From positions 2,208,001-2,272,000 of the forward strand of contig CAVZZO010000001.1 in NCBI GenBank assembly GCA_963779755.1: a stretch of 64,000 bases of DNA, read 5' to 3'. Within the stretch, counting starts at the first letter, position 1. Each line of letters opens with the position of its first letter. The notes below the pieces were generated by a model. The model made no database searches. It was not told where the DNA came from and saw nothing but the letters and a program-made list of their open reading frames with translations. This DNA comes from an uncultured Gemmatimonadales bacterium. GTDB taxonomy: Bacteria; Gemmatimonadota; Gemmatimonadetes; Gemmatimonadales; GWC2-71-9. The position numbers were made by a program, and so were the translations under genes. This document shows positions 1 to 64,000 of the stretch, in pieces.

Positions 1-1037
1 TTCACTATCCGGATGCTACGCGCCCAGCCGGAGCAGTAATCGCCGTAGAAGTAGGTACCCTGGAGCGCGGGAATGGCGCCGCCCCGATACACATACCCGC
101 CCGTGATGGCACAGGCCGGACCGTGCGGGTATTCGAACAGCGGCAGCGTCAGTCCCGTCATGTCGCAGCCGGACAGCGGGCGGTTGCAGAGCGTCGCTTC
201 CATTCGGGGCCAGCCGAAGTTCTGCCCTGCGGTGCCCGCCGGAATACGATCGATTTCCTCCAGCCGGTCCTCACCCACGTCGGCGATATAGATATCGCCG
301 CTGCCGCGGTCGAAGCTCCAGCGCCAGGGATTGCGGAAGCCGAGGGCGTAGATCTCGGGGCGCCACCCCGCCCGGTTCACGAACGGGTTGTCGGTCGGAA
401 CCGTGTAGGGCGCGCCATGATCGACGTCGATCCGGATCATCTTGCCGTGCAGCGAGGTGCTGTCCTGGGCGGGGCTGCTCGGCAGCGTGTCCGTATTCCG
501 CCCCTCCAGGGTGTCGCCGAAGGCCAGGTAGAGATCGCCGTCGGGGCCGAAGGCGACGAGGCCGCCGTAGAGTACGGCCCGCGGGTCCTGCGGCAGCTCG
601 AGGATCACCTGCTCGGAATTGAGATCGGCATGATCGAAGTCCGGCGTGGCGGTAAACTCCGAAAGCCGGCCGTTCCCGTTCGCCCCGACGTAATAGACGA
701 AGAGCCGCCGGTTGCTGGCATACGCCGGATGAAAGGCGAGGCTGTAGCTGCCGTACTCGCCCGTGGCGGGGGACGTCTCGCCGGTCAGGTTCAGGAATGC
801 GGAGTCCTGGCGCACCCCGTTCTTGCGCAGCAGAATGCGGCCGCCGCGCTGCACTACCACAAGCCGGCTGGTATCGCCCGGCGGCGAGGTGACATAGATG
901 GAGAAGTCGTAACCGCTGTCGACCGGCGCCAGGACCAGATGCAGCGGCCCCGGCCCCGGTGCGGGGCCGGTGCTGTCGCTGCAGGCGGCAATCACGACGG
1001 CGGCAGCCAGCAGGATGGCCGGACGGAGTAAACGCAT
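1..1037 (-). CDS. PQQ-dependent sugar dehydrogenase family (glucose/sorbosone dehydrogenase-like beta-propeller) lipoprotein, 3' end outside window
   Basis: Not in the ORF track because it has no stop in the window. Hand translation from ATG 1037: MRLLRPAILLAAAVVIAAC (lipobox), SLAFHP, AFGPDGDLYLAFGD, GKMIRIDVD, PTDNPF, PEIYALGFRNPWRWSFD, DVGEDRLEEID, NFGWP, ITGGYVYRG. Confidence 0.85.
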   Translation of the reverse strand, partial: MRLLRPAILLAAAVVIAACSDSTGPAPGPGPLHLVLAPVDSGYDFSIYVTSPPGDTSRLVVVQRGGRILLRKNGVRQDSAFLNLTGETSPATGEYGSYSLAFHPAYASNRRLFVYYVGANGNGRLSEFTATPDFDHADLNSEQVILELPQDPRAVLYGGLVAFGPDGDLYLAFGDTLEGRNTDTLPSSPAQDSTSLHGKMIRIDVDHGAPYTVPTDNPFVNRAGWRPEIYALGFRNPWRWSFDRGSGDIYIADVGEDRLEEIDRIPAGTAGQNFGWPRMEATLCNRPLSGCDMTGLTLPLFEYPHGPACAITGGYVYRGGAIPALQGTYFYGDYCSGWARSIRIV

Positions 1038-1049
1038 GGAGGGCAATGT

Positions 1050-1135
1050 AAGACGGGAGAAAGACGGGAGAAAGACGGGAGATGGACGGGAGATGGATCG
1101 TCCTTCTTCCGTTCCGCCCGGCCTGTCTTCTCCGG
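1050..1135. repeat. 11-mer tandem repeat (AAGACGGGAGA x3 plus one variant) with a degenerate complementary arm
   Basis: Units at 1050, 1061 and 1072, variant at 1083; pyrimidine-rich arm at 1101-1135. Confidence 0.8.
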
Positions 1136-1194
1136 GTCCGCTGTTATATTGCTCCCGGCCGCTCTGAACTCTCATCCTGCAAGGAAGATCGCGC

Positions 1195-2421
1195 ATGGAC
1201 GACGCGCTCTATTTTGGTGAGCAGCACCAGCAGGTGCGCGAAATGGTCCGGGAATTCGCCCGGCAGGAAATTGCTCCCGTCGCCCGCGAGCTCGATCGCG
1301 ACTCCGAGTTCCCCTGGGAAAACGTCAAGAAGATGGGCGAGCTGGGGCTCCTCGGGATTCCCTGGAGCGAGGAGCTGGGTGGGGCGGGGATGGACCAGCT
1401 GAGCTATTACATCACGCTCCATGAGCTGGCCAAGGTGGACGCCAGCCATGCGCTCACCGTGAGCGCCCATACCAATCTCGGGACGTCCCCGATCGTCGAG
1501 TTCGGAACCGACGAGCAGCGGCGCCGTTACGTGCCGCTGCTGGCCTCGGGCCAGGTGCTGGGTGGCTTCGGCCTGACCGAGCCCGGGGCAGGAAGCGATG
1601 CCGGAGGCACCGCGACCACGGCCATAGACAAGGGCGATCACTTCCTGCTCAACGGCACCAAGGTCTTCATCACCCATGCCGGGGTCGGAGAGATTTTCTC
1701 GGCCACGGCCCGGACCGCCCCCGGCAAGGGCAACAAGGGGATCACCAGCTTCATCGTCACCAAGGACACGGTGGATCTGGCCCGCTGCCGGGAGCTGGGC
1801 ATTGGCCACGCCGGGGATCTGCCCAAGGTGGCCGGCGTCCGGGCCGGGAAAAAAGAGGAGAAGATGGGCTGGCGCGCGAGCGATACCCGCGAGCTGATCT
1901 TCGAGGATGCCGTGGTGCCCAGGGAAAATGTCCTGGGGGAAATGGGGCAGGGGTTCGTCAACTTCCTCAAGACGCTGGACGCCGGCCGGATCGGGATCGC
2001 CGCGGTATCCCTGGGCATTGCCGAGGGCGCCTACGACCAGGCCCGCGAATATGCCGGCGTGCGCAAACAGTTCGGCCAGCCCATCGGCTCCTTTCAGGGC
2101 GTCTCGTTCAAGCTGGCCGACATGGCCACCGAAATCGAGGCCGGCACGCACCTCCTCTACCAGGCCGCCTGGCTCAAGCAGAACGGCAGGTCCTTCAAGA
2201 AAGAGGCGGCCATGGCCAAGCTCTACTGCAGCGAGCTCGCCATGCGCGTCACCACCGCGGCGGTCCAGGTCTTCGGCGGCTATGGCTATACCACCGACTA
2301 TCCGGTGGAGCGCATGATGCGCGACGCCAAGGTCTGCGAGATCGGCGAAGGAACCAGCGAAATCCAGCGGATCGTCATTGCCCGGGAGATCCTGGGGGAC
2401 TTGGCGCGCCAGAGCGCCTGA
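1195..2421 (+). CDS. Acyl-CoA dehydrogenase
   Basis: [57 protein letters not shown]-like AAGGA; extended -10-like TGTTATATT at 1142-1150. Confidence 0.95.
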
Positions 2422-2515
2422 GAACGGGCGAACGGAGGAACGGACAAAGGGAATGGGGAAATGGGAAGGCGGGAGCATTCTCCGCCGCTTCCCTTTCCCC
2501 ATTCTCTTTTCCCCG
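2422..2515. repeat. Tandem-repeat inverted element (GAACGG units; GGGAATGGGGAAATGGGAAG ... CTTCCCTTTCCCCATTCTC)
   Basis: Starts directly after the stop at 2421; the two arms are complementary. Confidence 0.7.
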
Positions 2516-2569
2516 GACCGTTGCTCTAAGTCAAGCTATTGCATAAATTTAGGCCCATGTTACCGGTCG

Positions 2570-2983
2570 CAGTCACGCCACGTTCCGGTTTTCGCCTGCT
2601 CATCCAACGCCTGCGCCATCGTCTGCAAGATGGCCTGGGGCATTGGGTTGCGGCCGTGTACCCCATGCTGCACTCCTCCCGGGCGGCGTCACGCCGCGGC
2701 GGTCCGGGGAGAGCTGAACCTGCCCGGTTGCACCGGTTCCCCGGGAACCGCGGACCTTCGGGCGGCGCCATCGAGGTACGGATGATGTCCTGCCAGGCCG
2801 GTCTGATCGGGGCCGGGCTGCTTACCAGTGTGCCGGCTGCCGGTCACGCGGTCCCCGTCCAGCGAGGACGGTCCGGGTGGCGGGCTCCGGTCCGAGTTGC
2901 GCGATACGGTCTCCCCGCCGGGGAACTCCGTTCGCCCTACGTTTACGGGGCCCGCCAGGCATGGCTGGCCGAGGGTGTTCAGC
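2570..2983 (+). promoter_or_regulatory. Putative long structured 5' leader of the rne/rng gene
   Basis: About 410 nt with no convincing CDS between an AT-rich promoter-like patch (2527-2562) and the TTG start; several hairpins (CGGTTCC-ccg-GGAACCG, CGTCC-agcga-GGACG, GGCGGGCTCC...GGGGCCCGCC). Confidence 0.4.
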
Positions 2984-4654
2984 TTGAAGCGCGAGATTCT
3001 CATCAATGGAGGCCAGCGCGAGACGCGAGTGGCCATCCTCGAGGACGATCGCCTCGTCGAATTGCTCATCGACCGCCCGGATCACCGTCGCCGCGTCGGC
3101 GACATCTACAAGGGACGGGTGGAAGCGGTCCTCCCCGGTATTCAGGCGGCGTTTGTTGACATAGGCCTCGAGAAGAGCGCCTTCCTCCATGCCTCCGATT
3201 TGCTGGAGCCGGAGGAAGACGAGGAGCCGCTGGAAGAACCCGGGGATGAAGACGATGCGGCCGAGGCGCAGGAGGCCGCGGAGCAGACCGACCCGGAGCC
3301 GGCCGCCGCGGAGGAGAAGGGCCGCGGGCGCGACCGCCGCCGCCGGGGCAGGAACGGCGGGGGCGGGAGTAGCGCCGGGCGGCTGCGTGAGCCCGGAAAC
3401 CGCCGGGCGCTGCCCAACATCCAGGAAATCCTCAAGAAAGGCCAGACCCTCCTGGTCCAGGTGACCAAAGAGCCCATCAGTACCAAGGGCTCCCGGGTTA
3501 CCGCGCAGATCTCCCTCCCCGGGCGCTTCCTGGTCTACATGCCCTACGCTTCCCGCGTAGGGGTGAGCCGCAAGATCGACAGCCGGGAACAGCGCGCCCG
3601 CCTCCGCGAGATGGTCGCCGGGCTGCTGCCGAAGGACTCGGGCGGTGTCATTGTCCGCACGGTCGCCGAAGGGGTCACGGAGGAGCATTTCCGCCGCGAA
3701 ATCGACTCGCTGCTCAGCCTGTGGAAGAAGATCGTCAAGAAGGAGCGCTTCGTGCGCGCCCCGGCACTGGTGAACCGCGAGACCAGCCTTACCCGGGGCC
3801 TCATCCGCGATGTCTTCAGCGCCAAGGTGGACGCCTTGCACGTGGACACCAAGGAGATCCACCATGAGGTCGCGCAGTACCTGAAGCAGGTCGATCCCGA
3901 GCTGCTCGAGCGGGTGAACCTCTACCAGGACGATCCGCCCCTCTTCGAGAAGTTCGATATCGAAAACGAAATCCGCGACCTCTTCAAGGCCCGGTGCGAG
4001 CTTCCCACCGGAGGCTCCATCATCATCCAGCCTACCGAAGCTCTGGTGTCCATCGACGTCAACACCGGGCGCTATACCGGCAAGAAGGACCCCGAAAAGA
4101 CCATTCTCCGGACCAACCTCGAGGCCGCCCGCGAGATCGCCCGCCAGATCCGCCTCCGCGATATCGGCGGGATCGTGGTCTGCGACTTCATTGACATGGA
4201 ATCGCGGGGCAACCGGGAGAAGGTCCTCCAGGAGCTGCGGACCCACCTGGGGCGCGACCGGGCCCGGACCAAGGCCTTCGCGGTGAGCGAGCTGGGCCTC
4301 ATCGAGATGACCCGGCAGCGGGTGCGCCCCAGCCTCTGGCACTCCCTGACCACCGAATGCCCCACCTGCTCGGGCACCGGACGGGTCTTCAAGCCGGAAG
4401 TGGTGGCGCGCCGGCTGGAACGCTCCCTCCGGCGGGCGGGGAGGGACCGCAAGGAGCGGCATCTGGCGGTGCGGCTGCACCCCGAGGTGGCCCTCTACCT
4501 CCTGGAGCACGAGCCCAAGCTCATGCAGGCCCTGGCTCGCCAGACGGGCCTGCAGATCGAATTCCGGGACGATCCCATGATGCGGCTGGACGAGTTCCGG
4601 CTCATGAGCCGGCCCGCAGGGCGGGATGTGACGGACCTGTACGCGGTGGCTTGA
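2984..4654 (+). CDS. rne: Rne/Rng family ribonuclease (RNase E/G)
   Basis: KREILING, GDIYKGRVEAVLPGIQAAFVDIG, LVQVTKEPISTKG, SIDVNTG, DIGGIVVCDFIDM, CPTCSGTG; TTG start at 2984 with GAGGG 8 nt upstream. Confidence 0.92.
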   Translation: MKREILINGGQRETRVAILEDDRLVELLIDRPDHRRRVGDIYKGRVEAVLPGIQAAFVDIGLEKSAFLHASDLLEPEEDEEPLEEPGDEDDAAEAQEAAEQTDPEPAAAEEKGRGRDRRRRGRNGGGGSSAGRLREPGNRRALPNIQEILKKGQTLLVQVTKEPISTKGSRVTAQISLPGRFLVYMPYASRVGVSRKIDSREQRARLREMVAGLLPKDSGGVIVRTVAEGVTEEHFRREIDSLLSLWKKIVKKERFVRAPALVNRETSLTRGLIRDVFSAKVDALHVDTKEIHHEVAQYLKQVDPELLERVNLYQDDPPLFEKFDIENEIRDLFKARCELPTGGSIIIQPTEALVSIDVNTGRYTGKKDPEKTILRTNLEAAREIARQIRLRDIGGIVVCDFIDMESRGNREKVLQELRTHLGRDRARTKAFAVSELGLIEMTRQRVRPSLWHSLTTECPTCSGTGRVFKPEVVARRLERSLRRAGRDRKERHLAVRLHPEVALYLLEHEPKLMQALARQTGLQIEFRDDPMMRLDEFRLMSRPAGRDVTDLYAVA

Positions 4655-4655
4655 G

Positions 4656-4740
4656 CAGGGATCAGGGACCAGGGACCAGGCCCCCAGCCCCAGCCCCGTT
4701 GGGAGTGGTGGGGCCCTGATTCCCGATTCCTGGTCCCTGG
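4656..4740. repeat. Heptamer (CAGGGAC/CAGGGAT) tandem-repeat inverted element
   Basis: CAGGGAT CAGGGAC CAGGGAC CAGG ... CCCTGATTCCCGATTCCTGGTCCCTGG, beginning right after the rne stop. Confidence 0.85.
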
Positions 4741-4764
4741 CCCCCCGTCCCTCATTACGGGTAC

Positions 4765-4793
4765 TTGACGTAACCGTCCCGCTCGTCTAAGCT
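4765..4793 (+). promoter_or_regulatory. Sigma70-type promoter for rplU-rpmA
   Basis: TTGACG-N17-TAAGCT. Confidence 0.7.
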
Positions 4794-4831
4794 TACGGGC
4801 TCTATTCCGGCCACTTGGGAAGGTGTGGATC

Positions 4832-5146
4832 ATGTACGCGATCTTTCGCGCCCTCGGCAAACAGTTTCGTGCGGAAAAGGGGCAGGTGCTCCGGCTTCCT
4901 CTCATGCATGAGGAACCCGGCGCCAAGGTCACCTTCGATGAAGTCCTGCTCTCCGCCGACGGCGACACCATCCAGGCCGGGTCGCCCCTGGTGAAGGGCG
5001 CCGCCGTAGAGGCCGAAGTCCTGGGCGAGGGCAAGGAAAAGAAGATCTACGTTTTCAAGTTCAAGCGCCGGAAGAACTACCGCCGGAAGACCGGCCATCG
5101 CCAGCGCTTTACGGAAGTCCGGATCACCGATATCCGGGCAGGGTGA
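4832..5146 (+). CDS. rplU: 50S ribosomal protein L21
   Basis: MYAIFRALGKQFR ... KFKRRKNYRRKTGHRQRFTEVRI. Confidence 0.97.
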   Translation: MYAIFRALGKQFRAEKGQVLRLPLMHEEPGAKVTFDEVLLSADGDTIQAGSPLVKGAAVEAEVLGEGKEKKIYVFKFKRRKNYRRKTGHRQRFTEVRITDIRAG

Positions 5147-5152
5147 GGAACC

Positions 5153-5425
5153 ATGGCTCATAAGAAGGGCGTCGGCTCCAGCCGCAACGGGCGGACCGCC
5201 AATCCGAAATATCTTGGCGTCAAGAAGTTCGGCGGCGAACGGGTCCGCGCCGGCATGATCCTGGTCCGCCAGCGGGGGACCAGGTTCCACCCCGGCCGCA
5301 ACGTGCTCCGCGGCTCCGACGACACACTGTTTTCCACCGTCGACGGCGTCGTGAAGTTTGAATATCGTGACAAGAACCGGAAGCAGGTGTCGGTCTACCC
5401 GCCCGAGGCTGCGGCCACCGCCTGA
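5153..5425 (+). CDS. rpmA: 50S ribosomal protein L27
   Basis: [35 protein letters not shown]. Confidence 0.98.
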
Positions 5426-5450
5426 TTTCGCGGCATCAGTCCAGCTCCCC

Positions 5451-5480
5451 CGGGACGCCTTTCGGCGTCCCGTTCTTGTT
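5451..5480 (+). terminator. Intrinsic terminator after rpmA
   Basis: CGGGACGCC-tttc-GGCGTCCCG followed by TTCTTGTT. Confidence 0.8.
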
Positions 5481-5622
5481 GCCGGTTCGGCCGTCCCCCC
5501 TTGGCCCCTCAGCAGGCTCCCTGCATATTGCAGGATGAAACATCTGGCGCAGCCCGGCCGTCGTGACCAGTGCCGCTCGCCGGACTCTGGCGACAGGCGA
5601 CCGACGACTCGGAGGGGAGATC

Positions 5623-5982
5623 ATGGGAACGATTCTGGAACGCCTCAACCGTGAGCTGGAACAGATGGGCCGGCGGGCGCAGGCCGCGCTGGACGAGGGC
5701 AGGCTTCAACTGGAGCTGCTGCGGCTGCGCCGCCAGCGCGACAATGCCGCGGGGGATCTGGGCCGCCTCATCTACAAGCGGGAGCGGGGCGGGGAGGTGG
5801 AACCGGCACGGATCGACGCCCTGCTGCTCCGGCTGGATGATATCGAAGCCGCCATCGACAAGGTGGAACACCAGATGCGGAGCGTGAAGGCCGAGGCGGT
5901 GGTGGAGGAGGAGCCGGTGCCGGCCGGCGCCGGTGCCGCTCCCGAGCCGCCGCCGGGTGCGGAGGAAGGATCTCCCAGCTGA
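5623..5982 (+). CDS. Hypothetical coiled-coil protein
   Basis: GGAGG SD before ATG 5623; amphipathic helical sequence; GC3-rich codons. Confidence 0.75.
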   Translation: MGTILERLNRELEQMGRRAQAALDEGRLQLELLRLRRQRDNAAGDLGRLIYKRERGGEVEPARIDALLLRLDDIEAAIDKVEHQMRSVKAEAVVEEEPVPAGAGAAPEPPPGAEEGSPS

Positions 5983-6047
5983 GGGATCAGGAATCAGGAA
6001 CCAGGGGGTACCTGTCCCCTGATTCCTGACTCCTGGCTCCCGATCCC
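5983..6047. repeat. Heptamer (CAGGAAT-type) tandem-repeat inverted element between convergent stops
   Basis: GGGATCAGGAATCAGGAACCAGGGG ... CCCCTGATTCCTGACTCCTGGCTCCCGATCCC, filling the gap from stop to stop. Confidence 0.85.
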
Positions 6048-7364
6048 CTAGTAGTTCGGCGGCAGTGTCCGATAGCGCTCCCGCAGTTCGGTCTGCCGGC
6101 TCACCAGGGGAATCTCCCGCCCCCGGATCAGGACGTGCTCCGGCGCGGTGTCGAATTCGAACGGATCGCCGCTCCAGACCACCAGGTTCGCCACCTTGCC
6201 CTTCTCCAGCGATCCATAGCCGCTGAGGCCGAAGGCCAGCGCCGGGGCCAGCGTGACGGCGCGCAGCGCATCCTCCCACGGCAGGCCGTCCCGCACGGCA
6301 TGCCCGGCGGCGAAGCGGAGATCGCGCGGCCCGCCCTCTTCGTTCTCCACCACCATGACCGGGACACCGGCCTTGCGGAGCAGCGCCGCGTTGTCCAGGC
6401 GGGCCCCGAGCCCGTCGAACGAGGGAATGTCGGTGAGCGGATAGACGGCGACCGGCACGTGCGCGGCCGCCAGCTCCGGCGCGACCTGCCACGCCTCCGT
6501 GCCGCCCAGGATGACCAGGCGGAGGCCGTATTCCCGGGCGATCCGCAGACTGTTCTCGATGTCGCTGCGCCGGTTGGCAAGCGCGTAGACCGGCAGGGAG
6601 CCCGCCAGCACCTGGCTCAGCGCTTCGAGATCGGCCGCGGGGGCGGCCAGGTCCTGCATCTGTCGCTTCCGGAAGTCCGGCTTGCGCCGCTGGTATTCGC
6701 GGGCATCATCGAACACATGCCGTAGCCGCTCCAGCACGCCGGCCCGGCTGCCGCCTCCGGCCTCCTTGCTGTTCTCGCTCAGGTCGATAACCATGGCGAC
6801 GGGCGACCGGGCCACCAGGTCCTCGATACGTTCACCGTCGAGATCGATGAACGCCGCCTGGCCGGCGATCAGCCCGCCCCTCGGCAGCGACAGCGCCGAG
6901 GTGACCCCCGCGATCCGGGCCACCGGGATCGGGACGGACGCCGGATCGATCCCTTCGGCCACATTGAAGGCCGCGTTGATGTCGCCGGTTTCCCGGGCTT
7001 CGTTGGTGCCGGGGACCGAGCCCACGTCGCGCAATCCAAGATCGCTCGCCGCATCGATGAGTCCGGGCGTCACCCACTTGCCGGTGGCGTCGATCCGGGT
7101 GGCGCCCGCCGGAATGGCGAGTCCGGTTCCTACCGCGACGATCTTCCCGTCCTGAATCAGCACCGTTCCCTGCTCGATCTTCGGCCCGGATACCGGGTAG
7201 ACCGTTCCGCCCGTGATCGCGATGGTCTGCGCCCGGAGGGGAGTTGCCACCAGGCCGAAGAGCGCGAGAGCGGCGAGTCCTGCCGCCCTGCGACCGAGCG
7301 GCCCTCCAATGGAGAGGCCGCGAAGAAGTCCTTTAGGGCCGTCCTGCCGTCTTGCCGTCCTCAT
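6048..7364 (-). CDS. Secreted amidohydrolase-family protein, probably lacking metal ligands
   Basis: TIAITGGTVYPV, IDATGKWVTPGLIDA, GSLEKGKVANLVVWSGDPF; ATGA overlap with the upstream gene's stop; HxH replaced by ASD. Confidence 0.85.
   Translation of the reverse strand: MRTARRQDGPKGLLRGLSIGGPLGRRAAGLAALALFGLVATPLRAQTIAITGGTVYPVSGPKIEQGTVLIQDGKIVAVGTGLAIPAGATRIDATGKWVTPGLIDAASDLGLRDVGSVPGTNEARETGDINAAFNVAEGIDPASVPIPVARIAGVTSALSLPRGGLIAGQAAFIDLDGERIEDLVARSPVAMVIDLSENSKEAGGGSRAGVLERLRHVFDDAREYQRRKPDFRKRQMQDLAAPAADLEALSQVLAGSLPVYALANRRSDIENSLRIAREYGLRLVILGGTEAWQVAPELAAAHVPVAVYPLTDIPSFDGLGARLDNAALLRKAGVPVMVVENEEGGPRDLRFAAGHAVRDGLPWEDALRAVTLAPALAFGLSGYGSLEKGKVANLVVWSGDPFEFDTAPEHVLIRGREIPLVSRQTELRERYRTLPPNY
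7277..7361. repeat. Dispersed ~85-bp element (octamer GCCGTCCT repeats plus unique core), copy 1, inside a CDS N-terminus
   Basis: Aligns by eye with 12300-12385, e.g. CTGCGACCGAGCGGCC, TCCAAT and GAAGTCCTTTAGGGCCG. Confidence 0.85.
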
Positions 7365-8767
7365 CGTCCCACCCCCGGTTCGGCGGTTCCCAGGTTGAAA
7401 TCGGTCTCCGGGCGGCGGGCCGGGTCCTCGCGGTCGTAGACCAGCCAGCCGTCGTTGAACACCTTGTCCGCCCGGGTGTAGATGGAGAAGGGGTCGCCCG
7501 ACCAGAGGACGACATCGGCTTCCTTGCCTGCCTCGAGCGACCCGGTGGTACTGTCGATGCCCAGCGCCCAGGCCGGGTTGATCGTAATCCAGCGGATCGC
7601 CTGCTCCCGCGTCACCGGGATGCCCGCCTGGTTCCCGGCATACATGGCCTTGGCGGCCTCCTGGTTCAGCCGCTGAATCCCGTCGGGGTCGTCGGAATGG
7701 ATGATCACGCGGGCCCCCGCCTTCTGCAGCAGTGCCGCGTTCTCCGGAATACCGTCGAATGCCTCCATCTTGAAGCCCCACCAGTCGGCCCACACCGAGC
7801 TGGCGACACCTTCCTTCGCCAGCAGATCGGCGATCTTGTACGCCTCCACCGCGTGGTGGAACGAACGGATCCTGAACCCGAACTCGTGGGAAAGATCGAT
7901 CATCTGGGCCATTTCGTCGGCCCGGTAGCAGTGGTTATGCACCAGCATGTGTCCCCGCAGCACTTCGGCCAGCGTCTCCAGCTTGAGGTCGCGGGCCGGC
8001 GGGTCGCCCTTGTGATCCGCATTCCATTCATCCCACCGCCGGCGGTATTGCTCGGCCTCGATGAACGCCGCGCGATAGCCCGCCATGTTGCCCATGCGGG
8101 TCGAGGGGCCGCCCCGATCGCCGTAGACCCGCTTGGGGTTTTCCCCGCAGGCCATCTTCAGGCCGTAGGGAGCCCCGGGATATTTCATCTCCTGGACGGT
8201 GCGGGCGGGAATGAGCCGGAGCGTCGCGGAGCGGCCGCCGATCAGGTTGGCCGAACCCGGCAGCGCCTGAATGACGGTAATGCCGCCGGCGATCGCCAGC
8301 GGGATCTGCGGATCCTGCGGCCAGAAGGAGTGTTCCGCCCAGACATTCGCCGTCACCGGGTTGGTGGCCTCGTTGCCGTCGCTCTCGGCGAAGGTTCCCG
8401 GCGCCGCGTAGACGCCGATGTGGCTGTGGTCGTCGATGATGCCGGGCGTCACCCACTTGCCGCTGCCGTCGATCACCAGGGCGCCGGCCGGCGCGGTGAG
8501 CGCCGAGTCGGCCACGGCCACCACCCGTCCGTCGGCAAAGAGAATCGAGGCCTGGTGCAGCTCGGCCCCCGCCGCGGTAAGGATGCTGGCGTCCCGGATC
8601 AGGACCGGCTGGAAGGCGTGCCGGTGGTAGGTGGACGGATACTGGGGGCGGTCGACACTGGTCGACTCGGCCGCGGCGGCCATCGCCGGGGCCGGCCCCG
8701 GTCCCGACGGCGGGGCGCAGCCGGCGACCGACGCCAGCAGGAGCAAGGACAAGAGGCTGCGTGACAT
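7361..8767 (-). CDS. Metal-dependent amidohydrolase lipoprotein (imidazolonepropionase-like)
   Basis: Lipobox VAGC; PGIIDDHSHIG, LKMACGENPKR, HNHCYRADE, FHHAVE, IHSDD, WITINPA. Confidence 0.9.
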   Translation of the reverse strand: MSRSLLSLLLLASVAGCAPPSGPGPAPAMAAAAESTSVDRPQYPSTYHRHAFQPVLIRDASILTAAGAELHQASILFADGRVVAVADSALTAPAGALVIDGSGKWVTPGIIDDHSHIGVYAAPGTFAESDGNEATNPVTANVWAEHSFWPQDPQIPLAIAGGITVIQALPGSANLIGGRSATLRLIPARTVQEMKYPGAPYGLKMACGENPKRVYGDRGGPSTRMGNMAGYRAAFIEAEQYRRRWDEWNADHKGDPPARDLKLETLAEVLRGHMLVHNHCYRADEMAQMIDLSHEFGFRIRSFHHAVEAYKIADLLAKEGVASSVWADWWGFKMEAFDGIPENAALLQKAGARVIIHSDDPDGIQRLNQEAAKAMYAGNQAGIPVTREQAIRWITINPAWALGIDSTTGSLEAGKEADVVLWSGDPFSIYTRADKVFNDGWLVYDREDPARRPETDFNLGTAEPGVGR

Positions 8768-8791
8768 GGCGATCTCTGATCTGGAATGGAG

Positions 8792-9649
8792 CTAGGGGAA
8801 AAGCCGGAGACTGTTCTCCGAAGTGATCTGCCGCTCGATGGCCGCCGGCAGTTCCAGGCCACGGAATTGCCGCAGATTGGTCCCCATGTCCCGCACGCCG
8901 GGACTGGGCCAGTCGGTGCCCCAGAGCGTCTTGTGGCTGATTTCGGCCAGACGGGGAAAATAGTCCAGCAGTCTCGCCGGCGGGATGCCGGAAACTTCGA
9001 GGAACACGTTCGGATGGCGCCGCAGGATGAAGAACGCCTCCTCCATCCAGAAAGGGCGCCCGCCATGCGCCATCAGGATAGTCAGATCGGGGAAATCGAT
9101 CGCCACGTCGTCCAGCTCGAGCGGGTTGCCCCACTTGGAGCGCGCGCCGGGGAAGATGCTGGTGCCGGTGTGAATCATGACCGGCAGCCCACGGTCCTCA
9201 CAGCGGCGGTAGATGCGGCCCAGCGCGTCGAGGCCCTCGGTGTAGGCGTTCGCGGGATACAGCTGGTGGGGTGGGTGGATCTTGAGGCAGCGGATGCCCA
9301 GGTCGGCCAGCCGGTCCACGTCGCCCTCGGGGTCGGTCGTGAAGCGCGCGTGCACGCCGCCGAAGGGCAGCATCCGCTCCGGCGCCTTCGAGGCGTACTC
9401 CACCGCGAAATCATTGGTGGAGTCGTCGAATCCCATGAGGTCGGGACTGGGGTAATTGATGAGCCCCACTCGCCAGATCCCGGCCTCGTCCATCACCTGG
9501 AGCAGCAGGCGCGGATCTTCCATCAGGGCGATCAGCCGCTCCCAATGATCCTCTTTGCCTCGCCGCATTGCCGCCATCACGGCCGGCTTGAGCTGCCGCC
9601 ACGGCTGGATATGGATGTGGAGGTCGGTGACGGGCGGGATCGGTGTCAT
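8792..9649 (-). CDS. Amidohydrolase_2 family TIM-barrel protein
   Basis: DLHIH, LKIHPPHQ, PVMIHTG, ILMAHGG, LWGTDWP; AAGGA SD before ATG 9649. Confidence 0.88.
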   Translation of the reverse strand: MTPIPPVTDLHIHIQPWRQLKPAVMAAMRRGKEDHWERLIALMEDPRLLLQVMDEAGIWRVGLINYPSPDLMGFDDSTNDFAVEYASKAPERMLPFGGVHARFTTDPEGDVDRLADLGIRCLKIHPPHQLYPANAYTEGLDALGRIYRRCEDRGLPVMIHTGTSIFPGARSKWGNPLELDDVAIDFPDLTILMAHGGRPFWMEEAFFILRRHPNVFLEVSGIPPARLLDYFPRLAEISHKTLWGTDWPSPGVRDMGTNLRQFRGLELPAAIERQITSENSLRLFP

Positions 9650-9660
9650 GGGGTCCTTAT

Positions 9661-9754
9661 GGTAGGCGGTAAACGGTAAGCGGTAAGCGGTAAGCGGGCT
9701 CGCATCGGAAAGCCTGGGCGCGGGCCCGCTCACCGTTCACCGCTGACTGCTCAC
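9661..9754. repeat. Heptamer (GGTAAGC/GGTGAGC) tandem-repeat inverted element
   Basis: GGTAGGC GGTAAAC GGTAAGC x3 ... CCGCTCACCGTTCACCGCTGACTGCTCACC. Confidence 0.85.
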
Positions 9755-10533
9755 CTTCCCGGGAACTCCGCTTTCCGCTTTTCCAGGAACGCCTTCACCC
9801 CTTCCGCCTTGTCCTCGCTGGCGAAGGCCACGCCGAACAGGGTGGTCTCCTGCCGCAGTCCCTCGTCCAGCGAGGTCCGCAGCGACGCGCGGACGGCCTC
9901 CTTGATGAGTTGCAGCGCCACCGGACTCTTCTCCGCGATGCTCGTCGCCAGCCTCATGACATGCTCCCGCAGTCCGGCGGCCGGCACGACTTCGTCCACC
10001 AGGCCGATACGCAGCGCCTCCGCCGCGTCGATCAGCTCGCCGGTGAAGAGCAGCCGGTAGGCTCGCCCGGGGCCCACCAGCCGGGGCAGTCGCTGGGTGC
10101 CGCCCCCGCCGGGAATGATGCCCAGGTTGACCTCCGGCTGTCCCAGCTTCGCGGTATCCGCCGCAACCCGGATATCGCAGGCCATGGCCAGCTCGCAGCC
10201 GCCGCCCAGGGTGAAGCCGTTCAGCATGGCGATGACCGGCTTGGGGAACTGTTCCACCGCGTCGAAGATGGTGGGCGCGCGCATGACCCGGAACTGATCT
10301 ACCGCGGTGCGCCCCTCGAACTCGCCGATATCGGCCCCGGCGACGAAGGCCTTCTCGCCCGCGCCGGTCAGCACTACCACCCGGACGGACTGATCGGCCC
10401 GCAGCTGGTCGAGCACCCCCAGCAGCTGGCAGCGGGTCGCGCCGTTCAGGGCGTTGCGCTTGTCGGGGCGGTTGATGGTCACCAGGGCCACCGCTCCCTG
10501 GCGTTCGGTCAGCACCAGTTCTGGCTCAGTCAT
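9751..10533 (-). CDS. Enoyl-CoA hydratase (PaaF-like crotonase)
   Basis: [47 protein letters not shown]; both catalytic Glu present. Alternative start at 10545. Confidence 0.92.
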
Positions 10534-10535
10534 GG

Positions 10536-11396
10536 TCAGGTCCACTCGTAGAAGCCGCGGCCGGTCTTCTTGCCCAGATGGCCACCGGCCACGAGGTGCC
10601 GCAGGATAGCGGGAGGCTCGTACTGCGCGCCTCCCAGGGTCTCGTGCAGGTGCTCGGCGATGCGGAGCCGCACATCCAGCCCCACCAGATCGGTCAGGCG
10701 AAGCGGCCCCATGGGGTGATTATAGCCCAACGCCATCGCCCGGTCGATGTCGGCCGCCTCGGCCACGCCCTGCTCCAGCATGCGCATGGCCTCGAGGCCG
10801 AGCACGACCCCCAGCCGGCTGGAGGCGAAGCCGGGCGAGTCCCGCACCACCACGGCTTCCTTCCCCAGGCGCGATACTACGGCGCGGGCGTCGGCCAGCG
10901 CCCCGGCCGACAGGCCGTCGTGCGTGACGATCTCGACCAGCCGCATCAGGTGCACCGGGTTGAAGAAGTGCAGGCCCAGAAACCGCTCGGGGTGGGGCAG
11001 GCCGGCGGCGAGCCGGCCGATGGACAGCGAGGAGGTGTTGGAGGCCAGCAGCGCCTCATCGGCGGCCGCCCCGGCTGCTTGGCGCAGGACATCGAGCTTG
11101 ATCTCCGCCCGCTCGATCACCGCCTCGATGACAAGGCCGGCGCCCCGGGCGGCATCCGCCACGGACGGAGCGGCGTGGATCCTGGCCTGGATGGCGGTGC
11201 GGTCGCCGGAAGACATCTTCCCCCGGGTGACCGCGCCCTCCAGGGTCCGGGCGATACGCTCCTGTGCGGCGGCTGGTGCGGCCGGATCGGCATCGGCCAA
11301 CCAGGTCTCCCACCCCGCCGTGGCGGCGGCCTGCGCAATGCCCGCGCCCATGGTTCCCGCTCCCAGCACCGCCACTCGTCCCACGTCGAACGTCAT
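10536..11396 (-). CDS. 3-hydroxyacyl-CoA dehydrogenase (PaaH-like)
   Basis: GAGTMGAGIA, VIEAVIE, ASNTSSL, GLHFFNP, PMGPLRLTDLVGLDV, GKKTGRGFY. Confidence 0.94.
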   Translation of the reverse strand: MTFDVGRVAVLGAGTMGAGIAQAAATAGWETWLADADPAAPAAAQERIARTLEGAVTRGKMSSGDRTAIQARIHAAPSVADAARGAGLVIEAVIERAEIKLDVLRQAAGAAADEALLASNTSSLSIGRLAAGLPHPERFLGLHFFNPVHLMRLVEIVTHDGLSAGALADARAVVSRLGKEAVVVRDSPGFASSRLGVVLGLEAMRMLEQGVAEAADIDRAMALGYNHPMGPLRLTDLVGLDVRLRIAEHLHETLGGAQYEPPAILRHLVAGGHLGKKTGRGFYEWT

Positions 11397-12076
11397 GGGC
11401 CCTCCGTCAACGCCGCCCGGAGGCGGTCCGGGTGATTGCCGCAGATGCCGTCGACACCGAGAGCGGCCAGCCGCCGGGCTTCCGCCGGTGTGTTCACCGT
11501 CCAGGCGATCACCGCGGCCTCAGCGCCGTGCACCGCCTCGACCAGCGAACGGTCGATGAGCTGGAACGATTGCCAGAGCATGGTGGCGCCGGCATCCTGC
11601 AGCAGTCGCACCGGGTTCAGACAGTAGGCGCTGAGCAGGAGCCCCCGCGGCGGGCCGCCCTGCCGGGCCAGCCGGGCGATGATCCGGTGATCGAAACTGT
11701 GAACGGCGTAGCCGCCGGGATTGGGGCCCTGCGCTGCCGCCGCCAGTAGCCGGGCGTCATGCGCGGGCGCCAGGGTCTTGATCTCGATGTACACGCGCAG
11801 GCTGCCGGCGATATCCAGCACCTCCGGGAGAGTAGGAACCGTCTCGCCGTTGGGCAGGCGGAACTCCCGGATGTCGGGATAGGACAGATGCCCGATCGGT
11901 CCCAGGCCAGGCAGCTCGGCGTCGTGGTGAACCATCAGGATGCCGTCCTGGGTGGAATGCACGTCCAGCTCGACGCCGTCCGCTCCCAGTTCTACCGCGC
12001 GCCGGAAGGCGGCCCGGGAGTTCTCATACTCGGCGCCGGAGGCGCCGCGGTGGGCGATGATGAGGGGGAGCGACAT
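11393..12076 (-). CDS. Glycerophosphodiester phosphodiesterase family protein
   Basis: IIAHRGAS, ENS, GADGVELDV, HHD, PTLPEVL, IEIK, AWTVN, GVDGI. Confidence 0.9.
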   Translation of the reverse strand: MSLPLIIAHRGASGAEYENSRAAFRRAVELGADGVELDVHSTQDGILMVHHDAELPGLGPIGHLSYPDIREFRLPNGETVPTLPEVLDIAGSLRVYIEIKTLAPAHDARLLAAAAQGPNPGGYAVHSFDHRIIARLARQGGPPRGLLLSAYCLNPVRLLQDAGATMLWQSFQLIDRSLVEAVHGAEAAVIAWTVNTPAEARRLAALGVDGICGNHPDRLRAALTEGP

Positions 12077-12120
12077 GAAGCGTGTAAGATAAGGCGGCAG
12101 GGCGACAGGGCGGCAGCGTG

Positions 12121-12197
12121 CTGTCACCCTGAGCGGTAGCGAAGGGGCCGAAGCCGATCGATTGGTTCCGGCCGCTTCGCTGTGCTCAGCGTGACGG
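12121..12197. repeat. REP-like palindrome with TGTCA(C/T) ends
   Basis: TGTCACCCTGAGCGGTAGCGAAG ... CTTCGCTGTGCTCAGCGTGACG; related half-sites at about 12227-12249 and 14341-14369. Confidence 0.75.
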
Positions 12198-12269
12198 CGT
12201 TCCTCGCCAAGTGCCGGTGGCAAGCCGCTTTGCGCCCTCGCAATGACAGCTATTTGAGGCTCGGCTACC

Positions 12270-12388
12270 TTGCCGTCCTGCCGTCCTGCCGTCCTGCCCG
12301 TCCTGCCGTCCTGCGACCGAGCGGCCTCCAATAGAAAGCCGAGAGGAAGTCCTTTAGGGCCGCCTTGCCGCCTTGCCGCCTTGCCGCC
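12270..12388. repeat. Octamer arrays (GCCGTCCT, GCCGCCTT) flanking a core shared with 7277-7361 (copy 2)
   Basis: Tandem octamers on both sides of the core; complementary GGCGGCAG arm at 12091-12118. Confidence 0.85.
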
Positions 12389-13516
12389 CTAGTTCAGCTC
12401 CAGCTTCCGCGGCTCGATCCAGCCCTCGTCCTTGCAGACGGTATGAATGAGTTCGCGGTCCTGCGTCGTGGGGGTGACGGTCGCGAGGTAATCCGCGTAG
12501 CGCTCCGGGTCCATCTCCTCGCCCTCTACGCTGTAGCTCTGCCGGGCGTGGACCCCGATCTTCCGGTTAAACTTGAGGTCGGGCACCGTGAGGTGCCGCT
12601 CCTTTTCCGGTATCGCCATGTTGAGCCGGTCGACCAGCCGGGTGATTTCCTGCCGGTAGAGCTCGCGGCTGGCCTCGTTCAGATGGGCAACGTCGGCCGG
12701 ATCGCCGCTTTCCCGTTCATTGAACCGGCCCTTGAGCCCCCAGACGTAGGCCCAGTGGGCGCTGGAGGAGTTGTCGGTGCCGAACAGGTCGAAGGCGGTC
12801 GGGACCCACTTGTTGAAGTACCGCTGCATCACCTCGGGCGGAATGCGTCCCGCCTTGACGATGCGCAGCAGCCCGTTGTTGCCGGTGCCCAGGTGGAAGC
12901 TCTCTTCCTTGAGCATGGGCCCCATGGAACAGGCCAGCGGCTGGAAGGCGGAGGTGGAGAGCATCTTGAGCTGGAACTTGCCGTCGCGGTCGATGAACTG
13001 GGTGTAGGTATAGAAGTCGAGCCAGTTCTCCACGATTTCGTTGAAGGAGCCCAGCAGTCGCTCGCCCTCTTCCGCCCGGCGCTCCAGCAGTTTGGAGGCC
13101 TCCCGGCGGCCCTCGTCGCCGAAGTGGGCGCAGAGCAGGTAGGACATCTGCCAGCCGTGCCGCATCTCCTCGCTCATCACCCGGATGAGGGCATAGAGAT
13201 CATAGTCGCTGGGAGCGTTGGTCAGCAGGTTGCGCTGCTGCTCCACCGAGGCAAATTCGGTGTCGCCCTGATAGACGATCAGGTTCAGCAGCGCGTCGCG
13301 CACCCGCTGATCGGGAATATGCATGACGCTGGGCCACTTCCGGTTGCCCTTGTAGTGCCCGAATTCGATGGCCTCGGCTTCCGGCTCCGCGAAGAGCGCG
13401 TCGAACCTGAACTGCTTCGGGGTGTACTTCTTGAACTCGTCGAGCGGGAGGCCAATGGACTCCTGCCAGTAATGGAAGTAGTCGATCCAGTCGTCGAAGT
13501 TCATCAAACGCCGCAT
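12389..13516 (-). CDS. BoxB-like diiron aromatic-CoA ring epoxidase (short form, 375 aa)
   Basis: QGDTEFASVEQQR, APSDYDL, EEMRH, DRDGKFQL, EESFH, GLKGRF and FNRKIG parallel benzoyl-CoA epoxidase BoxB motifs (QGDTEPASVEQQR, EEGRH, DRDGKFQL, EEAHH); CAGGAG SD before ATG 13516. Confidence 0.88.
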   Translation of the reverse strand: MRRLMNFDDWIDYFHYWQESIGLPLDEFKKYTPKQFRFDALFAEPEAEAIEFGHYKGNRKWPSVMHIPDQRVRDALLNLIVYQGDTEFASVEQQRNLLTNAPSDYDLYALIRVMSEEMRHGWQMSYLLCAHFGDEGRREASKLLERRAEEGERLLGSFNEIVENWLDFYTYTQFIDRDGKFQLKMLSTSAFQPLACSMGPMLKEESFHLGTGNNGLLRIVKAGRIPPEVMQRYFNKWVPTAFDLFGTDNSSSAHWAYVWGLKGRFNERESGDPADVAHLNEASRELYRQEITRLVDRLNMAIPEKERHLTVPDLKFNRKIGVHARQSYSVEGEEMDPERYADYLATVTPTTQDRELIHTVCKDEGWIEPRKLELN

Positions 13517-13533
13517 GATGGTCTCCTGATCGT

Positions 13534-14328
13534 TCAGTGGCCCTGAAAAGCCGGTGATCGTTTGCTTTCGAAAGCGGCGAGACCCTCCGCCGCGTCGGCA
13601 CTCCTGAAACATTGTTCCTGGTTGGCAATCTCACGGGCCAACGCCTGGGCCAGGCCGTCGGTGGTGCCGGCGTAGACGGCCTCCTTGGCGAGGCGCGCCG
13701 CGATGGGCGGCAGCGCCGCCAGCTTCGCCGCCCAGGCGGCCGTCTCGCCGGGCAGCGCGGCGGCCGGAACCACGCGGTTCACCAGGCCCAGCTCGAGGCA
13801 GCGGGCGGCCGGCACGACGTCGGCCGACCAGATCAGCTCCAGCGCCCGGCTGGTGCCTGCCAGGCGGGGCAGGAACCAGGTGCCGCCCATGTCCGGGTGC
13901 AGGCCGATGCGGTGAAAGACCTGGCCGATGCCGGCGGTGTCGGCCGCGATCCGCAGATCGCAAGCCAGCGCGAGGTTGGCGCCGCCCCCGGCGGCGACCC
14001 CGTTGAGACTCGCCAGGACGGGCTTCGGCGCCTGGTGCAGAATGCTGACCAGCTCGCTGCCGGAGCGCACCAGTCCCATGGCGCCCTGCCAATCCTCATC
14101 CTTGAGTACCCGGCTCATGTACTTGACATCGGCGCCGGCGCAGAAGGCCTTCCCGGCGCCGGTCACCACGATGCAGCGCACCGCGTCGTCGGTGGCCAGC
14201 TCGCCAGCCGCCTCCACCAGCTCGTGCCGCATGACGTCGTCGAACGCATTCATGCGATCGGGGCGGTTCAGCAGGAGCGTGCCGATGCCCTTCTCCACGG
14301 TGGTCGCTACGTATTGCCAGGCTCCCAT
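13534..14328 (-). CDS. PaaG-like enoyl-CoA isomerase/hydratase
   Basis: NRPDRMNAF, AFCAGAD, AAGGGANLALACD, GLHPDMGGTWFLPRL; Asp-type catalytic motif, hydratase Glu residues absent. Confidence 0.85.
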   Translation of the reverse strand: MGAWQYVATTVEKGIGTLLLNRPDRMNAFDDVMRHELVEAAGELATDDAVRCIVVTGAGKAFCAGADVKYMSRVLKDEDWQGAMGLVRSGSELVSILHQAPKPVLASLNGVAAGGGANLALACDLRIAADTAGIGQVFHRIGLHPDMGGTWFLPRLAGTSRALELIWSADVVPAARCLELGLVNRVVPAAALPGETAAWAAKLAALPPIAARLAKEAVYAGTTDGLAQALAREIANQEQCFRSADAAEGLAAFESKRSPAFQGH

Positions 14329-14499
14329 AGGCCCTCGTCGTTGTCATTCCGAGCACAGCGCGGAAATCTTTCGGCCGCGCTTGCCCTCGCCGAGCCTCCC
14401 TCCGCGCGCCGAAGTGCGCCACAAGGAAAACGCGACGCATCTTCCGAGGGCACATACGCGCGCTGCGGGGGGCACCGGCTTCGGGCCCGCGCTAGCTTC

Positions 14500-14607
14500 G
14501 CTTCCCGCCTTCCCCGCCTTCCCGCCTTCCCGCCTTCCCGCCTTCCCGCCCTTCCTTCACTCCCCCACTCCCCGACTCCTCACTCCTCAATCCTCAATCC
14601 TCAATCC
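14500..14607. repeat. Octamer (TTCCCGCC) and heptamer (CCTCAAT) tandem arrays
   Basis: About five CCGCCTTC units at 14502-14550; CCTCAAT x3 at 14585-14607 supplies the thiolase stop codon. Confidence 0.85.
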
Positions 14608-15799
14608 TTTCCACGATCATCGCGATCCCTTGCCCCACGCCGATGCACATCGTGGCCAGCCCATAGCGTCCGCCGGTGCGGCGCAGGGCGTGGACCAGGG
14701 TGGTGAGGATCTTCGCCCCCGAGGCGCCCAGCGGGTGCCCCAGGGCGATCGCCCCGCCGTAGATGTTGACCCGCTCGGGGTCGAGCCCCAGCTCCCGGAT
14801 ACAGGCGATGCTCTGCGCGGCGAAGGCTTCGTTCAACTCGACCAGGTCGATCTGATCGAGCGTGAGGCCGGCGCGCGCCAGCGCCTTCCGCGTCGCCGGG
14901 ATCGGTCCCAGCCCCATGCAACTCGGGTCCACGCCCGCCACCGCTGTGGTCACCACCCGCGCCAGCGGGGTCACGCCGTACTCCGGGGCCCGGGCGGCGG
15001 CCACGACGGCCAGCGCCGCGGCGCCGTCGTTGATGCCGCTGGCGTTGCCGGCGGTCACGGTCCCCTCCGCCTCGAAGGCCGCCCGGAGCCGCCCCAGGCC
15101 CTCCGGCGTGATCCCCTCGCGGGGGTGCTCGTCGCGCGCGAACGTACGGATCTGGCCTTTCAGCGGCGGCAGCTGCACCGGCACCAGCTCATCGCCGAAG
15201 ACGCAGTCGGCCAGGGCCTGCTGCGCCCGCCGCTGGCTTTCCGCCGCAAAGGCGTCCTGCTCTTCCCGGCTGATGCCGTACTGTCGCGCTACCTTCTCTG
15301 CCGTGCTGCCCAGGGAGATGGTGTACTCCTTCGGCATCCGCGGGTTCACGAACCGCCAGCCGACCGTTGTATCGGCGGTCTCCGGTGCGTGCCGGTCCCA
15401 GGCGGTGCCGCTCTTGCGCATCACGTAGGGGGCGCGGGTCATGCTCTCGACCCCGCCGGCGACGAAGACCTCGCCCTCGCCCGCCCGGATCGCCTGCGAC
15501 GCCGAGGCCACGGCCTGCAGCCCGGAGCCGCAGAGCCGGTTGACGGTCTGCCCCGGCACTTCAATGGGAAGCCCGGCGAGCAGGGCGGCCATTCGCGCCA
15601 CATTGCGGTTGTCTTCGCCCGCCTGGTTGGCGCAGCCCAGGATCACATCGTCGATAGCGGCAGGATCGAGATTCGCGCGCCCCACGACCGATTTGATGAT
15701 CCCGGCCGCCAGGTCGTCCGGCCGCACCTCGGCCAATCCGCCGCCCGCGCGCCCTACCGGCGTCCGCAACGCCGCGGTAATGAACGGCTCGGGCCTCAT
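14594..15799 (-). CDS. Thiolase (PaaJ/PcaF-like 3-oxoadipyl-CoA thiolase)
   Basis: [58 protein letters not shown]. Confidence 0.93.
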
Positions 15800-15806
15800 C
15801 GGACGG

Positions 15807-15840
15807 TCCCCTGAATCCTGGTCCCTGATTCCTGATTCCT
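15807..15840. repeat. Heptamer (CCTGATT-type) tandem repeat
   Basis: CCCTGAATCCTGGTCCCTGATTCCTGATTCC directly after the aldehyde dehydrogenase stop. Confidence 0.8.
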
Positions 15841-17276
15841 CATGCCAGATTCACCCACACCGTCTTCACCTCGGTGTAGCCGTCGAGTGCTACCCGGCCC
15901 AGGTCGCGGCCGAAGCCCGACTGCTTGTAGCCGCCGAAGGGAGCGGCCGGGTCGTAGATGTTGTAGGTGTTGATCCAGACGGTGCCGGCCTTGACCGCCC
16001 GGGCCAGCCGGTGGGCCTTGCCGATGTCGCGGGTCCAGATGCCGGCGGCCAGCCCGTACATGGACTGATTGGCCAGGTGCGCGGCCTCATCGAAATCGTC
16101 GAAGGGGAGCACCGCCAGCACCGGGCCGAAGATTTCTTCCCGCGCGATGGTCATCTCCGGCGTGACCCCGTCGAAGATGGTGGCCTCGACGTAGTAGCCC
16201 TTGCCGTTCACCTGGGCCGCCTTGCCGCCGGCCACCAGGCTGGCGCCTTCCGCTGTGCCCTTCGCCACGTAGCCGAGCACCGTCTCCTGCTGCTTCTTCG
16301 AGACCAGCGCCCCCAGGCGGGTATTCTTGTCGAAGGGATCGCCGGGGGTGAGCTTCTTCGCCCGGGCCGCCAGCTGTTCCACCACCTGGTCCTTGACCGA
16401 GCGCTCTACCAGCAGCCGGCTGCCGGCGGCGCAGACCTCGCCCTTGCCGTAGAAGATCCCGGTCTGGGCCCCGCGCACCGCCGCGCCCAGATCCGCATCG
16501 GCGAAGACCACATTGGGACTCTTGCCGCCCAGCTCGAGCGTGATCCGCTTCACGGTGTCGGCGGCGTCGCGCATGATGCGCTTGCCGACCTCCGTGCTGC
16601 CGGTGAAGGAGATCTTGTCCACCGCGGGGTGCTTCACCAGCGCCGAGCCGGCCACCGAGCCCTGGCCCGGCACCACGTTGAGCGCCCCGGCGGGGAAGCC
16701 GGCGTCGAGCATCACCCGGCCCAGGGCCAGCGCGGTGAGCGGCGTTTCGGTGGCCGGCTTGAGCACCACGGTGCAGCCGGCCGCCAGCGCCGGCGCCACC
16801 TTCCACATGGCCAGATTGAGCGGGAAGTTCCAGGGAACGATCGCTCCCACCACGCCCACCGGCTCCCGCAACGTATAGGTGAAGAAGGGGCCGTCCACCG
16901 GCACCGTCTCGCCGCCCAGCTTGTCGCTCCAGCCGGCATAGTAGCGCAGCGTGTCCACCGACATCCCGACGTCGATTTTCGATTCGAAGAAGGGCTTGCC
17001 GTTCTGCCGCGATTCGATGGTCGCGATGTCGTTCTTCCGTTCCTCCAGCAGGTCGGCGGCCCGGGCCAGCAGCCGGCCGCGCTGGCGGGGCGACATCTTC
17101 TGCCAGTCGGCGGAATCGAAACAGGTACGGGCCGCCTCCACCGCGGCGGCCACGTCCTCCGGACCGGCCAGCGCCGGCTCGGCCAGCACTTCTTCGGTGG
17201 CGGGGTTCACCACGGAGAAGCGCTTGCCGGAGGCTGCGGGCTGGAAACGGTTTGCTATAAAGAGATCGGTCTCCAT
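15840..17276 (-). CDS. NAD(P)-dependent aldehyde dehydrogenase (candidate BoxD equivalent)
   Basis: [59 protein letters not shown]. Confidence 0.94.
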
Positions 17277-17292
17277 CGCTCGATTTCGTAAT

Positions 17293-17374
17293 GGTGAGCG
17301 GTGAGGAGTGAGCGGTAAGCGGGGTGGTGAGCGGGGGAGGGCCCGCTCACCGCTTACCGGTTACCGCTCACCGT
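17293..17374. repeat. Heptamer (GGTGAGC) tandem-repeat inverted element
   Basis: GGTGAGCGGTGAGGAGTGAGCGGTAAGCGG ... CCGCTCACCGCTTACCGGTTACCGCTCACCG. Confidence 0.85.
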
Positions 17375-17375
17375 C

Positions 17376-18206
17376 TTACCGTGCCTTGAAGGTCGCCATC
17401 CGCTTCTCCACGTAGGCCGCCAGGCCTTCCTTGGCATCCTCCGACTGGAAGAGCTGCTGCTGCAGCTCGCGCTCGATGGCGAGCGAGCTCTCGAAGGGCA
17501 CCTCGAGGCCCGACTGCACCGCCCGCTTGATGAGTCCTACGGCCTTGGAGGCCTTGTGCGGCGGGCAGAACTGCCGGGCATAGAGCTGGATGTTTTCCCA
17601 CCAGTTGTCCGGGTCGAACACCTTGTTGATCACGCCCAGCTCCTCGGCGGTCTCGAAGGAGAAGGTCTCGCCGGTTGCCATGAGTTCGATCGCCCTGGAC
17701 TTGCCCACCAGCCGGCAGAGCCGCTGGGTCCCGCCGGTCCCGGGCAGCACGCCCAGATTCACCTCGGGCAGGCCGATCTTGCCGGCGTTGCGCTTCGCCA
17801 CCCGGATGTCGCAGGCCATGGCGATCTCCAGCCCGCCGCCCACGGTGTGGCCGTTCAGGGCCGCGATGGTGAGCTTCGGCGTCTGCTCCAGCCGGTTCAG
17901 CGTCTCGTTGGCGTGGAGGCAGAAGAAGTATTTGAAGCGCGGCGTCACCGTGTTGAGCATCTGGATGTTGGCGCCGGCGGAGAAGAACTTCTCGCCGTGG
18001 CCGCGGAGCACGATGACATGCGCGTCATCGGCCATGCGCGCGTCGAGGATGGCCGCGTCGAGCTGGCGCATCATCTCGTAGGTGTAGGTGTTGGCCGGGG
18101 GATCGTTCAGGGTGATGATGGCGAGGCCGTCCTGCACCTCGTAGTTCACCAGCACCTTGTCGGTCGGCGCCGGGGCGCCGGGGCGGGGAGCCATGGTTGT
18201 TGCCAC
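17376..18206 (-). CDS. Crotonase-family protein resembling the catalytic domain of BoxC (ring-cleaving hydrolase)
   Basis: FSAGANIQML...KYFFCLHANETLNRLE, GGGLEIAMACD, LPEVNLGVLPGTGG; GGAGG SD before GTG 18206. Confidence 0.85.
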   Translation of the reverse strand: MATTMAPRPGAPAPTDKVLVNYEVQDGLAIITLNDPPANTYTYEMMRQLDAAILDARMADDAHVIVLRGHGEKFFSAGANIQMLNTVTPRFKYFFCLHANETLNRLEQTPKLTIAALNGHTVGGGLEIAMACDIRVAKRNAGKIGLPEVNLGVLPGTGGTQRLCRLVGKSRAIELMATGETFSFETAEELGVINKVFDPDNWWENIQLYARQFCPPHKASKAVGLIKRAVQSGLEVPFESSLAIERELQQQLFQSEDAKEGLAAYVEKRMATFKAR

Positions 18207-18211
18207 GATTG

Positions 18212-18820
18212 CTATCCTCCGTGCGAGACGGCCAGGGCGGCGGCCGTCTGAGTGGTGGGTTGCAGGAATCCCGCAAGAAAGAGCTGCGCCATGCCGTCGG
18301 CCAGGCGCTCCGGGGACAGGCGGCCCCCGGGGTGGTACCAGGTGTAGATCCAGTTCATCATGCCGAAAAGCGCGTAGGCGGCCAGCTCCCGGTCGACATC
18401 GACGCCGGGAACCTCTCCCAGCAGTTCCAGCAGGAGATCGACATACTCCCGCTTGCGCCGGCGGATCTGGGCCCGCATCGTCCCGTCCAGTTCGTCCTCC
18501 TCGTGCGACAGCACCTTCATCTCCGCCATATGCGCGGTGAAGAACTCCACATGATGACGGATGAAACCGCGCAGCCGTTCCACCGGGTCGCTCGCTCCGG
18601 CCACCGCCTCCCGCGCCCCGGTAATGACCTGGGCGAAGCAGCGGTCCTGGATGAGAAACAGGAGCTCGGTCTTGCTGCTCACATAGTGGTACATGCCGGC
18701 CAGGCTCATGCCGCTGGCCCGGGCCAGCGCCCGCATGGACGTGCCCTGAAAGCCCTGGTCGGCAAAGACCCGGACCGAGGCCGTCAGCAGCTTCTGGAGA
18801 CGTTCGTCAAAAGGTTCCAT
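18212..18820 (-). CDS. TetR-family repressor (PaaR/KstR2-like)
   Basis: FADQGFQGTSMRALARASGMSLAGMYHYVSSKTELL helix-turn-helix; C-terminal GMMNWIYTWYHPGG. Confidence 0.92.
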   Translation of the reverse strand: MEPFDERLQKLLTASVRVFADQGFQGTSMRALARASGMSLAGMYHYVSSKTELLFLIQDRCFAQVITGAREAVAGASDPVERLRGFIRHHVEFFTAHMAEMKVLSHEEDELDGTMRAQIRRRKREYVDLLLELLGEVPGVDVDRELAAYALFGMMNWIYTWYHPGGRLSPERLADGMAQLFLAGFLQPTTQTAAALAVSHGG

Positions 18821-18832
18821 TTCCTGCCCGTC

Positions 18833-18881
18833 CGAACGTTCGTTCGAACGCAACCTACTGCCGCCCCAAGGGCTGGGTCAA
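18833..18881 (-). promoter_or_regulatory. Sigma70 promoter plus PaaR-type operator for the catabolic operon
   Basis: Minus-strand TTGACC (18881-18876)-N18-TAGGTT (18857-18852); palindrome CGAACG-TT-CGTTCG at 18833-18846 over the predicted transcription start. Confidence 0.75.
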
Positions 18882-18905
18882 CCGCCGGGCGTCCGGGGAG
18901 TTAAC

Positions 18906-19487
18906 ATGGAGCGTGGCCCCACGTCCCTCTCCCTGCCCATGAGCGCTCTTGCCCGGCCGGACCCGGTCCTCGACGCCGCGCTGGTCGCCGCCTGCCGGGG
19001 CGGTGACCAGCGGGCGGCCGCCCAGCTGGTCGAGGCCCATGCCCCTGCCGTGGGCCGCTTTCTCTACAGCGCGGGCGCCGCTCCGGCGGACATCGAAGAT
19101 CTGGTGCAGGAGGCGTTCTTTCGTGCCTTTCGGCGGCTCGAGACGTGGCGGGCCGAGGCATCCTTCCGGGCCTGGTTGTTCAGCATTGCCGGCAACCTGC
19201 TCAAGGACCAGTTCCGCCGGGCGCGCGGCCGGCGGTTCCTGCCGCTGGAGGATCGTGACCTCCCCGATCGCCGCGACCCCGCGGCCACCCTGGAGGCCAC
19301 GGAGGCGGCGAAGCGGTTGCGGGAAGAGCTGGCGCGTCTGCCCCGGCTGCAGCGGGAGGTGTTCCTGCTGCGGGTCCAGGAGGGTTCGGATTACACCGCC
19401 ATCGCGGCGGCGCTGGGGACCACGCCGGGGGCGGCGCGGGTGCACTATCACCATGCGGTCAAGCGATTGAAGGAGCACCTGGCATGA
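18906..19487 (+). CDS. ECF RNA polymerase sigma factor
   Basis: DIEDLVQEAF, FRAWLFSIAGN, LPRLQREVFLL, region 4 helix-turn-helix. Start may be 18939. Confidence 0.92.
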   Translation: MERGPTSLSLPMSALARPDPVLDAALVAACRGGDQRAAAQLVEAHAPAVGRFLYSAGAAPADIEDLVQEAFFRAFRRLETWRAEASFRAWLFSIAGNLLKDQFRRARGRRFLPLEDRDLPDRRDPAATLEATEAAKRLREELARLPRLQREVFLLRVQEGSDYTAIAAALGTTPGAARVHYHHAVKRLKEHLA

Positions 19488-20017
19488 CCACCTGTGAACA
19501 GCTGTCCGATCGGATGCCCGCGGTGGCGCGCGGCCAGTCGGCCTGGACCCCCGGGGAGCGGATGCATCTGGAGGCCTGCCCCGGGTGCCGCCGGGAGTGG
19601 GAACTGGTCCGGCTGACGGCGGGGTTGGGGCGGGAGTGGGAAACCAGGATCGACGGCGCCCGGATGGCCCGGGCGGTGAGCGCCCGGCTTGCCCGGGAGG
19701 GCCGGCGCCACCAGCACCGGCGGCGCTGGACCTGGAGCGGGGTGGCCGCCCTGGCGGCTGCCGCGGCCCTGGCACTGGTGTTCCGGGCTCCCTGGCGGCC
19801 CCGGGCCCTTCCCGCGCGCACCGGTCCGGTGGCCGCCGCCTCGGGGGAGTTTGTCATTCCGGTTGCCGGGATCGACAGCCTGAGCGCCGATCAACTCGAA
19901 AGCGTGCTCGAAACGATGGACGTACCGCTCATCAGCACGACGTCCGTGGAGGCGCCGTCGCTGCAGGAACTGGATGATCAACAGCTCGAGCGGGTACTCC
20001 GCTCCCTGGAGGGATGA
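19484..20017 (+). CDS. Zinc-binding (ZAS) membrane anti-sigma factor
   Basis: C..., HLEACPGC (HxxxCxxC), one TM segment; ATGA overlap with the sigma gene. Confidence 0.85.
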   Translation: MTTCEQLSDRMPAVARGQSAWTPGERMHLEACPGCRREWELVRLTAGLGREWETRIDGARMARAVSARLAREGRRHQHRRRWTWSGVAALAAAAALALVFRAPWRPRALPARTGPVAAASGEFVIPVAGIDSLSADQLESVLETMDVPLISTTSVEAPSLQELDDQQLERVLRSLEG

Positions 20018-20532
20018 TGCGCGTATTCTGGTGTGCCGCGGCGACGGCCGCGCTGCTCGTGGCTCTTCCCCGGCCCAGCCTGGCCCAGCAGCCGGCGGGC
20101 CGGGCCGATTCGCTGCGACAGCTGATTCAGGAACGATTCGCCCGGACGGTGCAGGAGCAATTGGGACTCAGCGACGAGCAGGGCCGCCGGCTGCGGGAGA
20201 CGGCGTTCACCTGGTTCGCCCGGCGGCGGAACCTGGGACTGGAAGAGCACGATCTCAAGCAGGCGCTGGCCGGTCAGCTCCGCCCCGGAGTCGCCGCCGA
20301 CCAGGACAGCGTCTCGCAGCTGCTGAGCCGGCTGCTGGATCTCAAGGTGCGGCAGGTGGAAACCTACCGCGACGAAATGAAAGACCTGAGCTTTCTCACC
20401 CCGGTTCAGCGGGCCCAGTTCTTCGCCATGCGCGAGCGGCTGATGGAGCGGGTGCAGGACGTGCAGGGCCGCATGCAGCAGCGGCAGGAGCTGCGGGGAG
20501 CGAGACCGGGGGTGCGGGGGAGACAACCGTAG
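20014..20532 (+). CDS. Spy/CpxP-like periplasmic helical protein
   Basis: Signal peptide ending SLA-QQ; LGLSDEQ and LTPVQ (LTxxQ) motifs; ATGA overlap. Confidence 0.75.
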   Translation: MMRVFWCAAATAALLVALPRPSLAQQPAGRADSLRQLIQERFARTVQEQLGLSDEQGRRLRETAFTWFARRRNLGLEEHDLKQALAGQLRPGVAADQDSVSQLLSRLLDLKVRQVETYRDEMKDLSFLTPVQRAQFFAMRERLMERVQDVQGRMQQRQELRGARPGVRGRQP

Positions 20533-20536
20533 CTGC

Positions 20537-20626
20537 GGGAAACGGGAATAGGGAAAGGGGAACCGGGTGCACTGTGATATTCCCGTTCCCCGTTCCCCGT
20601 TCCCCGTTCCCTTTTCCCGTTTCCCT
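20537..20626. repeat. Heptamer (GGGAACG/CCCGTTC) tandem-repeat inverted element
   Basis: GGGAAACGGGAATAGGGAAAGGGGAAC ... TTCCCGTTCCCCGTTCCCCGTTCCCCGTTCCC. Confidence 0.85.
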
Positions 20627-20692
20627 TCTCGGTCTTCCCCCCCTCGGTCCTTCCCAGTAGTTTCTCCCCATTCCCTTTTCTGCGGAGTTCCC

Positions 20693-21448
20693 ATGGGACG
20701 AGTGGGTCTCCTGACCCCCGCCGTCCTGTTGCTTGTTCCGGGCTGGCGGCTGTTCGCCCTGGACATCACCTGGATCGAGCCGGTCGTGCGGTTCCTCTCC
20801 AGCCCGGTCATCGCGCCCCTTCTGCTCGCGATCGGCGTGCTGGGTCTGCTGTTCGAAATGAAGGCCGGCGCCTTCGGCCTGGGCGGGCTGGTGAGCCTGG
20901 TGGCGCTGGCCATCTTCTTCGGCGCCCATGTGCTGGTGGGGCTGGCGGGCTGGGGCGACGTCCTGCTGCTCATGGGCGGCCTCATGTTCATCGCGCTCGA
21001 GATGTTCGTACTGCCCGGTTTCGGGGTGGCCGGCATCCTGGGCATGTTGATGGTGGGGGCCTCCATCGTCCTGGCCATGGTCGGCTCCGTCCCCACCACC
21101 GGCGACATCCTCCAGGCGCTGGCGGTGCTGGGCGTGGCGCTGGTGCTCACCAGTACCGTGGTCTATACCTGGCTCCGGCATCTGCCCAACAGCACCCGGT
21201 TTCGCGGCCTGCTGCTCGACACCAGCCTGCATTCCGACCAGGGCTACGTCTCGGCGCTGCCCCGCCCGGAACTGATCGGCAAGGATGGCGTGGCGGTCAC
21301 CGATCTGCGACCCTCCGGCACCGTGCTGCTGGGCGACGAACGCATCGACGCCGTGAGCGAAGACGGCTACATCCGGGCGGGCGCCGCCGTCCGGGTCACC
21401 CGGGCGGAGGGCTACCGCCACGTGGTCCGCGCGATTCCCAACGCCTGA
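20693..21448 (+). CDS. nfeD: NfeD family membrane protein (TM region plus C-terminal OB fold)
   Basis: ALEMFVLPGFGVAGILG, LIGKDGVAVTDLRPSG, IDAVSEDGYI; lies upstream of floA. Confidence 0.88.
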   Translation: MGRVGLLTPAVLLLVPGWRLFALDITWIEPVVRFLSSPVIAPLLLAIGVLGLLFEMKAGAFGLGGLVSLVALAIFFGAHVLVGLAGWGDVLLLMGGLMFIALEMFVLPGFGVAGILGMLMVGASIVLAMVGSVPTTGDILQALAVLGVALVLTSTVVYTWLRHLPNSTRFRGLLLDTSLHSDQGYVSALPRPELIGKDGVAVTDLRPSGTVLLGDERIDAVSEDGYIRAGAAVRVTRAEGYRHVVRAIPNA

Positions 21449-21505
21449 TTGTCCCGGTGAGTCAGGGTTTGAAGCGGGCTCCGGCCGGCTGGGGAGAAAC
21501 TGCTG

Positions 21506-21526
21506 ACCGCGAAGACGCGAAGGACG
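21506..21526 (+). repeat. Orphan arm of the ACCGCGAAG-family element
   Basis: ACCGCGAAGACGCGAAGGACG is identical to 56886-56906. Confidence 0.7.
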
Positions 21527-21587
21527 TTCTGACCGGCACGAGACCCGGAAGCGCCATTTTATACTTCTCCAGACTGAGGCGGACATC

Positions 21588-22595
21588 GTGAACGACCTGT
21601 CGCAATTAGGGGGACCGCTCCTGCTGGTCCTGCTGGTCATCGGGGTTTTCATCCTGATGATCTTCTTCCGGTTCGTCCCCGTCGGCCTCTGGATCACCGC
21701 CCTCGCGTCCGAAGTGCACGTGCGCTTCACCACGCTCATCGGAATGCGGCTGCGCAAGGTCAACCCGCGCGCCATTGTGAACCCGCTGATCAATGCGTCG
21801 AAAGCCGGCCTGCATCTGCCCATCAACGACCTGGAGGCACATTATCTGGCCGGCGGCAGCGTCGAGCGAGTGGTCCGCGCGCTGATCTCTGCGGGCAAGG
21901 CCGGCATTGCCCTCGACCTGAAGCAGGCGACCGCGATCGACCTGGCCGGCCGCGACGTGTTCGAGGCGGTGCAGGTGAGCGTTAATCCCAAGGTGATCAC
22001 CACGCCCAAGGTGGCCGCCATGGCCAAGGACGGGATCCAGCTCCTCGCGCTGGCGCGGGTCACCGTGCGGGCGAATATCAACCGGCTGGTGGGCGGGGCC
22101 GGCGAGGAAACCATCCTCGCCCGCGTGGGCGAGGGCATCGTCAGTACTATCGGCTCGGCCACCAGCCACAAGGCGGTCCTGGAGAACCCCGATCTCATCT
22201 CCAAGACCGTGCTGGCCAAGGGGCTCGACGCGGGCACCGCGTTCGAAATCCTCTCCATCGACATTGCCGACGTCGACGTGGGCAAGAACATCGGTGCCGA
22301 GCTGCAGACCGACCAGGCGGAGGCCGACAAGCGCATCGCCCAGGCCAAGGCGGAGGAACGGCGCGCCCTGGCGGTGGCCATGGAACAGGAATACAAGGCG
22401 GAGACCCAGCGGCAGCGGGCCAAGCTGATCGAGGCCGAGGCCCAGATTCCGCTGGCCATGTCCGACGCCTTCCGCAGCGGGAACCTGGGCGTCATGGATT
22501 ATCAACGTTACCGGAATCTCGAGGCGGACACCTCCATGCGGCAGAGCATCGCGGGGCAGGGGCAGTCCGGCGGCAACAGCAGCCCGGTGGCCTGA
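21588..22595 (+). CDS. floA: Flotillin-like protein FloA (YqfA family)
   Basis: [62 protein letters not shown]. Confidence 0.95.
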
Positions 22596-23137
22596 TGCTG
22601 CCCCCACCGCTGCGGGCCGACGGTTTCGGCCTGATCTTCGCCGTGGCCATGGTGATCGCCTTCATCAACCTGGTGAAGAAGTCGCAGCAGGCTGCTCAGC
22701 AGCAGAAGAACCGCCTGGCCGAGGCGGAGCGCCTGCGCCGGAGGGCGGCCGGGACGGCCGGAGCCCTCACAGCCCGACCCGAGACGAAGCGATCCGGGCT
22801 GCTGGAAGATCTGGAACGGAATCTGGCGCTGCTTACCGGCGCACCGGTCGCTACGACGGTGCCCGCCCGAAGGCCGCCCGGGCGGACGGCCGCGCCCACG
22901 GTCCTGGACCTGGACGAAGAGGCCGAGGACCTGGTGCAGCGGCGCATCGATCAGGCGGAAGCGCGTAACCACGCCATCTCCGATGCTGATTATGCGGCCT
23001 TCGAGAAGAAGATCCGGAAGGTCCAGCAGCCGGTGGCGGTGCCCGTGGCAGCGCCGGCGATCCAGCCGGTGGATCTGCGCCAGGCTATCATCTGGAATGA
23101 AGTGCTGAGTCCGCCCGTCAGCTTGCGCCGGCAGTAG
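22595..23137 (+). CDS. YqfB-like hypothetical membrane-anchored protein
   Basis: N-terminal TM; C-terminal LRQAIIWNEVLSPP motif; TGATG overlap with floA. Confidence 0.7.
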   Translation: MLPPPLRADGFGLIFAVAMVIAFINLVKKSQQAAQQQKNRLAEAERLRRRAAGTAGALTARPETKRSGLLEDLERNLALLTGAPVATTVPARRPPGRTAAPTVLDLDEEAEDLVQRRIDQAEARNHAISDADYAAFEKKIRKVQQPVAVPVAAPAIQPVDLRQAIIWNEVLSPPVSLRRQ

Positions 23138-23165
23138 AAGTCGGCCGGAAGGCGAGGGGCTCTAC

Positions 23166-23417
23166 GGCCGACCTGGTACCGCCCGGTAGGCCCAGGTCCG
23201 GTTAGAACCGCAGATTACGCAGATTTTTACTGCGGATTTCGCTGATGGCCCCGAAGAGTGGGGAAGCCCCGCGGAACTTCGCGGTTCTCACAAACAAACT
23301 GTTATCTGTTGCTTCCCCTCAGGCAAGTTGTGGAGTGGCGCAGGGAGCCCATACAGAATCTGCGCAATCTGCGTAATCTGCGGTTTCGTACCAGAACTGA
23401 ACGCAGGCACGAAGGCC
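23166..23417. mobile_element. MITE-like element, CAGATTACG 9-mer family with composite terminal inverted repeats (copy 1)
   Basis: Inner arms AACCGCAGATTACGCAGATT (23206) and AATCTGCGCAATCTGCGTAATCTGCGGTT (23357-23385); outer CCTGGTACC..CCCAGGTCC motif shared with 29232-29258. Confidence 0.65.
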
Positions 23418-23450
23418 TGGCGAAGCTCCACCCCCCCCCACGGAGGTCGC

Positions 23451-24008
23451 ATGGTCACCCTGTCCCAGCTGGTTCTGCCGATCGTGCTTTCGGCGGTGCT
23501 CGTCTTCGTGGTCAGCTTCCTGGTGCACATGGTGCTGGGGTATCACAAGTCCGACATGCGGGGGCTGCCCAACGAAGAGGCGGCCCGCCAGGTCCTGGGC
23601 GGCGCCCTGGCGCCGGGCCAGTACGCCATCCCCTACTGCGCGGATATGAAGGCGATGAAAGACCCGGCCATCCAGCAGCGCTGGAAGGAGGGGCCGGTCG
23701 CCGTCCTCACCGTGTTTCGCCCGGGGCCGATGCGCATGGGCGGCATGCTGGTGCAGTGGTTCGTCTACTGCCTGGTCATTTCCTTCTTCGTTGCCTACCT
23801 CACCAGCAGGCTGCTGATCCCCGCCACCGACTACCTCCACGTCTTCCGCGTGGCCGGCACCGTGGCCTGGCTGGGCTATGCCGGGGCCACCATCTCGCAG
23901 GGCATCTGGATGGGACGGCCCTGGTCGACGGTGCTGAAGGACGTCTTCGATGGGCTGCTGTACGGCCTGGTAACGGCGGGGACGTTCGGCTGGCTGTGGC
24001 CGCGGTAG
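23451..24008 (+). CDS. Conserved hypothetical membrane protein
   Basis: GGAGG SD; about four TM segments; HMVLGYHKSD, PGQYAIP, EGPVAVL. Confidence 0.8.
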   Translation: MVTLSQLVLPIVLSAVLVFVVSFLVHMVLGYHKSDMRGLPNEEAARQVLGGALAPGQYAIPYCADMKAMKDPAIQQRWKEGPVAVLTVFRPGPMRMGGMLVQWFVYCLVISFFVAYLTSRLLIPATDYLHVFRVAGTVAWLGYAGATISQGIWMGRPWSTVLKDVFDGLLYGLVTAGTFGWLWPR

Positions 24009-24010
24009 GA

Positions 24011-24046
24011 GGGGCAGGGGGCGAGGCATGCCTCGCCCCCTGCCCC
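24011..24046. repeat. Perfect 36-bp palindrome (REP-like or bidirectional terminator)
   Basis: GGGGCAGGGGGCGAGGCA|TGCCTCGCCCCCTGCCCC between convergent genes. Confidence 0.85.
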
Positions 24047-24059
24047 CGCGTTCCGCTTC

Positions 24060-24626
24060 CTACCCCTCAACACGCCGCTTCCCGTACCGTTCCCGGTACA
24101 TCTCCATCCCCTGCAGAATCGCCGCTCTCGCCGCTTCGGCGCCTTCGAATCCCTTCGTTTCGGTATGCGTCCCCTCCAGGTCCTTGTAGACCTGGAAGAA
24201 GTGCTCGATTTCCCGGAGCGAGTGGGGCGGGACATCCTCCAGTTCGTTGATTCCCTCGGAATAGGGATCGGCGATGGGCACCGCCAGCACCTTCTCGTCC
24301 GCCGCCCCGTGGTCCACCAGGTGAAAGAGGCCGATGGGCCGCGCCTCCACCAGGCAGCCGGGAAAGACCGGGATGGTCATGAGCAGCATGATATCCAGCG
24401 GGTCGCCGTCGTCGCCCAGCGTCCGCGGCAGGAACCCGTAATCGCCCGGGTAGTGCACCGCGCTGTGCAGGATGCGGTCCAGGCGGTAGATCCCCAGCTC
24501 CTTGTCCAGCTCGTACTTGTTGCGCTCGTTGGCCGGGATCTCGATGACGGCGGTGACGACCGATGGCGGCCGCGGGCCGGTGGGGATGTCGTGCCAGGGG
24601 TGGAAGTGGCGGATGGGCGGAGTCAT
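24060..24626 (-). CDS. ppa: Inorganic pyrophosphatase (family I)
   Basis: HPWHDI, VIEIP, NKYELDK, YPGDYGFLPRTLGDDGDPLD, HFFQVYKDLEG. Confidence 0.95.
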   Translation of the reverse strand: MTPPIRHFHPWHDIPTGPRPPSVVTAVIEIPANERNKYELDKELGIYRLDRILHSAVHYPGDYGFLPRTLGDDGDPLDIMLLMTIPVFPGCLVEARPIGLFHLVDHGAADEKVLAVPIADPYSEGINELEDVPPHSLREIEHFFQVYKDLEGTHTETKGFEGAEAARAAILQGMEMYRERYGKRRVEG

Positions 24627-24630
24627 TGAT

Positions 24631-24748
24631 TGGTCGAGGGGGTCGAGGGGGTCGAGGGGGTCGAGGTCGACGGTCAAAGATATCCTCCGGACCGCCGGAC
24701 CGCCGGACCGCCGGACCGCCTGACCGCCTGACGGCCCTGACGGCCCTG
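24631..24748. repeat. 9-mer (GGTCGAGGG) and octamer (ACCGCCGG/ACCGCCTG) tandem arrays
   Basis: GGTCGAGGG x3-4 at 24632-24670; GGACCGCC x4 from 24689. Confidence 0.85.
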
Positions 24749-24824
24749 AGCCTTCCTTCACCTGCCCTTCAGTTCCGCTTTTCATCCTTCCTGCCACAAT
24801 GATACCGGAACAGGGGAGGGGTAT

Positions 24825-25319
24825 ATGACACCCAAACGGGCGCGTATCATCGCCGAGGGGGTGGTGGCCGGCATCCTGGGCCACCTCGGCATTGCCCTGA
24901 CACTCATGATCGCGGATCTGGCGGCCGGTCGCTGGATCCTCTTCACCCCGGCCCTGCTCGGCAGCGTCCTGCTGGAGGGGGCTCGGGACGTCACCCAGGT
25001 CTCGCTCCGGGCCGAGCCGGTGCTGGCCTACTCGAGCATCCACCTGGTGGTGATGATCGGGTTCGGGCTGATCGCCAGCCTGCTCATCCACCTGAGCGAG
25101 CGGCGGCCCATTCTCTGGCTGGGCACGCTGTTTCTCTTCCTTTTCGTTGCCTGGCATCTGACCGGAGCGGTGCTGACGCTGCTGGGGCCGGTGCAGGGGG
25201 ATCTGTCGCCGGGATGGGTGCTGGTGGCCTCCGGCGTCGGTGCCGGCGCCATGGCCGCCTACCTGTGGCGCGAGCACGCGGGCCTGGTGCGGCGGCTCCG
25301 AGGGGAACGGTTCGCCTGA
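24825..25319 (+). CDS. Hypothetical membrane protein
   Basis: GGAGG SD; four TM segments; EGVVAGILG, FTPALLG, YSSIH. Confidence 0.8.
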   Translation: MTPKRARIIAEGVVAGILGHLGIALTLMIADLAAGRWILFTPALLGSVLLEGARDVTQVSLRAEPVLAYSSIHLVVMIGFGLIASLLIHLSERRPILWLGTLFLFLFVAWHLTGAVLTLLGPVQGDLSPGWVLVASGVGAGAMAAYLWREHAGLVRRLRGERFA

Positions 25320-25372
25320 TCGCTTTGCGTTGCTTGCTTCCAGGGTCCGCCGGGGCGAAACTTCCCGTCCTG

Positions 25373-25457
25373 GCCCGAGTGGCGGAATGGCAGACGCAGT
25401 GGACTCAAAATCCACCGGGGAGCGATCCCCGTGCGAGTTCGACTCTCGCCTCGGGCA
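25373..25457 (+). tRNA. tRNA-Leu (anticodon CAA)
   Basis: Acceptor stem GCCCGAG/CTCGGGC-A, D-loop GGCGGAATGGCAGACGC, anticodon arm GTGGA-CTCAAAA-TCCAC, long variable arm, T-loop GTTCGACT; CCA not encoded. Confidence 0.96.
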
Positions 25458-25604
25458 TGCTTCACCCTCTCCGTTTTTTGGCAACATTCCAACCCAGCCG
25501 TCGCACCTCTTTCCCCAGCCGGGGCGTTCGGTTTGCGCACTCCAACGCTGGATGCTCTCGGGCTCGACCGGCAGGTCATCCTGAAAACGGACTGAATAAA
25601 AACC

Positions 25605-25633
25605 TTGACTGTATCTAGAAGTCTAGGTATCGT
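25605..25633 (+). promoter_or_regulatory. Sigma70 promoter of furA-katG with a putative Fur-family operator
   Basis: TTGACT-N17-TATCGT ending 7 nt before ATG 25641; imperfect inverted repeat CTTGA-N5-TCTAG over the -35. Confidence 0.7.
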
Positions 25634-26059
25634 CTATCTAATGACAGACGATCCCGCCGTCCTCCTTCGCCAGCACGGTCTCCACGTTACTGCCCAGCGC
25701 CTCGCGGTGCTGCGCGCGGTGGCGGGGCAGCCGCACATCACCGCCGACGGCGTGGCGGAGATCGCCGGCTCCGAAATCGGTACCATCTCGCGTCAGGCGG
25801 TCTACGACGCCCTCGGCGCGCTGGTGGAGAAGGGGATTCTCCGGCGCATTCAGCCCACGGGGTCATCGGCCCGGTTCGAGACGAGGGTGGGCGATAACCA
25901 TCATCACCTGGTCTGCCGCGTCTGCGGGAACGTAGTGGACGTGGACTGCGCGGTCGGCTCGGCGCCCTGTCTCACCCCGGCCCAGGACGCGGGCTACGAC
26001 GTGGACGAGGCCGAGGTGGTGTACTGGGGCCGCTGCCCCAGGTGCCAGGCTTCTTCCTT

Positions 26060-28406
<2,347 letters not shown>

Positions 28407-28703
28407 CGGCAGGCGAATTCGGCGCTGCGGTGATGCCGGGTGGCGGGACCTCGCGTCCTGTCACCCGGATTTCACATGCAGGGCAACGAGGGCTGATGCC
28501 CGCTCCTGCAGCCGATTGCATGGCACGACTCATCGAAGCGCGGTGATGTGCGAGGCCGGATGGGCCAACCGGCGGGTGCAAGAAATGTCCTCCCGCCATA
28601 AGTCCCTTGCGCTGGCGGCCCTGGCGAAGCGCGGCAGAGGTGGCATGGCAAATGCCGCGATGGCTCGCGTCCAGTGCCGCCGGAAATTCCCAGAGCCGAA
28701 TTC

Positions 28704-29189
28704 ATGTCCGCATCGCCGCAACCGTCCTGGAACGATCCGCTGTCGCGGGAGGTTGATCAGCTGCTCGCGAGCCTCGGGAGCAGCGGGCCCCGGCGCGCCA
28801 GCCGGTCGGCTGTGCCCGGCGAAACGGAGCCGGCGGCGCCGATGGTCCGGCCCAGGCTGGCGCCGGTCGTCAGCTCGGCCGATGCGCCCGGCCCCTGGCC
28901 TGTGGCAGCGCTCTGGGCCCGGGTCTCGCTTGGCGCGGCACTGGGCGCCGGGATGCTGTTGTGGCCCTATACCCACCGCTGCGGCTGGCCGCTGGGCGGC
29001 TATCTCACGGCGGTGTTCATGGTCCTGCTGAGCGGAGCCTGGGTGGCGCTGGTGGCCTGGAAGGCGCGCCATGCCGTCGCGCACGTGCTCGCCCTCCTCC
29101 TGGTCTTCTGGGGCATAACGCTGGCGGCGGAGCAGATCCTGCCCCGCATCGGATATGCGGCGGTGCCGGCAAGCTGGCTCTGCCGCTAG
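28704..29189 (+). CDS. Hypothetical membrane protein
   Basis: REVDQLL N-terminus, three TM segments, WPY..CG, ILPRIGYA..W.C. Confidence 0.72.
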   Translation: MSASPQPSWNDPLSREVDQLLASLGSSGPRRASRSAVPGETEPAAPMVRPRLAPVVSSADAPGPWPVAALWARVSLGAALGAGMLLWPYTHRCGWPLGGYLTAVFMVLLSGAWVALVAWKARHAVAHVLALLLVFWGITLAAEQILPRIGYAAVPASWLCR

Positions 29190-29231
29190 CCCTTCTGCCT
29201 CTGCTCATGATGGCCTGCCTAGGTATCCCTG

Positions 29232-29471
29232 CCTGGTACCAATGAATGGCCCAGGTCCAATGGGGAACCGCAGATTACACAGATTTACGCAGACGTTGTT
29301 CCTCGCTCTGCATCCCTCCGCGATGGTTGCCCGCATACCTAAGGAATTTGATGGCGCTTGCGTGTTGGGGAACCGGCGTCGCTCCGGGAGCACCGCCGTC
29401 GATCGGGACAATCTGCGTAATCTGCGGTTCCAGCACCGGACCTGAGTTCTCCCCCGGGTACAAGGCCAGCC
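29232..29471. mobile_element. MITE-like element, CAGATTACG family (copy 2)
   Basis: GGAACCGCAGATTA (29264) ... TAATCTGCGGTTCC (29431); outer arms CCTGGTACC..CCCAGGTCC and ACCGGACCTGA..GTACAAGG. Confidence 0.65.
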
Positions 29472-29829
29472 GTCCGGGGACGGGCTCCTGGCGACCCTGA
29501 GCGGCGCCGCTCAGCACGAAGATCCGCCCCGATTTTGTCCCGTTGATCGCGCTCCAGGCAGACGCCTCGCTCTGCATCCCTCCGCGATGGTTGCCCGCAC
29601 ACCTGAAGAACTTGATGGCGCTTTCCGTGTTGGGGAACCGGCGTCGCTCCGGGAGCTTCGCCGCCGATCGGGGCAATCTGCGTAATCTGCGGTTCCAGCA
29701 CCGGACCTGAGTTCTCCCCCGGGTACAAGGCCAGCCGTCCAGGGACGGGCTCCTAGCGACCCTGAGCAGCGCCGCTCAGCACGAAGATCCGCCCCGATTT
29801 TGTCCCGTTGATCGCGCTCCAGGCCGACG
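29301..29829. repeat. 264-bp tandem duplication (29301-29564 and 29565-29829)
   Basis: Direct alignment shows roughly 14 differences including one indel; covers the last ~24 codons of the FG-GAP gene. Confidence 0.95.
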
Positions 29830-31420
29830 TCACCAGGAGATCCGGTACGCCGTCGCCGTTCACGTCGCCCAGGCCGGTGGCGTCGAAGCCCAGGGTCTCG
29901 CCCGCGACCTGCCCGGTGATGCTGCGCAGGAGTGTGTGGTCTTTCCCCGAATACACGTAGACCTTCCCGCCCGAGGGGGCGGCCCCGGCGAACTGCCAGG
30001 CGCCGATCACCAGGTCGTCATAGCCGTCGCCGTTGATGTCGCCCAGATCGGCCGGCCCGATACCGAAACCGTCGCCCGCGTTCTCGCCGGTCAGGGTGAA
30101 CAGCGGCTGACCGGTGCGGCCGGAATAGACGTAGATCCTGCCGGTGCTGCGGCCCCGGGCCTGGTTGGGCCAGTCGGAGGCGTAGATGTCGGCGGTGCCG
30201 TCGTGGTTTACGTCGCCCACCACCGAGACGAACATCCCGCCCAGGCGGAAACCGGTGCTGTCGGATGCGATGGTGAACGCCGGCTGGTCGGTGAGGCCGC
30301 GATAGACGTAGGTGACGCCGGTATGCCGCGGGCCCGCCAGCGGGGCGCCGGCCACGATCCAGACGGTGCCGTGGCGGACCTGCCCGGCGCAGGCGGCGCC
30401 GAAGTTGTCGCCCGCCTGCTGACCGGTGAACACGTGCAGCAGGGAGCCGTCGTGCCCGCTGTAGAGGTAGACCCGTCCGGCGTCCTTCCCTCCTGCGTCG
30501 TTGAGCGGCGCGCCCACCAGCACATCGGCGTCGCCGTCGCCGTTCACGTCGCCCAGATCGGCCACATGCCGTCCGAAGGCGTCGCCGGAGTCCTCGGCCG
30601 TGAAAGAGAGAAGAGTGTGTCCGTCGCGCCCGGAATAGACCAGCGCCTTCCCGCCGCCGGGTGCGCCGGCAATGACATCGGGCACACCGTCGTGGTTGAC
30701 GTCGCCGGCGGCCTCGATCCCGGTGCCGAGCCCGTCGCCGGGCTCGCCGCTCCGGGTCCACAAGAGCCGCCCGGTACCGGTGGAGTAGGCGTACACCTTG
30801 CCGGCCGCGCCCGGGCCGCCGGGGGCGGAAGTGACCACGTCGTGAATGCCGTCGCCGTCCAGATCGCCCGCATCCCGCGCGATCCAGCCGAACTGGTCGC
30901 CCGGCGCCTCGCCGCGCCATTCGCGCAGGAGGGTGACCGGTTCCACAAACGGATGCGCGAATTCGTCCGCCGTGGGGAAGAGCCGTTGATAGCGCGGATC
31001 GTCCCGCAGGCTCGCCGCGTCGCTGTCTGCCCCGATCTGCGTGAGGTCGATGCGGCGGGTATCCTGGGCGCGGAAGAGGAGGGCGAAGGCCGAATCGCGG
31101 TTGCCCAGCAGGGCATACATGAGTCCGGCATTGTAGAGCGCGGTGGGCCTGGTGGATTCGAAGCGCGCCGCCGCCAGGTCGGCCGCCAGCGCGCCGGAGT
31201 AATCGTGCAGGTTGTAGCGGGCAACGGCGAGCAGGTTCCAGGCGCGGGCGTTCTCCGGCGCCTCATGAGTGATGCTGTCCAGCAGCGGAGCCGCGGCGGC
31301 GAAATCGCCCGACTGCACCAGCTGGAACGCCCGGTTCAGCGGGAGGACGGGGGCCTGGGCCGATGCCGGAGCCGTCCAGCAGAGCATTGGGATGGAAACC
31401 AGCAGGGACAGCGGCCGCAT
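29753..31420 (-). CDS. Secreted TPR plus FG-GAP (integrin-alpha-like beta-propeller) protein
   Basis: Signal peptide; TPR-like N-terminus; repeated GD(L/V)NGDG..D...GAP and GKVYVYSG. Confidence 0.9.
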   Translation of the reverse strand: MRPLSLLVSIPMLCWTAPASAQAPVLPLNRAFQLVQSGDFAAAAPLLDSITHEAPENARAWNLLAVARYNLHDYSGALAADLAAARFESTRPTALYNAGLMYALLGNRDSAFALLFRAQDTRRIDLTQIGADSDAASLRDDPRYQRLFPTADEFAHPFVEPVTLLREWRGEAPGDQFGWIARDAGDLDGDGIHDVVTSAPGGPGAAGKVYAYSTGTGRLLWTRSGEPGDGLGTGIEAAGDVNHDGVPDVIAGAPGGGKALVYSGRDGHTLLSFTAEDSGDAFGRHVADLGDVNGDGDADVLVGAPLNDAGGKDAGRVYLYSGHDGSLLHVFTGQQAGDNFGAACAGQVRHGTVWIVAGAPLAGPRHTGVTYVYRGLTDQPAFTIASDSTGFRLGGMFVSVVGDVNHDGTADIYASDWPNQARGRSTGRIYVYSGRTGQPLFTLTGENAGDGFGIGPADLGDINGDGYDDLVIGAWQFAGAAPSGGKVYVYSGKDHTLLRSITGQVAGETLGFDATGLGDVNGDGVPDLLVTSAWSAINGTKSGRIFVLSGAAQGR

Positions 31421-31518
31421 CGGGGCTCCCGGGGTTGGGTCGCCGTCTCTACGCCGGGCCGGGAGGCGCGGTTTCGCTGAGGGGGGATCGGTCTGTGGCG
31501 CGGGAGCACGAATGGAGC

Positions 31519-31591
31519 GGGGACAAGGGACAAGGGACCGACTCCTGTCCCCTGTCCCCTGTCCCCTGTCCCCTGTGCCCTGTCCCAGCCC
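31519..31591. repeat. Heptamer (GGGACAA/CCCTGTC) tandem-repeat inverted element
   Basis: GGGACAAGGGACAAGGGAC ... CCTGTCC x4-5. Confidence 0.85.
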
Positions 31592-32302
31592 CTACTCCTT
31601 CACAATCGAGAGCCCCAGCATGGCGGTACTGTCGGGGGGCGGCCCGTTGACGACGACGATGTCGTAGACATCGCCCGCCGCCACGGGGAAGCCGCCGGTG
31701 TCCAGGCGCAGCGTCAAGGTTCCGCGGTCAGTGAATCGCACCCGCCAGGTTCCGGGGTCGCGCTCGACGTAGCCCGGAAAGGTGTCGGAGAGCCCGGCAC
31801 CGAAATCAAAGGGGGTGATGAGCTGGGTGGCGCCGGCCAGGCCGGCCGTGTCCAGCGTGAGGTAGACATCGATCGGCGGGCCGTTGGGCGCCGCATGCAT
31901 GACACGGAACTTGACCTTGCCCGGGGCGGGGACCCGCCCGGTATCCGCGGCGAGGTAGAGATCGAGATTGCCGCTGAGGCCCGCCGCCACCAGCGTGTAT
32001 TCGCGCCCCGCGGCCAGGACGGCGGTGACCGACCCCAGGCTGTCACCGGTCGCATGATCGCGCAGCGTCAGCACCCTCGATCCGGTCGCCAGCGAGGCGA
32101 AGTCCGATGCCTGCGTGTTGCCGATGGCCTGCAGGATCGTCTTTCCATCAGCGGCCAGGTCGATACTGGGGACTCCCTGGCTGCCGTTCACGACCCGCAG
32201 GCTGGCCGTCGTGGGCGGTGGTGGAGCGGTGGTGTCCTGGCTGCTGCAGGCGCCCAGGACCAGGCAGAGTGTCGCCGCGGCGGCGAGGTACGAACGTGGC
32301 AT
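31592..32302 (-). CDS. DUF4397-like lipoprotein
   Basis: Lipobox LGAC; ASLRVVNGS..PSIDL and KFRVMHAAPNGPPIDVYL repeats; YTLVAAG. Confidence 0.82.
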   Translation of the reverse strand: MPRSYLAAAATLCLVLGACSSQDTTAPPPPTTASLRVVNGSQGVPSIDLAADGKTILQAIGNTQASDFASLATGSRVLTLRDHATGDSLGSVTAVLAAGREYTLVAAGLSGNLDLYLAADTGRVPAPGKVKFRVMHAAPNGPPIDVYLTLDTAGLAGATQLITPFDFGAGLSDTFPGYVERDPGTWRVRFTDRGTLTLRLDTGGFPVAAGDVYDIVVVNGPPPDSTAMLGLSIVKE

Positions 32303-32399
32303 GGCCGGCTCCGGAGGGTGAGAGGCGGCGGCCCCCGTGGCCGCCGCTGTACCAGAGACTCCGCAAGCCCTTACGCGGTCACATGGGGGGAAGTGACGG

Positions 32400-32972
32400 A
32401 TGACGGTCATGGCGGGTCTTCACGTTGTGGACGACACCGATGAACGTCTGGTGTCCCGGGCGGCGGGAGGAGACCACGCGGCCTTCGGGCGGCTGATGGT
32501 GCGCTACCGGCCCCGGTTCGCCCGCTACGCCTGCCATATGCTGGGCAATGTAGCCGATGCCGAAGAAGTGCTGCAGGAGTCCTTCATCCGTGCCTGGCGG
32601 TCGCTCCCGCGCTGCGCGCATCCGGATCGGTTCGATGCCTGGCTCTTTCAGATCGTGGCCAACCGCTGCCGGACCGCTCTGGCGCGCCGGCGCCGGCGTA
32701 ACGAGGTGGCCCTGCCGGCTCCCGAGACGGCGGTCCTGGTCGACGGCGCGCCGGCGCCGCCCGAGCGGACGGCCTGGCGGGAGGAAATCTCGCGGGCGCT
32801 GGCACGGTTGCCGGTAGAGCAACGGGAGGCCTTTCTGCTGAAGCATGTCGAAGAGTTGAGCTACGACGAAATGGCTGCGCTGACCGGTGCGGGGACCAGC
32901 GCGCTCAAGATGCGGGTGAAGCGCGCCTGCGAGGCGCTGCGCCGCTCGCTCGGCGAGGTCTATAGTGGCTGA
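32400..32972 (+). CDS. ECF RNA polymerase sigma factor
   Basis: DERLV, GDHAAFGRL, DAEEVLQESF, AWLFQIVAN, LPVEQREAFLL, LSYDEMA. Confidence 0.94.
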   Translation: MTVMAGLHVVDDTDERLVSRAAGGDHAAFGRLMVRYRPRFARYACHMLGNVADAEEVLQESFIRAWRSLPRCAHPDRFDAWLFQIVANRCRTALARRRRRNEVALPAPETAVLVDGAPAPPERTAWREEISRALARLPVEQREAFLLKHVEELSYDEMAALTGAGTSALKMRVKRACEALRRSLGEVYSG

Positions 32973-33522
32973 CGACCCCGAACTGGGCCGCGTGCTCGCC
33001 CGCGCCGTGGCGGAGCTGCGGCGGCCGGTGGCGATCGACGAATCCCTTGACCGGCGGGTGCTGGAGGCCCTTCGCCGCCGCCCCGGCTGGGCCGCGCGGT
33101 GCTGGGCCTGGCTGCGCACCCCCCGCACCCTTCGGGTGTCGCCGCTCTCGCTGGCGGCGGGGGGCGTGGTCGTTCTGGCGCTCTTCCTGGCCGTGGCAGG
33201 GCGTCGTGGCGGTTCCGCCCCCGGCCAACTGGTGGCCCTGCCGTCCGGCGGCGAGCCGGTGCAGTTCGTCCTGACCGCGCCGCGCGCGTCCAGCGTGCAC
33301 CTGGTGGGCGACTTCAACGACTGGGATGCCGCGGCCACGCCTCTGCGGCACGAGCGGGGCGCGGTCTGGTCGGTCACCATCCCGCTCCTCCCGGGCCGCT
33401 ACCGCTATACCTTTGTGGTGGACGGACGCCGGTGGGTGGCCGATCCCGGCAAACCGCCCGCCCTGGGCGACGATTTCGGCCGGCCCACGTCCGTGATCAC
33501 CGTGCTGACAGGACAGACATGA
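32965..33522 (+). CDS. Putative anti-sigma factor: one TM plus CBM48/AMPK-beta-like glycogen-binding (isoamylase early set) domain
   Basis: Overlaps the sigma stop; TM LAAGGVVVLALFLAVAG; VHLVGDFNDW, W...LLPGRYRYTFVVDG..W..DP. Confidence 0.85.
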   Translation: MADDPELGRVLARAVAELRRPVAIDESLDRRVLEALRRRPGWAARCWAWLRTPRTLRVSPLSLAAGGVVVLALFLAVAGRRGGSAPGQLVALPSGGEPVQFVLTAPRASSVHLVGDFNDWDAAATPLRHERGAVWSVTIPLLPGRYRYTFVVDGRRWVADPGKPPALGDDFGRPTSVITVLTGQT

Positions 33523-34160
33523 CGGTCCCACGGTTGCTGCTGCTTCCCATGCTGGCGGTTTGCCTCAGCCATCCCCTTCGGGCCCAGACGGACCGGCTCG
33601 ACGGGAGGCTCGATCCCGCCACCAGATCGGCGGTCGGCGCGCTGGTGGACTCTGCGCGCGCCCAGGGCCTGCCGGTCCGGCCGCTGCAGCTCAAGGCCAT
33701 GGAAGGGGCGAGCAAGCATGCGCCCCCGGAGCGTATCGTGCTGGCCGTACGCACCCTGTGGCACGGGCTGGCCCAGGCACGCGAGGCGCTCGGCGCCGCG
33801 TCCGGCGAGGACGAGCTGGTGGCCGGCGCGGCCGCCCTGCGCGCCGGCGTCACCCCCGGAGTGCTCCGATCCCTGCGGCAGAGCCGCTCCTCGGTGGCGG
33901 TGCCGCTGGCGGTGCTCACCGATCTGGTGGCGCGGGGCGTGTCCGTGGATTTCTCCAGCCGCTCCGTGGAGACCCTGGCCGAACGCCACGCGACCGATGC
34001 CCAGTTCCTTGCCCTGCGGCAGGGGGTCGAGGCCGATATCGCCGCCGGCATCCCGGCCAGCCTGGCCGTGTCGGAGCGGCTGAAAGGCATGCCGGCTGCG
34101 GGCCCCCCGGGGGGAGCCACGCCGGCCGCAAGCGGGTTGGGTGATGGGTCCAAACCGTAG
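33519..34160 (+). CDS. Secreted helical hypothetical protein
   Basis: ATGA overlap; signal peptide ending LRA-QT; GLPVRPL..KAMEGASK. Confidence 0.78.
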   Translation: MTVPRLLLLPMLAVCLSHPLRAQTDRLDGRLDPATRSAVGALVDSARAQGLPVRPLQLKAMEGASKHAPPERIVLAVRTLWHGLAQAREALGAASGEDELVAGAAALRAGVTPGVLRSLRQSRSSVAVPLAVLTDLVARGVSVDFSSRSVETLAERHATDAQFLALRQGVEADIAAGIPASLAVSERLKGMPAAGPPGGATPAASGLGDGSKP

Positions 34161-35331
34161 ACCGGCCGTCGCCGGCGCGCTGGTCTTCCTGCTGGCCGGA
34201 GCATCCGCCCGGGGCGCGCGCGCCCAGTCGGCCGGGTTCAGCCTGGAGGCGGGCACCGGCGCCACCGAGTGGGAGGCGCAGCCGAGCCGCACGGTGGTGT
34301 CGGTGGCGCCGGGGGTCTGGTGGGAGAACGGCTGGAGCCGGCTGCGGGCCGAGGCGGTCTACAGTGCCCAGGCCGATCAGGGATGGGCGCTGGACGGCGG
34401 CATGAACGGCGCATTGCTGCTTCCGTCGCTGGGGCCGCTCCGGCCCGAGATCGGCGCGCTGGCCGACTGGAGCGGCTACCAGTACTACCGGGGTTCCCAG
34501 CTGCTGCAGGCGTCCGGCCGGCTGTACGCCGGCGCCGGTGCTCGCGGCGCCTGGATCGGTGCCGGGCTCGGGCGGGCGTCGAATCGTGGCATCCACAACT
34601 CGCTGGTTCACCTGGAGAGCGGCGTCTGGGGCAGAGTGGGGCCATTCGATCTGCGGGTCACGCTGTCACGAACCTCGTTCCAGGACAGCACGCCGGGCGA
34701 GCGGATCACGGTCGATTCCGGCGGCGGTTTTGCCGTCACCCCGTCGCGGCGCTTCCTGCGGAGCTACAGCGATGCCTGGGCCGCGGTCCAGTGGCACACC
34801 CGCTGGGTCGAGTTGGACGCCGGGGTGGGACAGCGATTCGGCCAGCCCGAGTTCGTCGCCACCAGCTGGTTCACCAGCGCGGCACTCCATCTCACCGGCC
34901 TCGCCGATCTGGTGGCCGCCTTCGGACGCTACCCCTCGGATGTGGCGGCCTATCGGCTGGGCGGCCGATACGCAACCGTGTCCCTCCGCGTCCGGATGCC
35001 GGTCGCCAGCTCGGGTGCCGCCTACGGCACCACACCGGCCGCACGGGCCGCTTCCGCATTCCAGCTGCAGCCCACCGCGCCGGGCCGGTATCGGCTGGCG
35101 ATCGAAGCGCCGGGTGCCGGGCAGGTCGAGATCATGGGCGATTTCAGCGAGTGGCAGCCGCTGGAACTCGCGCCCGAGGGCGCCGGGCGCTGGACGGTCC
35201 TGCTCGCCCTGACGCCGGGCCTGCATCGCATTAACGTTCGGATAGACGGTGGGACCTGGACGGTGCCGGCAGGCACCGCGCCGGTCGAAGACGAATTCGC
35301 CGGCCGGGTGGGGGTGTTCGTGGTGGAGTAG
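34141..35331 (+). CDS. Secreted beta-rich (possibly outer-membrane) protein with C-terminal CBM48-like glycogen-binding domain
   Basis: Signal peptide ARA-QS; amphipathic aromatic/Gly strands; C-terminal VEIMGDFSEW, LTPGLHRINVRIDGGTW, EDEFAG. Confidence 0.82.
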   Translation: MMGPNRRPAVAGALVFLLAGASARGARAQSAGFSLEAGTGATEWEAQPSRTVVSVAPGVWWENGWSRLRAEAVYSAQADQGWALDGGMNGALLLPSLGPLRPEIGALADWSGYQYYRGSQLLQASGRLYAGAGARGAWIGAGLGRASNRGIHNSLVHLESGVWGRVGPFDLRVTLSRTSFQDSTPGERITVDSGGGFAVTPSRRFLRSYSDAWAAVQWHTRWVELDAGVGQRFGQPEFVATSWFTSAALHLTGLADLVAAFGRYPSDVAAYRLGGRYATVSLRVRMPVASSGAAYGTTPAARAASAFQLQPTAPGRYRLAIEAPGAGQVEIMGDFSEWQPLELAPEGAGRWTVLLALTPGLHRINVRIDGGTWTVPAGTAPVEDEFAGRVGVFVVE

Positions 35332-35370
35332 GGCGCCGCGCACCGGGGGCACTCGTGGGAAAGGTGGAAC

Positions 35371-35847
35371 ATGCGCGGTGTGAAGATTCTGTTTCTGCTG
35401 CTGGCCGGCATCGCCGCGGGGGCCTGCAGCGGTACACTGGGGCCGGGAGGCAAACCGGTCGTGAGCGCCCGCCTGGGCGAGGACTTCCAGTTGCAGCTGG
35501 GCCAGTCCGCCACGGTGGGCGGCAGCTTCTTCCAGATCTATTTCCGGGGCGTGCCGGAGGATACGCGCTGCCCCCAGGGGGCGCTCTGCATTTCGCCCGG
35601 CAATGCGCGGACCGAGTACACCGCCTGGTCCGGCGGATTGCAGGCCCCGCTGGTGATCAACACCAATCCGGCCGAGGCGGGGCAGGGCAGCGCCGGCCTG
35701 TGCGGAACCCCTCCGACGCCCTGCGGTACGGTGCCGCCGTATGAAATTCTGCTGATCGCGCTCGAGCCCTACCCCACCATCGGCGGCACCATCACCGCCG
35801 ACCAGTACCGGGTCACGCTCCGGGTCCAGAATACTCCCACGCCGTAG
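35371..35847 (+). CDS. Hypothetical lipoprotein
   Basis: Lipobox AGAC; LGEDFQLQLGQSA, EDTRCPQGALCI, LEPYP. Confidence 0.8.
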   Translation: MRGVKILFLLLAGIAAGACSGTLGPGGKPVVSARLGEDFQLQLGQSATVGGSFFQIYFRGVPEDTRCPQGALCISPGNARTEYTAWSGGLQAPLVINTNPAEAGQGSAGLCGTPPTPCGTVPPYEILLIALEPYPTIGGTITADQYRVTLRVQNTPTP

Positions 35848-35859
35848 GGATCCGGCACC

Positions 35860-37902
35860 TCAGGGAACGGCACGGTCCGCCGGGCTGTCGCTCCCAGGGC
35901 TGTCCACCGCGGGCCCGGGCCACTGCTCCCGGCGGTGCGGCGCGATTTTCATGATTTCCGCCCAGATCGGTGCCGCGATTCTCCCCCCGGTGGCCGAAGT
36001 GTCCGGCAGAATCGGGCGGGGCTGGTCGAAACCGACCCAGACGCCGGCGAGGTAGTCGGGCGTCATCCCGATAAACCAGGCGTTGGTGGTCCCGTTGGTA
36101 GTGCCGGTCTTGCCCGCCACCGGGCCGGCATAGCCATGGCGCCGGATCGCGATCGCGGTGCCCCGTTCCACCACCTGCTGCAGCATGCCGCGCAGAGTCT
36201 GTGCGGTACCCGGAGTGATACCGGCCGCCGTAGCGGCCGGCCGCAACACGACGCTGTCCCCCGCCGCGTCTTCCACCACCCGGATCAGCCTGGGCCGGAC
36301 GCTCCGGCCGTCGCCTCGCGCCAGTGGTGCATAGGCGGCGATGAGATCGACCGGGTGTACGTCCTCGGAGCCGAGCAGCATGGCTGGTCGCGGGACCAGC
36401 GTGTCCACGTAACCCATGGCCCGGGCGGTGGCGGCCACCCGGGCCGGGCCCAGCCGCATGCCGAGCCGTACGGTGGCCCGGTTGAGGGAGCGCGCCAGGG
36501 CCGATTCCAGGGTGACGGTCCCGTTGCGTTCCTTCGCATTGTAGTTCTGCGGCCGCCAGATGTTACCGGCCGGCATCCGGACTTCAATGGGCTCATCGCT
36601 GATCGGGTCGTCCGGACTCATCCCCAGCTCCAGCGCCGTCGCGTACACGAAGGGCTTGAAAGCGGATCCGGGTTGGCGCCACGCCTGCGTCATGCGGTTG
36701 AACGGCGACTCGGCGAAGGACCGGCCGCCGATCAGGACCAGCACGTCCCCGCTGTCGGGATCGAACACCGCCAGGCCCGCCTGGAGATAGGGCGTGGCCG
36801 CCAGGCCGCGAGCCGCCGGCCCGGTGCCGCGTCTCGGTGCGGGAACGACCCCCGGCCCGGATTCCAGGCGGACCATCTGCTGTTCGAGCACGCGTTCGGC
36901 TTGCTGCTGGAAGGGCGCGTCCAGCGTGGTGTGTATGTGGTAGCCGCCGCGATACAGATCAGGGCCGAGACGTAGCTGCAGATCCCGGCGAACCGCCTCC
37001 AGGAAGTAGGGGCCCACGGTCGCATCGGCGCGGAACGGCTCGCCGCTTTCATCGGCCAGGCGGATGGGCTCGTGCCGCGCCTCCTGCCATTCGTCGTCCT
37101 GCAGCCATCCCAGCTCGTGCATGCGGTCGAGGACCGTATTGCGCCGCGCCCGCGCCCGCGCGGGAGCGCGGTAGGGGTCGCCCACCGAGGGCGCGTGGGC
37201 CAGGCCGGCCAGCAGCGCGGCTTCCCCCACCGAGAGGGCGCCGGCGGGCTGCCCGAAATAGATCCGGGCCGCTGCATCCACCCCGTAGGCGCCGTGCCCC
37301 AGGTAAATGGTGTTGAGATAGTCCTGGAGGATGGTGTCCTTGGGGAATTCATCCTCGATGGCGCGGGCCGCGCGGATCTCGCGGATCTTCCGCTCGAAGG
37401 TGCGCTCCCGCGGCGGCAGTATCGTGGGATAGACATTGCGCGCCAGCTGCATGGTGATGGTGCTGGCGCCCTGGACGGTTTCTCCCTCGCGCAGGTTTGC
37501 CAGCATGGCGCCAAGGACGCGGCGGAAATTGACCCCATGATGCCGATAGAACCGCGCATCCTCGATGGCCAGGAAGGCGCGGGGCAGGTAGGCGGGCATC
37601 TCCTCCAGGGAGGCGACGCGGCGGTATTCGGTAAAGAAGCGCCCGATCTCGCGGCCCTCGCGATCGTAGACGATCGACGCCTGGTTGGGCTGGAATTGGC
37701 GCAGAAGGTCGAGGTTGACGCAGGGCCCGGCGCAGAGCGCCCGATAGTAGTGCCAGGCCCATCCGGCGGCGGCGCCCAGGACAATGAGCAGGACGCCGAG
37801 CACCCCCAGCAGGACCGACAGGATTCGGCGTCGGGTCCCGCCGCCCGATCGGGGCGGGGCGGGAGCGGGAGGGGTCGGCTGGTTGAGGGGCTGATCAGCC
37901 AT
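35860..37902 (-). CDS. Class A penicillin-binding protein (PBP1A family)
   Basis: EDARFYRHHG, GASTITMQL, RKIRE, YLNTIYLG, SAFK, SLN, KTGT. Confidence 0.95.
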   Translation of the reverse strand: MADQPLNQPTPPAPAPPRSGGGTRRRILSVLLGVLGVLLIVLGAAAGWAWHYYRALCAGPCVNLDLLRQFQPNQASIVYDREGREIGRFFTEYRRVASLEEMPAYLPRAFLAIEDARFYRHHGVNFRRVLGAMLANLREGETVQGASTITMQLARNVYPTILPPRERTFERKIREIRAARAIEDEFPKDTILQDYLNTIYLGHGAYGVDAAARIYFGQPAGALSVGEAALLAGLAHAPSVGDPYRAPARARARRNTVLDRMHELGWLQDDEWQEARHEPIRLADESGEPFRADATVGPYFLEAVRRDLQLRLGPDLYRGGYHIHTTLDAPFQQQAERVLEQQMVRLESGPGVVPAPRRGTGPAARGLAATPYLQAGLAVFDPDSGDVLVLIGGRSFAESPFNRMTQAWRQPGSAFKPFVYATALELGMSPDDPISDEPIEVRMPAGNIWRPQNYNAKERNGTVTLESALARSLNRATVRLGMRLGPARVAATARAMGYVDTLVPRPAMLLGSEDVHPVDLIAAYAPLARGDGRSVRPRLIRVVEDAAGDSVVLRPAATAAGITPGTAQTLRGMLQQVVERGTAIAIRRHGYAGPVAGKTGTTNGTTNAWFIGMTPDYLAGVWVGFDQPRPILPDTSATGGRIAAPIWAEIMKIAPHRREQWPGPAVDSPGSDSPADRAVP

Positions 37903-37943
37903 GCCGGACGGTAGAGCACCCCGCGCTCAGGGCGCAACCGGAC

Positions 37944-39911
37944 TCAGCGGCCGTAGAGGCTGCGGTAGAGCGCGAGGTTGCGTTCGATGGCCCGGACGTA
38001 GTCGCGGGTTTCGTTGAACCCGATATGCTCGACGAACAACTCGGGATCGTCGGGGAGGCCGCTGCTCCATCGCCGCACCCGGCTGGACCCGGCATTGTAG
38101 GCGGCCAGGGTGCGATAGACGTTCCCCTGGTGCCGCTGCAGCTGCAGGGCCAGGTAGTGCACGCCCAGCTGCAGGTTCAGGATGGGGTCGAGCAGGCGCT
38201 CGGTGCTGTAGCCGGTGACCTGCAGGGTCCGGGCGAGCTGACGACCCGTCGCGGGCATCACCTGCATCAAGCCCAGCGCCCCCGCCGAGGAGGTCGCCGA
38301 GGCCGTCCACATCGACTCCTGGCGGATGAGCGCGGCGATCAGAGGCAACTCCAGGCCCGCCGCCGAAGCCTCTCGGCTCAGATCGTCCTGCCAGCCCAGG
38401 GGGTAAAGCAGGCGATAGGTGCGGGCGTCGGCCGGGGCGCCGGCGGCCAAGGCGCGCCAGGTGAGCTTGATCGCCTGGGACATTTCGCCGGCATCGCGGA
38501 AGGCATCGGCTTCGGCCAGCAGCGCCTCGGCCGACCCTCCGGCCTGGCCGATGATCGCCTCCCGTTCCAGCCCCTGTTCTTCGGTCATGCTGAGACGGCC
38601 CAATAGCGTGATCCGTTCCAGGGCCGAATCGAGCCCGTCCATCTGCGCGAAACGATCCGCGGCGGCCGGTGGCGCCCAGGGCGCCACGCCGAGGCGGCGG
38701 GCGCTCAGCACCGCGTAATAGGACAGGCTGTCGTCGTGGAGAACGGTGCGCCAGCGGGCGTGCGCGTGGAGAGTATCGCCCAGCGCCTCATAGGCGCGCC
38801 CCGCCCAGTACCCCGCGGCAATGCCCGGCTCGCTGCGGGGGTAGCGGGCGTGGAGTTCGTCCCAGGCGTGGGCGGCCTCCGCGCTGCGCCCCTGATCCCA
38901 GCTGACCAGGGCCGCCAGCATTCGGGCGCGCGGTGCCAGGCTGCTCTGGGGATAGCGGGTGGCGAGCTGCAGCCATTCGCGCCGCGCCGCGGCACTGTCC
39001 GCCTTGCCGGCCGAGCGGTCGGCCAGCATGAAGAGCGCCCGGGAGGCGGTCGCGGAATTGTCGCGGTAGCGGGTGGCGATGTCGTGCCAGAGGCGTTCGG
39101 CCTCGCTTGCCCGGCCCAGCCGCAGTTCCGATCGGGACTCGAGGTAGAGCCCCTCGGCTTTCCGGGGCGACCGGCCCGGTATGGTGGACCAGACCTTGAT
39201 GGCTTCGGTGTGCCGGCCCACCGCCGCAAGGGCGCTTCCCCAGAGAATGCGATCGCCGTCGGTCAGCCCGGAACTCTGGCGGGCCCGGTGGAAGAGCGGG
39301 GCGGCCGCCTGGTTCCTGCCGGTCCGGGCGGAGGCCCGGGCCAGCGCCAGCGCCTCGCCGGTGGAATAGGTCGAGAACGAGGCCAGAAAGAGGTCGGCGG
39401 CATCGCCGGCGGCGGCGGAGGGCTGCTCCACCATGACGAGCAGGCCGGCGCGGGCGGATCGGCGGGCGCTGGAGTCGTCCGACAGAAGCCGGGTGCGGTA
39501 GGCATCCAGCACCCATCCCAGCGCTTCGTATCCCCGGGCCGCACCGAGGTAGTCTCCAGCCCCCTCCCGGGCACGCGCCTCGGCGACAGGAATGCGGTGG
39601 CGGGCGAGCCGGCCGGACACCCGGGCATAGAGCGCCGCCCGGGCGGTACTGTCCGGAGTCAGCTGTGCCGCCCGCAGGAGGAGCCAGTCCGAAACCGAGG
39701 GCAGCCGGGTGGCCGCCTCCAGGTATACCCGGCGCGCGAGGTCGTTATCGCCGGCCTGCACGGCGGCATGCGCGCTGAGCACGGCGGCCACCGGGTCGTC
39801 CACCGGGCCCGGGCGGGGTGAGGCATGGACTGTCAGCGGGAGGAGAAGCCCGGCGGCCAGGGCCATCAGGCTGGAGCGTACGCGGAGGGAGGTCGTGCCG
39901 GTCAGGAGCAT
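37944..39911 (-). CDS. Soluble lytic murein transglycosylase (Slt-like) with TPR region
   Basis: ALIRQES, GALGLMQVMPAT, LAAYNAG, ETRDYV; signal peptide. Confidence 0.92.
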   Translation of the reverse strand: MLLTGTTSLRVRSSLMALAAGLLLPLTVHASPRPGPVDDPVAAVLSAHAAVQAGDNDLARRVYLEAATRLPSVSDWLLLRAAQLTPDSTARAALYARVSGRLARHRIPVAEARAREGAGDYLGAARGYEALGWVLDAYRTRLLSDDSSARRSARAGLLVMVEQPSAAAGDAADLFLASFSTYSTGEALALARASARTGRNQAAAPLFHRARQSSGLTDGDRILWGSALAAVGRHTEAIKVWSTIPGRSPRKAEGLYLESRSELRLGRASEAERLWHDIATRYRDNSATASRALFMLADRSAGKADSAAARREWLQLATRYPQSSLAPRARMLAALVSWDQGRSAEAAHAWDELHARYPRSEPGIAAGYWAGRAYEALGDTLHAHARWRTVLHDDSLSYYAVLSARRLGVAPWAPPAAADRFAQMDGLDSALERITLLGRLSMTEEQGLEREAIIGQAGGSAEALLAEADAFRDAGEMSQAIKLTWRALAAGAPADARTYRLLYPLGWQDDLSREASAAGLELPLIAALIRQESMWTASATSSAGALGLMQVMPATGRQLARTLQVTGYSTERLLDPILNLQLGVHYLALQLQRHQGNVYRTLAAYNAGSSRVRRWSSGLPDDPELFVEHIGFNETRDYVRAIERNLALYRSLYGR

Positions 39912-39973
39912 GAATAGATGTGAAGTATTACTTGATGTCTGATATTGGAACTCATTTTCCAGCTATCTATTGC

Positions 39974-39982
39974 ATTATATCA
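39974..39982 (-). promoter_or_regulatory. Extended -10 promoter for slt-pbp1A
   Basis: Minus-strand TGaTATAAT within an AT-rich intergenic patch. Confidence 0.6.
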
Positions 39983-40142
39983 TCCACACGCGTTCTGCGC
40001 GAACTTATCGCGCCCCTTCTGGCGGCGTTGCGTTTCCCAACCGCCGGGTTAGCTTCCGCGCGCCATCGGCTGCCGCGCCGCTTTCATGGTGGTTCCGATG
40101 GTGGCCCCTTGTGGCCGACTTCCCTCCCCGATGGAGCCCCTG

Positions 40143-41633
40143 ATGTCGCTCGCCACTCGTGTGCTCTCGGAACGGCCTGAGAACCACCGGACCCCTGTTC
40201 TCGCCGTGGCTATTCCCGAGGGCGATCTACCCGCCTCGCTGCAGAAACTGGACCAGAAGACGCGCGGGGCGCTGAGCCGCCTCATGGCCGCGGGCGATTT
40301 CCGGGGAAAGCCGCAGGAGATCGCCCTGGTTTATCCCGAGGGTGCGGCACAGCGGATTCTCCTGGCGGGGCTGGGCAAGGTTGACGCCCTGACGCCACGG
40401 GTCCTGCGCCGTACCGCCTCGGTGGTGGGCAAGCGGATCCGGCAGATGGGAGTGGAGCGTGGCGCGTTTCACCTGGCCTCGGAGGCGCTGTCGGCGGTAC
40501 CCGCTCGGGCTGCGGCGCAGGCGATCGTCGAGGGGGTGTCGCAGGGTGCGTGGTATTTCGGTGAGATGAAACGGCCGCCGGAAGACCAGCGCGCCGAGCT
40601 GGAAGAAATCGCCCTGCTGGCGCCGGCACAGACGAAGGAATTCGAGGCGGGGCAGGCGACGGGCGCGGCCATCGCCGCCGGCCAGGCCTACACCCGCGGG
40701 GTGCAGGTGCTGCCGGGGAACCTGTGCACCCCGGCCTACCTGGCCGGGCGCGCGGAGGCGCTGGGCCAGGCTTACGGGTTTACGGTCACGGTGCTGGACC
40801 GTGCCGCCATGGAGCGGGAGGGCATGGGCGGAGTCCTGGGCGTGGCCCAGGGCAGCGCCCAGGAGCCGCGGTTCATCACGCTGGAATACCAGGGGGCCCC
40901 GGGCGATCCCATCGTGCTGGTGGGCAAGGGCGTCACCTTCGACAGCGGCGGGATCTCCATCAAGCCGGCGGCGAACATGGAGGACATGAAATACGACATG
41001 TCGGGCGCGGCCGCCGTGCTGGGCGCGTTCGAGATGCTGGGCCGGCTCCAGCCGAAGGTCCACGTGGTTGGCCTCATCCCCTCGGCCGAGAATATGCCGT
41101 CGGGGTCCGCGCTCAAGCCGGGCGACGTCATCACGGCGAGCAACGGCAAGACCATCGAGATCATCAATACCGACGCCGAGGGCCGGCTGTTGCTGGCCGA
41201 TGCCCTGTCCTGGGCGCGGCGGCTGCATCCCGCCTGCGTCATCGACGCGGCGACGCTCACCGGCGCCATTGTGATCGCGCTGGGCCACTCGGCGACCGGC
41301 GTGATGGGGACCAGCGACGAGCTTATCGAGGAGCTGCGCCGGGCGGGCGACCGGGCGGGCGAGCCGGTCTGGCCCCTCCCGTTGTGGGAGGACTACCGGG
41401 ATCTCATGAAGTCCGACATCGCCGACGTGAAGAACTCGGGCGGCCGGCCGGCGGGCAGCATTTCGGCGGGGTGGTTCCTGCGGGAATTCGTCGAGGGCTA
41501 TCCCTGGGCCCATCTGGACATCGCCGGCACGGCCTGGACCGACCGCGACATGTCGGACCTGGTCCGGGGCCCCACGGGAGTCGGCGTGCGGCTGTTCTGC
41601 GAGTTCATCCTCGGCCGCGCGGCCGCCTCCTGA
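40143..41633 (+). CDS. pepA: Leucyl aminopeptidase (M17)
   Basis: VGKGVTFDSGG, MKYDMSGAA, NTDAEGRL, ATLTG, WAHLDIAG. Confidence 0.96.
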   Translation: MSLATRVLSERPENHRTPVLAVAIPEGDLPASLQKLDQKTRGALSRLMAAGDFRGKPQEIALVYPEGAAQRILLAGLGKVDALTPRVLRRTASVVGKRIRQMGVERGAFHLASEALSAVPARAAAQAIVEGVSQGAWYFGEMKRPPEDQRAELEEIALLAPAQTKEFEAGQATGAAIAAGQAYTRGVQVLPGNLCTPAYLAGRAEALGQAYGFTVTVLDRAAMEREGMGGVLGVAQGSAQEPRFITLEYQGAPGDPIVLVGKGVTFDSGGISIKPAANMEDMKYDMSGAAAVLGAFEMLGRLQPKVHVVGLIPSAENMPSGSALKPGDVITASNGKTIEIINTDAEGRLLLADALSWARRLHPACVIDAATLTGAIVIALGHSATGVMGTSDELIEELRRAGDRAGEPVWPLPLWEDYRDLMKSDIADVKNSGGRPAGSISAGWFLREFVEGYPWAHLDIAGTAWTDRDMSDLVRGPTGVGVRLFCEFILGRAAAS

Positions 41634-41733
41634 CCGGCGGCATTTGATCCGCCCGGCGGCGGGCCGCCATATTGCGTCGGTCCGGCGGCGCCTTGCCGGC
41701 GCGACGGCTCACCGACTTCCGGATCCACGACGC

Positions 41734-43533
41734 ATGCCTCTGACGCTCCGGCGCCTGCCGGCGCTGCTGTTCCTGCTGGGCTCCGCTGTGGCCGTGCCGG
41801 CCGGGGCGCAGGTCGTGGATTCCCTGGGCCCCGACAGCACCGCGGCCGACACGGTGGACCAGACGGCGCGCTACCTCAAGGCCCAGGAAGCCGAAGGGGT
41901 GAGGCTCCCGGTGCTGCCGCGCATCGGGCTCACCGGCCCGTTTGCCGCGCAGAGCCGGATGGTCTTCACCCAGGATTCCATTCTGTGGACCAACGCCGAA
42001 ACCCTGGGGGATCTCCTGCAGGAGGTTCCCGGGGTTTTCCTCTGGCGGGGCGGCTGGTTCGGGCAGCCGGAGTACGCCAACTACCGGGGGCGCGGCACCG
42101 CCTCGGTGGAGTACTGGCTCGACGGGCAGCTGCTGCCGGCGCTGGGCCCCGACAGCCTGGCATTCGATCCGGCCACCCTGGCGCTCAGTCTTCTCGAGCG
42201 GGTCGAGATCGAACGGCTCCCCGGAACACTGCGGGTGCAGCTCTTCACCCGGCGCAACGACCGGCTCAGCGCCCAGTCCCGCATCGGCGTTTCGACCGGC
42301 GACCGCTCGGTCGCGCGGTACTACGGCGCGCTGGAACGACGCTTCCGCTCGGGCCTGGGGTTCTCCGGCGCATTCGACTACTTCAGCGCGCCCACCGGCA
42401 GCGGGTTCTCCTCCAATTATTCCAACCTGATGTACTGGCTTCAGGCGGGTTGGCAGCCCTCGCCCCGGTTCGGGCTGCAGGTGCAGAGCATCCGGATGAG
42501 CCCCGATCGGGCTCCGTTCCTGCGGGGCCCGGGGGATACTATCGCTACCGGTCTCAAAGGCAAACGCGAAGACGACCAGGTCCGCCTCTTCTGGGGCCGG
42601 CCCGACCGGGGGACCGGCGCCCGGCTGGATCTGCTCTACGGCCGCAGCCGCTGGAACGGGAGCGGCGTCATGCAGACGATGGACCAGGGCACGGCCCGGG
42701 TGTCGTGGCGGACGGTGCGCGCCGGCCTCGGCGGCAGCGCGACCTGGCGCTCGCGCTGGACCCCGTGGGACTTCCGGGCCACCGGGGGTGTGGCGCTGCC
42801 CGGCGGCCTGTCGCTCGACGGCGAAGCGGCCTGGCTGCAGCACGACAACAACCGCACCAGCCACTGGGTGTCGGGGCATGCCAGCCTGGCGCTCCCGCTG
42901 GGCGCGGTCCTCTCCGGCGGCGCCCGCTTCGGCCGCGAGGTCGCCGAGCCCTCGCTGGCATCGGATACGGCACAGAAGGTCGCCAGCTTCGAGGGGAGCT
43001 TCGGCTTCGAGCGGCCCTGGCTGGGAGTGGAGGTGGGGCTGACCCGTACCAGCGCCTTCGCGCCCCGGGTCTTCCAGCCTTACCTGGTGGTCGATCACTT
43101 CCAGTCGCTGGCCGATCGCAGCTGGATCACCGGGTCGATCCGGCTCCGGCCGGTGCAGTGGCTGACCCTGGAGTCGTGGTACAGCGACCCCACGGGCGAG
43201 GGCATCAACGGTATGCCTCCCACCCATTCCTATACGACCGCCACCATCCGCTCCCGGTTTCTCCACGACTTTCCCAGCGGGATCTTCGACCTGAAGCTGC
43301 AGGTCGCGATGGACGCCTGGAGCGACGGGGTGGTGGGTTTCGACGCCGGTGGCAATCCCATCAAGCTGGGCGGCGCCACCTTCTTCCGCAGCCTGATCGA
43401 GATCAGGCTGGCCGGCCTGGTGCTCTTCTGGGACCGCCTCAACCTCTCCGCCGCCCGCCGCAGCTACATCCCCGAATACCCCATGCCGCGGGCGGGGAGC
43501 GTGTATGGGGTGAGGTGGGAGTTCCTTAACTGA
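41734..43533 (+). CDS. Outer-membrane beta-barrel protein with TonB-receptor-like plug domain
   Basis: Signal peptide; TLGDLLQEVPGV, YWLDG, LERVEI plug motifs; C-terminal YGVRWEF. Confidence 0.78.
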   Translation: MPLTLRRLPALLFLLGSAVAVPAGAQVVDSLGPDSTAADTVDQTARYLKAQEAEGVRLPVLPRIGLTGPFAAQSRMVFTQDSILWTNAETLGDLLQEVPGVFLWRGGWFGQPEYANYRGRGTASVEYWLDGQLLPALGPDSLAFDPATLALSLLERVEIERLPGTLRVQLFTRRNDRLSAQSRIGVSTGDRSVARYYGALERRFRSGLGFSGAFDYFSAPTGSGFSSNYSNLMYWLQAGWQPSPRFGLQVQSIRMSPDRAPFLRGPGDTIATGLKGKREDDQVRLFWGRPDRGTGARLDLLYGRSRWNGSGVMQTMDQGTARVSWRTVRAGLGGSATWRSRWTPWDFRATGGVALPGGLSLDGEAAWLQHDNNRTSHWVSGHASLALPLGAVLSGGARFGREVAEPSLASDTAQKVASFEGSFGFERPWLGVEVGLTRTSAFAPRVFQPYLVVDHFQSLADRSWITGSIRLRPVQWLTLESWYSDPTGEGINGMPPTHSYTTATIRSRFLHDFPSGIFDLKLQVAMDAWSDGVVGFDAGGNPIKLGGATFFRSLIEIRLAGLVLFWDRLNLSAARRSYIPEYPMPRAGSVYGVRWEFLN

Positions 43534-43610
43534 GGGACAAGGGACAAGGGACAAGGGACAAGGGACAACGGGGACTTAGTGCCTTGTCCCTGGTTCCTTA
43601 TCCCCCTGTG
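43534..43610. repeat. Heptamer GGGACAA x5 with degenerate complementary arm
   Basis: Begins at the base after the TGA at 43533; arm CCTTGTCCCTGGTTCCTTATCCC. Confidence 0.9.
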
Positions 43611-43666
43611 TCCCACGCCTGCGCCCAGCTATATTTTCCAGCTTTCCTTGTGCGGGAGCAGCGCCT

Positions 43667-44542
43667 TTGCCACGCAGCATGACCGGCTACGGGGCGGCGG
43701 ATGGGAGCGTCGCCGGCGGGCGGTTTGGCGTCGAGATCCGTACCGTCAACCACCGGTATTTCAATCTTTCGCTCAAGGTGCCGTCCGATTTTGCGCCGCT
43801 GGAGGGCGACCTCCGCGAGCTGCTGCGGCGGGAGTTCGAGCGGGGACACGTGTCGGTGTCGCTTCGCTGGACCGAATCGGCGGGCCGGATGATGGCGCCG
43901 CAGCTCAATCTGGAGCGGGCGTACGAGGTGCTGGACGTGCTGCGCCGGCTTCAAACCGAGCTGGGCCTTCCCGGCCAGATCGACGTCTCCATGCTGGCCC
44001 GGCAGCCGGAGGTCATCACCAACGCTGCCACCGAGCCGGAACCGCCGGCCTGGGACGCGGTGGCGCCGGTGGTGCAGGAGGCTGCGCGGGCCTGCAACGA
44101 GATGCGGGTGCGGGAGGGCGACGTCCTGGCCGGGGAGCTCAAGTACCGGCTGGACCTGCTGGAAGCCGGCCTGGAGACGGTCCGGGCGCTGGCCCCGGCC
44201 CGGCTGGTCCGTGAGCGCGACCGGCTGCACCGGTCGGTGGCCTCGCTGCTGGAGGGCGCCGCGCCCGATCCGGACCGGCTGGCGCAGGAGATCGCCCTCC
44301 TGGCCGACCGGCTGGACATCACCGAGGAGCTGGTGCGCTTCGCCGCCCATATCGCGGCGGCGCGCCGGGCGCTGGGGGCGGGCGGCCCCGCCGGCAAGCA
44401 GCTGGGGTTCCTGGCGCAGGAGCTGGGGCGCGAGGTGAACACCATCGGCTCCAAGGCCAACGACGCCGAGATCACCCGGCAGGTGGTGCAGATGAAGGGA
44501 GAGCTGGAGAAGTTCCGGGAGCAACTCGAGAACCTGGAATGA
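43667..44542 (+). CDS. yicC: YicC/YloC family endoribonuclease
   Basis: RSMTGYG, EIRTVNHRY, DITEELVR, REVNTIGSK, REQLENLE. Confidence 0.95.
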   Translation: MPRSMTGYGAADGSVAGGRFGVEIRTVNHRYFNLSLKVPSDFAPLEGDLRELLRREFERGHVSVSLRWTESAGRMMAPQLNLERAYEVLDVLRRLQTELGLPGQIDVSMLARQPEVITNAATEPEPPAWDAVAPVVQEAARACNEMRVREGDVLAGELKYRLDLLEAGLETVRALAPARLVRERDRLHRSVASLLEGAAPDPDRLAQEIALLADRLDITEELVRFAAHIAAARRALGAGGPAGKQLGFLAQELGREVNTIGSKANDAEITRQVVQMKGELEKFREQLENLE

Positions 44543-45186
44543 GGCCCTTCCTGCTGGTCCTCTCCTCGCCTTCGGGTGGGGGCAAGTCCACCATCGCGCA
44601 CCACCTGCTGCAGGGGCGCGACGACCTGGGCTATTCCGTCTCGGCAACCACCCGCCCCCGGCGGGAGCACGAAGTGGATGGACAGGATTACTTTTTCCTC
44701 TCCCGCGGGGAGTTCGTGGGGCGGCGGGATGCCGGGGAGTTCGTGGAGTGGGCCACCTATTCGGGGCATCTCTACGGCACCCTGCGGAGCGAGCTGGAGC
44801 GGATCTTCGCCGAGGGCCGGCACGCCGTGCTGGATATCGAAGTCGAGGGTGCGCGCCAGGTCCGCAAGCAGTTCCCCAACGCGGTCCACCTCTTCGTGCT
44901 GCCGCCCACCGGCGCGGCGCTGGGGCAGCGACTGCGGGAACGGCGGACCGAAGCGTCTGCGGTGCTGCGCGCCCGGCTGGAACGGGCCGCGGAAGAGCTG
45001 ACCGCGGTGGAGCAGTATGATTACGTCGTGGAGAACGACGATCTGGCGGCGGCGGTGGAGCATGTCGCCGCGGTGATCGACGCCGAAGCGCACCGGGTGG
45101 CCCGGCAGAAGGACCTGGGAGCGCGGATCGAACAATTGCGGCGCGAGGTCGCCGCCGAGGTGGCCCGGATTCCGGAATCCGACTGA
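44539..45186 (+). CDS. gmk: Guanylate kinase
   Basis: SPSGGGKST, SVSATTRPRR, DGQDYFF, YGT. Confidence 0.96.
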   Translation: MRPFLLVLSSPSGGGKSTIAHHLLQGRDDLGYSVSATTRPRREHEVDGQDYFFLSRGEFVGRRDAGEFVEWATYSGHLYGTLRSELERIFAEGRHAVLDIEVEGARQVRKQFPNAVHLFVLPPTGAALGQRLRERRTEASAVLRARLERAAEELTAVEQYDYVVENDDLAAAVEHVAAVIDAEAHRVARQKDLGARIEQLRREVAAEVARIPESD

Positions 45187-45220
45187 CGGCCGCCGTCCTG
45201 CACCAGCAGAGGAGCAGCAG

Positions 45221-45427
45221 ATGCGCATCTACACACCGCACGAAGCCGCCCGCGAGGCGGGTAACAAGTATCTCGGGGTCCTGGTCGCGGCGAAGTTCGC
45301 CCGCTATCTCAATGAGCTGCCGCCGGGCATGGATCAGGACCGGAAACTGACGACCGTGGCGCTCGACGCGCTGGCGTCGGGCCAGCTGTCCTACAAACTG
45401 CTGCGCCGGCGCCGGTCGGAAGCGTGA
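45221..45427 (+). CDS. rpoZ: RNA polymerase omega subunit
   Basis: NKYLGVLVAAKFAR, KLTTVALD; located between gmk and coaBC. Confidence 0.88.
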   Translation: MRIYTPHEAAREAGNKYLGVLVAAKFARYLNELPPGMDQDRKLTTVALDALASGQLSYKLLRRRRSEA

Positions 45428-46653
45428 CCTGGGCCGGCCGCCGCGTCGTCCTCGGCGTGTCGGGCGGGATCGCCAGCTACAAGAGCTGCCACCTCGCCCG
45501 GCGCCTCACCGAAGCCGGGGCCAGCGTAGACGTGGTGCTGACGCAAGGGGCCGCGGAGTTCGTGCGGCCCCTCACCTTTGAGGCCCTGACCGGCCGTCCG
45601 GTGCTCACCTCGCTCTGGGAACCGGGCACCGCACTGGCGCATATCCAGCTGGGCCGCCAGGCCGACCTGATCATCGTTGCCCCGGCGACGGCCCACCTGC
45701 TGGCGCGCGCGGCCCAGGGCATGGCCGACGATTTCCTCACCGTGTTACTGCTGGCGCGCGCCGCGCCCCTGCTGCTGGCCCCGGCCATGAACGACGCGAT
45801 GTACGCCCATCCCCAGACGCAGCGCAATGTGGCCGCGTTGCGCCAGGCGGGCGTGCACTTCGTGGGGCCCGAGGTGGGGCCCCTGGCCGAAGGCGAGTCC
45901 GACCGGCCGGGGCGGATGAGCGAGCCGGATACCATCCTGGCCCATGCGGAGCGGCTGGTCCGCCGGGGCGGGCCACTGGACGGGCGCCGCGTGGTCGTCA
46001 CCGCCGGCCCTACCCGGGAATCGCTCGACCCGGTACGGGTGCTCACCAACCGGTCCAGCGGCAAGATGGGCTACCATCTGGCGGAGGCCGCCTGGTTGCG
46101 GGGAGCGGAGGTACGCCTGGTCAGCGGGCCGGTGCAGCTGCCCCCGCCCGCCGGCCCGGTGGTGCGGCGGGTGGAAACCACGGCGCAGATGGAAACGGCG
46201 GTGCGGGAAGAGCTGGGCTCGGCGGATGTCCTGGTAATGGCGGCGGCACCGGCCGACTACCGGCCGCGCCAGGCGGCGGCGGTGAAACGCCCCCGCAGCG
46301 CGGGCGCGCCCGACCTGCGGCTCGAGGCGACGGCCGATATCCTCGAGGAGACGGCCGCGGCGCGGAAGCCGGGCGCGGTCATCGTCGGCTTCGCGCTGGA
46401 AACGGGGCCGGCGCTGGAGCGGGCGCGGGAGAAGTTGCAGCGGAAGGGCCTGGACCTCATTGTTGTGAACGACGCGCTCGAGCCGGGCGCGGGTTTCGAG
46501 CATGATACCAACCGCGTCACCCTGCTGCTGCGCGATGGCACGGCACGCGAGCTGCCGCTCTTGCCCAAGCGCGCGGTGGCGGAGGCGGTCCTGGATGCGG
46601 TGGAGGAGCAACTTGTCCGACGAACGGCGACGGTATCTCCAACAGCAGATTGA
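45424..46653 (+). CDS. coaBC: Bifunctional phosphopantothenoylcysteine decarboxylase/ligase
   Basis: GVSGGIASYK, APAT, PAMN, TAGPTRESLDPVR, NRSSGKMG, VGFALET. Confidence 0.96.
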   Translation: MTWAGRRVVLGVSGGIASYKSCHLARRLTEAGASVDVVLTQGAAEFVRPLTFEALTGRPVLTSLWEPGTALAHIQLGRQADLIIVAPATAHLLARAAQGMADDFLTVLLLARAAPLLLAPAMNDAMYAHPQTQRNVAALRQAGVHFVGPEVGPLAEGESDRPGRMSEPDTILAHAERLVRRGGPLDGRRVVVTAGPTRESLDPVRVLTNRSSGKMGYHLAEAAWLRGAEVRLVSGPVQLPPPAGPVVRRVETTAQMETAVREELGSADVLVMAAAPADYRPRQAAAVKRPRSAGAPDLRLEATADILEETAAARKPGAVIVGFALETGPALERAREKLQRKGLDLIVVNDALEPGAGFEHDTNRVTLLLRDGTARELPLLPKRAVAEAVLDAVEEQLVRRTATVSPTAD

Positions 46654-47362
46654 ACTGGGTGGCGCGGAGGCCCTGCTGGCCGCGCCCCCGGAAAACGGCG
46701 TGAGCGCGGGCGAGGCCGGGCAGCCCCGCTGGCGACGCGGGGCGCCGCCCATCCCGGGGCCGGGCCTGGTGATCGAGCCGCCCGCGCTCACCCTGCTGGG
46801 CGATGGCCCCGCCCTGGATTCGCTCGAGGCGGTCTCGCGAGTGGTGAGCACCTGTACCCGCTGCCCCCTGTGCCAGGGCCGCACCAATACGGTTCCGGGC
46901 GAGGGCGACCCGGCCGCCCGCCTGGTGCTGGTGGGCGAAGGGCCGGGGCAGACCGAGGACGAACTGGGGCGTCCCTTCGTGGGCCGGGCGGGCGACCTGC
47001 TGAACGACATTCTGACGGCGATCGAGTTGCCGCGGGAGCGGGTATTCATCTGCAACGTGGTGAAGTGCCGGCCGCCGCAGAACCGCAAGCCGCTGCCCGA
47101 CGAAATGGCCGCCTGTCTGCCCTATCTGCATCGTCAGCTCGCGCTGGTGGCGCCGCGGGTGATCATGGCGCTTGGTGCCACGGCCGCGGAGGCGTTGCTG
47201 GGCGTCCGCAAGAGCCTGGGCGAGCTGCGGGGGAAGGTGCACCGCTACGGCGCCACGCCGCTGGTGGTGACGTATCATCCCGCCGCCCTGCTGCGAAACC
47301 CCAACTGGAAGAAGCCGACCTGGGATGACGTTCGTATCGCCCGTCAGCTCCTCGAGCAGTGA
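46613..47362 (+). CDS. udg: Family 4 uracil-DNA glycosylase (Fe-S)
   Basis: CTRCPL, VGEGPG, GRPFVGRAG, NVVKCRPP, YHPAALL; TTG start with GGAGGA SD. Confidence 0.92.
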   Translation: MSDERRRYLQQQIELGGAEALLAAPPENGVSAGEAGQPRWRRGAPPIPGPGLVIEPPALTLLGDGPALDSLEAVSRVVSTCTRCPLCQGRTNTVPGEGDPAARLVLVGEGPGQTEDELGRPFVGRAGDLLNDILTAIELPRERVFICNVVKCRPPQNRKPLPDEMAACLPYLHRQLALVAPRVIMALGATAAEALLGVRKSLGELRGKVHRYGATPLVVTYHPAALLRNPNWKKPTWDDVRIARQLLEQ

Positions 47363-48719
47363 GTCGCTGACCAACCGCTCGGCTCCCTGGGACAACTCGG
47401 CGGAGCAGGCGGTGCTGGGCGCGATGATGCTCGACCAGAACGCCGCCCTGCGCGCGGCGGAGCTGCTGGACCCCGCGCAGTTCTACCGCGAGGGGCACCG
47501 GCGGCTCTTCCGCGCCATGAGCCGGCTGGTCCAGCAGGGCGTGGTCATCGACCCGGTCACGCTGCGCGACGAGCTGGCCCGCCAGGGCGAGCTGGATCAG
47601 ACCGGCGGGGTCGAGTACCTCTCGGAGCTGGTGGATGCGGTCACCTCGCCCGGCAACGTCGAGGCGCACGCGAGGATCATCCGCGACAAGGCGGTGGTCC
47701 GCCAGCTGATCGAGACCGCCTCCAATATCATCTCCGAAGCCTACGAGCAGCGCTCCACCGCCAACGAGCTGCTGGACGTCGCCGAGTCGCGGGTCTTCCA
47801 GATTTCGCAGACCCGGCACGAACGGGGCTTCACCCGGATCAAGGAGATGCTCTCGGACACCATCGAGCGCATCGAGCAGCTGCAGAAGACCGGGAAGTCG
47901 GTCACCGGGGTACCCAGCGGCTTCAAGGATCTGGACGAGCTGACGGCGGGTTTCCAGCGCTCGGAGCTGATCATCGTGGCCGCCCGCCCGTCGATGGGCA
48001 AGACCGCCTTCTGCCTCAACGTGGCGGCGCATGCCGCCATCGAGGAAGAAGTCGGGGTCGCGCTCTTCTCGCTGGAAATGTCCAAGGAGTCGCTGGTGCA
48101 GCGGCTGCTCGCGTCGGAAGCCTGGGTGGATACCCAGAAGATCCGCCGCGGCGGGCTGCGCGATCTCGACTTTACCAATCTGGCCAAGGCGGCCGGCCGG
48201 CTGCACAGCTGTCCCATGTGGATCGACGACACCCCCGCGCTCACCCTTCTGGAAATGCGCTCCAAGGCCCGGCGGCTCAAGGCGCAGAACGAGATCGGGC
48301 TGGTGATCGTGGATTATCTCCAGCTCATGCGCAGTCCGGAGAAGGCGGAAAACCGGGTGCAGGAAATCAGCGAGATCAGCCGGTCGCTCAAGAGCCTGGC
48401 GCGGGAGCTGGAGACGCCGGTGGTGGCGCTGTCCCAGTTGTCGCGCGCCACCGAGCAGCGCGGCGGCGACCGGCGGCCCATTCTCTCCGATCTGCGCGAG
48501 TCCGGCGCCATCGAGCAGGACGCCGACCTGGTGCTCTTCATCCACCGGCCCGAGATGTACAAGCCGCCGGAGGAGGCCCGCCAGGAGGGGCTGGAAGGAA
48601 AGGCGGAGGTGATCGTCGGCAAGCAGCGCAACGGGCCCACGGGCACCGTGCAGCTGTTCTACCACAAGACGTTCACCCGCTTCGACGACCTGAGCAACCG
48701 GCCCGAGCCGGAGGCGTAG
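47325..48719 (+). CDS. dnaB: Replicative DNA helicase
   Basis: AEQAVLG, AARPSMGKT, FSLEM, IVDYLQLM, LSQLSR, DLRESGAIEQDAD, KQRNGPTG; no intein. Confidence 0.97.
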   Translation: MTFVSPVSSSSSESLTNRSAPWDNSAEQAVLGAMMLDQNAALRAAELLDPAQFYREGHRRLFRAMSRLVQQGVVIDPVTLRDELARQGELDQTGGVEYLSELVDAVTSPGNVEAHARIIRDKAVVRQLIETASNIISEAYEQRSTANELLDVAESRVFQISQTRHERGFTRIKEMLSDTIERIEQLQKTGKSVTGVPSGFKDLDELTAGFQRSELIIVAARPSMGKTAFCLNVAAHAAIEEEVGVALFSLEMSKESLVQRLLASEAWVDTQKIRRGGLRDLDFTNLAKAAGRLHSCPMWIDDTPALTLLEMRSKARRLKAQNEIGLVIVDYLQLMRSPEKAENRVQEISEISRSLKSLARELETPVVALSQLSRATEQRGGDRRPILSDLRESGAIEQDADLVLFIHRPEMYKPPEEARQEGLEGKAEVIVGKQRNGPTGTVQLFYHKTFTRFDDLSNRPEPEA

Positions 48720-48910
48720 TCAGGAGCCAGTACGCCTGCCGGATGTCCCGCCTGCGCCCTGCGCTGATTCGCCTCGGGGCAATCCTCCACCATCAGCTGC
48801 TATCTCTGTCCCCCGGCGGTCTCGGCGGTGAGTACACGCCGCAGTGCCGGGACTATTCCATCCCGCCCGACCCGGCGATATTTCCCACCCCATTCCACCG
48901 GACGACCTGA

Positions 48911-50272
48911 GTGCCCCGACCCCGATCCGTCTACCGCTGCCTCGAGTGTGGCCACGATCATCCCAAGTGGGTCGGGCGCTGCGAGGCATGCGGAGAATGG
49001 AACACCGTCGCCGAGGAGCCCCTCAGCCTGACGCCCGGACGGCCGGACACCCGGTCGGCAGGTGGGGGAGTGGTGAATCCGCCCCAGCGCCTCGCGGATA
49101 TCGCCGAGTCGCAGCTGACGCGCTGGCAGACCGGGCTGCGCGAGTTCGATTTCGTGCTGGGCGGCGGCCTCGTCCCCGGCTCCATGACCCTGGTGGGCGG
49201 GGAGCCGGGCATCGGCAAGTCCACCCTGCTGCTGCAGGTGGCCGCCCGGCTCGAGGCCTCGGGCCGCCGGGTGCTGTACGTGAGCGGGGAGGAGTCGCCC
49301 GAGCAGCTGCGACTCCGGGCCGACCGGCTGGAAGAAGACGCGGGGGCGGTGCACGTGCTGGGCGAAAACCGGCTCGAGGTGCTGCTGGAGGCGGCCGGGC
49401 GGCTGCCCGCCGACCTGGTCATCCTCGACTCCATTCAGACCGCGTACACCGACCTGCTGGAGGGGGCGCCGGGCAATGTGGGCCAGGTCCGCGAATGCGC
49501 GGCGCGGCTCATGCGCTTCGCCAAGGAGACCGGCATCGCCGTGATCACCGTCGGCCACGTCACCAAGGGCGGCGGCATCGCCGGCCCCAAGACCCTGGAG
49601 CACATTGTCGATACCGTGCTCTACTTCGAGGGCGAGGCGCATCACGACTACCGGCTGCTCCGCGCCACCAAGAACCGGTTCGGCTCGGTCGACGAGCTGG
49701 GCGTCTTCTCCATGGGGCCGCAGGGCCTGATCCAGGTGGCCAACCCGTCGGCGCTCTTCCTGGCGGCGCGCGACGCCTCCACCTGCGGCAGTGCCGTCAC
49801 CGCGCTCATGGAGGGGACCCGCCCCGTGCTGGTGGAGGTGCAGGCGCTGGCCGCCCATTCCGGCTTCGGAACGCCGCAGCGGGTGGCGACGGGCCTGGAG
49901 CAGAAGCGTCTCGCGGTGCTGCTGGCGGTGCTGGAGCGGAGGGGTGGAGTGGCCTTCGGCGACCTCGATGTCTTCGTGCAGGTGAGCGCGGGAGTCCGGC
50001 TGGCGGAGCCCGGTGCCGACCTGGCGGTCGCCGCCGCCCTGCTGTCCAGCCTGCACAACCGGCCGGCTCCCGCCCATACCTTGTTCCTGGGCGAGCTGGG
50101 CCTGGGGGGAGAAATCCGGCCCATCGCGGGGCTGGAGCGGCGGCTGGCCGAGGCCGGCCGGCTGGGATTCCAGCGGGCCATCGTTTCCGCGCGGAGCGGA
50201 TCGGCGGCGAGCGGGATCGCGCTGACCGGGCTTTCTCATATCGACCAGCTGGTGGCCACCCTTGCCGCGTGA
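48911..50272 (+). CDS. radA: DNA repair protein RadA/Sms
   Basis: CLECG..KWVGRCEACGEWNT, GEPGIGKST, KNRFG, GELGLGGE. Confidence 0.97.
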   Translation: MPRPRSVYRCLECGHDHPKWVGRCEACGEWNTVAEEPLSLTPGRPDTRSAGGGVVNPPQRLADIAESQLTRWQTGLREFDFVLGGGLVPGSMTLVGGEPGIGKSTLLLQVAARLEASGRRVLYVSGEESPEQLRLRADRLEEDAGAVHVLGENRLEVLLEAAGRLPADLVILDSIQTAYTDLLEGAPGNVGQVRECAARLMRFAKETGIAVITVGHVTKGGGIAGPKTLEHIVDTVLYFEGEAHHDYRLLRATKNRFGSVDELGVFSMGPQGLIQVANPSALFLAARDASTCGSAVTALMEGTRPVLVEVQALAAHSGFGTPQRVATGLEQKRLAVLLAVLERRGGVAFGDLDVFVQVSAGVRLAEPGADLAVAAALLSSLHNRPAPAHTLFLGELGLGGEIRPIAGLERRLAEAGRLGFQRAIVSARSGSAASGIALTGLSHIDQLVATLAA

Positions 50273-50957
50273 TATCGGCGTGGTGGTCGTGGCCGCCGGC
50301 CGCAGCCTGCGGATGGGAGGCGATCTCCCCAAGCAGTTCCGCCGTATCCGCGGTGTGCCCATGCTGCTGCGCGCCCTGCGGCCCTTCCTGGCGCACGACG
50401 AGGTGCGCCACGTCGTCGTGGTCCTCCCGCCGGACCGCGCCGCTTCACCGCCGCCCTGGCTGCGCACCGGCGGCGTCGAGCTCACCTGCGTCGCGGGCGG
50501 CGAGGAGCGGATGGACTCGGTGGAGGCCGGGGTCGCCGCATTGTCTCAGCCATGTCGCGGGGTGCTGGTGCACGACGGCGCCCGGCCCTTCGTCACGGCC
50601 GGGGTGGTGGACGCCGTGATCCGCCGGGTGCAGGCGGGCACCGCGGCGGTGGCCGCCGTTCCGTTGCATGATACGCTGAAGAGCACCATCGAGGACGACG
50701 ACCGGCGTCTGGTTTCGGGGACGGTGTCGCGTGAAGGCCTGTGGCGGGCGCAGACCCCGCAGGGCTTCGCCCGCGCCCAGCTGGAAGAAGCCTTCGCGGC
50801 AGCGCGGCGCGACGGCGTAGCCGGTACCGATGAGGCCATGCTGATCGAACGGCTGGGGCACCCGGTCGAGATCGTTCCCGACTCTCCCTGGAATATCAAG
50901 GTGACTACGCCGGACGACTTCGCGCTCGCCGAGTGCATCGCCCGCGGCAAGACATGA
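50262..50957 (+). CDS. ispD: 2-C-methyl-D-erythritol 4-phosphate cytidylyltransferase
   Basis: AAGRSLRMG..PKQF, GGEERMDSV, VHDGARPF, QTPQGF, NIKVTTPDD. Confidence 0.95.
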   Translation: MPRDIGVVVVAAGRSLRMGGDLPKQFRRIRGVPMLLRALRPFLAHDEVRHVVVVLPPDRAASPPPWLRTGGVELTCVAGGEERMDSVEAGVAALSQPCRGVLVHDGARPFVTAGVVDAVIRRVQAGTAAVAAVPLHDTLKSTIEDDDRRLVSGTVSREGLWRAQTPQGFARAQLEEAFAAARRDGVAGTDEAMLIERLGHPVEIVPDSPWNIKVTTPDDFALAECIARGKT

Positions 50958-51604
50958 CGTTGCCGTTTCTGACCTCCGCGGACGTCGATGCCGCCCTCCC
51001 GGCGGTCCGGGACCATCTCGCCGCGGGCAAGGTGCTGGGCTATCCCACCGAGACGGTCTATGGCCTGGGCTCGGCACCGGAAGCGGCGGGGCTCGGCGCT
51101 CTGGCACGGCTCAAGGGGCGCCCGGAAGGCAAACCGTTCCTGCTGCTGGTGGCCGGCCGGCCCATGGCGGAGCGCTGGGGGCTGGTGTTCAATACCTCCG
51201 CGGCGGCGCTGTCGGCGGCGTTCTGGCCCGGGCCGCTGACCCTGGTCCTGCCAGGCGGGGAGGGGAAGCTGCCCGACCTGCTCCGCGGCCGTGAAGGCGG
51301 CATCGCCGTGCGCGATACCTCGCATCCGGGAGTGCGCCGGCTGGTGCGCGGCCTGGGCTATCCCATTACCTCAACCTCCGCCAATCGTCCCGGCGGCCGA
51401 CCGGCGCCGGGCGCGGCGGCGCTGGGCGAGATCTTCCGGCCGGAGATCGAGCGCGGAGAACTGCTGGTGCTCGATGGCGGTGTGCTGGGCAACGTCCCGC
51501 CCTCGACCCTGGTGGACTGCACGACGCGGGTCCCCATGCTGATCCGGGAGGGCGCCCTGCCGCGGGCCGAGTTGCGGCGGGCGGTGGGGCGGCTCGCGCC
51601 CTGA
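50954..51604 (+). CDS. tsaC: L-threonylcarbamoyladenylate synthase (Sua5/YrdC)
   Basis: PTETVYGL, KGRP, FWPGPLTLV, STSANR, PSTLVD. Confidence 0.94.
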   Translation: MTLPFLTSADVDAALPAVRDHLAAGKVLGYPTETVYGLGSAPEAAGLGALARLKGRPEGKPFLLLVAGRPMAERWGLVFNTSAAALSAAFWPGPLTLVLPGGEGKLPDLLRGREGGIAVRDTSHPGVRRLVRGLGYPITSTSANRPGGRPAPGAAALGEIFRPEIERGELLVLDGGVLGNVPPSTLVDCTTRVPMLIREGALPRAELRRAVGRLAP

Positions 51605-51738
51605 GGTACCATCCCGCATTGCTGTGACGCAGGACCATCGCATTCCCCGACCAATCTTTTACGTTTCAGCCTTGCCGGAGCGGGCCTTTGCGCCCGATGC
51701 CGTCCCAAAGCTGTTGTCTCCGTGCCCATGCGGTGTCA

Positions 51739-52212
51739 ATGCGTCTGCTTGTGGTCTGTACCGGAAATACCTGCCGCAGTCCGATGGCCGAGTTGCTGCT
51801 CCGGCACGCCCTGCGGGAGCAGGGCGATACCGATACCGACCTGGGCTCGGCGGGCGTTGGCGCGGTGGGGGGGGAGCCCGCGTCGGAGGGGGCGTATCTG
51901 GTGGCGCTGGAGCATGGGCAGGACCTGAGCGACCACCGCTCGCGTCATCTGAACCGGGAGATGGCCGACCAGGCAGATCTGATCCTGGTGATGTCCTCCC
52001 GGCATCGGGAGCATCTGCAGGCAATGCTGGGCGACGCGGCCGGCGACAAGGTCGTGCTGCTGGGCGAATACGCCGGCCTGAGCGGTGATGCGGCCGAAGT
52101 GAGCGATCCCTTCGGCGCCGATCTGGAGCAGTATCGCGAGACCTGGGACCAGCTGGAGCGGCTGACCCGCGCCGCGGCGGCCCGGCTGCGCTCGCAGAGG
52201 CGCCGGCGGTGA
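51739..52212 (+). CDS. Low-molecular-weight protein phosphatase, YwlE-like (arginine phosphatase candidate)
   Basis: P-loop VCTGNTCRSPMAE, SAG, ADLILVM, DPFG. Confidence 0.9.
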   Translation: MRLLVVCTGNTCRSPMAELLLRHALREQGDTDTDLGSAGVGAVGGEPASEGAYLVALEHGQDLSDHRSRHLNREMADQADLILVMSSRHREHLQAMLGDAAGDKVVLLGEYAGLSGDAAEVSDPFGADLEQYRETWDQLERLTRAAAARLRSQRRRR

Positions 52213-52980
52213 TCAGCGGGCACACGCGTGTCTTTGCGCTGCTGGGCGCGTCGCTGGGGCATTCGCTCTCGCCCGCCATGCAGAACGCGGCCATCCGTGC
52301 CCTGGGCCTCGATGCGGTGTACGTGCCGCTGGCGTGCCACGAGGCCGAGGTGCCGGCGCTCATGACCGCGCTGGCCCGCGCGGGCGGGGGTGGCAACGTC
52401 ACCGTTCCTTTCAAGGAAACCGCGGCGGGGGCGGTGGGGCAGGCCAGCGAGCGGCTGCATATCTGCGGCGCCTGCAATACCTTCTGGGGGGCCGGCGGCG
52501 CGGTCGCGGGTGAGAACACCGACGTGGACGGTATTCTCTACTCGCTCGACCGGCTGGAAGCGCCCTGCAGCCGCTGGCTGGTACTCGGCACCGGCGGATC
52601 GGCTCGCGCGGTGGCCACGGCGGCCCGGGAACGGGGCGCCGGCCTGGCGGTGCGCTCCCGCTCGCCCCACCGGCGGCTGGAGTTCGAGAAGTGGCTGGTC
52701 GCCCGGGAGATCCGGCTCGCCATCGCGGAGGAATGCGAGGTGTTGATCAACGCGACGCCGGTGGGCATGAATCCGGGAGATGCGCTGCCGCTGGCGCTGG
52801 ACGAAACGCCGGCCGCCGCCGCGGCGCTCGACCTGGTCTATCGCCGGCAGGAAACGCCCTGGGTGCATGCCATGCGGCGGCGGGGCATGCGCGCCTGCGA
52901 TGGACGCGACGTGCTGGTGGTGCAGGGGGCGGTCGCGTTCGAGCGCTGGTTCGGCGAGCGGGCGCCGCTCGAGGTGATGC

Positions 52981-53009
<29 letters not shown>
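52209..53009 (+). CDS. aroE: Shikimate dehydrogenase
   Basis: HSLSPAMQN, NVTVPFK, ACNT, NTDVDG, GTGGSARA, INATPVGM. Confidence 0.94.
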
Positions 53010-54808
<1,799 letters not shown>

Positions 54809-54809
54809 G

Positions 54810-54938
54810 GGTGAGCGGTGAGCGGTGAGCGGCGGAATCCTTCCCGGCTTGCCGCTCCCGCGACCCTGTTCCCTGTTCCCTGTTCCCTGTTCCCTGTTCC
54901 CCTTCCCGCTTACTGCTTACCGCTCACCGTTCACCGCC
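54810..54938. repeat. Nested heptamer element: GGTGAGC x3 ... CCCTGTT x5 ... CCGCTTA/CCGCTCA arm
   Basis: Outer arms are complementary; an inner array of another heptamer family lies between them; fills the gap-pgk spacer. Confidence 0.88.
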
Positions 54939-56135
54939 ATGCCCAAACGCACTCTCCAGGATCTTCCGCCCGCCGCCCTCGAGGGCAAGCGCGCGCTGGT
55001 GCGCGTCGACTTCAACGTCCCGTTGAAGGACGGCGCGGTCGCCGACGATATCCGGATCCGTGCCTCCCTGCCGACCATCCGCTATCTGCGGGAACACGGC
55101 GCGCGGGTGGTGCTGCTGTCGCACCTGGGGCGCCCCAGGGGCGGCCCCGATCCGAAATACTCTCTGGCCCCGGTGGCCCACGCGCTGGAGTCCCTGCTGG
55201 GAGCGCCGGTGACGTTCATCGAACATCCGGATCGGCCGGATGCCGTCGCCGCGACCCGGCGCCTCACCCGGGGTGGCGTGGCGCTGGTAGAGAACACCCG
55301 GTTCTTCCCCGGCGAAGAGAAGAACGACCCCGCCACCGCGAAGATGCTGGCGGCGCTGGGCGATTTCTACGTCAACGACGCCTTCGGCTCGGCTCATCGG
55401 GCGCACGCCAGCACCGAAGGGGTGGCCCATCTGCTCAAACCCGCCGTCTCCGGATTCCTGATGGAAAAGGAACTTCAGTTCCTGGGCCACGCGCTGGACC
55501 AGCCCCGGCGCCCCTTCGTGGCGGTCCTGGGTGGGGCGAAAATCTCGGGCAAGATCGACCTGGTCGAGGCGCTGCTGCCCAAGGTGGACGCGATCCTCAT
55601 GGGTGGCGCGATGGCCTGCACCTTCTTCCGGGCCATGGGACTGGAGACCGGTACCTCGCTGGTGGAGGAAGACCGGCTGGATATGGCCCGCGGGCTGATG
55701 CAGAAAGCGGGCGATACGCTGGTGCTGCCGGCCGGCGCGGTGATCGCGCAGGAACTCAAGCCGGGCGTCGAGACCCGCGCCGTGGCGCGTGACGCCATCC
55801 CGCCGGGCTGGGCCATGTATGATATCGATCCGGCCACGGAGCAGGAATTCACCCGGCGCATCCAGTCGGCCGGAACGGTGGTCTGGAACGGCCCCATGGG
55901 CGTCTTCGAGACACCGCCGTTCGACCATGGTACCCGCGCCGTGGCCCAGGCCATGGCCGCCGCCACCGGCAGCGGGACGATCACCGTGGTGGGCGGCGGC
56001 GACTCGGCCGCGGCGGTGGCGGAAGCGGGCCTGAGCGACCGGATGACCCACGTCAGCACCGGCGGAGGTGCCTCCCTGGAGTTCCTGGAGGGCAAGCCGC
56101 TCCCCGGCGTCACGGCACTCGACGACAAGGACTAG
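54939..56135 (+). CDS. pgk: Phosphoglycerate kinase
   Basis: VRVDFNVP, SHLGRP, ENTRF, NDAFGSAHRAH, WNGPMGVFE, STGGGASLE. Confidence 0.98.
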   Translation: MPKRTLQDLPPAALEGKRALVRVDFNVPLKDGAVADDIRIRASLPTIRYLREHGARVVLLSHLGRPRGGPDPKYSLAPVAHALESLLGAPVTFIEHPDRPDAVAATRRLTRGGVALVENTRFFPGEEKNDPATAKMLAALGDFYVNDAFGSAHRAHASTEGVAHLLKPAVSGFLMEKELQFLGHALDQPRRPFVAVLGGAKISGKIDLVEALLPKVDAILMGGAMACTFFRAMGLETGTSLVEEDRLDMARGLMQKAGDTLVLPAGAVIAQELKPGVETRAVARDAIPPGWAMYDIDPATEQEFTRRIQSAGTVVWNGPMGVFETPPFDHGTRAVAQAMAAATGSGTITVVGGGDSAAAVAEAGLSDRMTHVSTGGGASLEFLEGKPLPGVTALDDKD

Positions 56136-56138
56136 CCC

Positions 56139-56879
56139 GTGCTGCTCTTCGCCGCCAACTGGAAGATGCACACCGCGCCGCAGGAGGCGCGGGAGTACCT
56201 GCGCCGGTTTCTCGATCGAACGCCGGCCCGGGAGGACCGGGAGATCTGGTTCTTCCCGCCCGCCGTGTCGCTCGAGGCGGTGGCGGAGGGACTGGCCGGC
56301 CGCAGCGATACCCGGGCCGGCGCCCAGAACGTCTACTGGGAGCCGAAGGGCGCCTTCACCGGCGAGATCTCGGCAGCGCTGGCGCGGGGCGCCGGCGCCA
56401 CCACGGCGCTGGTCGGCCATTCCGAGCGGCGCCACGTCTTCGGCGAGACCGAGAGCGAGACGGCCAAGAAAGTCCGCGCCCTTCTGGAGGCAGGCATGAT
56501 TCCGGTCCTGTGTGTGGGTGAGAAGCTCGAGGAGCGCGAAGCGGACGAGACGGAGAACGTCGTGCTGCGCCAGCTGGGCTCCGCCTGCGCCACACTGCCG
56601 GAGGAGGAATTGCGCCGCGTGGTGATCGCCTACGAGCCGGTCTGGGCCATCGGCACCGGACGCAATGCCACGCCGGCCGACGCGGCCCGGGTCCATGCGG
56701 CCATCCGCTCGGCGCTGCGCGACCGGGGAGCGCCGGATGCGCGAATTCTCTACGGCGGCAGCGTCAACCAGAAGAACATCGCCCAGCTGCTGGCGGAGCC
56801 GGAGATCAACGGCGTCCTGGTGGGCGGGGCCAGCCTCGATCCGGATACCTGGAGCGCGATCACTGGGGGCGCCGGATAA
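56139..56879 (+). CDS. tpiA: Triosephosphate isomerase
   Basis: ANWKM, GAFTGEIS, GHSERR, AYEPVWAIGTG, YGGSV, LVGGASL. Confidence 0.98.
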   Translation: MLLFAANWKMHTAPQEAREYLRRFLDRTPAREDREIWFFPPAVSLEAVAEGLAGRSDTRAGAQNVYWEPKGAFTGEISAALARGAGATTALVGHSERRHVFGETESETAKKVRALLEAGMIPVLCVGEKLEEREADETENVVLRQLGSACATLPEEELRRVVIAYEPVWAIGTGRNATPADAARVHAAIRSALRDRGAPDARILYGGSVNQKNIAQLLAEPEINGVLVGGASLDPDTWSAITGGAG

Positions 56880-56884
56880 CTGCC

Positions 56885-57051
56885 CACCGCGAAGACGCGA
56901 AGGACGCGAAGAACGCGACGAACCGCAAACGACTTTGTGTGGCTGTCACCAATCCCAAATGCTGGTTAGTCCTGCCATGCAGATCAATCTGTATCAGGAC
57001 CCCCAACAGAGTTGTTCTTCGCGTCCTTCGCGCTTTCGCGTCTTCGCGGTG
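56885..57051. repeat. ACCGCGAAG-family tandem-repeat inverted element
   Basis: CACCGCGAAGACGCGAAGGACGCGAAGAAC ... GTTCTTCGCGTCCTTCGCGCTTTCGCGTCTTCGCGGTG around a lower-GC core. Confidence 0.88.
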
Positions 57052-57094
57052 AAAAGCAGTCCTTGGCGTCATTCACGTCCGCGGTTTCGCTCCC

Positions 57095-57123
57095 TTGCCC
57101 TAAGGTGTTCCGGGGATTAGACT
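57095..57123 (+). promoter_or_regulatory. Putative sigma70 promoter for secG
   Basis: TTGCCC-N17-TAGACT ending 10 nt before the ATG. Confidence 0.5.
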
Positions 57124-57133
57124 TTCCGCGCGT

Positions 57134-57535
57134 ATGTATACTTTCTTTCTGATTCTGCTCATCCTCGACGCCATCCTGCTGTCGGTCGTGGTGCTCATGC
57201 AGGCGGGGCAGGGGGGCGGGCTCGCCTCCCTGGGCGGCGGCACCAGCGACATGGTCGTGGGCGGGCGCCAGGCCGTGACCATCCTGACCAAGGCCACCTG
57301 GTGGACCGGCGGCATCTTCCTGTTCCTCTCTCTGCTGCTCTCGGTGCTCTACGCCCATCGGGGCACACCGGGCTCCTCGGCGGTGCAGGAGCAGCTGCAG
57401 CAGACGGCTCCGGTGACGCAGCAAGCGCCTCTTCCCGGCGATAACAACGCCGCCCCGGCCAATGCCGGTGGCGCGCCCACCAGCCAACCGCAGGCTCCGG
57501 CGCAACAGCCGGCGACGCCGCCCAAGCAGCCTTGA
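57134..57535 (+). CDS. secG: Preprotein translocase subunit SecG
   Basis: Two TM segments, VLMQAGQGGGL, LTKATW; follows tpiA. Confidence 0.93.
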   Translation: MYTFFLILLILDAILLSVVVLMQAGQGGGLASLGGGTSDMVVGGRQAVTILTKATWWTGGIFLFLSLLLSVLYAHRGTPGSSAVQEQLQQTAPVTQQAPLPGDNNAAPANAGGAPTSQPQAPAQQPATPPKQP

Positions 57536-57581
57536 CGGCGCTGGTCTTCCCCAGCCGGGGAATGCGACGCGGGGGGGCCCG

Positions 57582-58697
57582 GTGAGCGGCCGCCCCGCGT
57601 TCGTGCTGCTGGAGGACGGCACCTGGTTTTCGGGCTCGCTGGTCTTCCCCTCCGGGCCCGCCTTCGGTGAGGTGGTCTTCACCACCAACCTGAGCGGCTA
57701 CCAGGAGACGTTCACCGATCCCAGCTATCTGGGCCAGATCGTCGTGATGACGGCTCCCATGATCGGCAACTACGGTATCAACCCCGAGGACATGGAATCG
57801 GGCCATCCGCAGATCAGCGGCGTGGTGGTGCGCGAGCTGGCCCGGCACCCCTCCAACTGGCGCTCCACCAGGCCGCTGGGGGAATGGCTGCACGAGGCCG
57901 GCATCCCGGTGCTGGAAGAGGTCGATACCCGGCGTCTCACCCGGCACATCCGCGAGCGGGGCGCCATGCGCGGCGTGATCGCCGAAGGGCTCGAGCCCAC
58001 CCGTGAGCTGATCGGGCAGCTGCAGGCCTCACCCCGCATGGACGGGCTCGACCTGGCCTCCCGCGCCACTGTCGACCAGCCGGTGACCGAAGGCAGCGGG
58101 CCTCACGTGGTCGCTGTCGACTACGGCATGAAGCGCAATATCGTGCGCATGATGGTGCAGCTGGGACTCAAGGTGACCACCGTCCCCTCGACCACCACCG
58201 CTGCCGCGATCCGGGCTCTGCAACCGGACGGGCTCTTTCTCTCCAACGGCCCCGGCGATCCCTCTGCGGTTGACTATGCGTTCAGCACGATCCGGGAGCT
58301 CGCCGAGTCCGAGCTCCCGACCTTCGGGATCTGCCTGGGGCATCAGCTTATCGGCCTGGCGTTCGGAGGAAAAACGGTCAAGCTCCCCTATGGTCATCGC
58401 GGTGGCAATCATCCGGTGCGCGAGTTGGCGACCGGGCGAGTACTGATCACGTCCCAGAACCACGGATTTGCCGTCGCCGGGGGGCCGGAGGGCATTCCAG
58501 GGGCTCCTGACCTGGAGGTCACCCACCTCAATCTGAACGACGGTACGGTCGAAGGACTGCGCCACCGGAGCCTCCCACTATTCGCTGTTCAGTACCATCC
58601 GGAGGCCTCTCCAGGGCCCCATGATGCCTACCCCCACTTTGCCGAGTTCCTGCGGCTGCTGCGGTCGCGGAGTGCCTCCGGCGCCCCAACCCCTTGA
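57582..58697 (+). CDS. carA: Carbamoyl-phosphate synthase small subunit
   Basis: LLEDG, GEVVFTT, GYQE..TDPSY, LSNGPGDP, GICLGHQ, TSQNHGFAV, QYHPEASPGP. Confidence 0.96.
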   Translation: MSGRPAFVLLEDGTWFSGSLVFPSGPAFGEVVFTTNLSGYQETFTDPSYLGQIVVMTAPMIGNYGINPEDMESGHPQISGVVVRELARHPSNWRSTRPLGEWLHEAGIPVLEEVDTRRLTRHIRERGAMRGVIAEGLEPTRELIGQLQASPRMDGLDLASRATVDQPVTEGSGPHVVAVDYGMKRNIVRMMVQLGLKVTTVPSTTTAAAIRALQPDGLFLSNGPGDPSAVDYAFSTIRELAESELPTFGICLGHQLIGLAFGGKTVKLPYGHRGGNHPVRELATGRVLITSQNHGFAVAGGPEGIPGAPDLEVTHLNLNDGTVEGLRHRSLPLFAVQYHPEASPGPHDAYPHFAEFLRLLRSRSASGAPTP

Positions 58698-58722
58698 CAG
58701 TCAACAGGTAAGCTCGTAGCAT
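58694..58722 (+). promoter_or_regulatory. Sigma70 promoter for the HU/IHF gene
   Basis: TTGACA-N17-TAGCAT; the -35 is part of the palindrome TTGAC-A-GTCAA. Confidence 0.75.
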
Positions 58723-58780
58723 AGCCACTGGGTTCCCTCTCCGCGGGGTACCCTGTTGGTGTGACCTCCAGGGGGGATTA

Positions 58781-59107
58781 ATGACCAAAGCCGATCTCGT
58801 GGAGAAGGTGACGGAGTCCATCGCCCGCACATCCGGGCCCATGATCTCGAAGAAGGACTGCGCCCGCGTGGTGGACGCCTTCCTCGATGCGATCAAGGAG
58901 GCATTGCGTCAGCAGCAGAACATTGAGGTGCGCGGGTTTGGCACGTTCAAGATCCGGCGCCGCAAGACCCGCATGGCGCGCAACCCTCGCACCGGCGAGC
59001 CGGTCGAAGTCGCGGCCCGTCCGGTTCCCGTCTTCAAGCCCAGCAAGGAGTTGCGTGGGCTGGTAGCGGAGGCCGAAGAGAATGTGCCGGCCGAACCTTC
59101 CGCGTGA
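58781..59107 (+). CDS. HU/IHF family DNA-binding protein
   Basis: MTKADLV, IEVRGFGTF, ARNPRTGE, PVFKPSKEL. Confidence 0.96.
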   Translation: MTKADLVEKVTESIARTSGPMISKKDCARVVDAFLDAIKEALRQQQNIEVRGFGTFKIRRRKTRMARNPRTGEPVEVAARPVPVFKPSKELRGLVAEAEENVPAEPSA

Positions 59108-59128
59108 GGCTCGGCAGGCGCAGTTCCG

Positions 59129-59156
59129 GGGGGCCCTTGGGGCCCCCTTTTATTTT
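59129..59156 (+). terminator. Intrinsic terminator
   Basis: GGGGGCCC-ttg-GGGCCCCC followed by TTTTATTTT. Confidence 0.85.
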
Positions 59157-59185
59157 CAAGTGAGATTGCAGAGGGATACGGGCCA

Positions 59186-59476
59186 GTGACGACGACATCT
59201 TCTCCCCAGCCTGCCGGCACGACCGGCACCATTATGGTGACGGTGCGGCTCTTTGCGCGTTACGCCGACGTGCTGGGGACGGAAGCGGTGGTCCTGAACG
59301 TGCCGGCAGGCGCGACGGTGGCGGATGCGCTCCAGTGGTTACGGCAGCAGATGCCGGCGGCGCAACAGCTTCCCCGGCAGCCACTCTGCGCCGTTGGCCT
59401 GAAGCAGGTGCTCCGGGAGCACGTGCTGGCCGATGGCGATGAGCTGGCGCTGCTGCCCCCGGTGGCCGGTGGCTGA
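59186..59476 (+). CDS. moaD: Molybdopterin synthase sulfur carrier subunit
   Basis: VTVRLFA, DGDELALLPPVAGG C-terminus; start may be 59234. Confidence 0.92.
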   Translation: MTTTSSPQPAGTTGTIMVTVRLFARYADVLGTEAVVLNVPAGATVADALQWLRQQMPAAQQLPRQPLCAVGLKQVLREHVLADGDELALLPPVAGG

Positions 59477-59477
59477 C

Positions 59478-59924
59478 ATGTACCTCACTCGAGCTCCCCT
59501 CGACCTGGCCGCGCTGATGGCGCGGGTCCAGGCGCCGGAGCGTGGCGGGACCGCGCTGTTTCTGGGCACGGTACGCGACCACCACGCCGGGCGGCAGGTC
59601 GTGGGCCTGGAGTACAGCAGCTACGAGGAGATGGCCGAGGCAGAGTGTGATCGCATCGTCCGGGAGGCGGAAGGCCGCTGGCCCGTCGCCCTGGCGGTGC
59701 AGCACCGGCTGGGCGCCCTGGCGATCGGCGATGCGGCGGTGGCGGTGGCGGCCGCGTCGGCGCACCGGGATGCCGCCTTCGAGGCGGCGCGCTGGGTGAT
59801 CGAGGCGTTGAAGCAGCGGGTGCCGATCTGGAAGCGGGAACGCTACGCCGATGGATCGATTGCCTGGGTCGATCCCACCTCCGCATCCGGCATCGCATCC
59901 GCGCCCATGGTGGAAGACACATGA
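59478..59924 (+). CDS. moaE: Molybdopterin synthase catalytic subunit
   Basis: FLGTVRD, LEY..Y..MA, HRLGAL, SAHRDAAF, LKQRVPIWKRE. Confidence 0.94.
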   Translation: MYLTRAPLDLAALMARVQAPERGGTALFLGTVRDHHAGRQVVGLEYSSYEEMAEAECDRIVREAEGRWPVALAVQHRLGALAIGDAAVAVAAASAHRDAAFEAARWVIEALKQRVPIWKRERYADGSIAWVDPTSASGIASAPMVEDT

Positions 59925-60943
59925 GCACCGCGCTCGACCGCCTGGGCCGGCCGCTGGGAAGCCTGCGGCTTTCGGTGACCGACCGATGCAATCTCCGCTG
60001 CCGCTACTGCATGCCGGAGGAGCACTACGTATGGCTGCCGCGCTCCGCCCTGCTCAGCTACGAAGAAATGACCCGGCTGGCGGGGATCTTCGCCGGCCTG
60101 GGCGTGCACAAGGTGCGGCTCACCGGCGGCGAGCCGCTGCTGCGGCACGATCTGCCCGTCCTCATCGAGCAGTTGCGTACCGACCGTCGCCTGCGGGATC
60201 TGGCGCTCACCACCAACGGGCTGCTGCTGGCCCAGCAGGCGGAGGCGCTGCACGCGGCGGGCCTGGACCGGGTGACGGTGAGCCTCGACACCCTCTCGCC
60301 CGGGAAGCTCAAGGCGTTTGCCCGGACCACCCGTCATGGCGACATCCTGCGCGGGCTTGCCGCCGCCCGGGACCTGGCGTTTCCGCTCAAGCTCAACACC
60401 GTGGTCATCCGCGGCTTCAACGACGATGAACTGGAGGACCTGCTCGAGTTCGGCCGCGGCCTCGATGCCGAGGTCCGGTTCATCGAGTACATGGACGTGG
60501 GCGGCGCCACCCGCTGGTCGATGGACGAGGTCGTTACCAGGGAAGAGATGCTGCGGCGCCTGGCGCGCCGCTATGGACCGATCGAGCCGATCCCGGCGCA
60601 GGGGCCGGCGCCGGCCGAACGTTTCCGGCTGCCCGACGGCAGCAGCTTCGGCATCATTGCATCCACCACGGCGCCCTTCTGCCGCTCCTGCGATCGGAGC
60701 CGCCTGACCGCCGACGGAACCTGGTATCTCTGTCTTTACGCCCCGGAGGGCGTGGATCTGCGGGAGCCGCTGCGCGCCGGCGCCAGCGACGCCGAGCTGG
60801 CGGGAATTATCCGGCAGACCTGGGCGCAGCGGGTCGACCGCGGGGCCGAGCAGCGCGCTGCCACCACCGGCCGGGAGGCGCTGTATCAGATCGACACCCT
60901 CCGCGCCGACCCGCGCCGGGAAATGCATACGCGGGGCGGGTGA
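59921..60943 (+). CDS. moaA: GTP 3',8-cyclase
   Basis: LRLSVTDRCNLRCRYCMP, RLTGGEPL, RFIEYM, FCRSCDRSRLTADG, C-terminal GG. Confidence 0.96.
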   Translation: MSTALDRLGRPLGSLRLSVTDRCNLRCRYCMPEEHYVWLPRSALLSYEEMTRLAGIFAGLGVHKVRLTGGEPLLRHDLPVLIEQLRTDRRLRDLALTTNGLLLAQQAEALHAAGLDRVTVSLDTLSPGKLKAFARTTRHGDILRGLAAARDLAFPLKLNTVVIRGFNDDELEDLLEFGRGLDAEVRFIEYMDVGGATRWSMDEVVTREEMLRRLARRYGPIEPIPAQGPAPAERFRLPDGSSFGIIASTTAPFCRSCDRSRLTADGTWYLCLYAPEGVDLREPLRAGASDAELAGIIRQTWAQRVDRGAEQRAATTGREALYQIDTLRADPRREMHTRGG

Positions 60944-60966
60944 GCTTTCCCCCCGGCGTTCCCTGG

Positions 60967-61053
60967 CAGGAATCAGGAATCAGGAGTCAGGAATCAGGGG
61001 TCAGGGGACCTTGGTTTCCGCCTTACCGTCTTACCGTCTTGCCGTCTTGCCGC
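60967..61053. repeat. Heptamer (CAGGAAT) array plus octamer (CTTRCCGT) array
   Basis: CAGGAAT CAGGAAT CAGGAGT CAGGAAT CAGGGGT; CTTACCGT x2, CTTGCCGT. Confidence 0.85.
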
Positions 61054-61071
61054 CACTCTGCCCACTCTTAC

Positions 61072-61551
61072 ATGCTCCACATCGCGCTGCTCGAGCCGCA
61101 GATCCCGCCCAACACCGGCAATATCGCCCGTCTCGCCGCCGCGACCGGTGCCAGCCTGCACCTGGTCGAACCGCTGGGCTTCTCACTGGACGAGGCGGAG
61201 TTGAAGCGGGCCGGGCTGGACTACTGGGATGCGGTCGATCTCTGGGTTCATCCGCACTGGCGCGGCTTCCGGGACGCCATGAGCCGGGAACGATGTCTCT
61301 ACTTCTCGGCGCACGGCCGGAAGAACTTCTGGCGCGCGCCCTACCGGGCGAACAGCTGCCTGGTGTTCGGCAGCGAAACCCAGGGCATGCCGGCCCGGAT
61401 CCTGGAGAAGTATCCCGAGCGGTGCTATCGCATTCCGATGAGCGGGCCGGTCCGGAGCCTCAATCTGGCGACGGCGGTGGGTATCGTGCTGTACGAGGCG
61501 TTGCGGCAGACGGGCTTGGGGGAGGACCGGCCGGCCGCGGACCGGCCCTGA
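61072..61551 (+). CDS. trmL: tRNA (cytidine/uridine(34)-2'-O)-methyltransferase
   Basis: PQIPPNTGNIAR, PLGF, KRAGLDYW, FGSETQG, RIPM, RSLNLA. Confidence 0.95.
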   Translation: MLHIALLEPQIPPNTGNIARLAAATGASLHLVEPLGFSLDEAELKRAGLDYWDAVDLWVHPHWRGFRDAMSRERCLYFSAHGRKNFWRAPYRANSCLVFGSETQGMPARILEKYPERCYRIPMSGPVRSLNLATAVGIVLYEALRQTGLGEDRPAADRP

Positions 61552-61570
61552 TCCGGTGCGTGGCGAGCGC

Positions 61571-61598
61571 GGGCCACGGAGCCGAGGCTCCGTGGCCC
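61571..61598. terminator. Inverted repeat between convergent genes
   Basis: GGGCCACGGAGC-cgag-GCTCCGTGGCCC. Confidence 0.6.
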
Positions 61599-61615
61599 TG
61601 GTCGTGCCCGCAGCC

Positions 61616-62041
61616 CTATTGCATTACGACGTAGACGGGGTTCCGCAGGGCGGCCGCCATGCGGGCGGCGGTGGTGAGGCTGCCGCGCAGGGCCTCGGCG
61701 CCCGGCTCCGCCGGGGAGACGACGGTGGCGTGGCGCAGCGCGGTGCCGCCCGCCGCGCAGGTCACCTTGATGTTCATGGGGGTGTAGATCCCCAGGGTGA
61801 GGGCGCCGACCAGCCCGTTGAGGAAGCTCTGTTGCGTCTCCACTTTCGCGACGCCGCTGGAACACTTCTCGGCGGCCTGCACTGTCTTCGGCGGGACCAG
61901 GCCATAGATCCAGGCGGAGGCGAAGGGCTGCTCCAGCGTCACGGTGGAGGGCGTGAGGCCCGTTTCCACGGTGGCATGGTAGCAGGCGGGCAGCAGGCAC
62001 AGGCCCGCGGCGGCGAGACCGAACGCGCGAAGCGAGGACAT
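61616..62041 (-). CDS. Bor/Iss-like lipoprotein
   Basis: Lipobox LPAC; WIYGLVP, C..GVAKVETQQSFLNGLVGALTLGIYTPM.IKVTC. Confidence 0.82.
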   Translation of the reverse strand: MSSLRAFGLAAAGLCLLPACYHATVETGLTPSTVTLEQPFASAWIYGLVPPKTVQAAEKCSSGVAKVETQQSFLNGLVGALTLGIYTPMNIKVTCAAGGTALRHATVVSPAEPGAEALRGSLTTAARMAAALRNPVYVVMQ

Positions 62042-62219
62042 GGGCGCACTCCTGGGATGGGGGATGGCGACCTTCTGCACCAAGGTTGCGTCGATCTGCG
62101 GGGCCCGCAAGCGCGGGCAAGTGGAAAGCGCCGCCCGATCCGGTTAGTTTCCGCGCGCCTGCCCTGGGGGCGGGCTTCACACTTCGCATCGCTCCTTCAG
62201 ACGCGAGAGAGCGTTCGCA

Positions 62220-63149
62220 ATGTTCAAGAAGATTACCGTCGTCGGCGCCGGGAACGTGGGCGCCACCGCGGCCCAGCGGCTGGCCGAGAAGAGCCTGGCC
62301 CGGACCGTGGTCATGCTGGACGTCCTCGAAGGCATTCCGCAGGGCAAGGGGCTGGATCAGTGGGAATCGGCCCCCATCGAAGGATTCGACACCCGGGTGG
62401 TTGGCAGCAACACCTACGACGATGCCGCCGGGTCGGAGCTGTTCATCGTGACCGCCGGCATCGCCCGCAAGCCGGGCATGAGCCGCGACGACCTGGTCAA
62501 GACCAACGTCGGCATCGTGAGCTCGGTGGCGGGGGAGATCAAGCGGGTCGCCCCGAAATCCATGGTCATCGTGGTCTCCAATCCGCTGGATGTGATGTGC
62601 CACGTCATGCGCCAGGCAACCGGCTTTCCCCGGGAGCGGGTGTTCGGCATGGCCGGGGTGCTCGACACCGCCCGGTACCGCTCCTTCCTGGCCGAGGCGC
62701 TGGACGTCTCGGTCGATGACATCCAGGCCATGGTACTGGGCGGCCACGGCGATACCATGGTGCCGCTGGTGTCGTATACGACGGTCTCCGGAATCCCGGT
62801 GCGCCAGCTGCTCAGGCCCGAGGCCCTCGATGCCATCGTCGACCGCACCCGAAAGGGCGGGGCGGAAATCGTCGGCTATCTCAAGACCGGCTCGGCCTAT
62901 TACGCGCCCAGCGCAGCCGCGGTGCAGATGGCGGAGGCGATCGTGCTCGACCGCAAACGGATCCTCCCGTGCTCGGCCTGGCTGCAGGGGGAGTACGGAC
63001 TGTCGGACGTCTATTGCGGGGTACCGTGCAAACTGGGCGCCGGCGGGCTGGAGCAGATCATCGAGGTCGAGCTGACCGATCCGGAGCGCCAGGCGCTGCA
63101 GCAGTCGGCGGCGGCGGTCCGCGAGACGGTCAAGGCGGCGGGGGTCTAG
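62220..63149 (+). CDS. mdh: Malate dehydrogenase (LDH-like)
   Basis: [46 protein letters not shown]. Confidence 0.96.
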
Positions 63150-63169
63150 GCGCGAACAGCGGAGCTGGC

Positions 63170-63838
63170 ATGGTCTCGTTCGGTTCGTTCTATCGTTCGA
63201 CGGTCGGCAAGAAGGTCATCATGGCGGTCACCGGGGTGATCCTGGTGGGGTTCATTATCGCCCATGTCGCCGCCAATCTGCAGGTCTTCTCCGGCAGTCC
63301 CGACAAGCTGGATGCCTACGCCCGGTTCCTCCGCAGTACGGGCGAGCTGCTCTGGGTGGCGCGGGCCATCCTGCTGGTGTCGGTCATCCTGCATATCGAT
63401 GCCGCCTGGAAGCTCACCCGGCGGAGCCACGCGGCCCGGCCGGTGGGCTACCAGCGAAAACGCCACGAAGCGGCCACCCTCGCCTCCCGCACCATGCGCT
63501 GGGGCGGGGTGCTGCTGCTGGCGTTTATCATCTACCACCTGCTGCATTTTACCTTCGGCGTTGCCCACCCGACCTGGCCCAATTTCAACCACACTACGGT
63601 CTACCGGAACATCATCATCGGGTTCCAGAACCCCTGGGTGGTGCTGTTCTATGAGGCGGGCCTGCTGGCGCTCGGGCTGCATCTCTACCACGGCATGCAG
63701 AGCATGCTGCTCTCTCTCGGCCTCACCAATCCGCGGTGGCTGGTTGTCTGGAAGCGGCTGGCGGTGACCGTCGCCGTCCTGGTGGCGGTCGGGTTCCTGG
63801 TCATTCCGCTCGCGGTCTATTTCGGGGTGGTGTCATGA
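63170..63838 (+). CDS. sdhC: Succinate dehydrogenase cytochrome b558 subunit
   Basis: [13 protein letters not shown], conserved His in TM helices, LHLYHG; upstream of the flavoprotein. Confidence 0.92.
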
Positions 63839-64000
63839 AGCTCGATCCACGGGTGCCGGCCGGTCCGCTGGAGCAGAAGTGGGACCAGCACCGCTTCCAG
63901 CTCAAGCTGGTGAATCCGGCCAACAAGCGGAAATACAACGTCATCATGGTGGGCAGCGGGCTGGCGGGCGCCTCGGCGGCGGCCAGCCTGGGCGAGCTGG
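63835..64000 (+). CDS. sdhA: Succinate dehydrogenase/fumarate reductase flavoprotein, 5' part only
   Basis: [16 protein letters not shown]...[31 protein letters not shown]; runs off the window. Confidence 0.92.

Follow-up and report, generated by a model that had tools for sequence, protein, structure and literature searches.

The operon described here appears, judging from its sequence features, to encode an O2-dependent ring-opening route for CoA thioesters, probably the Box (benzoyl-CoA epoxide) pathway in compact form. We read it as a Box-type module (epoxidase, ring hydrolase and aldehyde dehydrogenase) that would be joined to a 3-oxoadipyl-CoA-type lower pathway. The operon is probably a route for aromatic acid breakdown that is unstudied and common in major soil phyla. 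The window, i.e., the whole 64,000-nucleotide stretch of DNA analysed, contains nine minus-strand genes of the same orientation from 18853 to 9751, and the ORF listing with Pfam and NCBIfam scans bears out the original prediction of a single co-oriented run. The order is TetR-family regulator (18212..18853), crotonase A (croA, 17376..18206), aldehyde dehydrogenase (ALDH, 15840..17276), thiolase (14594..15799), crotonase B (croB, 13534..14328), diiron protein (12389..13516), GDPD-family phosphodiesterase (GDPD, 11393..12076), 3-hydroxyacyl-CoA dehydrogenase (HADH, 10536..11396) and crotonase C (croC, 9751..10545). For the diiron gene, the most likely start is Met33 of a longer ORF, which gives 13516-12389; the resulting 375-aa form agrees with the recorded protein and with the homologue lengths; the GDPD start was corrected to 12076, giving 227 aa. 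A divergent ECF-type sigma factor gene (18906..19487, plus strand; Sigma70_r2 and Sigma70_r4_2), followed by a possible anti-sigma ORF (19484-20017), lies upstream, and most Gemmatimonadota loci have an upstream gene of this kind, likewise on the opposite strand.

The diiron protein scored 226.4 bits against the BoxB model TIGR03225, which is below half of the cut-off of 499.1, 41 bits against the PaaA model TIGR02156 (both NCBIfam) and 51.3 bits against PF05138 (Pfam). Its top sequence match among solved structures is BoxB 3PER (E 4.9e-55, HMMER alignment). Foldseek searches with an AF2 model (pLDDT 94.8) returned BoxB as the top matches (TMq 0.86-0.88, 32-33% identity), with a TM of 0.87 to BoxB versus 0.52 to PaaA, in agreement with the BoxB-type epoxidase that had been proposed. 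The protein lacks approximately 100 residues of BoxB, and a quick tree with SH-aLRT support only placed it outside the canonical BoxB clade rather than nested within it. Iron-ligand and benzoyl-contact residues, which are named for A. evansii BoxB in PMC5489048, were mapped through the HMMER alignment. All six iron ligands (E87/E117/H120/D176/E205/H208) are kept and are intact in 40/40 short-form sequences, and five of the seven benzoyl-contact residues are kept in the protein of the window. Across the 40 short forms, Gln116 and Phe193 are invariant, Thr119 and Ser123 are each found in 39, and Phe203 is found in 37. The consistent pocket changes relative to canonical BoxB are Phe206 to Tyr (38/40) and Thr210 to Ile/Val (38/40); therefore, the substrate or regiochemistry may differ. 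As far as sequence and model indicate, the 375-aa protein is a shortened homologue of BoxB in which the diiron site is complete and the acyl pocket resembles that of BoxB for the most part. A search of the literature found no description of an enzyme of the short-BoxB family.

Regarding ring opening, croA (ECH_1 180.7 bits) is a single-domain BoxC-like hydratase/hydrolase that contains both crotonase glutamates (GGGLEIA, LPEV). It is the top protein of the whole genome for the BoxC model (78 bits) and shares 27% identity with the BoxC of G189 (E 5e-16). The motif AGANI.ML...FC..NET is present in croA and in 5/5 BoxC N-domains and is absent from 11 other crotonases, and a quick tree, which has SH-aLRT support only and a thin background of reference crotonases, placed croA as sister to the BoxC N-domains (SH-aLRT 94). 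By this comparison, croA is related to the ring hydrolase BoxC but has a single domain, and it would be the ring-opening enzyme. As croA falls with the N-terminal domain of BoxC in the tree and has this motif in common with it, the core looks like a trimmed Box module consisting of a short BoxB, a single-domain BoxC-like hydrolase and ALDH. The “third architecture” of the original prediction thus overstates the distance from Box; its “hybrid Box/Paa” label, which has the same fault, holds only in part. According to the review PMC4498308, BoxB co-purifies with BoxC, which relieves product inhibition, and BoxA binding is only transient. Canonical BoxC-BoxB fusion proteins also exist.

The NAD(P)-dependent ALDH (PF00171 615.8 bits) best matched StyD-type phenylacetaldehyde dehydrogenase (591 bits, below 800) and BADH (560 bits, below 669), and no BoxD-specific signal was found in it with NCBIfam; a BoxD-like role, in which it oxidises the ring-opened CoA-semialdehyde, is suggested. 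The thiolase is 3-oxoadipyl-CoA thiolase-like, with PRK09050 (557.5 bits, cut-off 605) and pcaF TIGR02430 (546.5 bits, cut-off 597) as its best NCBIfam matches. The best family for croB is PaaG (TIGR02280, 203.3 bits, below the cut-off of 345), and its best solved relatives are 5ZAI (182.8 bits) and then E. coli PaaG 4FZW_C (180.5 bits); the PaaG-type isomerase expected at this position is thus PaaG-like, with both catalytic glutamates replaced (GGGANLA, QVFH). An ordinary PaaF-like enoyl-CoA hydratase is represented by croC (ECH_1 247.6 bits; PRK05809 293.5 bits and PaaF 264.6 bits, each below its cut-off in NCBIfam), which has both catalytic glutamates. HADH (PF02737 185.6 bits, PF00725 105.1 bits) matched PRK09260 (301 bits, below 429) and PaaH (221 bits, below 669) in NCBIfam. 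In the proposed pathway, the short BoxB would use O2 and two electrons to epoxidise benzoyl-CoA or a closely related aryl-CoA. Water addition and ring opening would be catalysed by croA, which would also free the oxygenase from product inhibition, the effect that BoxC has on BoxB. ALDH would convert the CoA-semialdehyde to dehydroadipyl-CoA, and a double-bond shift by croB, hydration by croC, oxidation by HADH and thiolysis would yield succinyl-CoA and acetyl-CoA.

A Paa-type arrangement of the same enzymes, with an oxygenase of a single subunit, is another possibility. The short BoxB would then epoxidise phenylacetyl-CoA, croB would form the oxepin, croA or croB would act as a crotonase-type oxepin-CoA hydrolase, ALDH would stand in for PaaZ/PacL, the thiolase would be used twice, and the last steps, by croC and HADH, would complete the phenylalanine/phenylacetate route of the organism. 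We consider this unlikely. The PaaG-like croB, the thiolase, the PaaF-like hydratase and HADH would all fit, as would the below-cut-off phenylacetaldehyde dehydrogenase matches of ALDH, and Phe206Tyr and Thr210Ile could re-shape the pocket. Furthermore, Paa oxygenase, homogentisate dioxygenase and IOR are all absent from the genome, so no other phenyl-ring route was found there. However, the pocket retains the residues by which BoxB binds the benzoyl thioester, the PaaA model gives only 41 bits, and BoxB reportedly does not accept phenylacetyl-CoA (PMC4498308). In addition, croA groups with BoxC and reached only 123 of the 300 bits required by the alternative oxepin-CoA hydrolase model, PaaK was not found in the genome, and the thiolase and croB fall outside the core beyond Gemmatimonadota, where a reductase-like neighbour in Acidobacteriota points to benzoyl-CoA.

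The synteny survey revealed that the architecture is conserved and widespread. Among Gemmatimonadota-titled loci with at least 6 kb upstream, TetR, croA, ALDH, thiolase and croB occur in the same order and strand in 35/35, an arrangement far beyond chance. In loci of other phyla, TetR lies upstream of croA in 11/19, ALDH is present in 5/19, croB in 6/19 and the thiolase in 0/19. croA adjoins the diiron gene in all 35 Gemmatimonadota loci and in 14 of the 19 others, and this core is also found in Acidobacteriota, Chloroflexota, Planctomycetota and others, with a median identity across phyla of 70% for croA versus 59% for the diiron protein. HADH and croC are found in 37/41 and 22/41 Gemmatimonadota loci, respectively. 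It is very improbable that the genes form no single functional unit, i.e., that an ordinary fatty-acid or short-chain acyl-CoA operon has been joined by a drifted-in orphan, possibly inactive BoxB remnant and GDPD. Such a view draws on GDPD, which is not obviously connected with the chemistry, and on two repeat-bearing spacers that interrupt the run in this genome: 265 bp between the thiolase and croB (14329..14593), where direct reading shows short tandem repeats (ggattgag x3, ggcgggaag x6), and 312 bp between the diiron gene and GDPD (12077..12388). The latter holds a dispersed genomic repeat (364 blastn matches genome-wide; 55 places with a match of at least 70 bp) and is an insertion. In relatives, however, neither spacer is present and the neighbouring genes abut, with the GDPD start only a few bases from the diiron stop; the conserved order, the croA-diiron pair in other phyla and the diiron site intact in every short form also argue for a unit. 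In five Acidobacteriota loci, a 4-hydroxybenzoyl-CoA-reductase-like enzyme adjoins the cluster on the same strand (TIGR03194: 996, 932 and 911 bits, straddling the cut-off of 994.55; next-best family about 530-557 bits), together with a beta-subunit-like gene (331 bits) and a downstream crotonase whose best match is cyclohexa-1,5-dienecarbonyl-CoA hydratase (175-191 bits). A NuoE/NuoF-like pair adjoins the short BoxB-type gene in Binatia and provides its only related neighbours in the distant locus L099; three of 14 distant loci (L082, L087 and L090) have no acyl-CoA-pathway gene beside the diiron gene.

As predicted, BoxA/PaaE, PaaZ and a CoA ligase are absent from the window. In the whole genome of this soil Gemmatimonadota bacterium (4.23 Mb, 97% complete), BoxA, BoxB, BoxC and PaaZ gave nothing over cut-off, PaaA/C are absent, PaaE and PaaK gave 0 matches, and only one PF05138 gene is present; no canonical boxA/boxC/ligase set was found elsewhere. 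Only four AMP-binding enzymes are encoded, all outside the window (an acetate-CoA ligase, two fatty-acid-CoA-ligase-like enzymes and an amino-acid adenylation protein), and no member of the benzoate-CoA ligase/aryl-CoA ligase family was found in the genome. Without such a ligase and a BoxA/PaaE-type reductase, two required inputs are unexplained; electrons would have to come from a non-dedicated donor, e.g., a general ferredoxin system, and another pathway, or else a ligase or transferase not dedicated to this one, would have to supply the CoA ester. The BoxA absence holds here but is not as unusual as supposed: two Gemmatimonadota genomes that encode canonical BoxB likewise lack BoxA over cut-off. 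The genome's own 4-hydroxybenzoyl-CoA-reductase-like enzyme (828 bits) is encoded 1.8 Mb away, with no FAD subunit adjoining it.

The regulator contains TetR_N and TetR_C_24 domains (Pfam: PF17932 101.8 bits, PF00440 45.5 bits), and no NCBIfam equivalog exceeded its cut-off. Its best solved relatives are 5K7F (nearest, 118 bits), 3VPR and KstR2, so that the PaaR-type assignment made earlier is not established. We take its nearest solved relatives to be regulators sensing aliphatic or steroid acyl-CoAs. The protein is a probable acyl-CoA-responsive repressor of the operon, which would stay repressed until an acyl-CoA intermediate binds. These relatives would also suit a diiron protein that oxidises a non-aromatic acyl-CoA, e.g., an alicyclic or branched one that it hydroxylates or desaturates, in which case the other genes would form a modified beta-oxidation operon and the Box likeness would be ancestral only. 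The full hydratase/dehydrogenase/thiolase set, an acyl-CoA dehydrogenase gene in the same window (1195-2421), the score far below the BoxB cut-off and the lack of aryl-CoA ligase and reductase are all compatible with this possibility, which we regard as quite doubtful, since between 37 and 40 of the 40 family members retain the residues that in BoxB pack against the benzoyl ring, ALDH is conserved here yet needless in plain beta-oxidation, croA is BoxC-like, and the reductase-like enzyme adjoins the cluster in Acidobacteriota.

In addition to these genes, the compact Box scheme leaves GDPD and the Amidohydro_2 protein without a place. The small cytosolic GDPD (227 aa, PF03009 109.6 bits) contains the HRG and ELDVH motifs, and among solved structures it is closest to T. 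thermophilus GDPD 1V8E (E 4.9e-26). Its membership in the run stands for Gemmatimonadota (39/41 loci) but not elsewhere (1/18); it is a lineage-specific accessory of the Gemmatimonadota version of the cluster only. Past croC on the minus strand follow the Amidohydro_2 gene (9733-8792; PF04909 111.6 bits) and then two amidohydrolases (Pfam). The Amidohydro_2 protein has no NCBIfam match, and its only solved relative is the uncharacterised 3IRS. The gene is probably part of the operon; it is present in 39/41 Gemmatimonadota loci and also near the cluster in the Terriglobia loci L092 and L097. The amidohydrolase (Amidohydro_1/3) at 7361..8767 on the minus strand is a loosely linked neighbour, which in many relatives lies 4-5 kb further from the Amidohydro_2 gene.

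To our knowledge, two systems cleave aromatic rings aerobically through CoA epoxides, namely Box and Paa; each has dedicated reductases and ligases, and work on them has been almost confined to Proteobacteria. The operon analyzed here is probably a compact Box-type pathway. Its nine genes run from 18853 to 9751 on the minus strand, and the ORF listing with the Pfam and NCBIfam scans gave the order TetR regulator, crotonase croA (18206-17376), aldehyde dehydrogenase (ALDH, 17276-15840), thiolase, crotonase croB (14328-13534), diiron protein, small phosphodiesterase (GDPD), 3-hydroxyacyl-CoA dehydrogenase (HADH), and crotonase croC (10545-9751); the co-oriented run described in the original prediction is thus correct as an observation. 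The most likely start of the diiron gene is Met33 in its long ORF (13516-12389, 375 aa), since the recorded form and the homologue lengths agree with this start, and GDPD starts at 12076. The nine genes are followed downstream by an Amidohydro_2 (PF04909) gene (9733-8792) and then by two amidohydrolases, and the operon has a divergent neighbor gene for an ECF sigma factor. The G+C content of the window is 66-72%, and the names of homologues assign it to Gemmatimonadota. A promoter and terminator scan of 5400-19600 found sites no more numerous than in shuffles. No RNA runs were among the sequencing runs listed for the window, and of the words, a small share (0.15) occurred in one soil-metagenome DNA run.

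Regarding the enzymes encoded around the diiron gene, the thiolase has the 3-oxoadipyl-CoA thiolases as its top families and falls just below both of their cut-offs (PRK09050, 557.5 bits vs 605; TIGR02430 pcaF, 546.5 vs 597), while passing the generic model TIGR01930 (473.8 bits; cut-off 240.55). The top family of croB is PaaG (TIGR02280, 203.3 bits), below the cut-off of 345.15. An isomerase-type crotonase is expected to lack the hydratase glutamates, and both of them are missing in croB. croC, which resembles short-chain hydratases and PaaF, has both crotonase glutamates. GDPD passes the Pfam gathering score (PF03009, 109.6 vs 23.6 bits) and has no NCBIfam equivalog above cut-off. The regulator contains TetR_N and TetR_C_24 domains; its top NCBIfam match is the SACE_7040 family with 77.9 bits against a cut-off of 250, and no PaaR model is among its matches.

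The diiron protein, referred to below as short BoxB, scores 226.4 bits on the BoxB model (TIGR03225) in three stretches, which is below the cut-off of 499.1 and in agreement with the whole-genome search, and 41 bits on the PaaA model (TIGR02156; cut-off 280). Its closest sequence match in the set of solved structures is, by a wide margin, BoxB (E 4.9e-55), followed by SSO1313 from Sulfolobus solfataricus (4MUD, E 2.7e-17) and PaaA (E 1e-6). SSO1313, whose record is named [quoted passage not shown], likewise belongs to the BoxB/PaaA superfamily and is short and uncharacterised, but with 235 aa and the four-helix core only (TMq 0.50) it is far more distant than BoxB. An AlphaFold2 model built from 45 sequences (pLDDT 94.8) has the BoxB fold: Foldseek aligned it to the BoxB structures 3Q1G, 3PER, and 3PM5 with TMq 0.86-0.88, TMt 0.69-0.71, and 32-33% identity, and to PaaA with a TMq of about 0.52. 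ESM Atlas look-alikes comprised only its own family and canonical BoxB. The protein is about 100 residues shorter than BoxB, and the missing parts are one N-terminal segment, two internal segments, and the C-terminal tail.

In the BoxB of Azoarcus (Aromatoleum) evansii, the diiron ligands are Glu120, Glu150, His153, Asp211, Glu240, and His243, and the benzoyl group is oriented by the second-shell residues Gln116, Thr119, Ser123, Phe193, Phe203, Phe206, and Thr210, as named in passages of PMC5489048. Placing these residues on the diiron protein through a HMMER alignment located the six iron ligands at E87, E117, H120, D176, E205, and H208, all invariant in 40/40 short-form sequences. Five of the seven benzoyl-orienting residues are kept (Gln116, Thr119, Ser123, Phe193, and Phe203); Phe206 is replaced by Tyr and Thr210 by Ile or Val, each in 38 of the 40 short forms, and both are retained in all three canonical BoxB of the same alignment. 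The five retained benzoyl contacts speak against oxidation of a non-aromatic acyl-CoA, which is quite unlikely. In a quick maximum-likelihood tree of 37 sequences, with two PaaA as the root and SH-aLRT as the only support, canonical BoxB formed an 11-row clade (SH-aLRT 100, stem 1.48) and the window protein lay in a separate 18-row short-form group (SH-aLRT 88), so that it does not nest within canonical BoxB, the placement that would have spoken against the original prediction. A distant family member of 367 aa (P0195) has five of the six ligands replaced (E120H, E150N, H153S, D211N, and E240H) and could be non-catalytic or metallated differently.

The crotonase croA is the top match of the genome to the BoxC model, with 78 bits over model positions 66-227 (cut-off 712.3), and carries both crotonase glutamates. 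It has 276 aa and one ECH_1 domain, whereas BoxC has two domains and about 550 aa. Compared with the BoxC of another Gemmatimonadota genome (G189), croA shows 27% identity (E 5e-16), and the motif AGANI.ML...FC..NET was found in 8/8 croA, 5/5 BoxC N-domains, and 0/11 other crotonases; the croA of Rokubacteria departs at two motif positions (FS and MM). A quick tree of 41 crotonases, few of them reference sequences, placed the croA clade (SH-aLRT 98) as sister to the BoxC N-domains (100) with a joint support of 94, apart from the croB and croC clades. The evidence for a relationship of croA to the N-terminal domain of BoxC is therefore good but not conclusive, as the background of reference crotonases is thin. 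The names of croA homologues are all generic. Grouping with BoxC agrees with what passages of the review PMC4498308 describe for the canonical system: BoxB and BoxC purify together, product inhibition of BoxB is relieved by BoxC, and BoxA makes contact only transiently and in small amounts. Natural canonical fusions of about 1000 aa, with BoxC at the N-terminus and BoxB at the C-terminus, occur in five homologues (P0125, P0131, P0133, P0135, and P0138). Three short-form fusions, P0122 (ECH and diiron), P0123 (ALDH and diiron), and P0076 (diiron and GDPD), were rejected as evidence of physical coupling because they are single records, perhaps gene-call read-throughs of abutting genes.

The family of the diiron protein is large, and its carriers are soil-dominating phyla with few cultured members. 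At E ≤ 0.001, homologues made up 7444 of the 8000 scored candidates, and the best 120 share at least 68% identity and are mostly labelled Gemmatimonadota; a library of representatives at 50% identity gave 877 matches at the same threshold, with few full-length cluster representatives. In species-representative genomes, a relative is encoded at 585 of 599 pattern matches. Among 201 sampled Gemmatimonadota genomes, a tally that takes in the unpublished genomes G156 and G181, 52 have a match to the BoxB model and only two, from one genus, score above the cut-off. The labels of the family are inconsistent among sources (BoxB, PaaA, PaaI, and "phenylacetic acid catabolic protein"); no named cultured organism was found in the homologue names or the cluster look-up, and no description of a short BoxB family was found in the literature searched.

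Synteny was surveyed in the best 80 of the 585 loci by tblastn of the window proteins (E ≤ 1e-10, at least 50% coverage, best non-overlapping assignment), counting only loci with enough flank and judging Gemmatimonadota by record titles; the remaining loci belong to Acidobacteriota, Rokubacteria, Bacteroidota, Armatimonadota, Zixibacteria, Chloroflexota, Planctomycetota, and Binatia, plus three named only "bacterium". TetR, croA, ALDH, thiolase, and croB were each present in 35/35 Gemmatimonadota loci, and in 11/19, 14/19, 5/19, 0/19, and 6/19 of the remaining loci, respectively. GDPD was found in 39/41 Gemmatimonadota and 1/18 remaining loci, and HADH, croC, and Amidohydro_2 in 37/41, 22/41, and 39/41 Gemmatimonadota loci. 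The cross-phylum median identity of croA is 70%, against 59% for the oxygenase. These counts, together with the conservation of croA above the oxygenase, show that croA and the diiron gene form the core, that TetR usually and ALDH often accompanies it, and that the full lower pathway and GDPD are a Gemmatimonadota elaboration. Given this recurrence, to be set beside the three of 14 distant loci scanned with Pfam (L082, L087, and L090) in which the diiron gene has no acyl-CoA-pathway neighbor, it is highly improbable that the gene run is not a functional unit. In Acidobacteriota, a Peptidase_C26 or gamma-glutamyl-GABA-hydrolase-like gene lies between croA and the diiron gene (L071; L072, 9179-9904; L078, about 8376-9095). 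In L096, the gene after the diiron gene encodes a NUDIX protein (11143-11553), and in L072 a Macro-domain gene (11944-12498) follows the crotonase downstream of it, so that, with GDPD in Gemmatimonadota, three types of nucleotide or phosphodiester hydrolase occur at or near the same position. The NUDIX and Macro cases raise the idea that these accessory hydrolases might handle damaged CoA adducts.

The original prediction that no BoxA, PaaE, PaaZ, or CoA ligase lies nearby extends, by profile searches, to the whole genome (4.23 Mb, four contigs, 97% complete), in which no canonical boxA/boxC/ligase set was found elsewhere. None of BoxA, BoxB, and BoxC scored above cut-off genome-wide; the best match to the BoxA model (TIGR03224) had 23 bits on a ferredoxin-like stretch. 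PF05138 occurs in a single gene, that of the diiron protein. PaaK and PaaE-like proteins had no match in the genome, and PaaZ had none above cut-off. Four AMP-binding enzymes are encoded genome-wide, namely an acetate-CoA ligase, two fatty-acid-CoA-ligase-like proteins, and an amino-acid adenylation protein, and none of them reaches the score of the benzoate-CoA ligase family. The genome also contains no homogentisate dioxygenase and no indolepyruvate oxidoreductase above cut-off. BoxA above cut-off is likewise absent from both Gemmatimonadota genomes with canonical BoxB; hence, in this phylum, its absence is not special to the short form. In G189, a canonical boxC-boxB pair (L117, 9144-12446; 882 and 858 bits) lies beside an acyl-CoA synthetase and 18 kb from a PaaA/C/D cluster, and no BoxA scores above cut-off genome-wide.

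Candidate dedicated partners are rare in the best 80 loci. A PaaK-superfamily ligase is nearby in one of them (L083). In another, from Binatia (L099), the diiron gene is directly followed by a thioredoxin-like, NuoE-like 2Fe-2S ferredoxin and a NuoF-like flavoprotein (11118-12705; TIGR01959, 434 bits vs a cut-off of 559), a pair that is a candidate for a dedicated reductase of short BoxB. We know of no NuoF-like reductase for the BoxB/PaaA oxygenase family. A dedicated reductase of this type was sought and rejected in the genome of the window, whose single good NuoF homologue lies about 14 kb past the window end and presumably belongs to complex I.

As to the substrate, five Acidobacteriota loci (L078, L080, L083, L089, and L092) carry a molybdenum enzyme after the cluster, in the same orientation. 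In the three that were scanned (L078, 12303-15100; L080, 12977-15574; L083, 11247-15674), its top family is the alpha subunit of 4-hydroxybenzoyl-CoA reductase, with 996, 932, and 911 bits (cut-off 994.55) and a wide gap to the next family (about 530-557 bits); beta-like (331 vs 404) and gamma-like (192 vs 258) subunits are also present. In L072 and L078, the crotonase located downstream of the diiron gene has cyclohexa-1,5-dienecarbonyl-CoA hydratase as its top family (175-191 bits; cut-off 292). Because such neighbors act on benzoyl-type CoA esters, they support an aryl-CoA substrate, benzoyl-CoA in particular, for short BoxB, with the caveat that their scores straddle the cut-offs. 4-Hydroxybenzoyl-CoA reductase is usually linked to anaerobic aromatic metabolism; in these Acidobacteriota, an enzyme like it nevertheless lies beside an O2-dependent oxygenase. 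The genome of the window has its own gene resembling the alpha subunit (contig C1, 384847-387081; 828 bits, below the cut-off), with a 2Fe-2S subunit gene and no FAD subunit gene beside it. A link of this gene, located 1.8 Mb away, to the operon was dropped because it lies among an efflux pump and unrelated genes and lacks that FAD partner.

In the Box system, BoxB epoxidises benzoyl-CoA with O2 and NADPH and works with the reductase BoxA. The BoxAB/BoxC/BoxD system of A. evansii (3PER, 3PF7, 3PM5, 3Q1G; TIGR03225, TIGR03222, TIGR03224) is the nearest known relative of the operon, sharing the diiron fold, the six ligands, and most benzoyl contacts; as in Box, a crotonase partner akin to the BoxC N-domain adjoins the oxygenase, an ALDH follows, and a lower route to 3-oxoadipyl-CoA is plausible. 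Unlike Box, the oxygenase is shorter, lies outside the canonical clade, and carries Tyr and Ile/Val at the positions of Phe206 and Thr210, the hydrolase is single-domain, and the genome and locus lack BoxA, a benzoate-CoA ligase, and a BoxR-type regulator. With Paa of E. coli and Pseudomonas (PaaAC, 3PW1), the operon shares the CoA-epoxide logic, the PaaG-like croB, the PaaF-like croC, HADH, and the 3-oxoadipyl-CoA-type thiolase; a Paa-like route for phenylacetyl-CoA is unlikely, the genome having no PaaB, PaaC, PaaD, PaaE, PaaZ, or PaaK, and its sole PF05138 protein being BoxB-like. A separate ALDH and crotonase would cover ring hydrolysis and semialdehyde oxidation as in the split variant of PaaZ, which we take to consist of the ALDH PacL and a crotonase-type oxepin-CoA hydrolase ("alternative type", NF046063), but NF046063 scores croA at 123 and croB at 171 against a cut-off of 300, and croA groups with BoxC. 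The system appears to work like Box, yet the family models place it in none of BoxA, BoxB, BoxC, and PaaA-E.

From the observed homologies and synteny we infer all the chemistry of the compact Box-type pathway. Short BoxB would epoxidise an aryl-CoA, croA would open the ring, and ALDH would oxidise the semialdehyde; croB, croC, HADH, and the thiolase would convert the C6-CoA product to succinyl-CoA and acetyl-CoA, and the TetR protein would sense an acyl-CoA. More tentatively, short BoxB and croA may be a self-standing, BoxA-independent pair of epoxidase and ring hydrolase, a simpler and possibly ancestral form of Box. Its electrons would be supplied by general donors or by complex-I-type (NuoE/NuoF-like) ones, and it would be a main, as yet uncounted, route of aromatic-carbon turnover in soil-dominating phyla such as Gemmatimonadota and Acidobacteriota; in this proposal, its substrate is an aryl-CoA distinct from plain benzoyl-CoA, a possibility hinted at by the Phe206Tyr and Thr210Ile changes. 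Automatic annotation now scores the soil phyla that carry the family as "boxB-positive" or "paa-positive". Should short BoxB prove active as an aryl-CoA epoxidase, with a minimal partner resembling BoxC, the soil metagenomics of aromatic degradation would need a third marker. The pair would also be a simpler one for studying the minimal needs of BoxB/BoxC chemistry and would make the question of the electron donor directly testable: none is encoded in the window operon, and a NuoE/NuoF-like pair is present in Binatia.

Two spacers of the operon carry repeats. The one that separates the diiron gene from GDPD (12077-12388, 312 bp) contains short tandem 8-10-mers (ggcggcaagg and gcaggacg) and gave 364 blastn matches genome-wide, with matches of at least 70 bp at 55 places; a part-copy lies at 7277-7369, after an amidohydrolase gene. 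The second spacer (14329-14593) holds ggattgag three times and ggcgggaag six times. These spacers look like members of a dispersed REP/MITE-like family of intergenic elements. Elsewhere in the window (25605-28406), a gene for a Fur-family regulator is followed by one for a catalase-peroxidase-type protein of 722 aa (PF00141), which looks like an ordinary oxidative-stress pair.
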